The notes under the pieces: generated by a model
Told to the model about the DNA's origin: nothing
What the model saw: the letters and a program-made list of their open reading frames with translations, nothing else
Databases searched by the model: none
Program-made: the position numbers and the translations under genes
DNA from: Jimgerdemannia flammicorona
Lineage: Eukaryota
Length of the DNA: 51,052 nucleotides
Reading direction: 5' to 3'
Assembly (NCBI GenBank): GCA_003990765.1
Contig: RBNJ01000024.1
Coordinates: 1 to 51,052 of the forward strand
Shown: in pieces, positions 1 through 51,052 of the stretch
How positions within the stretch are numbered: position 1 is the stretch's first letter
Layout: every line of letters starts with the position of its first letter

Positions 1-822
1 AAACATCAAGAACTCTTCTATGAGTACAACACCTTTATTCCCTGCCTCCGAGTCACTACCAGCGAAATGGTTGCTACCTTATCCTATGGCCAAATCGATG
101 ACATGATACAAGAAATCAACCACAAGTACCTCGAATATGTCCAGACTACAGACAGAACCTTCCCGCACCCTGATGACCATATCCTGCAAATGCCTCAAGT
201 CGGATATACCATGAAGGATGTCTATGATATAATCCACTTCGACGAAGATGAAGCAGAAGACAATGATCTCTCTGACGCCGACATGACCTCTAGCCAAGGA
301 TCTCTGCCAACCCTGATCACTCTGCCAATCTTGCCGATGAACTTACAACAGTTCATAACTGCATACGAGACTTATTGGGACAATGACCACTGGCACAAAT
401 ACCAACCCGCATTCACCCCTGACTACTTCAACTACAATGAAGAGACCGGAGAACACAACCTATACCTCCAGACAACCCTCGAGATTGAACCAACCACTCC
501 ACCACCTGAGTATGAGCGACATGAACCACAGCTGCCAGCTTACTACAATCCTGCGACTCATAGTGCTGTAACCTATAGAAGATATGCAGACAGCGAATCT
601 GACGAAAGCGAAGACAATACACCCATCCTTCGCCCACCAACACCTTATCCAGCATACGAAACAGATGATGCTATCCTGTGGGATGGAGATGAAGTCCCAA
701 TGTATTACTACCTCAGCCAACAAGGAGAAGTAATCCGCGAACCACTCTTCCTAGATGACTACTTCATCAGAGATGATGCAATCGAGAGTGATGTCATCAA
801 GGACTACCCAGACAGCACCTAA
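1..822 (+). CDS. LTR-embedded (U3) ORF, acidic protein of unknown function; N-terminus outside the window
   Basis: The frame is open from base 1 to TAA at 822 (track ORF 67..822). The 3' LTR copy shows the full ORF from ATG 8324 to 9421. It lies upstream of the LTR TATA box. Confidence 0.7.
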   Translation, partial: KHQELFYEYNTFIPCLRVTTSEMVATLSYGQIDDMIQEINHKYLEYVQTTDRTFPHPDDHILQMPQVGYTMKDVYDIIHFDEDEAEDNDLSDADMTSSQGSLPTLITLPILPMNLQQFITAYETYWDNDHWHKYQPAFTPDYFNYNEETGEHNLYLQTTLEIEPTTPPPEYERHEPQLPAYYNPATHSAVTYRRYADSESDESEDNTPILRPPTPYPAYETDDAILWDGDEVPMYYYLSQQGEVIREPLFLDDYFIRDDAIESDVIKDYPDST

Positions 823-1011
823 ACCTATAAGTAGTCTAGCAGTCATAGTATAGATAGATTAGCCTTATATGATGTGACTGTGAACTGACTCAGCAGTCAG
901 ACAATCGCTTGACATGTCAGATCACACTTGTACTACATGACTGCATTCCGACTCAGCAAGGCACTTAGTACTACATCCATATCTAGCATAGTCCAGATAG
1001 CCCCTCACTAG

Positions 1012-1151
1012 TATAAATACCCCCTCCCCCAGACCTCAGAATCTCAGACTTGAAAGACTTGAACAATCCGAACACAACTTCTGAGCACTTCCCCACAATA
1101 TCTCTTCACACAAATACTCCTAGTATAGCAATATCATGAATAGCAAATAAA
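1012..1151 (+). promoter_or_regulatory. LTR TATA box (TATAAAT 1012-1018) and poly(A) signal (AATAAA 1146-1151)
   Basis: GTATAAATACCCC motif, duplicated at ~9610. The same motif occurs in the LTR of element 2 (minus strand, 14861-14873). Confidence 0.6.
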
Positions 1152-1513
1152 CCTATTCCATAACCCACAAACCACTCTTAAGTAAATCCGCTCCCTGTTA
1201 GGTCCTACTCCTAACCCCATCACGAAATTTCCTAATTGGGTATTGTCTGCAGCGATACGCCAATTCAACTAAGCTGGTCTTAGTTTCCTGAACTTCCTGA
1301 AATACGGAAAATTCTAAATATCCAGAACTAGTCCGAAAAAGGACTTTGGTTGAGACGTCAACCCGATCTTGAAATCAATAAGCATAGAGGATGTACTCCA
1401 TATGAAATTGATCTTGACCATAAAGAAAACGGTCTTCCAGCACATCTAGAATATCCAGAAAACCCTTCCAGAACTACGTAACGGTCACCCTAAAAAGTAA
1501 CCCTCTTACAACT

Positions 1514-1525
1514 TGGTAGCAGTGG
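1514..1525 (+). promoter_or_regulatory. Primer binding site (TGGTAGCAGTGG), probably initiator tRNA-Met
   Basis: Starts with TGG three bases after the LTR CA end and resembles the complement of tRNA-iMet 3' ends; tRNA identity is inferred. Confidence 0.7.
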
Positions 1526-2516
1526 TTTACAATCCAATTCCGCTTCAAGATGCTTCCTCACCCTGCTACAAACCCCTCTGCAAATTCCTACAAGTTGGTA
1601 TAAAGCCCAACCTCTGAACTGGAATTTATCCGAACCATCTGATAATCTGGAGAGAATTGAACCTGACATACAAGGACAATTTGACCTCCACACCTGCAAC
1701 AAGTGGGATAAACTTCATTCAAAGAAAGAAGTACTCAAGTTAAACCAGTAAATAGGTGAAACCCTATTCACCGAACTCCTTGCACTATATCCAGCAAGTC
1801 AAGATGAAGAAGGTCTTATTGAAGCCTTCTTTACTCTTCTCAATAAGAGTTTTGTCAGCTCCACAAATCCGAGTGACCTAGGACAACCAGCAGTGGTCTT
1901 TCTAGCCTTAGTTCCTCACGAAGCCCAAGCCCCTGTAGTCAAGTGGCTCAACTCTACTGACTTTCACCACACCAGGACCAAGACCGCCTTATACTACCGA
2001 TTCCAGAACAGCAAGGCCTGCCATATCCTCAAAGAAGAAGCAAGAGAAACCCTTCATCAACTACCTGACCTCAAACCTGAAGCAGGCCCTGCTACAACTC
2101 TACCTGAATCTGAAACCAATACCGAACCTGAACTTGACTTTGAATTAAGTCCATTTGAAATCAGATATACAACTGATTCTGTCTACTTTGACGCCGAGCA
2201 AACCCAATTACACGAGGACCAAACCGAAGAAGAGGAGGAGTATCTCACTGAATTCGATCCCGGATACACCACCGAAGGAGACACACACCCATCAGGACAG
2301 AATACACCTACACAGCAACAAACAGCTATCTATCAAGCCCTCACTCCAGATCCACAACTACTACTCCAGCAACTTACACAGACCCAAAGAACCCCATCAC
2401 ACTCTGCACCAGTACCTCAAGTAGTACCAGTAACACCACTACCAGCAGTCCAACCACCTCCAGTAAACAACATAGTGAACCAACAGATTCTAGACCTTAC
2501 AGCTCAAGTAGCTATA

Positions 2517-3470
2517 ATGGCAGCAACCATCACTGCCTTAGCTGAACAGACCCGACCTACCAAAAATCTGAGCCTACCTACCTTCAATGGCACTGCACAA
2601 GAAGTCTAAAGCTTTATTAGTATAGTTGACACCAACTTCGAAGCCAATCAATGGACTAATGAGCGAGTTGCTGACCACGTTCTGACAAACAATCAAGACC
2701 ACACCCTGGAACAACTCTTTGCTACAACTACAACTATAGCCTATGTCCACCAAGTTGTTACATTCTTCTGAGGACCTGCCGAAGAATGGTGGTGAACCCT
2801 TCCTGAAAAACCCCTCACATGGGATACCCGACCTGCAGTAGTTGCCCAGAATGCAGCAAACAATGCCCCAGGATATGGAGCCCATCCTGCAGCCCCTGGA
2901 CTCAAACAACTCATGATTGTTCAATATCGCAGTGAAACCATGATTGCTGAATCTCGAGTAAAACTCCGCAACCTCAAATTTGACATACATGGCAAAGAAG
3001 AATTCGAAACCTTCTGTACAAAACTCGAGTCACTCCTGAACACTGTTGGCCTAGGATACATTGCCAATGATGAAGCACAAAATGGTACAAGAGCAGACCA
3101 CTTATTCGATGCTCTGCCTGAATGGCTTACTAGAAAAATCCGAGAACAAGGCCACCCAGTTGGTTGTGATCACCAACAATGGTGCCTGGCAAGAATCAAG
3201 ACTATGGTCAAGCGAATCCTAACAGCTGGACCAATTCTGCCCCGAAGGCAATTCAATAACAAGGAAAGGACTTGGACTAAGAAAGAAAAACCCAAGCATG
3301 AAGCATCCTGAGCTCCCTCCACATCCACCTCTTGGACACCCAGAAATCATGAACCCACCCAGCCAGTACCTTCAAGAAACTTACTGAAGGCGAAAGGAAT
3401 GAACTTTGAAGAAGTGGAGCATGCTTCTATTGCCGAAAGACAGGACACATGACCAGTGCCTGCCCTAACT
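2517..3470 (+). pseudogene. gag: gag (capsid plus CCHC zinc knuckle), disrupted
   Basis: Retrotransposon capsid-like LPTFNG...EWW segment; CFYCRKTGHMTSAC knuckle at 3422-3463; internal stops and a frameshift. Confidence 0.8.
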
Positions 3471-3541
3471 AAAAACCCCAAACAGCAACCCGAGCAACGG
3501 TTACCACTCTGCATCACCTCAACAACCTGACCACCAGAACA

Positions 3542-3952
3542 CTAGACTTTGTAAAGTTAAGACAAACTGCTAAGGCCCCAACCAAAGGAAGTCAAAAGGC
3601 AGCTGGATATAACCTGTATGCAGCCGAAGAAGTTACAGTTTCCAACCGAGAAGTCAAACAAGTCTACACAGGAATTAGTATCCAAATTCCTGAAGGACAT
3701 ATTGGAAGAATATGCTGTCGCAGCAGCCTAGCACTGAAAGGACTCTCAGTAGAAGGAGGAGTCATTGATGAAGATTATACAGGCGAAATCATTGTCCTCA
3801 TCTGAAACCACAGTTGGACACCCTTCAAGATCCCTATTGGCTTCTGCATTGCCCAGATCCTATTTGAAAAAATCGAGTCAACCCTGACAGTCAAAGAAGT
3901 CTCTGAACTACTACCCACCATCCGAGGATCCAAAGGATTTGGCTCATCAAAC
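3542..3952 (+). pseudogene. dut: dUTPase domain between the zinc knuckle and protease
   Basis: Manual translation shows all five dUTPase motifs: AAGYNLYA, CRSSLA, GGVIDEDYTGEI, IAQILF, RGSKGFGSS. One TGA; same frame as pol. Confidence 0.92.
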
Positions 3953-4165
3953 AAAGCTACAGCTCAACCTACCATAAGCAAAGAAGAACAATTCTACAAG
4001 AAGATCGAAGATGGATATGTACCAAGTGGCTGATGCCCTCACGGTATTGGAATGTACTCTTCCCGAATAATTGATGATTGCTTCTCTTGTGTCAACGAAC
4101 TGGCTCAAAGAAGAACCAACAGAAGAAAGGCTCCTACAACTGAAATCACCACTATTGGATCAGAC

Positions 4166-7100
4166 AAACTGCTCACCCTTAAGGCTTTTGTCAATGGAGC
4201 ACCTGTCAAGATTATAATAGACAGTAGTGTCTCAGGCAACTTCATCAATGAGGAGACAGCCAACAGACTCAAGGTCTTCACCTCCCCAGTACAGCAAACT
4301 CAAGCAGTTGCTACAGCTGATGGAACCTCACATGTTATTAGCAAAGAAGTCTGCAATCTACCCTTCTGAATTGGCGACTACCGAGTACATGTTACCCTCC
4401 AAATCGTACCACTTCCTGACAATGAAATCATCCTTGGAACCCCATGGTTAAAACAAGAGAACCCCATGATCGATTGGGTAAACCACTCTCTGACCATTAA
4501 GAAAGGACGCCACAACTTCAAACTACAAGGCGAAAAGGACCTACTCAACTCTAGTGACCCTGGACCAAAGATCACCCACATCAACAAGCTATAACTCAAG
4601 AAATTGGCCAAGAAATGCCCTCTCTTTGCCATCTCCATCCGACCATCCAAAGGAGAACCCTAGAACTCTGAAGAAGATTTTTCCAAAGTTGACAGCCATG
4701 TCAGACCACTACTCCAGAAATTCCGAGACATATTCCCAAAGAAGCTCCTGAAAGGCCTACCTCCCAAACGAGCAGTAGACCATACAATCAAGACTATCCC
4801 AGATGCCAAACCAGCCTTCAAGTCAATCTACCACATGTCTCTAAGAGAAATTGATACACTCAAGAAAGAAATCGATGAACTTCTAGAACAAGGATTCATC
4901 AGACCTAGCATATCACCCTATGATGCACCAGTCCTCTTTGTTGTCAAGAAAGGAGGAGACCTACGAATGTGTATTGACTACCGTGATCTCAATGAACAGA
5001 CTATCAAGAACTGTTGCCCACTACCAAGAATCAATGAAATATTTGATAGACTTACCAACCCACAATTCATGAGCTCTTTTGACCTGCGAAATGGTTACTG
5101 GCAAATTGCCATGAAAGAAGAAGACATCTACAAGACAGCTTTCCAAACTCGCTATGGACACTTCGAGTTCCTGGTTATGCTCTTTGGCTTAACTAATGCT
5201 CCAGCAACCTTCCAGACACTGATGAATACCATTCTGCATCCATACCTGGACAAATTCGTTGTTGTCTACATTGACGACATCCTAGTCTTCAGCAAAACCC
5301 TAGAAGAACATCTTGAATACCTTGAACTAGTACTACTGAAACTCCGAGAAAACAGACTTTTTGCAAAACTCAGCAAGTGCGAATTTCTTCTGAAAGAAAT
5401 TCAATTCCTTGGACACATTGTCACCCCAAATGGAATCAAAGTGGACCCCAGTAAAATCTCTGCAATCAAGGATTGGCCCAGACCCAAGAAGCTGAAAGAC
5501 CTCCAGTCATTCCTGGGATTAGCAAACTATTACAGGCGATTTGTTGCCAACTTTGCTAAAATCGCTACCACCCTCACTCAAATGACCAAGCACAACAAGA
5601 AACAAGAACAACCCTGGACCATGAAACAAGAGAAAGACTTCAACAATCTTGTAAATTGGGGACCCGAACAAGATACTGCCTTTCAAGCGCTGAAAGATGC
5701 CCTGATAACCACACCAGTACTTCAAGCGGCAAATCCTGCCCTACTATATGAAGTCACCACTGATGCCTCTGACCTAGCTCTTGGAGCAGTACTCATGCAA
5801 GAAGGACACCCTGTGGCCTATCACTCCTGCAAGTTCAATGATGCCGAAATCAACTACACAACTCACGAAAAGGAAATGCTAGCCATCGTAAACACTCTGA
5901 TCAAATGGCGACTATATCTAGAAGAAGCACACTTCACTATATTGACTGACCACAAGTCATTAGTCAACATCAAGACACAGGCTACTCTTTCTCGAAAGCA
6001 AGCTAGATGGATGAAAGTTCTCACCAACTTTGACTACGAAATCCAGTACCACCCTGGCAAGGAAAATATTGTTGCCGATGCAATCTCCAGACTACCAATC
6101 GAAGAGGTTATCCAAACTCTGACCTTGGTTACCAACACTATCATGGAACAAATCATTGCAGCATATGTTGATGATAAAGAAGCTCAAGCACTCCGAGAAA
6201 TCCTGAACAATGATGATACCAACAAGCATACCCGGTACAATCAATACCAACTCAAGGACAATGCTATCTACTATAAGAACAGACTGTATGTCCCAAACAA
6301 CCGAGACCTCCGAAGGACTATCCTATTTGAATGTCATGATGCCCCTACAGCTGGACATTTAGGATTTGACAAATGTTACGAAGTTATCTCCCGAAACTTC
6401 TATTGGCCCCACATGGCAGATCAGCTCAAAACCTATATCACTTCCTGTGATGCCTGCTAACGAAACAAGTCCTCAACACTAGCAAAACCCGGCTTACTTC
6501 ACCCTATTCCAGTACCATCCGCAAATTGGGAACAAATCTCTATGGACTTCATTGTACAACTACCCTGAACCAAGAACGAGAAAGATGCAATTGTTGTCTT
6601 TGTGGACTATCTCAGCAAACAAGCCCACTTTGTGCCTACTACTACTACTGCAACAGCACCAGACATAGCCACACTCTTATTTGACAACATCTTCTGCTAT
6701 CATGGTCTTCCCAAGATCATTGTTAGTGACCGAGATCCGAAATTTACCAGCCACTTTTGGAAAGCCCTCCATGCATACCTTGGAACGAAACTCACACTAT
6801 CCACAGCCTTTTACCCTGAAACTGATGGCCAAACTGAAAGAATGAACCGAACTCTGGAACAAATACTAAGGAACTATGTCTCCTACAGACAAGATGATTG
6901 GCATGAACATCTCACTGCAGTCGAGTTTGCCTACAACAACAGCAAGCAAGCCTCTCTTGGAATGACCCCATTCTTCACTAATACTGGACAAAACCCAAAC
7001 ACCCCTTTGACACTTATCTGAACTACTGAAGAACCCTCTACAGTCGAAGCTGTTGAAGAATTCCTACTCCGAATGCGCAATCTAAGCCAGATCGCAATTG

Positions 7101-7609
7101 AGAATTTATCACGAGCTCAAGAACAACAGTCACAGTATATTAACCAACACTACCGAGAAGAAACCTTCGACATTGGAGAAAAAGTTCTACTGAACATCAG
7201 AGGATACCGAGTTGACAACCTCAAGTACAGACTATCTACAAAGCTGAACAGCAAGTTCATTGGACCATTCGAAGTCATTGCACAAGTCTCTCCAACCTCC
7301 TACAAACTGGCGCTACCAGATACCATTAAGATTCACCCAGTCTTTAATGTTTAACGTCTAAAGCGATACAATGACAATGATGATGAGCTATTTCCAAACC
7401 GAACCACCAAACCACCTACACCTGTCATCATTAATGACCAAGAAGAATACAAAGTTGAACAAATCCTCAACAAACATGGTAACAAGAACCATCCTGAGTA
7501 CCTTGTCAAATGGAAAGGTTACCTGATCCATGATGCAACCTGAGAACCCAAGACCAATCTTCAGAATGCTACTGACCTAGTTCAGGAATATGATTCTTTG
7601 AACAACTAG
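4166..7609 (+). pseudogene. pol: pol: protease, RT, RNase H, integrase, chromodomain
   Basis: Protease [25 protein letters not shown] and [52 protein letters not shown] and GPF; chromodomain EYKVEQIL...YLVKWKGY...T*EP at ~7442-7609. Confidence 0.96.
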
Positions 7610-8021
7610 AACCAAATACTCTGCACCTATCCATACATACTATATATTACCCTCCTGAACATTATAAACTATCATGAACCAAGTCAAGAACTCAGCAAAA
7701 CAAGACAAGAATACCGACCCTCTGGAAAAATAGCAAAACTGAAAGCAAGCCTATTCTCCCTGTACTACTGGTGGGAAACAAGGCATAGACATTTAAGAAG
7801 ATTCCTTAAGGGAAATTCTCCAGCAGTGAATGATGTCAGAATCACTTCCGGTGTATGGCATTGAACACACGACTCTTTAACGTGTGAATCCAACGCGTTA
7901 GGCAACTGTACTACGAGCATGCCACTTTCTAAGAAAATGGACCTTATCAGACTTTTGACCTCCCAAATGGTATAACAACACTAGAACAAATTAGAAGGCC
8001 CCAATGAGGACATTGAAAGCT

Positions 8022-8034
8022 AAGAAGGGGAGAG
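8022..8034 (+). promoter_or_regulatory. Polypurine tract
   Basis: AAGAAGGGGAGAG immediately before the TGTAAG start of the 3' LTR. Confidence 0.85.
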
Positions 8035-8035
8035 T

Positions 8036-10109
8036 TGTAAGCACACAACCTCCAAGCCACCAAAATTACATGTCACCCTCTGAACAAGCCACTGAAATCA
8101 CACACGACCTCCGAACAAATCTGGAAATCACCTGCTTGATCACAAAGCTGAGTCAAACTGAAGTCATAGTGCACAAAGCTGAGTCAATACAAAGTCACAG
8201 AACACAAGATCTACATAAACGGAACCTTACCAATTAGGACCAAATGCATATATACTGAGCACTGAGATGCGTCAAATCAGAGAACCAAAACAAACAACAA
8301 CCACAACTTCTAAACACACAAACATGACCACTGAGATCTACAACCGCATCCGTGCTGACATTTGGAATGCCATTGTCAACCGAGCCACACCCCCTCTACC
8401 CCTCATGAATATCCATAGCCTAGCACCCCTCTACTTCGTGGAAGCCTGATGGAATGCCCTGAACATGCTTAGTGAGGCCCACCGAATCGGACAAATCTCA
8501 AGCTACTACCAGATCGGCCACCTCCTAGAAGACATGATCGAACACCACCATAATACAGATATTACCCAGATGTCTCAACACCAGAAGCTCATCGCCTGCA
8601 AACATCGAGAACTCTTCTACGAGTACAACACCTTTATTCCCCGCCTCCGAGTCACTACCAGCGAAATGGTTGCTACCTTATCCTATGGCCAAATCGATGA
8701 CATGATATAAGAAATCAACTACAAGTACCTCGAATATGTCCAGACTACAGACAGAACCTTCCCGCACCCTGATGACCATATCCTACAAATGCCTCAAGTC
8801 AGATACGCCATGAAGGATGTCTATGATATAATCCACTTCGATGAAGACGAAGCAGAAGACAATGATCTCTCTGATGCCGACATGACCTCTAGCCAAGGAT
8901 CTCTGCCAACCCTGATCACTCCGCCAACCTTGCCAATGAACTTACAACAGTTCATAACTGCATACGAGACTTATTGGGACAATGACCACTGGCACGAATA
9001 CCAACCTGCATTCACTCCCGACTACTTCAACTACAATGAAGAGACCAGAGAACACAACCTGTACCTCCAGACAACCCTCGAGATTGAACCAACCACTCCA
9101 CCACCTGAGTACGAGTAACATGAACCACAGCCGCCAGCTTACTACAATCCTGCAACTCATAGTACTGTAACCTATAGAAGGTACGCAGACAGCGAATCCG
9201 ACGAAAGTGAAGACAATACACCCATCCTTCGCCCACCAATATCTTATCCAGCATACGAAACAGACGATGCTATCCTGTGGGATGGAGATGAAGTCCCAAT
9301 GTATTACTACCTCAGCCAACAAGGAGAAGTAATCCGTGAACCACTCTTCCTAGATGACTACTTCATCAGAGATGATGCAATCAAGAGTGATATCATCGAG
9401 GACTACCCAGACAGCACCTAAACCTATAAGTAGTCTAGCAGTCATAGTATAGATAGATTAGTCTTGTACGACATGACTGTGAACTGACTCAGCAGTCAGA
9501 CGATCGCTTGGCATGTCAGATCACACTTGTACTACGTGACTGCATTCCAACTCAACAAGGCACTTAGTGCTACATCCATATCTAGCATAGTCCAGATAGC
9601 CCCTCACTAGTATAAATACCCCCTCCCCCAGACCTCAGAATCTCAGACTTGAAAGACTTGAACAATCCGAACACAACTCCTGAGCACTTTTCCATAATAT
9701 CTCTTTACACAAATACTCCTAGTATAGCAATATCATGAATAGCAAATAAACCTATTCCATAACCCACAAACCACTCTTAAGTAAATCTGCTCCCTGTTAG
9801 GTCCTACTCCTAACCCCGTCACGAAATTTCCTAATTTGGTATTGTCTGCAGTGATACGCCAATTCAACTAAGCTGGTCTTAGTTTCCTGAACTTCCTGAA
9901 ATATGGAAAATCCTAAATATCCAGAACTAGTCCGAAAAAGGACTTTGGTTGAGACATCAACCCGATCTTGAAATCAATAAGCGTAGAGGACATACTCCAT
10001 ACGAAATTGATCTTGACCATAAAGAAAACGGTCTTCTAGCACATCCAGAATATCCAGAAAACCCTTCCAGAACTACATAATGGTCACTCTAAAAAGTAAC
10101 CCTCTTACA
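8036..10109 (+). repeat. 3' LTR of element 1 (2074 bp)
   Basis: TGTAAG...CTTACA inverted termini, preceded by the PPT; matches the 5' LTR. Confidence 0.95.
8324..9421 (+). pseudogene. 3' LTR copy of the U3-embedded ORF (365 codons, three premature stops)
   Basis: Track ORFs 8267, 8465 and 8789 share one frame. The stops at 8708 (TAA) and 9116 (TAA) are CAA and CGA in the 5' LTR; TGA 8447 is plausibly from CGA. Confidence 0.75.
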
Positions 10110-11950
10110 CTATTGCAATGTGGTGGAAGGGGATAGGCTCAATTCTTGATGACCTGGGTGCCTGGTCTTGCTGATCTTGTTTCTGTTTTTGGTACTTATT
10201 ATATCCTTTGACAAATTGGCACAGGTCTTCTTCCATCTTGGGCCACTATATAGTTCTTCTTACTTTGTCATATATATTAGTTTCTCCTAAGTATCCTTGC
10301 TCATGTACTTCCTTCATTACTTGATACTTCTTATATTTGGGTATTACTAGCTTTTCTCCTTTTCTGAGTGTAGTGTTATCTAGTTCAAACTGTTTTCAAG
10401 TCCAGTTGATAATAGAGATTGTCCAGAGTTTGAGGTGGTTGGGCATCTTCCACTGCCCAAAGTAGCTGATTAATCCATAGTATAGCTCTTTATTCATATT
10501 GAATAGTCTTGATAGAGGTGTTTCGGGGCATCCTTGAGAGTGTATCGGCATTGGTATTGGTCTTTCCTGAGTGGTGCTTAACAGTACAGTCATACTCTTA
10601 CAGCCTGTAGATTCATCTGGCATATATTTCTTTGAGGTTTAGAGTGTAGAATAGCTAGACAAGAGTGGAGTGGTCTGTTTGAATAGTGAAGTATTTTCTG
10701 GCTAGATAGTAGTGGAACTTGTCTACTGCCCAAAATACTGCTAACATTCAAGCTTGCATAACTTGTAGTTCTGTTCTACTCCATGGGTACCTTGGCTTGT
10801 ATAGGAGATGACATATTCATGTCCATCTTTCTTCTGAGCTAGGACTGCTCTAAGTCCTATAGCACTCGCATCTGTCTACAGGATGAATTCTAGGTTCCAG
10901 TCTGGTCTTCTGAGGATAGGTGCTTGGGTCAACCTGATCTTGAGTTCATTGAAGGTTTCTTGGTACTCCTTGGTCCATTCGAATTTGGTTTCCTTCTTCA
11001 GTAGCTTGTAGATAGGTGCTGCAATATTGGAGTATCCTTTGATGAACCTTCTGTAGTAGCTGGCCAGTCCAAGGAAGGCATAGACTTCTGTAGTTGTTCT
11101 GGGTCTTGAGTAGGCTGCAACAGCCTCAATCTTCATGAGGTCTGTGTGAATTCTGATCTGGTTGATGAGGTGTCCTAGATAGGTGATTTCTTGAGCTGCA
11201 AACTTGTATTTATTGGGCTTGATGTAGAGGCCATGCTCCTTGAGCTTCTTGAGGGCTAGCTGTATGTAATTGACATGTTCCCATATAGTGTTACTGAAGA
11301 TGATCATATCATTAATATAGACAAAGAGCTATTTTCCAATCTCATTGCTGAAGACTCTGTTCATCATTTGCTGGAAACTTGCTGGGGCATTGCACATTCC
11401 AAATGGCATTCACAGGTAGATATAGGTGGCATCAGATATGATGAAGGCTAATTTCTCACTAGCATCTTGAGTGAGACCAATCTGATAGAAGCCTGAGAAC
11501 AGATCTAAGGTGGTGTAGTATTTGGCTTTGCTTCTAAGGATGGTAAGGATTTCTTGAATATTTGGCAAGAGCTGCCTATCCTTCTTGGTGATGGCATTGA
11601 GCTTTCTGTAGTCAATGCAGAGTCTTGATGCAAACTCTCCAGATTTGCTTTCTTTCTTTAGGACAAGGACAATGGGTGAGTCCCAGAGGCTGATAGCTTG
11701 CTTAATGATTCCAGCTTCTTCCATTTCCTTGAGTTCTACTTGCAGCCACTCTCTGTAGGCAGGTGGTATGGGTCTGGCTTTCTGGTAGATGGGCTTGGTA
11801 TCACCAGTGTCAACTTCGTGGTAGTACTTGGGTTCTTGATTGTGGATATTCCTGAAGTCTGTAGCAAGTACTTCTTCATTCTGATGCAGGATCTTGAGAA
11901 GTTGTTCTTCCAGGGGAAAGTTTTCTCCAATAGTGTATGTATGCTTGTTC
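10110..11950 (-). pseudogene. pol: pol of element 2: RT, RNase H, start of integrase
   Basis: ORFs 11410..12102, 10876..11307 and 10396..10623 carry RT/RH motifs (FLGLASYYRRFI, APILRRPDW); many stops. Confidence 0.9.
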
Positions 11951-12009
11951 TGGTCCTTGTCTTTCTTGTGCTCAAGTTCAGTAATCTTGGTGGCAGCATA
12001 GACTCTTCT

Positions 12010-12425
12010 TCTAGTAGATCCAAAGCCTTGTTCTCCTCTCTTGATCTTGATGAGTTTGATGGCTTCTATGATCTTGGGCTTCTTGACTTTGTGAATCAGC
12101 ATCTGGCTAATCCTATCATGCTTCTTGACTTCAAATGGAGTGGTGGGGTTGTGATTCCTAATTATGAGAAAGATCTCACCAGTGTAATCAGGGTCAATTA
12201 CTCCTTCTTTAACTGAGATTTCGCTTTTGGCCAGACTGCTCCTAGTCTTGATAATTCTAGCATAGTTCTCTGGTAACTTGACTCCAATTCCAGTGCCAAG
12301 TAGGGTGGTGGTCTATGGTTTGAGGGTAGTATCTTGAATGCTGGCAAGATCCATTTCTATGACTCCTTCAGTCTTGTATTCTGGAATCTTGGCTTTGGGG
12401 TGAAACTTCTTAACCTTGAGAGTGA
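12010..12425 (-). pseudogene. dut: dUTPase domain between protease and RT
   Basis: LKVKKFHPKAKIP...MDLAS...RSSLAK...GVIDPDYTGEI...RISQML...RGEQGFGST. Confidence 0.9.
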
Positions 12426-12779
12426 TGTCTGATTCTTGTTCCTCCTCATAATTACTGTCAGCTTGAAGCTCTGGGGGCTGGTCATCTTCTTTGGCTTTTC
12501 TTTTTGCTTCAGTAACTTCTTGCTCATGTTTCTGTTGGCAGATTTTCCTGACTTCACTGATACAGGACCAGCAGTCATTCAGGTGTTCAGAGCAGTACAT
12601 CCTAGTACTATGGGGGCATCTTTCCTAAGAAGCATAGTCATTGATGATCTTGTTGTACCACTGCTCATCTGTGAGCTTGGGTGTCTTGTTCTTGTTCTTG
12701 TTCATCAAGTACATGAAGACCTCTGTGTCCTCTTCATCTCCTTCCTCCATGTCTGGTAGAACTCCTTTGTGGACATTGA

Positions 12780-14513
12780 TAGAGACTCATACCTTTCTCT
12801 CTCTATAGTTGATCTGTATCTTCTGGGCATTGAGGTCAATGATGACCTTGGCCTTGTGAAGCCATTGGTTGCCAATGAGGATGTCATAGTTGGTGGTACT
12901 TGTAACAATCACATCTACTAGGATAGTAGCTCCTCTTATCTTAATGGGGACTTCTCAGATTTTGCCAAGAGGGATAGCTCGTATACCATCTGCTGTAATA
13001 TAGACCATTTTGGTGGACTCTTCAACATCCCAACCTAGGCAGTCAATTGTCTTCTTGCTTATGAGGCATCCTCCAGCACTGGTATCAATGATAGCATCAA
13101 AGATACAGTCTTCAATCTGACATGGGGTATAGGCTGATGTCTTGTGCTGGTCTTCAGATTTTTCATCTGAGTTCTCAGATTCTTCCTGTACATTGTGAGC
13201 TTCTACAATCTTGTACTCTTGATTCTTAGCAGTAGTTACAAGTTCTACTCTCAACTACTGTCTAAAGGCAGGGACTTCGGCTAGTTGTCCAAAAGTGGCA
13301 TTAATCTTCTGTTCCTTGAGGTTCTTGTAGATATCATACTGGTGGATCTTGGTCTTGCACAGCTTCTGTTCCTTCTTGCTTTCACTTTCTCCTGAGACTG
13401 AAGTAGTGCCTTCAATGATTTGGCAGGCAGCTTCATTTAACTCCATGTCTTGATCAATCTTCTCTGGTTGAGTCTTGCTTTGAATAGTGATAGCTGGGGT
13501 CTTCTTTGGTCTTCCAACTGGCTTGCTGTTGCTCTTCTTGTCATAGGGCTTGGACTGGGTTCTGGTACCTTCAGTAGCAGGGTAGAATTCAAGCTCCTCA
13601 TAGTATTCTTCATCATCAGTATCACCAATCTCCTCAATGACTACTGTATTGGTTTGTTCTCTAGTTCTGCTAGCATTGCTTAATTGGGCTTTGCATCTTG
13701 TTTTGGTCATGCAATTCTTTGCATAGTGGCCTTCTTCTCTACATCTGAAGCATGTGATATTGTATTCTTCTATAGTGGCTGCAAATCTCTGTACTGGTCT
13801 CCTGTTGACACTTCAGACTTCTCTAACAATATCACCAGATGTACAGTCATCTTAGCAAACTGCTTGGTAAGTTCTTCTACTGGGTCAGCTTTGGCTGTCT
13901 TGGGGGTAAGTGGGGTTGGTTGTCTGTTTACAACTGTGGCAGATATGATACTAGTTAGCTTTGATGGCTCCATCTTGATGCCAGTTATTTTCTCCATTGA
14001 GTGTTTGGCAGAGTATCTGGCAGTCCAATATCTCTGTACAAAGACCACTTTCTGATCAAGGGTCAGTATAGCTAGGGTAGACTGAATTGCTAGGGCAATT
14101 TTAGAGTGAACTCCTTTAAGGAAGATTGAATCTGCTATTTGTTCCTTGAGGTGGTCATCATAGCCAGCCAAGACAATTTGGTGGCAGATTCGGGTATAGA
14201 ATAAGTTGGAATCTTCACTAAGTCCCTGGTAGATAGTATTGAGTTGATCCTTAAGAGCTTGCTTGATCTCTTCAGTATAGTATGTTGTTCTGAGGAAGGC
14301 CTTCATGTTGGCAAGTTTGGCTGTACTAGTATCAGTAATAGTGACTGCATTGAACTTGTCTCTGGCAGATCCTCTGAGGCTGACTAGTAGAAGGGCCAAT
14401 TGTACATCCACACTAAGGGCTCATATGGTGGCAAATTGTTCAAAGTCTTCAATAAAGGTCAGGATTGACTCTTCAGTAGTATATCCATAGAATATGGGGG
14501 GATGCATTTCCAT
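12780..14513 (-). pseudogene. gag: gag plus protease of element 2
   Basis: MEMHPPIFYG start; capsid-like ORF 13770..14411; zinc knuckle at ~13711-13756; aspartic protease-like AIIDTSAGGCLIS. Confidence 0.8.
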
Positions 14514-14633
14514 CTTATCTTGAATTCTTGCAGGGGTGACTCTTGTAGTCAGGGTAGTTTTTGTGGGGGTTGTTTATTTTTCAGCTTGAAAGTGAAGGAT
14601 TCGTCTTGAATCACCAGCCAATGGGCACTAAGT

Positions 14634-16120
14634 TGTCATGTAGTAGTCACTGAGTCCTTCAAATACACCAGATTCTCTTTAAGATATATCTCTTAGACTA
14701 ACTTAAGTTTATTATAAGCAAGTTCTTATTGGAGTGCCTTTCCAAGGTCTTATAGTCCTCAAACTTCTTATCTTTAACTATCTTGTTATCTTTTAGATGG
14801 CTTGTAAGGAATTGTGTATATTGCACTGAGTTGACTGACTTTATTTCAGAGGAAATAAGAGGGGTATTTATACAAAATATAATTTAATGGTTGCTAAGAT
14901 ATAAAGCTAAATATAAATTCCAATAACTAAAACTACTAAGTTCCAGGGTCAGTACTGATGGTTGTACAGATTCAGAATGCTGGTATAATTTGATATCATA
15001 TCAGAATACTGGTGCTGACATTATTCAGTATAACAAAGAACTTAGAGCAGAAAGTTCAGGACCATGGAGACTTCATCCTCATCATCAGAGGTCAGGATAT
15101 CTTCGAAGGAGATGAGGTCCATGAATATTTTGTCAAGATTACGTAGGTCGCATATTTCGCATATGTCAAAGTCACATGGAATAACATCATCACTAATGAC
15201 ATTATCACATTCAGTAATGATAGAAACAAGGAGATCTGGAGCTCTCCAGTCTATAAGGTTCTCTTCCACAAAATAGAGGACAAACATGAGATCTTGGAGA
15301 GGTCTAACCTGGATACTTGGGCCTTGGAATACTGAGATCAATCCTTGCAGGAATTGGTCTGGGTTGTTTTGGAGGATGGGGTGTCAGAAGTCTTCTACTT
15401 TATCACTATTGAGAGTGATAGTGAACTGGGCTTCTGTAGCTACCCTGACTTCTAGTGTATTAATACAGCAGGATGACAGGTCTCTGAAATCTGACACTCT
15501 AACATACTCTAAGTTGGAGATTGACCATGGTACATATGTACCTAAAGATCTGATGGATCTTCTTAGCTGTTCTTGTTTCACGTATATCCATAGAGATGGC
15601 ATCTTATAGCTCTTGAGTGCTGGCTTGTGGGAACTCCTGGCAGAGGAGGTTTCTTATTTTGTACTCCTGCCACATTTGGAGACATTCAGTAGCAATGGTG
15701 ATCCTTGTTTCCATTTTATGATGGTAGAGAATATAATGATAAGGGTTACCAGTACCCAGGTTGATACTAAGAGTCTTTCTTAAGCAGGTCCTCATGGCTC
15801 TTCTGATGTTTTAGAACATCCTTTCTTCAACTGAGGTGCCTTGGTGATTCCTTGACCTTGAGGTTTGGCAAGTGGCAGACATTTCATTTATGGTAAGTCT
15901 TTGAGCTATTTTAGGATTGGTGGGTCTTATTGGTTACTGCTACTGCAGTTTTTTAATTCTTCTTTTATATTCCTCGAGGTACTATACTATGGTCATAATG
16001 ACTCATAGTTGGTCATCATTGCTCATCTCATATGCTATATGATCTCCTTGTACTCTGATCTGGTGGCTTGTGAGGAAAGGCTGTCTCCTATACTAATGTC
16101 ATCATTCTGAGGTCACTGTT
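14634..16120 (-). repeat. Long 5' LTR of element 2 (outer end not resolved)
   Basis: CA end followed by ACT and a PBS-like sequence, as in element 1; TATA motif TGTATAAATACCCC at 14861-14874 (minus). The second LTR is not in the window. Confidence 0.6.
15042..15882 (-). pseudogene. U3-embedded ORF of element 2 (~280 codons, stops and one frameshift at ~15535)
   Basis: Joins ATG 15882 with ORFs 15604..15795, 15384..15602 and 15042..15341; acidic C-terminus; motif similarity to the element 1 LTR ORF. Confidence 0.6.
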
Positions 16121-16129
16121 ATATTATAT

Positions 16130-18075
16130 ATATATATACTAATATTGGAGCTCTTACTAGATTGATTACATAAGAGACCATAAGAACTACAGATTGAAGA
16201 AGTACTCTGAAAATTGAAAATCTTTATATATAATATAATAGTGGAGTTAGAAAGTATAGAAGATATAGATATTTTATATATAAAAGTCTTATATTATGAA
16301 GAAATGATAAGAGTAAAACTAAACTAGTAAAAATATAAAATAATAGATATTAGAACTGAATTAGAAGTGATAGAAAGATTTGAAAGAACAGTAGTAACTA
16401 GAGAGATAGTATTTTACTTAAGAATTTAGTTTTTAGTATATAAAATAGTACTATAGAAAGAATAGTAAAAAGAGATAGTACTGAAATAGAAAGAGGCTCT
16501 TATAAAATAGTCTGAGAGAACCTTCTTACTGATAGATAGAGTGACTGTTCTGAATGTCTATTAGTTATTTAAGTTATAGTATTTAGATTATTATCTAGAC
16601 TTTTCAGAGTAGATAACTTAGAGGCTAAAAAAGATAGTTAAGAGATAGTTGTAAAAAGAGAAGAGACTCTAAATTGGCTGAGATATAGTAGTGTTGAGAG
16701 CTACAGATAGTGGCTTGAGCCTAATTGACTTCTAGTATAGACTGAAAGTATTGAGAGACTAGTAGAAGTAAAGATTGATAAACTTAGAAGAGGAAAAGTA
16801 AAATAGATTAGTTAAGAACAATTGAGTATTATAGTTCTGTTTATAAGAAACTAAGTAGATAGATATAATAAGCTTACTTCAGATAGAGAGTATGAGCTAG
16901 TTATAATATAAGAAGTTCTGGTGAGATATAGTAAAGATCTGGCTAATTATAGGGCTGAGAATATCTAAGAAGATAAAGACAGATATAGGTCTAAGGTAAA
17001 GGTAGTAGAAAATAAAGTAGCTCTAAGTTAAAAGTAAATAGATGAAGAATATACTAGAAGAAGTAATAGAGTAACTGAGAATAGGACTACTAGAGAGATA
17101 TCCTATAAAGTGACAAAGATAGATATAAGTAAAGGCTAGATATAAGGTAAAGTATAGAGTTAGAGTGAGACTTTATAATATAGAGTACTATCTAGGTTTT
17201 AAGTAATATAATAGAAATTCTTGAGAAAAAATATGATATTAGAGTATAAGATAAACTAGATATATATCTAAGACTATTAAGAGTATAAATAGTATGAGAA
17301 AATTAGTAATAAGAAAGTACAGATGTTGAAATATATCTTGGCAGATTGTTGAGAGATAGAAGACTATTAGTAGTATCTAGAGGTCTACTAGAAAGATGAT
17401 AGTAAAAGAGTAAATAAGATAGTAGAGATAACTATTAGAAGAAGATTAGTAAAAGTAAAAGAGAATATATAGAGTAGAGTAAGAGAAATTCTTAATATAT
17501 GAGTTTTGATAATAATATACTAAAGATAAGTATTTAAAGAGAGATAGTAGATAGAAATTAGCAAGTTAATAAATAAGTGATAATAGTTGGTAAGAGAGAT
17601 GATCTAAGAATAATAATAGTAAGAGTAAGGACCTGAATAGAGACTCTGTAGAAAACTTGTAAAGATGAGAGATGTGGGCAATGAGTAGCTCACTGTAGGG
17701 TGGGTTTTAGCTATATGGGTAAGGCTGGCTGGCCATTGACTCTTTGTTTTTGAGGAGCAATAGCTGGGTTTATAGAAGAGATTATTGAGATGAAAGGAGT
17801 TGATAGGAGATTTACTGACAGAGTAGTAGGTTGAGTGGGGTCTCCAGAGTGGGTATTACTGCTACTTAGTAGAGAGAATCTGTGAGCAGAGTAGTAGAAG
17901 GGTAAAGATAATTAACAACCTAATGGTCTTTAATCAAGAAGATATAGGAGGGGGGGAGGGAGAAGTCTCTAGAGAGATTAGATAGGAGTGGGCTCAGTGT
18001 ATTATATATAAGATGGATGGAGATATTAATAAAGTCAAGTTCTTCGGGACCGCTGACACTTGAAAAAAAAAAAAT
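16130..18075 (+). mobile_element. Heavily decayed 5'-truncated L1/Tx1-like LINE
   Basis: Decayed translation resembles RVTVLNVYWLPKLWY..LDFPEW and GGLGLIDF of the LINEs at 47-51 kb; ends AATAAA, hairpin, poly(A) at 18028-18074. Confidence 0.7.
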
Positions 18076-18471
18076 TGAGATATTAATAAAAAAATAAAAA
18101 AAAAAAAACTTGTAAAGAAGATTTGTAAGTAGAGTAGAAGGAGAATTATGATAGTAGAGGAGATGGTAACTTTCTGAAGAGATAGAGAGAGAAGAGAAAG
18201 AACTGGCTCCTTGTAGGATTAAGTAAAAAATATATTTGTATTAGTATAACATAGACTAATTAGTAATAAAGTAGAAGTCTAAATAACTATAATAATAATA
18301 ATAATAATAATAATAATCTAAGAATAGTAATACTAAAAGAAATACTAAGATATAGATACTCTAAAAAAAGTAATAGAGGTGATACTAGAAAGTTGTAGGC
18401 AGTTTTTGTTTAGAGAAGAGAGAGTTTGATAGAAGAAAGAAATAAGTTAGATAGTAGAGATATATTAGGAT

Positions 18472-18831
18472 TAGTATTTCTAAATAAATTAAATTAATTT
18501 GAATTAAATCAAATTGAAAATTTTTAAATTTGAATTATATTGAAATCTGATTTAATTCAATCAAATTGAATTGAGGTCTAATTTAATTTAAAATATTTAT
18601 TCCAAATTTAAAATATAATAACTCAATAGAAATATATCCAAATTTAATATTCTATATTGTACTAAATTCTCTATTATATATAAAGTATATTGAATAAGCT
18701 AAAATTGAATTTTGAAAAATTAGATTTGATTTAGATTTCAAATTAAATTGAATTGAGTCTTAATTTGAATTAAATTAAATTAAATTAAATTAGAGATAAA
18801 TTTGATTCAATTCAATTCATTCTAAGTACTA
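18472..18831. mobile_element. MITE/foldback-type non-autonomous DNA element
   Basis: Imperfect TIRs TAGTATTTCTAAATAAATT and AATTCATTCTAAGTACTA; AATTG/AATTC subterminal repeats; shares internal sequence with 28551-28896 and 31604-31750. Confidence 0.6.
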
Positions 18832-19193
18832 GTCAGGATCAAGAGTTCTTAGGCTTTCTGTCTTATAGCCTCTAGTATGACTAATTGCTAGTATGGTAAG
18901 TAGATACTTTAATATATATAGATCAGAATAGACAGATTAATAAAGTGTTCTGGTATTTGTAATAATAATAATATATATATATATATTTAAATCTCAAACA
19001 TCTCAAGCTACTTATATCTAATAAACTATATAAATATATATTTGGGTGAATTTACCCCACAACTGTTATCTAGGTAATAACCATAGCCATGATAGTTTAT
19101 TCATACATACTGACAACTCAACTAGTCTAGCAATTTCATCACTAAACTACTCAGCTACCTAACCTTTGACTTCCTAGAACACAACTATATATA

Positions 19194-21237
19194 CTATGTG
19201 CCCATATTAAGTTTACATACTGAATTCAAAAGATCTTGAACCCATGGCAAACCTACATTCTCCACTATACTCCTAGCTATTATGTACCTATTAGGAAATA
19301 GCTTATCATATCTCACTTTAACTACACTGCCTTTTGCAACACTGCCCAGTCTGTTTGATGGAACCTCAACTACTACACCTAGCAACCTTCTCTCCACTAT
19401 GCTCTCCACCACTTGCCTAGATATGGGAAACGCCGACACTATGTACCATTTTGATGAAAAAATTGAGCTTTCACCATACTACTTTCTTCTGTGTCCATGT
19501 CGTAGTCAAAGTCCGCTTCCATCAAGTTCACCCTGATGTCTATCGACCTATCAGTTATTTCTTTCCAAAACAGCGTCCCACCAGGGTTGTATTGATCATA
19601 AGCTGCTGTAACTGATTGAAACACCACACCGTCTTGATGTACTCGCTGCGACTTCAACCTGCTTATATTCTCTGCTGTCACCCTGTGGTATATGGGCATT
19701 CTTATGCCAGCTCTCCGCATTGACCTCATACTTTGTTCGTCATCCACTAATGCGCTGATTCGAGTCGCCAAGTCACCTCGCATCATACTCTTGTCCTTAT
19801 ACACTACATCGAAACACCACCAAACTCTGTCCACAATCTCAACATCCAACACCATCTCACAAACTATGAACTCACTAAGCATCTCACAAGATCTAACACC
19901 CTCCCTCCCTATACGCACTATTGTCCCTCCTCTCATCACCGCCAGAGCTCTCTCTCCATCCATCATATTCCTAATAACATAAGCATCAGGGTGCATCGCT
20001 TCTGCCATATCTTCATCCAACAACATATTGTTCCTAACAGGGGGGCTTTGTAGGCAAGCCTCTCTCCTTAAGAAACGCAATTGTTTCAACTATCAACTTC
20101 CTTTCTTCACCAACAACTCCGACACGCTCCACTATCTCCATATCAGCACTTGTCGCTTCAAATTTCTCCATCTTCTTCGCCGCCTCATCAATAAGAACTC
20201 TAGTATCAATCGCTGGTTCACTAAGCAGCACAGGGGTCGTCGGCTCAGATATAGTGACATTGGTCTTGAGCCACTTGGTATTGATCGAAAACGTGCTTGC
20301 ACCTTGATACACCTTGGTTTCTCTCTTGATGATCTCTTCATCACAAGAAGCGATAACGGACAATGCTGATCCATCAAACACTATATTGTGGCCGATTTCA
20401 CTGGCCAGCTGCCTAGCGGGAAACTCATCCGGACCTCCTTCCCTCGGATACACCCAATTTGACTCAATCTTGTCCTTCTTCATTCCAACGTGTTTGTCTC
20501 TCGCCTCATCAATGTCTGTGAATGCCACAATCCTCCTCTTCTTCGACAACACTCTACTCAGAATTTCCTTCATGCTGCAGAAAGCCTCCTTGTCATCCAC
20601 CGAACAGTTATAACTAAAACCGAACACTACAGCATCATACTGATAGTCATCCATCATTATGCTCCATGATGTTCTATCCTTCAAAACACCACATTCAGCC
20701 GCATTTGGTGACTCTGCTTCAGCTCCTGATACTTCTTCTTCGACTCGGCTAGACACTCTTGACAATGTCCTACCACTGTTAGACGCCTAACATGTGCTTG
20801 CTCGTAGATCTCATAGTCACACATTGTCTCTCCAATTTGCAGAACGTCGAACTGCGATGGCAAGTACTGTTTTAATACAATTGCTTTGCACATCTTGTTA
20901 CTCATCGCCTTGTTGCTGCCGTAATCCCGTGTCTTCTGGATGCAGTTGCTCTGTTAATTTCAAACTTTCTAGGCTCAATAGGCTTCAACGCATAGTACTC
21001 TTCACTCTCCACTAAGCCCTTGTATTCTTTCACCGGAAAGGTCGTAGGTTGCATCAATCTCCCGAGCACATATTCTTCTTGTTTCGTTAACACCATATCC
21101 AACGCTTCCTTTATCTTCTCCGCCCCAATGCCTTGCTTGTTGTCGCCGTTTTCCTCTTCCTCCGAATCGCTGTCAAAGAAATCGTCATCGTAGTCATCTG
21201 CACAGAACCTTGTGACACTGACTTTAGAATTCCACAT
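19194..21237 (-). pseudogene. Intronless mRNA-capping-enzyme-like fusion (N-terminal guanine-N7 methyltransferase-like, C-terminal guanylyltransferase/OB-like); four frameshifts; candidate endogenous viral element
   Basis: MTase-like: RR-MSNKMCKAIVLKQYL (cf. R.FNNWIKS.LI), DVLQIG, YDAVVFGFSY. GTase-like: YVIRNMMDGER (motif I), VLDVE (III), CFDVV (IIIa), DGVVF (IV), LFWK...SIDI (V), KVRYDKLFPN (VI). Confidence 0.72.
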
Positions 21238-21648
21238 AGATGGAGCTTATACAATAAAACTCGGAAGCTTACAAGTGATTTCGCACTCATAAACCCTTGT
21301 TTTACGTTATAATTGAATAAACTATATATTAAGGACTAAATATTTAAAAAAAGTCTACTATTAAAAAACCTTTTCAATTATTTACTAAAGCAATTTGAAA
21401 TATTGTTCAGCTGTACTATATATGAGCTCGAGTCCTGTAATATTTGACAAAAACCATGTGAAGTTAAGCAAGCAGTTCGCAAACCAGCAAACGTGGAACG
21501 TAGCTTCAAGCCACTGTGACCGGTAAATTCAGGTGATAGATTTTGGTCATGTGATGCTGTCATTACTATACACAGATGAAACAAGCACACTTGGATTCCC
21601 CCTCTTCCCGCCGATAGCTCATTAACGTCAATATAATTACATATCGAC

Positions 21649-23501
21649 ATGGACACATTGCAGTTGCGCGGAACTCTCGTAGGTGTGTGGAATCATTTTC
21701 TAAAGAGATTAATAGATGAATAATGGATGGATAATGGATGGATGGATGCAAATATTAACAGTTGGTTCCTGGAGTTGGATGGATATATTTCGTGAATGAG
21801 GATTCGTTAATGTAGGTCAAGGGTAGGAGGGCACTAATCACTAATCTCAGATACCTACTCATTCTTCTCATTGCCTATTGAACAACGTAGGTCATCGTGG
21901 TTGGGTCACGGCTATCGCCACATCCTCCGAAGCCCCTGATATGGTCTTGTCTGCCTCTCGTGGTATGTGACGTCAGGTGCTACCACCGCTTGAGCCCGTT
22001 TGCGAAACTAGCGATCAGCAAGCGAGTAAATTCCTTCGCACACCACTTTGGGCGGGAGATTTTTCCGGGTTTACTAGAACGCATGATTGCAAATCATGGT
22101 TTAAGGTTTCCTTATACCAGTCTGACAAGAACAAATTTTAACATATCCTACTTGTGTCTTTGTTCCAACACCCTTTCATGTCATCTTGGTCACTGTTAGA
22201 CAAGTCCATCATCGTTTGGCAGTTGACTAGGTATCCATCTCACTAAACATATTCTAGGTCCTCTTTTGGCTTATGAAGCGAAGCTGCCATAAGTTCATGT
22301 GATTGTTCTCCTGCTCCCAGTGGGACAGGGAGCTCACGATTGCCCTATTGGTTTTGGTATTAGGGATGAAACGAACTATGGCTTGCCACGCAAAGCCCTT
22401 CTCGGCCACAATCACTTTGTTCAAGACGTGGTAATCTCCTCGGATGGCCAGTTCGCCCTATCTGCCTCTTGGGACAAGACTTTACGCCTCTGGGACCTGC
22501 ACAACGGCACCACGACCCGTCGCTTCGTAGGCCACACCAACGATGTTCTCTCGGTCTCGTTTTCTGCTGATAACCGCCAGATCGTCTCCGCCTCCCGCGA
22601 CAAAACCATCAAGTTGTGGAACACCCTCGGTGAATGCAAGTACAACATTCAGGAGGATGGACATACTGAATGGGTCTCGTGTGTCCGATTTTCACCGAAC
22701 CCGGCCAACCCCGTCATCGTATCCGGAGGATGGGACAAGGTTGTCAAGGTATGAATAGCTCGACCATTCTGACTGAGGCCAATTTCATGAATGATGTCAC
22801 GAAATATATTTGCTACTTCAGAGCAGGATTAGATTCTTGCTATGAGACAAATTTCCACATTTACTGACATGACTGAACATTTAACTCATTGCGTTGGCAT
22901 ACATATTTTGCATACGTTACTGTTACTACATCATTAACAACGGCTTCCAAATCTTGCATTTTTGTACGTAGGTCTGGGAACTTACGAAATGCAAGCTCCG
23001 TACGAACCACATTGGGCACACTGGCTACATTAACACTGTTACCGTTTCGCCTGATGGTTCTCTGTGCGCCTCTGGTGGCAAGGATGGCATCGTGATGTTG
23101 TGGGATCTCAATGAAGGCAAGCACTTGTATTCCCTCGAGGCTGGGGATATCGTCAACGCCCTAGTTTTCTCCCCCAACCGCTACTGGTTGTGCGCCGCTA
23201 CCGCTGCCGGCATTAAGATCTGGGATCTTGAGTCCAAGTCGATTGTCGATGAACTCCGGTAGGCACATGAATTTCTTTCATTTTCTAGTAGAATACCGGA
23301 GAAGATATCGGATATTTGCTCCAATTCAAAAATCATTACTCATTACTCTTACTCCACCATAGCCCCGAGTTCCTTGATAAAGGGAAGCGGTCCGCCGATC
23401 CTCAGTGCGTTTCTCTTGCCTGGTCTGCGGACGGCACGACCTTGTTCTCTGGTTACACGGACAACCTCATTCGCGTGTGGCAGGTTACCCGTTCTCTCTA
23501 G
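21649..23501 (+). CDS. cpc2: RACK1/Asc1/Cpc2 WD40 ribosomal scaffold protein; exons 21649-21682, 21891-21962, 22200-22230, 22364-22748, 22972-23258, 23363-23501
   Basis: Spliced translation [21 protein letters not shown]...[32 protein letters not shown]...[12 protein letters not shown]...SLAWSADG; all introns GT-AG. Confidence 0.97.
22785..22872 (+). ncRNA. snR24: Box C/D snoRNA, U24/snR24 family, in RACK1 intron 4
   Basis: Terminal stem TCATG/CATGA; C box ATGATGT 22791; guide ATATTTGCTACTT plus D' CAGA, matching yeast snR24 as I recall it; C'-like ATGAGA; D box CTGA 22864. ASC1/cpc2 introns are the known host. Confidence 0.85.
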
Positions 23502-24400
23502 TTTTTGGGCGTGAATTCAATAAACAAAAGATGTCTCTTGACATTATATATTGCCTGAACTATATTGGGTGAGATGTCGTGCGGCTGAAGGTGACATGGT
23601 TACTTTAAACACGCCGAATACAAAACGGATTGTTTGATTCAGAAGTGGTTCGCACCGAAGAAAAAACTGGTTCAACAAGCAACCCTTGCATTTATTATAG
23701 CGAGGTCTGTATCGCTGGTATGGTGGATTTGCAGGATCTACTTGATGTACAAATCAAGAAGTAATATGGTTAGGCTCGCGAATATTCAGGTTAGAAATAA
23801 ATTTAGACTTCAAATTATAGTATAAGATATAAAACTGAGAATTTATCTGACCTAAGAGTAAATTTGTATGACTTATAAATGGGGCGTGCTGAACAAAACC
23901 AGACAAAATGAACTTGTGACGTCACTCGGGCATTAGGCTCGAAAATACGTTTTTCAGAGAAAGGATCACATAAGCGGGAACCCGACGCGCAAATGGACCA
24001 TGATAGCCAATAGGGGGTTGTACTGTATAGTATCGCATCCTTTTTCACTGTACTATTGAATGCATCTGCTTCCTGAGTGTCTAGACGGTCTCCAATACGC
24101 AGGTAAGAGAAATACGTCTTTTCTGACTGTAGTCTTTTGCCTGTTGCTAATCGCGCGGTTTATGAATAATGCCTTTTGGAGGAGCACAGACAACACCACC
24201 CTTAAAAAGTTCTTGGACTTCCGACTGTCTGCTGGCAATTTGGAAGTTGAAGAAACAGAGCACAATCGATACGAACTACATCAGAAGATATTACACTGAA
24301 ACATCTAAATTTGGACAAAATTTGCTAAGCTTTCAGGGCAAGTGTATTTCTTTCATTACTAGATCACTGTCGGGGCAGACATTGCAACTTTGGGTACACT

Positions 24401-24591
24401 GACTACCCTGCAGGCTGCGTGCTTACAGTGGAAAAGGCTGCGTGCTTGTTGGTGAAAACTACTCGGCAGAACCTTGAGGGCTACACGCTCTTAATGGAAA
24501 AAGCTGTGTGCTTGTCTGTGGTTGTCTCTGTCTAGCAGACTACCTTGAGGCCTGCGCGCTCTCAATGGGAAAGGCTGCGTGCTTGTCTGTG
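24401..24591 (+). repeat. Three imperfect ~68 bp tandem repeats
   Basis: Unit resembling GACTACCTTGAGGCCTGCGCGCTCTCAATGGGAAAGGCTGCGTGCTTGTCTGTG at 24401, ~24469 and 24538. Confidence 0.75.
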
Positions 24592-25136
24592 ATGCTCCTG
24601 TAAGTTGATTTTGCATATTGGTAGAAAAATTATCACTAGGGTTTTATTACTTCCTCTTTTTTTTTTTTTGAGTTAAAAATGAGAAGAGAACGAAGGTGAT
24701 ACAGGACTTCTGGAATTTGTGCTCCCGGCAATTAAACTTGCAAATGAAGTCGGCAATCCTTACTGAAAAACATAAAGTCCTTGAGCTTAAGTTCAAAATC
24801 CAAACAGTATTATTTATTATTATTATTATTATTATTAATTATTATTATTATTATTATGCTTCATTAACGATTACTTGTCCTCATTGACAAGTTGATTTTC
24901 TATATTTGACCCAAGACATGGCCTGAGACGCCTTGACGATGCTGCGTCTGCCGTTCATAAACGGCAATATTCCCGCTACTTGTCAGAAGGCTTGCCAAAA
25001 TAGGATCCGTCCTCCTGCCGCTTTTCAAACCTCCTGAGGGAGAGATTGAACAAATGATGTCATTTTGGACGAGGACAAGTTGGACGTTGATGTTCTTCAC
25101 GAGGCGCGTGCCAGTAAATTACTACCTGTTCAACCA

Positions 25137-26450
25137 ATGGCAGACGAAGACGGTAGTGGTAGTTGACAAGATTAAACACTACCGCGAAAGACTACCGAAA
25201 GAGCGGTGTCTCTACGAGTAAAGCCATATTTTTTTGATTTTTCGTTTTTTCACAACCTCATTATTGTGACATCGCTAATTATGCTTATAATATTTACTAG
25301 CCCACTTTATTAATATCATTGACCATTCAGGTCAACATGGACCGACCACAGACATGTTGGCTAAACATCTCCCGGCAGTGAGGCTTTTAATGCCGAAGGA
25401 GATGAATTCGCTCCTTCCAGTCCTTTCCGAGGAACAAGAAACCCTTTTCAGCTAGCTTCTTGCGGTAGAATAAATTATATATTATATATATTATATATTT
25501 TCAAAGGATTTATTTGCTAATATTGTCTTCTCCATAGGCCAAGCGTGCGGGCGATGTCTCAGTGAGAACAGATGAGGATTATCGTGTTCGGGATTTTGTC
25601 GTGAGCATGTATGTTGGAATACGGAAATTGTCATTTTCTATACCTACATGGTGATTATCTCCCGCAGTTTCAAAGCTGTGACCATGCCTGGCAAGGATAA
25701 TATCTCGGAGATGTAACACACGATGCGCAATGTCGTACCTTTTCTAGACGCGACAATAGGATGCGATCAGGAATGCCGGGTCCATTAGTGAATAATACTT
25801 TTCCTTTAATAGCATTTTTTTTTTGTCTGAGCATGCCGGGCATTAATCAAATTTTTGTTCATTAGTGGGGAACAAACCCTGGAGCCGACCGCTGTCTGGC
25901 GTAACGCAGGTAGCAACCCTACCAGGTGCGCCCGAGCCAGTTACAAAGTGGACGTCATTATCGAATATCAAGAGCTGGCTGCCAGTCGTCGGATGCGGTG
26001 AGATATCTGGTGGTCTCCCGCGCCAAAGAATGGATGGACACACTTAAACTTGGCCTGGAGTTCCGCGACGTGTGGGCTATTGCGCAGAAGGAGCTGATTG
26101 TCGTTGATGCTGCCAGTTTGGTCATTTGGGATTTCACGGTTGTTGGTAAATAATATTGTCAAATATGATGTGTTTTCAGCTTCTGCCAACTCTAGATGTT
26201 AACGAAGAAAATACATAGGCCGGAAACTCCGTATATATGCTCTGGCTGCTGCTGAGGAACTCTGGTAGAGGAAGTATCTCTCCCGTCGTCCCGCCAACAC
26301 TAAACACGCGTATCTCGCAATGTTGGGCCTCAATAAGGTGGAAGGAACAAAAAGGTTGATGGACGATCTAAACCAGAAAAGGGTATCCGCCTAATGGAGA
26401 GGGAGAACTACGGTACAAGAACTTAGAAGACCCGAGATCATCGTGACGCC
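25137..26450 (+). pseudogene. Spliced, frameshifted gene remnant with a PD-(D/E)XK-like (Crinkler/REase-type) domain
   Basis: Across frames: GEQTLEPTAVWRN...YKVDVII / VGCGEISGGLP / KEWMDTLKLGLEFRDVW / LRIYAL; intron-like AT-rich spacers; stops and frameshifts. Confidence 0.45.
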
Positions 26451-27334
26451 AACTCTAACAGACGAAAAAAGTGCGCTACTTCTAGCCGTCATGTCTCAGC
26501 GCTCTCTCCATACGATGGCTAATACTCCTTGGTTGTCATGTCATGAACCAGCAGTAGCTGATATTAACAATAAGAATACATTGTTCTTCGAAAGAGTAGA
26601 AGTTTTACCAGAACATTTCAATTGGTCTAGAGAGAAATTTAATTGCCTTGACATATAGTACAACTCCTATATAATATATATGTGAAACTTATTTATATTG
26701 TAACGTGCTGGCTCAATAGAGGCAAATTACAAGGTTGGGGTGCTATGTAGTTTGGCTTGAGCCCCCAGTTACTTTGTTAAAAAGCCACAAAATGTTTTAA
26801 GATTCCTGGTATCTTTGTTGGTATTTAGTAGTATAATAGTCAAATCTGGATATCCGCAGATGATTCTGGTGATTTCCTTATTGGGACAGTTCTTGGGTAT
26901 AGCAGCAATTTGTATTACAGTCTCAGTGAGTGGGTTTTCTTATGCAATTTCTATATGACAATCTCTTGTATAGTATTAACAATCTCTGTATAGTGCAATG
27001 ATCTTCAAAAGTATACAATTTCTGATATACATAACAATCTTGGCAATCTAATATAATACAGCAAATTAGCAATATTTCTTAATAAGTGGTAGGTTGGCAG
27101 ATAACTTGAATGATATGAATTTTCTTAAATCAGCAGACTTCTTGAATAATAATAACTCAGATAATACAGATTTTCTCCTTTTTAATAAAGTTACATCAGA
27201 GACTGACTTCATTTATATGGAGTTATATCAAAGAACTAACTCTACTATAAAGTTATATCAAATAGACTGACTTTGTAGTATAATAGACTTCTCAAATTCT
27301 TCTGAATTAAATTGAATCAAAGGTCTAATTTGAT

Positions 27335-28510
27335 ATCTCTTTCTCCACTACCTTACTAGTTATAAGGTTTGGTAGACAACCTTTCAAGTTCCCTTTTCTC
27401 TATTATTATCCCCTCTACCTTAAGTTGGTTTACTGTGCCTGCAAGAGTATAGTGGGAGAGAGACAATGGTAATGAGTTGCCCTTTTATCAATATCAGATT
27501 AGTGTCTTCTCTACTTTTTCATAGTTTCTAATACCTTTGGCTATATGTATCTGGAGTATATCTGTTTTGGTATAGTGCCTTCTTCTTTTTGTCATCACTA
27601 ATAAGGTGTTGTCTTAGTATTTTACAAGCTATATACATAGGGAGTCAGCTGACCTTAGATATCAAGTACTCAGTATAGGTTATCTACAGGTTCTCAGTAT
27701 TTATGGTAGAGCTCTCTGGCTTTGGTGAGCTTCCCAGCAAGCATAGTTCTGATATAAGTAACTGTTTTTTAGATGATATTAGGATGAGAGAAGAGATGGC
27801 CATTATAGATAAGAGAAAGAATAATAATAGTAAACTAGTAGGATATCAGGCTAGAGGTAGTCATCAGAACTGGGATGGGTGCTGCTTTGGTGGGGTCTTT
27901 TGATTGGTACAGAGTAGTTAGGTGATAGATATCACTCTTGGCTACTTCTGGCAATTTATAGAGTTGAGCCCTAATCATTGAGGGTGACTAGAGGGCCTAA
28001 GGCTACTCAGGTTAGATATCTTAGCTACATATACTCAACTAGAACTAAGAGCTGATATAGCAATATGATCAAGGCCTACAGACTTGAGTAGTGGGATATT
28101 GGAGATCTCTTCTCATCTTATATATAAGTTTTCTACTTATCTTGCTTAGGAGAACTAGACTCTACTCACTATTTTGTATCTTGAGAAGGATTTTTTTTTT
28201 GTCTGTCATTTTTATTTGGGGTTGCAAGGAGCTATTCTATTTAGCTTAGACATAGTCTTATATATATATTGGAGTTTCAGATGTATGCTTTCAGTTATTG
28301 GCATATGGTCAATTTTTCCCTGGTAATAGAGAGAGTATAATATGCAGAATGAGATGTAGACCACATTCAGCCCTGCTGCACCTGGTATGGTCAAGCTGCT
28401 GGACAATAGTTAGTCTAGGTTTAATGAGAGAGTAGTAGTGAGGGAGAGTTTTGGTCTATATAGTCTAGGTTTCCTTTCAATAAAAATCTATAGGACTCTG
28501 AGTCTGTAAA

Positions 28511-28549
<39 letters not shown>
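27335..28549 (+). mobile_element. Retroposed insertion ending in poly(A), flanked by a target-site duplication
   Basis: AGGTCTAATTTGAT at 27321-27334 and 28550-28563; AATAAA ~28479; long A tract to 28550. Confidence 0.7.
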
Positions 28550-28550
<1 letters not shown>

Positions 28551-28552
<2 letters not shown>

Positions 28553-28896
28553 TCTAATTTGATTTAATTCAAATCTAATTTGATTTGAGATTCAATTTGA
28601 ATTCTATTTTTTGAAATATAATAACTTGACAAAAATATATCCAAATTTAATAATCTTTAGCCTATTAGATTTCTCTATATAAGAGAAATTTAATAAACTA
28701 AAGATCATTAAATTTAGATATATTTTCATCAAGTTATTATATTTCTAAAAAATAGAGTTTAAATTGGACTCTCAATTTGATTCAAATTTGATTCAATTCA
28801 AACTTAATTCAAATTAAAAAATCTCCAATTCAATTTGATTCAAATGACTCTCAATTTGATTTAATTTAAATTGATTCAATTTATTTAAGAGTACTA
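28551..28896. mobile_element. Foldback/MITE element containing a long imperfect palindrome
   Basis: Arms are symmetric about ~28678 (TTTCTCT...AGAGAAA; TATAATAACTTGA/TCAAGTTATTATA); terminal GAGTACTA at 28889-28896. Confidence 0.75.
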
Positions 28897-29969
28897 ATAG
28901 TAGATTTCTCTTCAAAGCTTTATATTGAAAAGTGAATTAAAGTAGAAAGTAAGCTTATAATCTTCTAGTAATAGCTTTAGAGCAGGTGTTTCTCCTAAGT
29001 GTTGCAATCCTTTTCCTTTAGGATCAAGTGGCTTTTAGTAAGTATATCTCTCAAAGTATAGTAGGTAGACTTGTTTTTTGCTTTTGAACTTTCAGACTGA
29101 GATTTATTCACTCTTATCTTTGAGATATTTTATATAGATTAGTTGCTATCTAGTTATTATATAGCTAAGTATAGATTTATCATTCTTAGTAATATTTAGA
29201 TGTATTCTTCAGATATAGATATATTTGTAGAGTATGGTATATCTATTAGATATACTGTATATATTGAGATATAGATCAATAGACCTGATTTAGTATCTTA
29301 GCTAATTATTAGTAATAGTATATATAGTTAACTAAGTATTAGTAACTATATTATACTAAGTATTTATATCATCTGGTTATACTATATTATTTACTCATTT
29401 GCTTATTACATCAGTCTTTACTAAAGAGTAATCTATCTCTAGACTATTCTTTAGTTATTATTATAATAATTATAAGTATCTTTAATATCTATATCTATAC
29501 TATTAACTTTATCAATATCTGAGTCACTTTATTTAAGAAGTTCTTCTTTTTTCTCAGAGAAAAAAACTTCAACATAGTTGATAATACTCAGATAAGTAGT
29601 TATAGTTATCTTCTAGAAGTTATTTAGAGTAAACTAGGCTTGGGTCAATGCTGTGATATTTTATTTATAAATTATATAGAGCCTGTCTATAGTAATAGTA
29701 TTCCTTTAAGACAGACCAGTAGTATTACAGATGTAGCTCTCTTCTAGAGCTAAAAGGTTTTGCAATAGTTGACTGATTATATAGTAAGCCTATAGTTGGT
29801 AAATCTACAGTTAACATTCTACCAAAATAAGGTTTCTTGATATATCTAGATCTGTTAGAGGTAGGTCTCATTAGTTTTTTAAAATTAGAGTCAGAAAATT
29901 AGTAGGGCTTAGAAGAAACTGATAATAAGGATTTTCAATCCTTGATTCATAGTATATAGAGAGATAAAT

Positions 29970-30190
29970 CTTAAGACAATTGATATATATTAGTATCCTC
30001 AGAGTTAATCTATTCATGCTTCTTAAATAAATACTAGTTCTTCTGATATTGTATACAAGATAAGGTTCTTCTCATTTAGGCTCTAGTTTAGTAATAAAGT
30101 TTGTCTCAATTATACTTCTCTAAACTAGTACTTAATCTCTAATTTTATTAAAATATCTTAGTTATATAGTAACTTGATATATAGTAGCAC
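29970..30190 (-). pseudogene. Gypsy/Ginger-type integrase C-terminal (GPY/F) remnant
   Basis: IRD*VLV*RSIIETNFITKLEPK*EEPYLV resembles GD.VLL...KLEPKWEGPY.V. Confidence 0.55.
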
Positions 30191-30479
30191 AGTCAATCTT
30201 TATCTATATTATCAATTTTAATATATAAAAGTATGACTTACTTAATTAATAAATAATTACTTCTTGCTTTACTTATTCTTTCTAACTCTATAATAAAAGA
30301 TTATGAGTCTTACTAATAAAAGTAGATACATAATAACAAAAATATCTCTTTAATATATACTATACTATATTATATAATATCAACTAATACTAGCAGTAGA
30401 AGTATACTAGTTCCAAATAATATAAGCAGAATAAGATCCAGAATAGATACTAGTAATATAAATATATCTATTATAATAG

Positions 30480-31603
30480 TTATAACTATAATTATTCCTA
30501 TAGCAATATTAACAATAATAGTAAAGAGGATAATTTCTGTCTTTGATAGTAAAGACTATACTATATGAGTATACTATATAAAGAATCTCTTAGAAGAATA
30601 TAGTCTAGAGGACTATTAGAAGCCACAGATACAAATAATAGTATATAATACTGGAAAGGATTATAAAGTACTAAGAGAGATTATATTCACTCTTTCAAAT
30701 ATATAAATAAAACTTATCATTAATACTACAATAGCAAATAAAGTCTGAGAAATCTTATATAATTATTATCAACAGGTATCTATATTAAATAGATTCTATC
30801 TAAAAGCACAACTGTTTAATCACTGAATAAAGTTTAAAGAGAATATCTGGAACTATATCAATTATATCAATAATCTAATAAATTAAGTAAATTCTCTTTC
30901 TATGTCAGCAGATCTCATCAAGAATTAAGACAAGGTTCTGGCTCTTATACATAGCCTTCCTGAGGTATATAATATAGTTATCACTACTATAAGAGAATCT
31001 AGTAAGTTAGATATATCATTATAAGTCTTTTAAATAAGAAATTGAGGCTGGTCAGCAATAACAATAAAGATGATAAGAAAGCATTCTACAGAGTACATAG
31101 ATGAGTCAAAGATAAGTAAGACAAAGGATGAGAGCAAAGCCAGCAGCATAATAGTTAGTATAATAGTCAATGAGCTAAATTTGATATTAAATACTTTTAC
31201 TATAATAAGCATAGATACTATGAGCAAAACTATAACTATAAAAAGAAGAAAAAAGACAAGCAATATAGACAGATAAATATTGTAAATATCAATAATAATA
31301 AAGATAGCAGAGGCAGCAGAGGTCTATTCTTTATAGAAGTAGCAATTTATCTACATAGAGACAAATATAGGAGCAAATTCAGAAACTATTTTTATACTAA
31401 CAAAAAATGCTCTAACTACTAGTCTCACTAGTTTCAGTACTAGTACTAATGTAAGCTATATATCTAGTAGTATAAATATATATAGCAAAGAGATCTGGCT
31501 TATAGATTTTAGTATAATACAGTATATATATAATAGTATACTGTAAGTGATTCTCTATATATGAGATATTTGAGCACCCCATATCCATTAAACTGAGTAA
31601 TAA
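30480..31603 (+). mobile_element. Ty1/Copia gag-protease remnant, heavily decayed
   Basis: Decayed DKVLALIHSLPEVYNIVITTI (gag), a degenerate knuckle, and WLIDFSIIQYI...IKLSNN resembling WxxDSGAT.H...IkLgD; cut by the MITE end at ~31604. Confidence 0.55.
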
Positions 31604-31750
31604 TTAGTACTCTCAAATAAATTAAATCAATTTAAATTAAATTGAATTGGGGATTTTTGTATTTAAATTAAATTTAAATTAAACTGAATTTAAATTAAAT
31701 TGAGGGTCTAATTCAAATTAGTTAAATCAAATTGAATATCAATTTGAGAT
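31604..31750. repeat. Left end of the same foldback/MITE family
   Basis: TTAGTACTCTCAAATAAATT is close to the reverse complement of the 28896 end; AATTG repeats and GGTCTAATT. Confidence 0.6.
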
Positions 31751-32459
31751 TCTCAGTGGCTTATATTATAAGATAATTAGTTCTTTATTTGAAATATACA
31801 TCACTTGAATTTCATATATAAATATATAATCAAAATTCACACTTAACTAAAATTTATATATAACTGATATACATTTTTGAAATTCTCATATATATATATA
31901 TAACTCTGGTCCTAGTCTCAATCTCAGTCTTATCTGGCTATAGCAGTAGCTGTCTGGTAAGTATTATTATATGATCTCTTTTTTAGCAGAAGATTAGAGA
32001 TCTATAGATTGAGTTGTTAACAGATTTTGAGAAGAGTATGATATAGTTTTCTATATTTTCTACAATTATTATAGCTTATATAAGATTGATCTTTTGTTTT
32101 TAGATAGATGGTAGCTTAGACTTGAGTGATAGCTTAGGCTTAGGTAGTGTCTTTAGGGACCTTAGAGGCCTCAGAAGTAGAGGCTTTAGAGACAGTCTAA
32201 GAGATAGCTTTAGGTGTAGTCTTTGAGATAAATTACTTAATTGCTTCTTTAATCTTCTTCTTCTTCTTTTTATATTTATTATTAGTTTTAGATTCTTTAT
32301 CATTCAACTAGATGATAACCTTGTTGATAGCATTGTTTGTATCCTCAAAGGCTCTAGAAAGATGATTAATATAGAATTGAAGTTTTTTATAAGATGAGGT
32401 TATTTTTTGGTTTTTGGTTTTTGGTTTGTTTTTTATTATTAAAGCTAGCTTATTTATAT

Positions 32460-32720
32460 ATATTTTACCTATACTTGTTGTAATATCTGAAGCTCTTAGC
32501 TTATATTTATTACTTACAGATTGTAGGCTTATATTTATTATAATATTCAAAGCTCTTGACTTATACTTATTACTTATAGGATTATAGACTTATATTTATT
32601 ATAATATTTGAAGCTCTTGACTTATGTAGGATTGCAGGCATATAGGCTTTTATTACTTGTGAGATTGTGAACTTATACTTATTGCAATATTTGAAGCTCT
32701 TAACTTATACTTATTGTTCA
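32460..32720. repeat. ~60 bp degenerate tandem repeat, about four copies
   Basis: AGCTCTT anchors at 32491, 32551, 32612 and 32695 within a TTATATTTATTATAATATTTGAAGCTCTTGAC-like unit. Confidence 0.7.
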
Positions 32721-33915
32721 TATTCTATGTGCCAACCAAGGACTCACTCCTGAATTACACTTTCATAATAATCAAGATATATATAGATTTAGAATAATCA
32801 TTATAGATTATACAGATAATATACCACTATTATCTCCTTTAGTTGTCAAAGCATCTCTCTTCATTCAAAATAAAATCTTTTAAGATGTACAGAATGTAAT
32901 AAGTACTCTCTATATAAACAATCTCATTTTTGGTGATCTTTGATTGCCAAATGTGTTAATGGTAAACAACTGCAAGATGCTCATCAACTTTGAGTGGTAT
33001 GGTGAAGATAATAATACTAGATACCCCTTTTTGATTAGCCAAACTGTACTTTGGCCCAATGGAGTAGAGCCTGGTGCTGTTATGCATAGAGTATATGACA
33101 ACTATTGGCTCAACCACATATGCAGACATTTGATAGGATAGCAGGTTTATAGGTAAAATGAATTGATGGTTAACATAAACTATTCATGCATTCTTGGAAT
33201 TTATCAAGAATATGGAGCAATGGATAAATATAGGTGAAAGTTGTAGAGAAGTTGACTATATTGATGGTATCTTTATAAACATATTGCTTGCTTTGAAATT
33301 CAATTATAATAAAAACACAGAATGCTTTAATAGCTATTTCCTTTAATTTTTTCTCCTGTGTAGTTAGGTTACTTTCTTTACTCTAGCTTCAGTCATAGTT
33401 CATTTTGTGAAATAAAGATTGGTTGATACTACAATACTCTCTCAAGGAAGAGACAATTCTTTCAAATTCTTGAACTCATCTAAAGAAACTCATGAACTAT
33501 ACAGGATTATCTCTGTATAAAATATCAACATGAAACTAATTTACATCAAATCCACAATGGAACCAAAAAACTATAGTACTATCAGAAGCATCTTGAAAAA
33601 AGTGCAAGGTAAGAAAATTGCTCTATATATTTTCAAAGTATCTGACACCAAAACCATTTAAAAATATTTGAATAAAGAGAGGATTATCTATGAAATTTAC
33701 CAACAATCATATGTCAGTTCTAATAGAAGCATAAATCCATCTTACCAAAAAGATATTTTAGGATGAAGTTAGCAAGAATTAAATTCTAAGAAGTAAGAAT
33801 TACTAAAGATTTCTGAAGAATTAAGGAAAAAATAAAAATATAAAACCTATGTATTTTTTAATATACTATAGAAAATTTAACAAAATCAGACAAACTGTGT
33901 GTAATATATATATAT

Positions 33916-35560
33916 ATGGTAAATGACAAAGATCTAACTGAATATGAGAAGATACTCTATTTTCTAAAACTTGGCTGTAGTTACGGTTGCTCCACCAAAG
34001 TGCCTAAAGAAGAATTTGCTAAATTGTATAAAGACTTTCAAGCTCTTACTAAACCTGAACAAGATATCTTTCTAATGGTCCAACTCAGATCTATAGATGG
34101 AGGAGCAATTAATACTAGTTGATATCTCAAGAACAAAACTCAAGTTAATAAGAGAACCACCTATTGCTGGAATCATAATACACCTCTTTGTCAAAAAACT
34201 TATCTCAATATATTTAGCATTGGTCATAATTATTTTGAAAATATCCAAAATCACTTGCTTAAGAATAGTCTTCTATTGTAAGAGTAATGTAAAGAAAATA
34301 TCATAGTGAAAAACCAAGATGATCATCAATACTGATATTGCTACTACTGTTAAGAATTTTTTACTAAATTATATCAAAGTTCATAGCTTACCTAGTCTAG
34401 TTAGAAATGTTAATCAGATTACTCAGTTAATTATCTTTCTACTAGTAGAAATGAGTTATAAGTCTATTTACTATAACTTTTTAGCTAGCCTAGAAGAATA
34501 TAGTAATTTATATATCCTCAAATATGATACATTCTATAAATTATAGCATCAGCTAACTCTGTATATTCAAATTATAAGCCCCTAAACAGATTTATATAAT
34601 ACTTATCAATAATTATAAAATGACTTGTAATTCAAAGCTCACAAAGAAGAAAAGGCTCAAGATTTACTAAAGAGATATAAAGAGCATCTTACCAAAGCCA
34701 AGCTAGAATAAAATTATTTTAACAGAAATACCAAACTAGCAGAAGAATATAGAAAGCTGATTAACCAAAATTATTCACTAATTGAAGGAAAGATACCCTA
34801 CTATAGCATTGATACTATTGTCTATTATAGTTATAACTAAGTCCAAAATGTCCGTATTCCTCATTCTGATTAATAAATTAGCAAAGTGTATTATCTTAGT
34901 ACTTGCAAAGTATACTTATTTAGTATCTAGAATGAAGTAATATATGAGCAAATTAACTATATTCTGGATGAGAATGAATTGCTTGGAAAAGATCTCAAAA
35001 GTATACTTAGCCTAGTCTTTAATAGAATTAAGTAATTAAATAAAGGTGAAAAGTACTTAAAAATTACTTGTGATAATATAGGTAGATAAAACAAAAATAA
35101 TACCATTCTTTAATTTTACCTATACTTGGTAATTGTCAGTTATTATAAAAGTATTGAGTTAAATTTCATAGTTTCTGACTATACCAAATTCAAATATAAT
35201 GGTAGCTTTGAACTAATCAAAAAGCTTTATCACAAGACTATGTAGATCATATTATTGATATTATAAAAAGGTCTAGTATCATCAGGCTAAATAAAGCTCA
35301 ATATTATAATGGTAAAAGTTTTCAATATTATGACATCATAAGCAGTCTAGAAACCTATTTCAAAAAATTATCTGGTCTGCAAAAGTTTCAGTATTTTCTT
35401 TTTACCATTATTAATCCTGGAGTGATCAAAGCCTAAGAAGTTGTGAGTAGTCCTTTCTAGGAATTTAAGTTATTGAAGACTAGTAAATCCACAACTTGTC
35501 AAGTTATAGAAAAAGTCAAAGTTTTGTCATTTTCAGTGCTTAAGCCTCTTCCTATGATTG
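33916..35560 (+). mobile_element. Sola-like (DDD) DNA transposase pseudogene
   Basis: Decayed motifs HYSYN*VQNVRIP, QINYILDE, ITCDNIGR*NKNN and FIVSDYTKFKYNGSF resemble HYSFDxAQ, DNC.GQNKN and GHTKF.PD..F; N-terminal CSYGC and LCQKTYL. Confidence 0.65.
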
Positions 35561-35569
35561 CCCAAGACT

Positions 35570-36371
35570 AACTTATAATGATAATGAATAAAATATTTCA
35601 AAGAAAATTAATTTCTTTCATAAATATTGCTAAAATAAATTTATATATCTTCATAAAAAGGATATAAGTATATTAAAAGAATAAAAATAAGAAAAAAATT
35701 ATAGTAAATATTTTAGAAGTCCAAAAAGAAGAAAATAAAAATCTATTAGAACAAATTGATAATATTAATAAAAGCAATGTAGAAAGAAACAAAGGTCTTA
35801 AATGATAAATCTGAAGAATTACTGGTCAAACTGATACTTTTTGATATAAGTAATTAAATAAAAAGTGATTTGAAGAAGGTAAATTAAAAAAGACAAAAGA
35901 CTTTAATGACTTTATTAAATAGAGGAGGAATATTGAACAAGTTTGATTTGACAATATTATAATTGAAGAAATGTTAGAAGAGTTTTGTAATCATTCCAAA
36001 GAATTAGCCTCTACTTGTGCTAGATATATTTTTCAATAAAGTGAATGAGATTATCAAATTACTAGACAAAAGTAGCAAATTGAAGAGTGAAAAAAGTCTA
36101 ATGAATAATTATGAAAAGATCTCAGAGATGCTTGAAGTGAAGATCAAACTCATATCAAAGCTGCAAATTATGCTTGTAAATTAAAGTCAGAGAGTGACAT
36201 TAAACATGAGAAAGAAAAAAAGGGCAGGTAGAGATAGTTAATGACCTAGTGGTTTTTAATTAAAAAGGAGTAGAGAGGGGGAGCCACTCTAGGGGAATCA
36301 GATAGAGGTGGACTTAGTGTATTATATATGGGATAGACAGCTATATTAATAAAGAAAGGAGTCTAAGTGAC

Positions 36372-36442
<71 letters not shown>

Positions 36443-37490
36443 ACAAAATGATTTATAAATAACTTATAAGTTATGGGTTAGAGAAGTATATGATTTAGTA
36501 AAGAAAATAACAATATTAGAAAATGCTAGTAATGAACTTTTGGGAGTATTAGTAAAAACCCAAGATAAATCAAAGCAGAGATTAAAGGTAAATGAAAATC
36601 TGTAAAAAGAATTAAAATGACAAAAAGAGTTATTAGCAAACTCTTAGAAGAAAATAGATGAGTAAAAAAGATTGAGAGAAAAAGCAGAATTCTAATTATA
36701 CTTAAATAACAAACCCTTATCCAAGAGACCAAATAAACTTAAAGAGTTGGAAAGAAAAATAAAAGTTAAACTTTAATATTTTGTAGAAAAAATTAAGTCT
36801 CAAAAGGAGACAATGATAGCTAAAATCAAAGTTCTAGTTAAATAATTATAAAAGAACTACTTTATACAATTTTAGAGTTAGAGAAATAGAATCAATGAGC
36901 AATGTGCTCTTTTTGTCATGGCTTTAGTAGGAAAAGTAGACCTGCTATTTGTCAAATAAGAATATACATATAGTAAATTAATAAACAAATTAGTATATAT
37001 GTGAAGAGTATAAGAAAATTTTTGAAAATGATGAATTACCTAAATATAAGAGATACATATAGGAGATTACAAACAAATACTAATATTGATATTTACAGTA
37101 ACAAATATATCTGTAATTGTGTTAAATATAAAGAGGAATTAGAGGAAGAAGAAAAAGAACTTACTTCTTTATCTGGAATATTTGCTTTTTATAAATAATA
37201 AGTAAATGCTCTTCAAGAATAATTAAAAGAAGCTGAGTGAACAATTGAGATAGAAAGAGAAGTGGTGGCTAAGTTTCAAGAAAAATCTGAAGAGTAGAGC
37301 AAAAAACAAAAACAAGAGTTGTTGAATAGAATAAAAAAGTTAGAAGCTGAAGTGAAAAGATTAAAAAAAACTCATCCCACAAGAGCTAATTAATGAAATT
37401 AATAAGGTAAAAGCCCAATTACAATAGAATGATTGATTAACTGCTCAAATTGAGATTAAAAAGTGACCTTGATTAAAAATAAAGAAGTAA
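35570..37490 (+). other. Decayed A-rich, intronless coding DNA reading with TGA=Trp; putative Mollicutes-related endobacterium-derived insert
   Basis: K/E/N-rich frames; nine in-frame TGA and no TGG in 35701-36221; last frame ends LTAQIEIKK(TGA)P(TGA)LKIKK*. Confidence 0.5.
36222..36439 (+). mobile_element. Short LINE 3' end with a ~65 nt poly(A) tail
   Basis: Similar to 17950-18033; AATAAA 36348; AGTCTAAGTGACT hairpin; A tract 36375-36439. Confidence 0.75.
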
Positions 37491-38303
37491 TTCCAACATC
37501 AATATCAAATGTTCACTTTGTCTGATTTTGTTATAGCATGCCCTATATATATTTTTTATAAGTATATTAAAGTTATATATTATAATTAAATATTAATAAT
37601 AACTAAATATTATTATCATTTTAACTATTACTATAGTTATATTAAGTTTGATATCTCTATTTGAGATATTTTAAATAATTAACTATAAAATAAAAAGATC
37701 AGATCTTATACAATTGATAATAAAAGTACTTTTATTTTTAATATATTATTATTCAAAATAAAGTATACACATCAAAAACCTACAGCTGATATAAGAATAT
37801 GAACAAGAACAGGATCAGAGACATACAATTGTCAAAAAAGAACTTGGGAGATCGTCCTTTGGACATTGCTTGATGGAGCCTTTGTTCTTGCATAAGCAGG
37901 ATCCATGCAGAAGATGGTAACTTTTACATAACAATGCTTAGTAATACCTATTATTGATGTACTACAATCCACCCGATCACAGTAATCTGGAAGCTCAACC
38001 ATAACGAGACACAATTAAAAATGAAATAAAAAAAAATCTCGCCCTTCACTTGAATTCATATCATTGTCCATTTACAAGAAAGGAAGATGAAAAAGGCGCT
38101 GTGACTCCGAGTAATATATAAACTGGTGGTTTGAAGGAGGGAGGAGAACAGGGGCTAAAAAAAATAACACCCCAGCGTGCAAAAAAGGAAAATACTGAAA
38201 AAATAGCATTACATATTAACGCATTCCCTCGGGACACCTTAAAGCGAAAACGCTCTGGATAAACCAGAAAACTAATTGTACCTACACCGAAGCACAACAT
38301 ACT

Positions 38304-40306
38304 CTAGCCGTCAGTTGTCGTAATGGAATTCGATGTATGGGGCAAAATAATCGGTACGGAAACCGTGCTATCTTTGGAGTCAACACCGTCGGCGCTTACG
38401 AGATTCTGGACAGTATCTCGAAGGGCACTTTTACTGTCTCCTTTTTCACCATCAACTGCATCGCTCAGATCGCCCGAAGTCGAAGTGATCCCGTTGCCCG
38501 TCACATGTTTTGATCCCAACTCCCGGTTGCTATCAGTGAGGAAGTTGCCTAGACGATCCGTCGCACTACTTTGTAGCAACTTTTTGGTAATGTTATCATA
38601 CCACTGCTGTTTCGTCAGATTGTTCAGCAAGCCGACAATGACAACGGTCATGTTATCGCAGCCAATACCACCAATCTCGCTGTCGGGAGCAAGGCACCGG
38701 TCCATCAATTCTTCACATATGACTTTGAGCGACTTCTTGTCAGCGATGCCAACGCGCACAAAGTCTACCACCTCCTGCGAGGTCATGCAATCCCAGATAC
38801 CTAATGGAAAATGGAAACGGTAAGGATTCATGTAACTGGCGTGATTGGCATATTGACGTAAAAGAATACAGACCATCGCAGGCTATTACAATGAACTCTT
38901 CATCTTCACCCAATTTATGCTCAATAATATCAGGATTCGCTAAGGAGAGTAATTGGTTCAAAGATATTGTTCCCAACAAGCGGTTAGAGAGAGGGACAAA
39001 AATGTCGAAATCAAGACCCCAGAATACGTCAACAACAAATTTAGCGTACAGGTGACAATCTGGTGCTCTGGGCTCAGGTTGAAGTTTTGTTTGAATTCGA
39101 AATCTCCGATAGCACGAGATAGCGCGAGGTTCCCTTTATATATATTTGAGCATTACGATGGGTTGTTCGTTTTAGTCATGGCTCGTAATGATATTCCCCG
39201 TTGAAATGACCGAGATAAAAGCTAAACTTACCGTTGACACGGCCAAACTCAACAAACCCCCCAGCAGCTACAATTCTTTGTGACTCGGCCTTATTCACAG
39301 GTTTATGATCATGGGAAAGCGCCTCAACTTTGCCGTTGACACTGATTACAGCACGAGAGTCACCGGCGTTGCCCTGATAATGGAGAAGTAACAGAGCAGA
39401 CACATAAACTTTCTCGCGTATCCTAGGTTTCTTCAATCGATCATTTCAATATAAAAACTATAGGATATTCACCACAAGTACACGTTTGCCAGGTTCGATG
39501 ATGGCGGCAACAGCAGTGCAACCAGATGGATCGTGTGCGAACTCCGGATCTTATATGGGATGCATGCCAAAAAATTCGAATAACAGAGTTCGAGTAATCC
39601 CAAATGATTAAAATACATCCTCCGTGTGTTTCTATCGCTGATTAAAGGAGTCGAAATTGCACTGGTGTCCTTACCTTGTTTCAAATCAGCGTCCGTGCCC
39701 AGGAACCCATTCTTGATAGCCACATGATATTTTCCCTCCTTAAAAGCGTCTTCAGCGGCGATACGTTTGTGAAGCTGATTTCCGCTGTATTTAGCGACAT
39801 TTTGGCCTATGAGAAACGAAGCACCCCAAGGATAAGCTATCGTATCCAAACTACCGGCCTGTCTTAACGTTTTGCTCATCTGCGAGCACAATACGATAAT
39901 CGGTAAACCAATATAAACACTATACGCAGAATCCCCATTTCTGGTACTTACCGCCATGGCCATCGTACACGGCGAAAAATGCAACGTTCGATCCGTCTAA
40001 CTTCAAAATAGTTGTGTGGGCGTCTTCCATACCTGCAGAGTTCGGGTGGAATGATGTTAAGGACACAACAAAGCAAAACATGGTGGGTATATTCACGGGA
40101 GTCGCTCCATTTGACCAAGAGAGGTAGTATCCTCGTGTTTGCCAGAATCAGTGGCGATCTTTGTTTTGGCCCGCAACGCCACACACAGAGGTCAAAAGGA
40201 TACTGACACGCCATCCTTGCATGGAGGAGGCAGCATAGATCAAACGGTCATCGCCATCCTCAGTAGAATGCTTCTCAATGACAGGCTCTGATAGCGTCTG
40301 ACCCAT
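38304..40306 (-). CDS. PTC2: Protein phosphatase 2C, PTC2/PTC3 family (multi-exon)
   Basis: MGQTLSEPV start; [56 protein letters not shown] introns. Confidence 0.93.
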
Positions 40307-40515
40307 TGTACGGCTTGTTAAAAAAAAAAAATGTGGGAGAGGGAGAGAGAGCTCAGCAAGGGTCTAGGGGGTAAGTATGCGCCCACGGACCAGCGTGACC
40401 TAGACTGTTGCCCAATCAAATGGCACCAGCTTGAATCCGTTGTGTGTGATGCATGATGTCACACCCACACACAGCCGTCTTTGTTATTTTTGCTATCCTT
40501 CAAGCCTCGGTCGCC

Positions 40516-43351
<2,836 letters not shown>

Positions 43352-43755
43352 ATTGGCATGTGAGGCAGATATCAATCCTAGTGCACTTTCTGCAAATAAA
43401 TCAAAGTGTGGAGCTCGCTAGATGTCCGATGCCGTTTTGGCTGAGGCACTGGTTGGCACTACTCCTTTCGACCCGATTCGTCGTTTTTAATGTACTGTGC
43501 TTGAACAGCGAACATCGGATTGGACTTAATAGACAATCGATCCTCAAAGATCACTTGCTTTGTACAAATCAGGGTGCAATTCGAATATCATGTACATTCG
43601 AGTGCTGAACGAAGGCGCTACAGCTCTTCCCAGGCGTTTTGGATGCACAGATAACACGTTTATATCGACCCTAGTACACCCAATCCCGTGCTTGTATTAG
43701 AAAAGAGGGGGTTTTCCTTTCGACAATTGCTACATGATTTATTCCAAAGCTGGTT

Positions 43756-45202
43756 TTAGAAGATGATTTGTGAGGCATCAAACAACATAGACACACTTTC
43801 TCCATGATGAATCCTCCGAATTGCCTCGGCGAAAATTGGGGCGATATTGAATACACGAATCTTGCTGCACCGACGTAGATGATCGTCTTGTGGTATGGAA
43901 TTAGACACAACAATCTCATTTATTCTCGACTTCTCGATCCGCTCGTCGGCGTCACCAGAGAGGATGGCGTGCGTGATTATGGCGAGGATACGCGTTGCAC
44001 CGTTTTCGTGCAAGACTTTGGCGGCTTTGGTGATTGTGAAGGACGTATCAGCGATATCGTCAATCAGAATACAAACTTTGCCGCGAACATCGCCCACCAG
44101 CATGAGATCCTGTTTGTATGGCTGTGCTGTGTGCCGGCGCTCCTTGTGAATCAGTGCAAAGTCCATGGAAAGTTTGTCGGCGATTGCTGTGGCTCTTTAA
44201 ACATGCATTCAGAGATCAACCACAGGAGACATTATTAATGGGACCCATGGAGTAATCGTTGCCAAATCATTACGACATGGAACCCACCTCTTGGCACCAC
44301 CAGCGTCTGGTGAAACAATGACTGCATCTTCGTAGTTGGCGATGTTTTCCTTGATATATTTCACCATCAGCGGCATAGAGAACAAATTATCGACGGGGCA
44401 ATCAAAAAAGCCTTGAAATTGCGGATCATGTAAGTCCATAGTAATAATTTGGTCAGCACCTATTCAAAAATAAAATTGGAATGAATCAAATTATGTGATA
44501 TGTAAGGTATGCAGCGGAAGAATGTCGCCTGGAATTATGAAACAGAAATCAAGTACCTGCACATGTCAGAAGCTCAGCAACCAAAGTACCAGACCTAGCA
44601 ACCCATTGCTTATAACCTCCTGCGTTGATTCCCGTCCCGAAACCTCCATTACCGGCGACGCTTGGCGTCACGAGGCCAGACTGCGATGTGCGATAGAGCT
44701 TCTGAATCTGCGCCGCAAGCTCGTCGACAGATGTAGCCTCTGAAACAGCCTGCGGAACTGGTGTGCTCGCGCCCGACTGACTTGGGCTATGGACAGCCGA
44801 GTTGAAATTGGAAAAGGGGTTTCCACCGCCAAGTCCTGAAGGGGTGACCGTTCCAGTCATGGGGGGTGCCCTCGTCAAAGGGGCGCCCGAGCGTTTGTGC
44901 GGAGCGTCCGGTTGGCGTGAGTATGGAAAGAAAGGTATGACAGCAGTAACTTTTTTGGCCGAGGCCGTTTTGCAAGCTTGCAACATGACGAGTAGTTCCA
45001 TGAAGTTGTTGTTGACGTGGCCACAGCCAGACTGAATGATGTACACGTCCATGTCGCGGACTGACTCTTGGATTTGGACGCTGGTTTCATTATTAGAGAA
45101 TTTTGAAAGGGTTGCCTTGCCTGGCTGAATACCAAGGCGTGCGCAAATTTGGTCGGCTAGCTGGGGGTGGGAAGAGCCTCCGAAGATGACAATGCCTCTC
45201 AT
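43756..45202 (-). CDS. PRS5: Ribose-phosphate pyrophosphokinase, PRS5-like with low-complexity insertion (3 exons)
   Basis: [53 protein letters not shown]; Ser/Pro/Gly-rich insert after YSRQ. Paralog assignment is less certain than the family. Confidence 0.88.
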
Positions 45203-45397
45203 GGTAGCGAAAGTCAAAAGCTTTTGGACAGGTCATGGGCTTTTGAAGGTGAAATTTTTTCCGTAACGTCATCACCGTTCGACGATCACTCTGTCCCCGC
45301 CACCATTGCCCCACTGCCACCCCATGCCTACACCATTACTGCTCTATATTACAGTACTAGTGATATTTTCTCCCAAAGAACACTGCAGACAGATCTT

Positions 45398-47302
45398 CTT
45401 TTTTTTTTTTTTTTTTTTTTTTTATAGTCACTTGGACTCCTTTATTATCTAGATTTCAAATATAATAAAAACCCCATACTATGACTACTACAATGCTAAT
45501 ATATAAAGAGAAGGCCCTTCAGGACAAAGATAAGTCTTTCAGCTAACATTCTTCTTCTACTACACCTCTCTGTTGTCAAGCATCAGATGCTCTTAACTCT
45601 CCTATACAATATCCTATATCTTCCTCAAGGCCCCCAGCTACTACTACCTCTTCCCCTGATACCACCACCCTTGCACCATCTTCTGGAGAAGCTACCTCCA
45701 CTGCTTTACCAATTTGCCAATTTCCATCCATGGATCTCTCTCAAACATCCAATACCAATATACTGCCATCAGGATTCAAACTCTTAGAATATAGTCCAAA
45801 CTACTCCAGAGATTCCCAGTCTCTCCCACCAGCCACTATTTAATCATCTGACAAGTTGGACCATCTGGTCACCAACTCTTAGAACTCTAATAACCTTCTA
45901 ATATCTGCCAATATCTCTCTATACCTAGATATACTGCCAAAATATGCTCTAGTATCTAAATTACTCCTCTATTTACTTTACTATACAATTTGTATTTCCT
46001 ATTACCTTCTACCTCTATCTATTCTGTCCAGTAACCTAGTATTATATTTTTTCTTATGAATTGCCACTATATTACTCAATACTTAAGTAGTATAATCTTA
46101 AGTAAGAAAGCTCCCCAACTCCAGACCTGATCTTACTCTCAATCTTCACCAAATCCAGTCTTCTGCTAACCTACTAGTCACCTCTCAAGTGAGCCAGTCC
46201 TGATTAATTCTATTGTCTCAGATAGAGAGTATTCTGCTAGCCTGTGCTCACTAATGTGAAGGTCCTCTAGATACTACCATCTCTACTCTGGATTCTCTTC
46301 TTCTCCTATCTCTGGTCTTATTAATCTCATTGCTAGCTAGGTCTCTATAATGCCTCACCAGAACTCCTTATACCACACTCTACTCACCCTTCCCATCTGA
46401 AGTAAACCTCATATATCCTTCCAAACCTTATCACAAGAGTAGAACCTGACCTCCCAATTGTCTATAGTCAGTCTGTCTCAACCATTTACCTCTAGCTCTA
46501 CCAATTGATAACTTTACTAATTCTATAGTATCTTTAGCTATCTCTAGAAGTCCACCAGCCCCAGATCTCTATCTACCATCTGCAGCATTACTGTATCTCA
46601 ACTAATCTATGGTCACCTTCCTTGCTACAGCTATTCTTCTATTATCTTCTTCAGTCTCTATATCACCTATTCAGAAAAATCCAGATAGTATCCCAAGTAT
46701 TATAGTTTAGATAACTAGTATACATTCAAAGCTACAACTCTTCCTATTAAGGAGAAACTCCTTTTTGACCAATCTGTCAAAGCTCTCTCTTACTTTTGTA
46801 ATATACCACACTATTACTTCTTTGACAGCACTATCTTATATACTAAAAACCAAATGTCTAAATATCTAACTACTTCTCTTATGGCCACCATTTGTCCAAA
46901 ATACCCATTTTCTCTCAAGCTCTATTGTTTCATACTTGTCCTAATTCAATTTCACTCCTGTCAGCCTCTCATACTGGTCAATTCTTTCTTATAGTTTTTT
47001 TACATCTACCATACAACCTAGTCTGATCACTATATTATCAGCAAAAGCCCCCAGCTTCCAGACTATATCCCCCATCTATAATCCAGTCAATCACCCCTTC
47101 AGCTAAGTCAACAGGAGCTCCAAGGACAAAATATAAAGCAGAGAGAAAAGAGGATCACTCTGAGGCACACCTCTTCTCAGAACAAACTCTGGACCACTCT
47201 ATCTATTCATCAGTATCACTGCTCAGCAGTCTTACACTAGGCCTATCAATCTTTGAGCATCTACTGCACCAAACCCTATCTTTTACAATACTGCCTCTAA
47301 AT

Positions 47303-47305
<3 letters not shown>
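45398..47305 (-). mobile_element. 5'-truncated L1/Tx1-like LINE copy A (decayed)
   Basis: Poly(T) at ~45400-45423 then ATAGTCACTTGGACTCCTTTATT; decayed RGVPQSDPL and KLGAFADNIV near 47030-47180. Confidence 0.75.
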
Positions 47306-47343
<38 letters not shown>

Positions 47344-49370
47344 GTCTCTTAGACTGCCCTTTATTACCGAAGTCTATAGTGTTAACAATATAATGTCACC
47401 CACTCCCTCAACCAATGCCCCAGGGGCCCAACCCCTCTCCCTCAACCTCTCCCTGCTCAAGCACCACCCGACTACCCACTACCTGAACCCTCCCACCACT
47501 CTTCTGAGAGATACACTGCACCAAACCCCTGTGGTAATACCCCCACTCCACCACCAGCTATTCAAAATGTCCAACAGCAACCATTCCCACCATGCCACCT
47601 TTTCACCAACCCCAATCTAATGTCCATCCTCAAATACATGCATCTAATGCCCCGCCAACCCAACCTACATAGCCAAGGCCCAGCCAAGGGTTAGCCATTC
47701 GTCCCTGACCCCACCCACTAATCACCGGCAAAGCTCTCCCCATCTCTCCCCTCCCTCCCCTCCCCCAGCCCCCAACCCTAACCTGTCCCTTATACATCCC
47801 CAGAACTCCCCCAAAACCTCACACTCGCCAAGCCAATGTTCAGACATTTGTACCACCCCTCCCTTCTGATCAACATTGAAACAATCCTCACACTCGAATA
47901 CCCCACCATCCACCAAGTGATCAGACCGATAGTTCAGCATCACATTCTGCCATAGGATCTGCCACCATGCCAACCAGAACTTGGGGGGCAGCCACTGCCT
48001 CACCTATTTGCTCCAAAGCCAGAGCCTATTCCAATCCCACTCTTCCCCGATTCCAACCCTCTGCCAGGCTTTAGGCCATAGGTCTCCACCTAGGCCTCGC
48101 AGGCACTCCAGACCCTCGCCAAGCTGAAAGTCCTCCACCAGAACACCACCCAATAGGAGCCTGTCCCACCTCCACATCTGCAGTCCCCAAACCTCCTCAG
48201 TCTCGTCACCTCACCACCAAAGGCCGATTTTCTTAGCACCATCTACTACACCCTATCAAAAGCCTGTAAACTGCATCCTCTAGCTCCCTTCTATGGCCAC
48301 CATTGCAAACAGGTCGCTGGAGCTACCACGTGGGGAGTATCGAACCTCCCACAACCTCTGCATGAGTGGCACCCACTCCCGACCTCTAAGCTCACTTGCC
48401 CTCCTTAGCCACCAGGCCCTCAGACATAAAAGCTGCCTAGTAAAGTCCACTAATCCCAGTCCACCTCTTTCCAAGGGCAGTGTGAGCACCTCCCAACCAA
48501 CCTGACTCTACCACCCTCCCTAAATCCACAACTTCGCCATCTTCAACAACCTCATAACCACCCATGGTGGAAAATCCAAATGATATCCAACATACCACAG
48601 CTTCGGCATCCAGTATACATTCAACACCATCACCCTTCCAGCAAGGGACATATGCTGGCCTCTCCATCGCATCAAGACATCACCCCACTCCAGCAGTTTA
48701 TGGTCCCACCATGCCCAGGGAAGGAGAGATCCAAATACCGAGAAGTAGATCCCCAAGTAGCACACTGGTTCACCAGCCGGAACCACTATTCCAATAACAT
48801 TGCCACCGATAATTCCAGTGCCCAGCACCAGTGTCTCGCATTTGTGCCAGTTTAGTTTGGCACCAGAATCTCGCTCATACCATTCCACCATTCTCTGCAA
48901 CTCGCTAACATCCCACAAGGAACCCAGTCCTACCACCATATCATTGGCAAAGGCCCCCACCTTCCAGTTCACCCCTAAAATGTCCAAACCCTCAATCTTA
49001 TGCCGAATCCTGTCCAGTAGTGGCTCCAGGGAAAGAGCATACAATATGGGTGACAAGGGGTCCCCTTGTAGCACCCCATGGCCCAGGGGGAAGGTCACCC
49101 CCCCAGTGGCCATTGATGATCAGTGCCATCTGACTGTCCTCCAAGAGGCTGATCAATGAACCTCGGAACCCCAGGGGGATACCAATCTGCTTCAGCACTC
49201 CCTCCAGCCATACTCTCTGCACTCTATCATAAGCCTTCTCCTGGTCTAGAAATACTAATCTGCCATCCACCCTGGTAGCCCGGGCATCTTCAATTACTCC
49301 ATGAACCCAGGCCATCCCATCTCAAATCAACTGACCACTGACAAACCCATGTTGCTCCAAACCAAGATCT
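47306..49370 (-). mobile_element. 5'-truncated L1/Tx1-like LINE copy B (frameshifted)
   Basis: Poly(T) 47308-47340; FLDQEKAYDRV, QGDPLSPILY, FANDM, GGLGLVDF; C-terminal CEDC...EHWLGEC. Confidence 0.9.
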
Positions 49371-51052
49371 CCCAACAGCTCCTCCCACCGTAATACCTTC
49401 TCCTGTCACCCCGCCTGCCGCCCCTCCTCGAATACAAAAAGCCAATGGCCTGCCATCCCCACCCACATTGCCAATACCCACCCTACAGTAATCCAACTAT
49501 CACCCACCCCCCCCACCAGCCGAGACCTCAAGTCCTCCCAGCGGCCTCCTATATCCGCTGGCCTCCGCGCCACACCCAGTCTATTGCCTATTTCTACCCA
49601 AAAGTCCCCCAATACCTCACACTCCCCCAGCCAATGTTCCGGCGTCTGCACAAATCTCCCATCTTGCCCTACATTGTAACACTCCTCACAATCAAATTGG
49701 CCACCAACCACCAGATGCCCAGTGCGAAAATTCAGCATGACATTCCTCCGCAGCATTTGCCACCACACCACCCAGTACTTGGGAGGAAGCCAGCTCCGCA
49801 CCTCAGCACTCCAAGACCAGATACCCGCCCAGTTCCACTCCTCGCCGATCCCTGCCCCCTGCCAGCCACTCGGCCTAAGATCCTGGCCAAGACCCTGCTG
49901 ACACTCCACCCCATCTCTAAGATTAAATGTTTCAATTGGAGCACCCCCCAGCAGAAGTCCATCCCATCTCCACATATCAGGTCCCCACACCCCCTCCCCC
50001 TCATTGTTCTGCCAGCGCAGACCAATCCGGTGGGCGCCGTCCACCACATCCCACCAAAAGCCTTTAAACCGCAGCCTCCTACTTCCATTCAGCCCTACCA
50101 GAGCGAGCAGATCCCCAGAGGACCCTCGAGGGGAGGTCCTCATCTCCCACACCTTCTGCAGCAATGGCACCCAACTCCCACCCCACAGTTCAGCAGCTCT
50201 TTTCAACCACCAGGCACGCAAGCAGTGCAACCTCTTAGGGAAATCTATGAGGCCAAGACCCCCCCTGACCACCAGCATTGCAAGAGTATCCCAACCAATC
50301 TGGGACCTCCTCCCTGCCCAAATCCAATTTCTCGCCATCTTCGTCAGCCTCTTCACCACCCAAGCTGGGAAGTCCAGGTGATAGGCCACGTACCATAGCT
50401 TGGGGAACCAGTATATATTCAGAATCGACACCCTCCCCACCAGAGAGATATGGTGGCCTCCCCAGCTGCGAAGGGCCTCCCCCCAAATAGTCACCCTGCT
50501 CTCCCACCACCCTCGTGGCAAGACAGAACCATATACAGAGAGGAAGATGCCCAGGTATCGCACCACCTCACCCATGGGGACAATTGTTCCAATGACATCC
50601 CCACCCACTAGCCCATTTCCAAGCACCATAGTCTCACACTTATGCCAGTTGAGCTTCGCCCCTGAGTGCACCTCATACCATTCCACTGTCTCCTTGGGAG
50701 CCTCAACATCTGCTACAGACCCAAGTCCGACCACCATATCATCAGCAAAGGCCCCCACCTTCCACTCTATACCATAAATAGAGAGCCCTGCCACCTTCCG
50801 GCGAATCCTATCCATCAATGGCTCTAATGAAAGGGCATAGAGAATAGGGGACAGAGGGTCCCCCTGAGGAACTCCTCTATCCAGGGCGAACACCAGACCA
50901 CGGTGACCATTACACATCAGTACCACTCGACTACTCTCCAGCAGACTCAACATAGAGGTCCGAAATCCTGATGGAACACCAATCCGGTCCAATACCTTGC
51001 CCAGCCAAACCCGTCGTACTCGGTCATAGGCCTTCTCCTGGTCCAAAAAGAC
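49371..51052 (-). mobile_element. L1/Tx1-like LINE copy C with an intact RT plus Cys-rich ORF2 segment, running off the window edge
   Basis: 546 aa open frame 49406..51046: DQEKAYDRV, GVPQGDPLSP, FADD, YLGI, GGLGL, CEEC...HWLGEC; CpG-rich, suggesting a young copy. Confidence 0.93.

Follow-up and report, generated by a model that had tools for sequence, protein, structure and literature searches.

The element and its long terminal repeats

The window analysed here is the whole 51,052-nt stretch of Jimgerdemannia flammicorona contig RBNJ01000024.1 (positions 1 to 51,052, forward strand). It begins inside an element of the Ty3/Gypsy class (Metaviridae) that has a chromodomain and no env, and whose gag-pol is broken. 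The features of the element are listed below.

1-1510, + strand: 5′ LTR, cut by the window start; equals 8600-10109 of the 3′ LTR
1514-1525, + strand: primer-binding-site-like TGGTAGCAGTGG, 3 bases past the LTR end; read from the sequence
1893-3311, + strand: gag region with broken frames; assigned from position only
4052-4369, + strand: aspartic protease (PF13975, PF13650)
4835-6460, + strand: reverse transcriptase, RNase H and integrase zinc finger (PF00078, PF17917, PF17919, PF17921)
6602-7354, + strand: integrase core and Tf2-1-type SH3 domain, with a stop inside (PF24626 above its cut-off)
7355-7540, + strand: chromodomain at the end of pol (PF00385, 31.5 bits versus a cut-off of 25.1)
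8022-8034, + strand: polypurine tract AAGAAGGGGAGAG, directly before the 3′ LTR; likewise read from the sequence
8036-10109, + strand: 3′ LTR, 2074 bp, with TG start and CA end

Pfam domains found across 4052-7354 follow the protease-reverse transcriptase-RNase H-integrase order of Ty3/Gypsy elements; the integrase core profile PF00665 itself scored 23 bits, under its cut-off, and the gag region (1893-3311) gave no Pfam match. Since a chromodomain closes pol, the element is a chromovirus, and the other marks of that group were found as well: direct LTRs of the TG...CA type, a chromodomain placed C-terminal to the integrase, a primer-binding site after the 5′ LTR and a polypurine tract before the 3′ LTR. 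The window contains no tRNA gene against which the primer-binding site could be matched.

The two LTRs (1-1510 and 8600-10109) align without gaps and differ at 70 of 1510 bases (95.4% identity); their pairing is seen only from 8600 on, as the window begins part-way into the 5′ LTR. A six-base inverted repeat, TGTAAG...CTTACA, forms the ends of the 3′ LTR. Its start at 8036 was set by the adjoining polypurine tract, the TG dinucleotide and metagenome contigs that part from the window just before 8036; contigs also part from it just after 10109. The family is a high-copy one, with 4234, 483, 462 and 302 contig pieces of 80-100% likeness recovered from four runs.

The open reading frame inside the LTR

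The sequence-only reading had described a 365-codon ORF lying inside the LTR, upstream of its TATA box, and the coordinates bear this out.

8267-9421, + strand: LTR ORF, 3′ copy, with in-frame ATGs at 8267 and 8324 and TAA at 9419-9421
1-822, + strand: 5′ LTR copy of the ORF, its last 273 codons, stop-free, followed by TAA at 820-822
9611-9618, + strand: TATAAATA, by its sequence the presumed core promoter of the element, at the end of U3

From ATG 8324 to the TAA ending at 9421 the ORF has 365 codons; from ATG 8267, 19 codons upstream, it would encode 384 residues, and the frame is open from 8219. The whole ORF lies between the LTR start at 8036 and TATAAATA, which stands 190 bases 3′ of the stop codon; with the U3/R border as we infer it, this is a U3 position of the sag type. 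The distance from the polypurine tract to the start of the ORF is 233-290 bases, and the 5′ LTR has a second copy of the last 273 codons. The ORF is separate from pol, which ends with the chromodomain near 7610; from there to 8218 the ORF frame is rich in stops, and the polypurine tract stands between the two. Membership in the class of internal env-like or additional ORFs (aORFs) was ruled out by this location downstream of the polypurine tract, within the LTR.

The 3′ copy is interrupted by three in-frame stops (TGA 8447, TAA 8708 and TAA 9116), and with gag-pol broken too, the copy in the window is dead. All 273 visible codons of the 5′ copy are open, as the earlier reading had stated; it was also right that two of the 3′ stops are of the C>T type, since at both stops that can be compared between the copies only transitions were found (C/T at 8708, CG/TA at 9116-9117).

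When the element's two LTRs are compared, the ORF has decayed as fast as the non-coding part, with a neutral share of synonymous changes and with transitions of the CpG type. CpG sites had changed at 27 of 78 positions in the ORF versus 17 of 44 in the non-coding part, and other C/G sites at 11 of 320 versus 15 of 252. A naive pN/pS of 0.24 between the LTR copies had the appearance of constraint, which was gone once the CpG-transition spectrum was modelled. Two indels fell in the ORF among 12 of the 22 found; they belong to one contig, in which the frame is restored within a codon, and were not counted as evidence.

Coding character, relatives and predicted protein

At 273 codons, the open run in the 5′ copy is longer than anything found in 1000 shuffles that preserve dinucleotides (maximum 203). 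The broken 3′ copy has a longest run of 135 codons, a length that 80 of the 1000 shuffles reached. Base composition by codon position mirrors that of the element's own reverse transcriptase frame: at positions 1/2/3 the ORF has G 27/11/13% and C 26/24/41%, and the reverse transcriptase frame G 27/11/13% and C 24/20/31%.

A HMMER search of 1.84 billion representatives, with a profile drawn from the ORF past residue 92, found two protein relatives only, P0001 and P0003. Both are singletons on metagenome contigs of ∼1 kb, and such a contig does not by itself place P0001 in an LTR or even in a retrotransposon. P0001 (247 aa, on a 998-base contig) aligns to ORF residues 115-365, with 165 of 247 columns identical (66.8%) and 207 positive (83.8%); the alignment has two gaps, both in frame, the stop is at the matching position and the frame is fully open. 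When neutral evolution was simulated to P0001-level identity, an open frame survived in 42 of 3000 runs and in 20 of 1800 (about 1%), and the observed positive share was never reached (0 of 4800; maxima of 0.80-0.81 in the set of 3000 runs). With its reverse transcriptase-like codon composition, an open 67%-identical homologue that ends at the same stop and neutral simulations that fail to produce such a pair, the ORF is likely a real gene that purifying selection has preserved in two or more diverged lineages, and the earlier view of it as a gene and not a chance frame holds.

P0003 (128 aa, on a 1180-base contig) is 92% identical to ORF residues 1-128; it opens with the identical MTTEIYN, has R where the window has TGA and ends exactly ahead of the codon 129 stop. 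Because P0001 starts only at the counterpart of M115, residues 1-114 are backed by this copy alone, which at 92% identity is too close to demonstrate selection on them. The codon 129 stop, T at 8708, is not private to the window: in run X1, C accounted for 268.6 of a summed contig depth of 516.9, about half being T. The frequency of this T in X1, together with the end of P0003, indicates that many family members carry a broken ORF and that the gene is not needed in cis.

Word-based protein searches returned nothing beyond P0001 and P0003. Among metagenome contigs, none of 339 pattern-matched DNA stretches was a relative, and a degenerate pattern on the conserved YQPAFTPDYFNYNE block had no matches. 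As for the two motifs singled out earlier in the C-terminal half, the PTPYPAY block is conserved in P0001; PPPEY is not, the homologue having PLSEY.

The predicted protein would be soluble. Its N-terminal third is close to neutral in charge and may form helices; a helical N-terminal half appears solely in models of pLDDT 33. The rest of the protein, ∼250 residues, has a strongly acidic character (pI 4.1 for residues 93-365) and contains much proline and many aromatic residues. No transmembrane-like segment was found (maximum 19-residue hydropathy 0.97). Pfam gave no family for the protein at E ≤ 1 or at E ≤ 10, and searches of PDB sequences gave matches only at E ≥ 0.24, none of them significant. 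In the ESM Atlas there was no usable match to residues 93-365 and only weak look-alikes of P0003, with at most 155 shared features versus the 170 typical of true family members. AlphaFold2 models were unusable, at pLDDT 33.2 when the 273-aa piece was given by itself and 33.0 when 365 aa were modelled from a three-row alignment. Nor does the protein resemble the gag region of the element. As far as these comparisons reach, it belongs to no known family, with no fold or motif linking it to a function.

A gene of this kind could have been captured. In that case a gene from the host, or an orphan confined to its lineage, would have entered an ancestral U3 and hitchhiked there; P0001 would be its cellular donor or orthologue, the constraint would come from the cellular lineage and the LTR copy would have no role in the element. 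We consider this unlikely. P0001 is seen only on its 998-base contig, and its start at M115 is what a shorter stand-alone gene would have; the codon 129 stop in many family copies also fits. In addition, a 9601-base contig of run X12 has ∼210 bases 81% like 9021-9230 followed by unlike sequence, so a relative of the ORF exists in another context. However, a cellular gene should have orthologues, and the HMMER search, with its profile from past residue 92, gave only the two metagenome proteins; it turned up no evidently cellular relative as a sign that a conserved host gene had been captured recently, an origin that the sequence-only reading had set against its own proposal. The composition by codon position is that of the element's own pol, the stop position and in-frame gaps hold on the element side as well, in the 5′ copy, and short contigs are expected for repeats in metagenome assembly.

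Candidate promoter motifs and proposed role

Because the genomic RNA includes U3 at its 3′ end alone, expression of the ORF calls for a separate mRNA. Four motifs of the LTR bear on its possible source.

8141-8202, + strand: tandem 31-base repeat of two units, each with TGAGTCA (8149, 8180); candidate upstream activating sites
8249-8254, + strand: TATA-like TATATA, 70 bases 5′ of ATG 8324; putative promoter element
9485-9491, + strand: TGACTCA, 120 bases 5′ of the main TATA box
9745-9750, + strand: AATAAA, a candidate polyadenylation signal in R, by sequence

A second promoter, made up of the two 31-base repeats and the TATA-like box within the first 290 bases of the LTR, would produce the ORF mRNA, with its 3′ end set by the poly(A) signal that the LTR itself carries near 9745. 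We regard an own U3 promoter as possible rather than probable; the module upstream of the ORF is suggested by a reading of short motifs. TGAGTCA is presumably a site of the AP-1/Gcn4 type. Three of the seven distinct TGAGTCA/TGACTCA sites of the window fall in the 2 kb LTR, which is a hint only, and the TGAGTCA count across the window is not above chance (8 found versus 10.2 expected). Given an own promoter and the LTR poly(A) signal, every LTR would be a complete gene unit, like the P2-driven sag/naf of mouse mammary tumour virus (MMTV). A spliced subgenomic mRNA from the main promoter would be a less likely route.

Contig cover rises ∼100-fold in the bin 9631-9727, after the TATA box, in two runs from two studies that we guess to be RNA. 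In X12 the cover is 4-24 over the ORF, one foreign contig aside, versus 1000-7900 from 9631 on; in X14 it is 2-77 versus 220-1500. In two DNA runs the same two parts differ only about twofold. The jump fits an ORF located in U3, as a weak hint, since contigs do not measure RNA levels or starts; likewise the scant cover of the ORF in the two guessed-RNA runs says nothing either way on its expression. Runs recorded as RNA contained no stretch of the LTR. No joint between leader and ORF was among the joints listed, in a comparison that took in the leader only as far as the primer-binding site.

Plant Ogre elements carry an ORF1 as the first cistron of their genomic RNA. By analogy, the present ORF could be the first cistron of a genomic RNA with a very long R and 5′ leader, the module at 8141-8254 being the main promoter and TATAAATA a second or chance site. 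We consider such an arrangement quite unlikely, even though the promoter-like module (tandem TGAGTCA repeat and TATATA) lies directly upstream of the ORF and at most one AUG of this RNA would precede ATG 8324. The arrangement calls for an R of ∼1.5 kb and for read-through, in the 5′ LTR, of the poly(A) signal at 9745, and the far lower cover of the ORF in X12 and X14 than from 9631 on speaks weakly against it. That the ORF is a relic or chance frame with no present or recent coding function, open through composition and the youth of the family, is very unlikely: the window copy does decay neutrally, the protein has no known domain and only models of very low confidence, and the open run of the 3′ copy is unexceptional among shuffles, but the 5′-copy run beats all 1000 of them, the frame has codon periodicity, and in a homologue that has diverged by 33% the whole frame is open and the replacements are conservative, a result that neutral simulation does not yield.

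The reading that we prefer is that the LTR of this chromodomain Ty3/Gypsy family carries a genuine, selected protein gene within U3, and this is probably the case. Our best guess for the product is a trans-acting helper of the element, which might be a transcriptional activator working through its acidic-aromatic half or else a counter-silencing factor; the activator role in particular is tentative and doubtful. More speculative as a whole, and with a similarly low chance of being right, is the picture of each 2 kb LTR as a self-contained cassette (promoter, 365-codon ORF and poly(A) signal) whose product, an acidic activator or a counter-silencing factor working in trans, would boost the whole family. 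As a self-contained cassette the LTR would be planted in two copies by each insertion, and each solo LTR would keep one.

Comparison with known systems

To our knowledge, a protein gene inside an LTR is otherwise known mainly from a few retroviruses, and fungal LTR retrotransposons are taken to have gag and pol only, their LTRs being seen as short non-coding promoters. In the open full-text literature we found no ORF described inside the LTR of a retrotransposon; MMTV was the sole match. The LTRs of crapaud, of 339-443 bp according to PMC10787394, are an example of short fungal LTRs.

In MMTV the U3 ORF (sag/naf) is described in PMC9412291 as driven by its own U3 promoter. The likeness lies in an ORF of a few hundred codons placed wholly in U3, and hence present in both LTRs, and in a second promoter within U3, which for the fungal element is a putative one, read from the repeat and the TATA-like module. 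The hosts and elements differ, MMTV being a mammalian betaretrovirus and the fungal element a chromodomain Ty3/Gypsy without env. Homology to Sag was not found at the sequence level, with no Pfam family at E ≤ 10 and no significant PDB match. Sag is a membrane glycoprotein; unlike it, the LTR ORF protein lacks a membrane-anchor-like segment. Other 3′ accessory genes, nef of HIV/SIV and bet/bel2 of foamy viruses, overlap the U3 of the 3′ LTR. Their overlap is partial, however, and they belong to complex retroviruses, where their mRNAs are multiply spliced or come from internal promoters; within the reach of the Pfam scan, they are unrelated in sequence to the LTR ORF.

Accessory genes of Ty3/Gypsy elements offer further parallels. 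CERV, encoded 3′ of pol in the Caenorhabditis elegans Gypsy/Ty3 element Cer1, acts in trans on the element's own RNA (PMC10309623). Like the LTR ORF product it is a lineage-restricted accessory protein of a Ty3/Gypsy element with homologues confined to a narrow group; in contrast, the LTR ORF lies past the polypurine tract, inside the LTR, and no sequence similarity between the two was found. Plant Ty3/Gypsy elements have aORFs and env-like ORFs that are extra, often family-specific and without assigned function, and the review describing them (PMC7264820) has no place worded as in, within or inside the LTR. Among fungal Gypsy elements, Boty/BcGypsy1 of Botrytis cinerea has an additional ORF, brtn, according to bioRxiv 10.1101/2021.04.13.439636. 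That ORF is internal, whereas the present one lies in the LTR of a chromovirus. The two also differ in orientation: brtn is reportedly antisense, to go by the title of a paper cited in its source, and the LTR ORF is sense.

If the U3 gene is under selection, some LTRs, solo LTRs included, would be carriers of genes, and a class of proteins would go unseen wherever annotation pipelines mask LTRs. It would also be shown that regulatory accessory genes of the kind found in complex retroviruses arise in simple retrotransposons. The cassette, if real, would be a retrotransposon counterpart to the regulatory genes found in complex retroviruses, having arisen independently in a fungal chromovirus.

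The retrotransposon and the position of its ORF

The leftmost 10.1 kb of the window is occupied by an LTR retrotransposon, identified by paired repeats and Pfam domains.

1-1510, + strand: 5′ LTR, beginning beyond the window, placed by ungapped alignment to 8600-10109
Three bases past the 5′ LTR end (1510), + strand: primer-binding-site-like sequence TGGTAGCAGTGG
8022-8034, + strand: polypurine tract AAGAAGGGGAGAG, immediately before the TG at 8036
8036-10109, + strand: 3′ LTR, with TG start and CA end
8324 to 9421, + strand: ORF of 365 codons in the 3′ LTR, ATG 8324 to TAA 9419-9421
9611-9618, + strand: TATA box TATAAATA, 190 bases past the ORF stop codon
9745-9750, + strand: AATAAA, downstream of the TATA box

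The alignment of the two repeats has no gaps and 70 differences (95.4% identity), and the termini of the 3′ LTR form an inverted repeat, TGTAAG...CTTACA. The interior frames between the repeats are broken; the order of Pfam domains is aspartic protease, then reverse transcriptase (RT) with RNase H and integrase zinc finger, then integrase core with Tf2-1-type SH3, then chromodomain (PF00385, 31.5 bits). Given the LTR pair, this domain order and the chromodomain, the element is a chromodomain Ty3/Gypsy element (chromovirus). Since the 5′ LTR starts outside the window, the start at 8036 relies on three other lines: the polypurine tract followed by TG; contigs of public sequencing runs, which cease to match the window immediately upstream of 8036 and immediately downstream of 10109; and the summed contig depth, which climbs at 7982-8078 in two DNA runs. 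Most runs in which the LTR occurs carry the label soil metagenome.

The sequence-only reading had claimed a 365-codon frame in U3, stop-free in the 5′ copy for 273 codons, with two of the three 3′ copy stops of C>T type; the frame and the LTR alignment confirmed all of this. The frame is open from 8219, with an in-frame ATG at 8267. Three in-frame stops interrupt the 3′ copy (TGA 8447, TAA 8708 and TAA 9116), while the 5′ copy, which enters the window at codon 93, runs for 273 codons without a stop up to the shared terminal TAA. Two of the internal stops (8708 and 9116) lie where both copies are visible, and there the copies differ by transitions only; the third (TGA 8447) is R in P0003, a metagenome protein from another family copy. 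A continuation of pol was rejected: pol ends with the chromodomain near 7610, and the ∼400 bases from there to the polypurine tract have stops in all three frames read.

By position, upstream of the TATA box, the ORF is predicted to lie within U3. In two RNA-guessed runs (two studies) the summed contig cover goes from 12-23 in the bin upstream of the TATA box to 1073 and 225 in the bin downstream, whereas in two DNA runs it shifts only about twofold; since neither the start nor the level of an RNA can be fixed from contigs, we take this agreement with the U3 placement as a weak hint. At 9631-10115, R-U5 contig cover in two small RNA-guessed runs (two studies) was 20 to >100 times the U3 cover, and one contig has adapter-like letters directly before 9672; the high cover could reflect the start of element RNA or abundant short LTR transcripts. 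Opposite the ORF there are antisense open frames of 126 codons (8942-9322, − strand) and 87 codons (460-723, − strand), which probably arise from its codon bias.

The 3′ flank (10110-10300) is repetitive, with many contigs from X1 and X2 (public sequencing runs), some carrying different sequence before 10112; thus the element seems to have been inserted into another repeat. Farther right are the following features.

10876-14420, − strand: second, unrelated Gypsy-type element, with dUTPase directly upstream of RT, protease and CCHC zinc knuckle
22293-22754 (+), 38304-38882 (−), 41988-42371 (+), 43756-45232 (−) and 48520-51052 (−): host-gene exons right of the transposon cluster, and an RT frame, from Pfam

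No LTR pair was found within the window for the second element, whose dUTPase feature is known from basidiomycete and Tuber Gypsy elements (PMC2864245). Together with the soil label of most runs with the LTR, this feature makes a fungal host likely. The exons match WD40 repeats, PP2C phosphatase, ribose-phosphate pyrophosphokinase and, weakly, FAD-oxidase; the RT frame is of non-LTR type and extends past the window end. A direct repeat of 185 bases has its copies at 48704 and 50502, with 70% identity.

Coding, selection and the predicted protein

Four independent observations indicate that the ORF is beyond chance and coding. First, none of 1000 dinucleotide-preserving shuffles reached the 273 codons over which the 5′ copy stays open (maximum 203). 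Second, it shows clear codon periodicity, with G at 27%, 11% and 13% of positions 1, 2 and 3, as in the element's RT frame, and C enriched at position 3. Third, P0001, a metagenome protein of 247 aa and the sole relative of similar length among 5.8 billion clustered proteins, aligns to ORF residues 115-365: of 247 columns, 165 are identical and 207 positive, there are two 2-residue gaps, and the stop position is shared. Fourth, neutral simulations under six mutation models started from the window's codons and ran to the amino-acid identity of P0001: the frame was still open in 42/3000 and 20/1800 runs, and the positive share never attained the observed 0.838 (maxima 0.80-0.83; 0/1800 at or above the observed value).

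P0001 as a lucky survivor among many fragments was rejected, as HMMER, run exhaustively against 1.84 billion representatives, returned two proteins in all, P0001 and P0003; searches for longer and shorter protein relatives gave nothing beyond these. P0003 (128 aa) is 92% identical to ORF residues 1-128 and has the same starting methionine. The HMMER profile spanned columns 93-365 only, and the N-terminal 114 residues are without a diverged homologue; selection is therefore indicated for the C-terminal two thirds only. The accessory gene proposed from sequence alone is thus supported in part, as a gene that appears real, with its C-terminal two thirds probably under selection.

Run X12 (RNA-guessed) has a contig (record 14; 9601 bases, depth 369) in which 210 bases are ∼81% like 9021-9230, followed by thousands of bases with no likeness to the LTR; a diverged relative of the ORF is thus present in another context, and it may be expressed.

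The predicted protein matched no Pfam family at E ≤ 10, had no relatives in a PDB sequence search and no usable match in the ESM Atlas, did not resemble the gag region of the element and has no transmembrane-like segment. Residues 93-365 have a pI of 4.1, with 55 D+E against 13 K+R, 37 aromatic residues and 24 prolines; residues 1-128 are near neutral. An acidic, aromatic-rich composition is typical of acidic activation domains. The blocks conserved in P0001 are aromatic-rich (FPHPDDHILQMPQV, LQQFIT.YETYW, YQPAFTPDYFNYNE, HNLYLQTT, PPTPYPAY and EPLF.D.YFIRDD). Of two motifs singled out earlier, PTPYPAY is conserved there and PPPEY reads PLSEY. AlphaFold2 gave a pLDDT of 33 with both a single sequence and a three-row alignment, so the helices it drew in the N-half carry no weight.

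Decay of the copy in the window

The ORF copy in the window is dead and decaying neutrally. Among the LTR-LTR differences, 69 of 70 are transitions and 40 of 70 fall at CpG sites. The ORF and the non-coding LTR are altered at similar rates, both at CpG sites (27/78 versus 17/44) and at other C/G sites (11/320 versus 15/252). The synonymous share in the ORF fits the mutation spectrum: 15/27 of CpG changes versus 0.42 expected (p = 0.18) and 4/11 of other C/G changes versus 0.34 expected (p = 1.0). Such decay is expected after insertion and is uninformative on the active lineage.

Between the LTR copies ∼35-39% of CpG sites differ, versus 3-6% of other C/G sites; the CpG observed/expected ratio is 0.37 in the element interior (1511-8035), 0.58 in the LTR and 0.94 in the genic stretch 38000-46000. 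This pattern fits transposon-directed cytosine methylation rather than classical CpA-biased RIP.

Many family members carry the codon-129 stop (T at 8708): in X1, a soil run, C makes up only about half of the summed depth (268.6 of 516.9), whereas nearly all reads have C in X2, X12 and X14 (further public runs). P0003 terminates directly before this codon. The stop is either a recurrent change or the mark of a subfamily that spread with a broken ORF. Being widespread, it implies that many members spread or survived with no intact ORF; the gene, if functional, therefore acts in trans.

Possible expression and comparison with known accessory ORFs

In the genomic RNA, U3 is transcribed at the 3′ end only, so the ORF would need a separate mRNA. 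The 290 bases from the LTR start to the ORF, and the region before the main TATA box, contain candidate promoter motifs.

8141-8202, + strand: tandem 31-base repeat, with TGAGTCA in each unit
8249-8254, + strand: TATATA, 70 bases 5′ of ATG 8324
120 bases upstream of the main TATA box, + strand: TGACTCA, a third site

Three of the seven distinct TGAGTCA/TGACTCA sites of the 51 kb window are inside this 2 kb LTR, an enrichment read post hoc; the window-wide count is at chance level (8 observed versus 10.2 expected). The segment 8041-8226 is structurally variable among family members, and retroviral U3 enhancer regions likewise vary in structure.

In the simplest model, one LTR would have two promoters: a putative upstream promoter, suggested by these short motifs, would drive the ORF mRNA, which would terminate at the LTR's own poly(A) signal. 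For a U3 ORF with its own U3 promoter, as we infer here, MMTV is a precedent: there the U3 promoter P2 drives a U3 ORF that encodes Sag and Naf (PMC9412291). Expression from a spliced subgenomic mRNA, which would resemble that of CERV in Cer1 (PMC10309623), appears less likely than the two-promoter model.

Retroviral ORFs within or overlapping U3 include nef and bet. MMTV sag/naf belongs with them (PMC9412291), and this MMTV review was the sole match for LTR/U3-ORF phrases in open-access full text. Searches of that open-access text covering ORFs in retrotransposon LTRs, fungal U3 ORFs and extra chromovirus ORFs gave no case of this kind; a report in a subscription journal is possible. Accessory ORFs of Ty3/Gypsy elements are known, namely plant aORFs and env-like ORFs (PMC7264820), CERV of Cer1 (PMC10309623) and brtn of Botrytis (bioRxiv 10.1101/2021.04.13.439636); as far as described, these are internal to the element, in contrast to the LTR ORF, which by its position lies inside U3. 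The protein is unrelated to Sag and belongs to no known family; what appears to be new is that a chromovirus of fungal type carries a gene in the position of sag.

Follow-up and report, generated by a model that had tools for sequence, protein, structure and literature searches.

In fungi, the enzymatic domains responsible for mRNA capping are known as separate proteins, and triphosphatase-guanylyltransferase-methyltransferase fusions are found in cytoplasmic DNA replicons. Trypanosomes possess Cgm1, a catalytically active bifunctional enzyme composed of a guanylyltransferase (GTase), which comes first, and a methyltransferase (MTase), with no triphosphatase. The capping enzyme of NCLDV has been described as a three-domain protein (PMC3493329), and the domain order of K2Orf3p, encoded by pGKL2, as the same as that of vaccinia D1 (10.1101/325316).

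The locus described here lies in a 51,052-nt stretch of contig RBNJ01000024.1 of Jimgerdemannia flammicorona (hereafter the window). Five abutting ORFs of the minus strand (19194-21246) yield a read-through of approximately 680 aa (Table 1). According to the ORF listing of the window, each adjacent pair overlaps by 37-103 nt, and the five can therefore be joined by small frame changes, with no intron. Each ORF is free of stops in its own frame, as against 4-33 stops in the two other frames, and the purine share at codon position 1 (0.58-0.74 across the five) reveals coding periodicity. The overlaps and the periodicity agree with an earlier note, made from the letters alone, which had joined these ORFs into a single product requiring no splicing. 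A neighbouring host gene carries several introns, whereas the candidate is intronless. The CpG observed/expected ratio is 0.72 in the candidate gene and 0.83-1.0 in the host-gene stretches of the window, as against 0.05 in the AT-rich block (16001-19000) and 0.07 in the retroelement (10001-16000); the retention of CpG next to repeats that have lost it, also pointed out in that note, was thus borne out. The GC content (0.446) is host-like. The window contains a single copy of the gene, which borders a block of repeats and has retroelements next to it.

Table 1. ORFs (pieces) and frame breaks of the capping-like locus; positions refer to the window
Feature	Positions	Strand	Remarks
Piece 1, 114 aa	20902-21246	minus	ATG 21237-21235, acidic stretch; tail is a possible N-terminal edge of the MTase-like domain
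Piece 2, 90 aa	20681-20953	minus	Cap-MTase-like region around motif I; degenerate SAM loop VLQIGETMCD 20816-20845
Piece 3, 250 aa	20034-20786	minus	MTase-like motif IV/post region (YDAVVFGFSY...), remaining MTase-like domain, linker
Piece 4, 216 aa	19439-20089	minus	GTase-like nucleotidyltransferase domain; motif I MMDGER 19949-19966; motif V FWKEITDRSID 19538-19570
Piece 5, 94 aa	19194-19478	minus	OB-fold C-terminal domain; motif VI RYDKLFPN 19290-19313; stop codon 19194-19196
Frame break A, piece 1 to piece 2	20905-20953	minus	Piece 1 stop overlaps piece 2 ATG as ATGA, 20902-20905
Frame break B, piece 2 to piece 3	20684-20786	minus	Within the MTase-like domain
Frame break C, piece 3 to piece 4	20037-20089	minus	Run of six C in the overlap
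Frame break D, piece 4 to piece 5	19442-19478	minus	Run of six T in the overlap

As judged from profile comparisons, the C-half of the read-through is a real, very remote homologue of mRNA guanylyltransferases. The reference profile (A2) comprised 14 Pfam-verified guanylyltransferases, all of which match PF01331 and 13 of which match PF03919. Profile-profile comparison aligned A2 with piece 4 over 157 columns (probability 91.3%, P 9.6e-7), which confirmed the similarity to capping enzymes that had been proposed by eye. With pieces 4 and 5 joined by an X, the hhalign match to the GTase profile covered 238 columns (probability 92.9%, P 3.7e-7); piece 5 alone gave P values of 0.0043-0.008. The GTase-profile score of 53.9 was reached by none of 60 shuffled sequences (14.4 +/- 2.6), the reversed sequence scored 12.6, and 17 other ORFs of the window, used as controls, did not exceed 19.7. 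A profile of bacterial ATP-dependent ligases (25 LigD-type ligase ORFs) matched piece 4 with a P value of 0.031, as compared with 9.6e-7 for the GTase profile, and on this evidence piece 4 is closer to guanylyltransferases than to the bacterial ligases.

Motifs I, III, IIIa, IV, V and VI of the candidate are colinear and in register with those of the 14 guanylyltransferases, both in the hhalign comparison and in a MAFFT alignment (A3), although the identity of piece 4 to any reference GTase is as low as 14-20% (A3) and the Gly of motif III is replaced by Val. The motif order given in the earlier note is therefore correct, but the lack of a lysine in motif I (MMDGER) had been missed. Among Pfam models, mRNA_cap_C (PF03919) matched piece 5 below its threshold (E 0.043; 15 bits, with a cut-off of 26.5 bits), and PF01331 matched none of the five pieces at E <= 10. 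The Atlas neighbours of piece 4 are ligase and capping-enzyme clusters (scores 0.95-0.91), 12 of the 30 being DNA_ligase_A_M, with a top score of 0.95. An AlphaFold2 model of piece 4 alone was unusable (pLDDT 31). When the prediction was guided by A3, the pLDDT rose to 72.9 and the top Foldseek rows were a mixture of ligases and capping enzymes; these matches do not constitute independent evidence, because the GTase alignment imposes the fold.

Support for the N-half is weaker, and we regard it with corresponding reserve as a remote homologue of cap guanine-N7 methyltransferases. Using hhalign, piece 2 was aligned with the cap-MTase profile A1 over 68 columns (P 4e-4) and with A4 at a P value of 0.019, while piece 3 matched the cap-MTase profiles with P values of 0.029 and 0.013, colinearly with piece 2. 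The two pieces joined by an X at the break gave P 1.7e-4 (score 37.0), and the whole read-through gave P 6.9e-5, with the alignment beginning in the last residues of piece 1. This is the same alignment to Abd1/poxvirus-type MTases that had earlier been made by eye, now recovered with modest significance. None of 60 shuffles reached the observed score (14.8 +/- 2.0), the reversed sequence scored 16.9 and the 17 control ORFs at most 19.8. A generic class-I MTase profile gave the N-half a score of 22.5 (P 0.013), as against 37.0 with the cap-MTase profile; true cap MTases match the generic profile with P values of 1e-13 to 1e-18. Piece 1 alone matched neither the cap-MTase profile (P 0.41) nor any family of Pfam, PHROGs or NCBIfam. 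For the N-half as a whole there was no Pfam match at E <= 10 (PF03291 included) and no support from PDB or Atlas searches; with piece 3 the Atlas search reached a recognition value of 2205, below the 2300 mark, and returned no usable match.

Catalytic residues are missing from both halves. The motif I lysine, which forms the enzyme-GMP adduct and is conserved in all 14 references, is Met in the candidate (K42 of A3), a replacement for which a single base change suffices, and the first lysine of motif V, likewise essential, is Phe (K174 of A3). At five columns of A3 (K42, K174, P177, N181 and F185) the candidate alone deviates. In the MTase-like half, SAM motif I is degenerate (VLQIGE-TMCD opposite the VLDLGCGKGGD block), with loss of the acidic residue and the glycine loop, and the column of the motif II Asp holds Gly. 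Without the lysines of motif I and motif V and without its SAM-binding motifs, the encoded protein could not cap RNA, and the locus, judged by these residues, is a relic and not a working capping enzyme. The loss of catalytic residues had been overlooked in the first reading of the DNA.

On the minus strand, the MTase-like part (20037-20953) lies upstream of the GTase-like part (19197-20089), whereas the GTase precedes the MTase in all 87 reference ORFs that contain both domains. No triphosphatase signal was obtained when all pieces and the read-through were compared by hhalign with the N-terminal 290 columns of an alignment of 24 giant-virus sequences (P 0.22-0.80), a domain so divergent that a remote relative could escape such a comparison. 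The MTase-then-GTase order without a triphosphatase, which had been singled out as unusual, is thus unusual indeed. Neither an MTase-then-GTase fusion nor an endogenous element derived from a capping enzyme in fungi is mentioned in the portions of the literature searched, which included parts of PMC7017919, PMC10224137 and 10.64898/2026.06.19.733378. An MTase-like-then-GTase-like architecture devoid of catalytic residues would be new.

Searches for relatives of the candidate were negative. A phmmer search with piece 4 against 1.84 billion representative proteins, with no length limit, detected no relative (E <= 1e-3); the only match (E 3.9e-4), a tandem-repeat protein of 920 aa aligned in 7 stretches, was rejected as spurious. 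No relative was found (i) for piece 4 among 730 candidates from longer proteins (none at E <= 0.01), (ii) for piece 3 among 715 candidates of near length, (iii) for piece 5 among 97 candidates from longer proteins (E <= 10), or (iv) in IMG/VR, either among 12 pattern stretches found with piece 3 or among 597 stretches found with alignment A3 with the candidate placed first. A PDB sequence search with pieces 2, 3, 4 and 5 gave nothing or noise (E 0.25-0.74), and Pfam, PHROGs and NCBIfam models (E <= 10) matched the five pieces at the level of noise, with the exception of mRNA_cap_C.

The stretch was found in one sequencing run, X1, and in none listed as RNA; the contigs of X1 provided a check on the frame breaks. 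One contig spans break A (20832-21001) and two span break B (20597-20861), in both cases with 0 differences, which confirms the DNA at these positions. The X1 contigs fall within 19246-21260, near the ORF limits, and leave parts of the stretch uncovered, breaks C and D among them. As these two breaks lie in homopolymer runs outside the X1 cover, they may be assembly errors, in which case the damage to the gene would be smaller than the sequence suggests. One X1 contig skips 113 nt (20860-20972); the skipped segment has the intron ends GC-AG (GCAAGTA...CTTTCTAG) on the plus strand only, i.e. antisense to the ORFs, and on that strand no ORF of more than 39 aa runs across it. The locus may be transcribed, at least partly in the antisense direction. 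To judge from the reading frames, full-length protein is not made from the locus as now encoded.

The surroundings of the gene revealed little about its source. In 18 context ORFs no viral domain was detected other than those of retroelements, no polymerase or capsid gene was found in the window, and none of the 9 plus-strand ORFs showed a Pfam family at E <= 1. The flanks carry no terminal repeat, direct repeat or target-site duplication, and there is no poly(A) tract downstream of the stop. A retrocopy of the host CEG1/ABD1 genes is thus not indicated by the indirect evidence, which also includes the 14-20% identity of piece 4 to the reference GTases and the lack of a phmmer relative for this piece. 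Comparison with virus-like and cell-like GTase sub-profiles did not discriminate between the two. The MTase-like half scored 37.0 with standalone Abd1-type MTases and 15.7 with the giant-virus trifunctional type, and the GTase-like half likewise scored higher with standalone GTases than with the trifunctional type. The proposal of the earlier note that the gene had been captured from a virus or cytoplasmic replicon gained no direct support from these analyses, as there is no viral neighbour, insertion signature or IMG/VR relative, and the composition is host-like. A viral or plasmid origin is nevertheless plausible.

The reading that we prefer, and to which we assign an even chance, is that the locus represents a recently frame-broken relic of a single-copy, intronless, orphan capping-like fusion protein that was already non-catalytic. 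The original gene would have encoded one polypeptide of about 680 aa, composed of an acidic head, a cap-MTase-like domain, a linker, and a GTase-like nucleotidyltransferase with an OB domain. Its inactivation would be recent, because the frames carry no stop except at the four frame changes. Enzyme function would have been lost earlier, while selection still kept the frame open, since several of the catalytic replacements cannot be reached by a single base change and the lack of stops suggests that they preceded the breaks. The protein would thus have been a pseudoenzyme, perhaps a binder of cap or GTP. With less assurance we trace this fused, intronless orphan gene next to the repeats to a mobile element or cytoplasmic replicon foreign to the host, rather than to the host capping genes. 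In a more specific version, which we put forward tentatively and consider somewhat unlikely, the locus would be the sole trace so far of cytoplasmic replicons or mobile elements of fungi belonging to a lineage not yet sampled, whose MTase-GTase module without triphosphatase had turned into a non-catalytic cap/GTP binder before capture and breakage.

Several other explanations have to be weighed against the preferred one. The gene may be a home-grown paralogue, i.e. the host lineage's own cap MTase and GTase genes were duplicated and fused long ago, and the product evolved rapidly as a non-catalytic protein and was recently broken in this strain. Pseudoenzymes often derive from duplicated genes, the GC content and the CpG ratio are host-like, neither viral genes nor an insertion signature accompany the locus, and both halves score better with standalone enzymes than with the trifunctional type. 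However, the candidate is intronless beside an intron-bearing neighbour, its identity to every reference GTase is very low, an in-frame fusion of two unlinked genes would be rare, and orthologues would be expected in related fungi, whereas piece 4 found no relative among the representative proteins; we consider this origin unlikely. Lower still we place the view taken in the earlier note, that of an endogenous copy of a capping enzyme that was active in a virus or cytoplasmic replicon as yet undescribed, if it is assumed that the catalytic residues were lost after integration. Cytoplasmic replicons typically carry their capping domains on one protein, the gene is an intronless orphan adjoining retroelements, and the motif I lysine could have been lost by one base change. 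Yet the losses extend to the motif V lysine, the motif II acid and the whole SAM loop, and there is no in-frame stop, although neutral decay on this scale should have introduced many of them; the window, moreover, lacks a polymerase, capsid or other viral gene. Post-integration decay is thus disfavoured, and this scenario seems decidedly improbable.

The converse case, in which the gene is unbroken and encodes a working non-catalytic protein, assumes that the assembly is in error at the homopolymers of breaks C and D and that breaks A and B are handled otherwise (piece 1 could be, for example, an upstream ORF, given the ATGA overlap of its stop with the start of piece 2). Breaks C and D do coincide exactly with the C6 and T6 runs outside the X1 cover, and the X1 contigs end close to the limits of the ORFs. 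This is very unlikely all the same, since break B is located inside the MTase-like domain and is reproduced by two X1 contigs without differences, the one splice junction observed has canonical ends only when read antisense to the ORFs, and it is a guess that X1 represents RNA. Least probable of all, and by our estimate hardly credible, is that the locus has no relation to capping, its C-half being a DNA/RNA ligase-like nucleotidyltransferase or a chance resemblance. The best Atlas neighbours are indeed DNA_ligase_A_M clusters, ligases and capping enzymes are intermixed in the top Foldseek rows, and the Pfam capping-enzyme models remained below their cut-offs. Against this stand the P value of 1e-6 with the GTase profile as compared with 0.031 with the ligase profile (the latter covering bacterial LigD-type enzymes only), the features of motifs V and VI and the sole Pfam match, all of capping-enzyme type, and the shuffles and control ORFs, which fall far below the observed scores.

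If the preferred interpretation is true, the locus provides a new example of a pseudoenzyme derived from a capping enzyme. Should relatives appear in other fungi or viromes, it might point to a lineage of viruses or plasmids not yet known, or to cap-binding proteins of a new class; a single broken copy carries little functional weight by itself. A precedent, by analogy and not by sequence, for a dead GTase-like fold retained as a cap binder is the cap-binding domain of snurportin-1. Chains 3nc0_B and 5dis_C of CRM1-snurportin complexes, which we take to be snurportin itself, occupied ranks 19 and 29 among the Foldseek matches to the piece 4 model, but as this was built on the GTase alignment the matches are not independent evidence. 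Snurportin recognises the trimethylguanosine cap (PMC2736588), and by analogy the candidate protein perhaps bound a cap.

Of the known systems, the standalone GTases (PF01331 + PF03919; Ceg1/chlorovirus type) have the same domains, motif order and spacing as the candidate. Twelve columns of A3 (Y37, D44, G45, R47, E84, D94, R110, D153, G154, W175, K176 and D184) are common to the candidate and all 14 GTases, and motif VI is of the RxDK..PN type in both; the candidate differs in having Met in place of the nucleophilic Lys and Phe in place of the first motif V Lys, and in being fused behind an MTase-like domain. The cap guanine-N7 MTases (PF03291; Abd1/RNMT type and standalone viral enzymes) give a colinear profile match of modest significance to the candidate from the N..K..L helix that precedes motif I, across motif I itself, to motif IV/post, but in the candidate motif I has lost its acid and glycine loop, and the motif II acid is likewise not conserved. 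The trifunctional enzymes (those of giant viruses, poxvirus D1 and K2Orf3p of the yeast linear plasmid) resemble the candidate in combining GTase and MTase on one polypeptide. They are arranged as triphosphatase-GTase-MTase, whereas the candidate has the order MTase-GTase, no triphosphatase signal and lower profile scores with these enzymes than with the standalone ones. Trypanosome Cgm1 is, like the candidate, a two-domain fusion without a triphosphatase, but its domains are in the opposite order and, unlike those of the candidate, they are active.

The five minus-strand ORFs of the candidate locus (pieces 1–5, from the N- to the C-terminus) overlap their neighbours by 37–103 nt and, read in succession, give approximately 680 residues, as the earlier note had proposed for five abutting frames. 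Each piece is free of stops in its own frame, whereas the other two minus-strand frames carry 4–33, and the first codon positions are purine-rich (fraction 0.58–0.74). Thus, this DNA is coding or recently coding, and chance is excluded. None of nine plus-strand ORFs over the candidate matched a Pfam family at E ≤ 1, no second copy was present within the window, and no direct or inverted repeats were found flanking the locus. Its CpG observed/expected ratio (0.72, versus 0.05–0.07 in the adjacent repeats and 0.83–1.0 in host-gene stretches) agrees with the claim that CpGs were kept here and lost in the adjoining transposon DNA.

Features of the window around the candidate locus
Feature	Position	Strand	Remarks
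Gypsy-type retroelement	1–10 kb		pol (RVT_1, RNase H, integrase) at 4664–7018
Second retroelement	10–16 kb		with dUTPase domain
AT-rich block	16–19 kb		adjoins candidate
Candidate, pieces 1–5	19194–21246	minus	five ORFs of 114, 90, 250, 216 and 94 aa
Implied GC-AG intron	20860–20972	plus	113 nt, GCAAGTA...CTTTCTAG; antisense to candidate ORFs; one contig of run X1
RACK1-like WD40 gene	21650–23500	plus	head to head with candidate
Another reverse transcriptase	49409–51052	minus	

The RACK1-like gene, which begins approximately 400 bp upstream of the candidate's ATG, contains several introns (roughly 60–240 nt) and is apparently intact. The pol of the retroelement at 10879–14420 (minus strand) carries a dUTPase domain (PF00692, E 3e-17) beside the reverse transcriptase, accompanied by a zinc-knuckle gag; a CpG ratio of 0.07 at a GC content of 0.41 indicates that CpG was lost there without general AT enrichment. 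The AT-rich blocks 16001–19000 and 27001–38000 (GC 0.21–0.34, CpG ratio 0.02–0.05, TpA/ApT ratio 1.1–1.26) show degenerate similarity to one another and to the retroelement parts of the window, and resemble copies of repeats that have mutated heavily. Across retroelement sequence at 1–10000 and 45001–51052 the two strands differ strongly in composition (GC skew −0.2 to −0.5).

Standard searches yielded little. The sole Pfam match of the candidate was sub-threshold (mRNA_cap_C, piece 5, E 0.043, 15 bits; cut-off 26.5), and sequence searches of the pieces against PHROGs, NCBIfam and PDB returned only noise. Word-based searches by length class of a 5.8-billion-cluster collection revealed no relative of pieces 3, 4 and 5. 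The lone phmmer match of piece 4 among 1.84 billion representative proteins, a tandem-repeat protein, was rejected as spurious. In a language-model Atlas piece 4 adjoins DNA_ligase_A_M and mRNA_cap_enzyme clusters (0.95–0.91); piece 3 gave no result.

Reference sets were assembled from pattern searches. A degenerate SAM-loop pattern of cap guanine-N7 methyltransferases identified 12 IMG/VR loci, which by Pfam are standalone PF03291 enzymes and triphosphatase-guanylyltransferase-methyltransferase proteins; the alignment built from them retrieved 41 loci, including 24 distinct ORFs of at least 900 aa. A pattern for guanylyltransferase motif V detected 118 metagenome stretches, with DNA for 80, the ORFs of which were classified with purpose-built HMMs as nucleotidyltransferase, OB and methyltransferase (55), nucleotidyltransferase and OB only (22) or others (3). 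Two further alignments comprised 14 standalone guanylyltransferases (PF01331 in all 14, PF03919 in 13) and eight standalone methyltransferases (PF03291 in all eight). One metagenome contig (L150, ORF 2–1267, minus strand) encodes a 422-aa guanylyltransferase with giant-virus-type motifs that, unlike the 55 trifunctional ORFs detected in that scan, lacks an in-frame methyltransferase part.

Comparison with the standalone guanylyltransferases matched piece 4 over 157 columns (probability 91.3%, P 9.6e-7) and piece 5 on motif VI (P 0.008); the two joined by an X (the C-half) matched over 238 columns (probability 92.9%, P 3.7e-7). The score of the C-half was 53.9, against 14.4 ± 2.6 for shuffled sequences (0 of 60 as high) and 12.6 for the reversed sequence; none of 17 other ORFs in the window exceeded 19.7. 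Weaker matches were observed with the giant-virus trifunctional set (P 2.4e-4) and a profile built from 25 ATP-dependent ligases of bacteria (P 0.031). MAFFT by itself placed the candidate motifs in register with the references (MMDGER with KxDGxR, LDVEIV with DGEL, CFDVV with the FD/YD column, DGVVF with DGLIF, and FWKEITDRSIDI with KWKP..N[TS][VI]DF), with 12 columns invariant in all 15 sequences, and profile comparison of pieces 4 and 5 aligned RYDKLFPN with RxDK..PN. The motif order recognised earlier is thereby borne out, and the C-half, as judged from these alignments, is a guanylyltransferase homologue.

The N-half (pieces 1–3) less surely resembles cap methyltransferases. For piece 2 the profile reproduced exactly the alignment previously made by eye, although its significance was modest (P 4e-4 with the IMG/VR-derived alignment; P 0.019 with the eight standalone enzymes). 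Piece 3 matched the motif IV/post region colinearly with piece 2 (P 0.029 and 0.013, respectively). Pieces 2 and 3 joined by an X scored 37.0 (P 1.7e-4; entire read-through, P 6.9e-5), compared with 14.8 ± 2.0 for shuffles (0 of 60 as high), 16.9 for the reversed sequence and at most 19.8 for control ORFs. The N-half matched a profile built from 26 generic class-I methyltransferases of bacteria only at P 0.013 (score 22.5), whereas true cap methyltransferases do so at P 1e-13 to 1e-18, which suggests that the candidate keeps the cap-methyltransferase-specific part without the general SAM-binding signature. Across approximately 80 profile comparisons in total, the guanylyltransferase result withstands any correction for multiple comparisons, and the methyltransferase result does so only narrowly.

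Catalytic residues are replaced in both halves. The nucleophilic lysine, present in all 14 references, is Met in the candidate, the first lysine of motif V is Phe, and at P177, N181 and F185 the candidate is the sole deviator among the aligned guanylyltransferases; in the methyltransferase-like half the motif I acidic residue, the glycine loop and the motif II acid are all substituted. The replaced residues are known from established work to be essential in this superfamily, and the encoded protein is predicted to be a non-enzyme. Since Lys to Phe and loss of the whole SAM loop each require several base changes, they would predate the frame breaks, when selection still held the frame open, which would make the ancestor of the candidate a pseudoenzyme.

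Breaks A and B (between pieces 1/2 and 2/3) show no difference in the covering contigs of sequencing run X1; B falls within the methyltransferase-like domain. Break C (3/4) lies in a C6 run and break D (4/5) in a T6 run; both are outside X1 cover and may thus be slippage mutations or assembly errors. The five frames contain no stops except where the frame changes, from which we infer that inactivation was recent. The TGA of piece 1 overlaps an ATG in the piece 2 frame as ATGA (20902–20905, minus strand), a stop-start arrangement as in coupled translation of compact genomes; this may be a coincidence, as the methyltransferase-like alignment seems to start ahead of that ATG.

X1, which we guess to be RNA, covers 19246–19402, 19634–19834 and 20597–21260, near the ORF limits. 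One contig omits 113 nt, with canonical ends, within a 3-base ambiguity, on the plus strand alone; no ORF of more than 39 aa on that strand spans this interval. In the minus-strand reading, the omission happens to bring pieces 1 and 2 into one frame, a one-in-three coincidence. If X1 is RNA, transcription is at least partly antisense and non-coding.

The observation of the earlier note is confirmed and its domain reading largely right. As regards origin, a foreign source, such as the endogenous viral element proposed there, fits an intronless orphan, next to an intron-rich neighbour, with capping domains on one fused protein, but viral neighbour genes and insertion marks are absent in the window and the composition is host-like; viral origin is unproven. 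We lean towards the reading that the gene was captured from a replicon or mobile element not yet sampled; its position bordering a repeat block also favours a foreign source. Against a foreign source stand, in addition, the dead catalytic sites and the failure of guanylyltransferase sub-profiles to separate virus-like from cell-like affinity, and such capture has a serious rival in a home-grown fusion that evolved fast.

The triphosphatase part of giant-virus enzymes matched no piece (P 0.22–0.80). In all 87 reference ORFs with both domains (for the most part from giant viruses, duplicate loci included) the guanylyltransferase precedes the methyltransferase, an order also described for NCLDV, vaccinia D1 and the yeast plasmid enzyme (PMC3493329; 10.1101/325316). 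The literature covered by the searches yielded no description of the reverse order, methyltransferase then guanylyltransferase, which the earlier note had not recognised either. The candidate represents known domains in a new variant arrangement: reversed in order, predicted to be non-catalytic and present as one broken copy.
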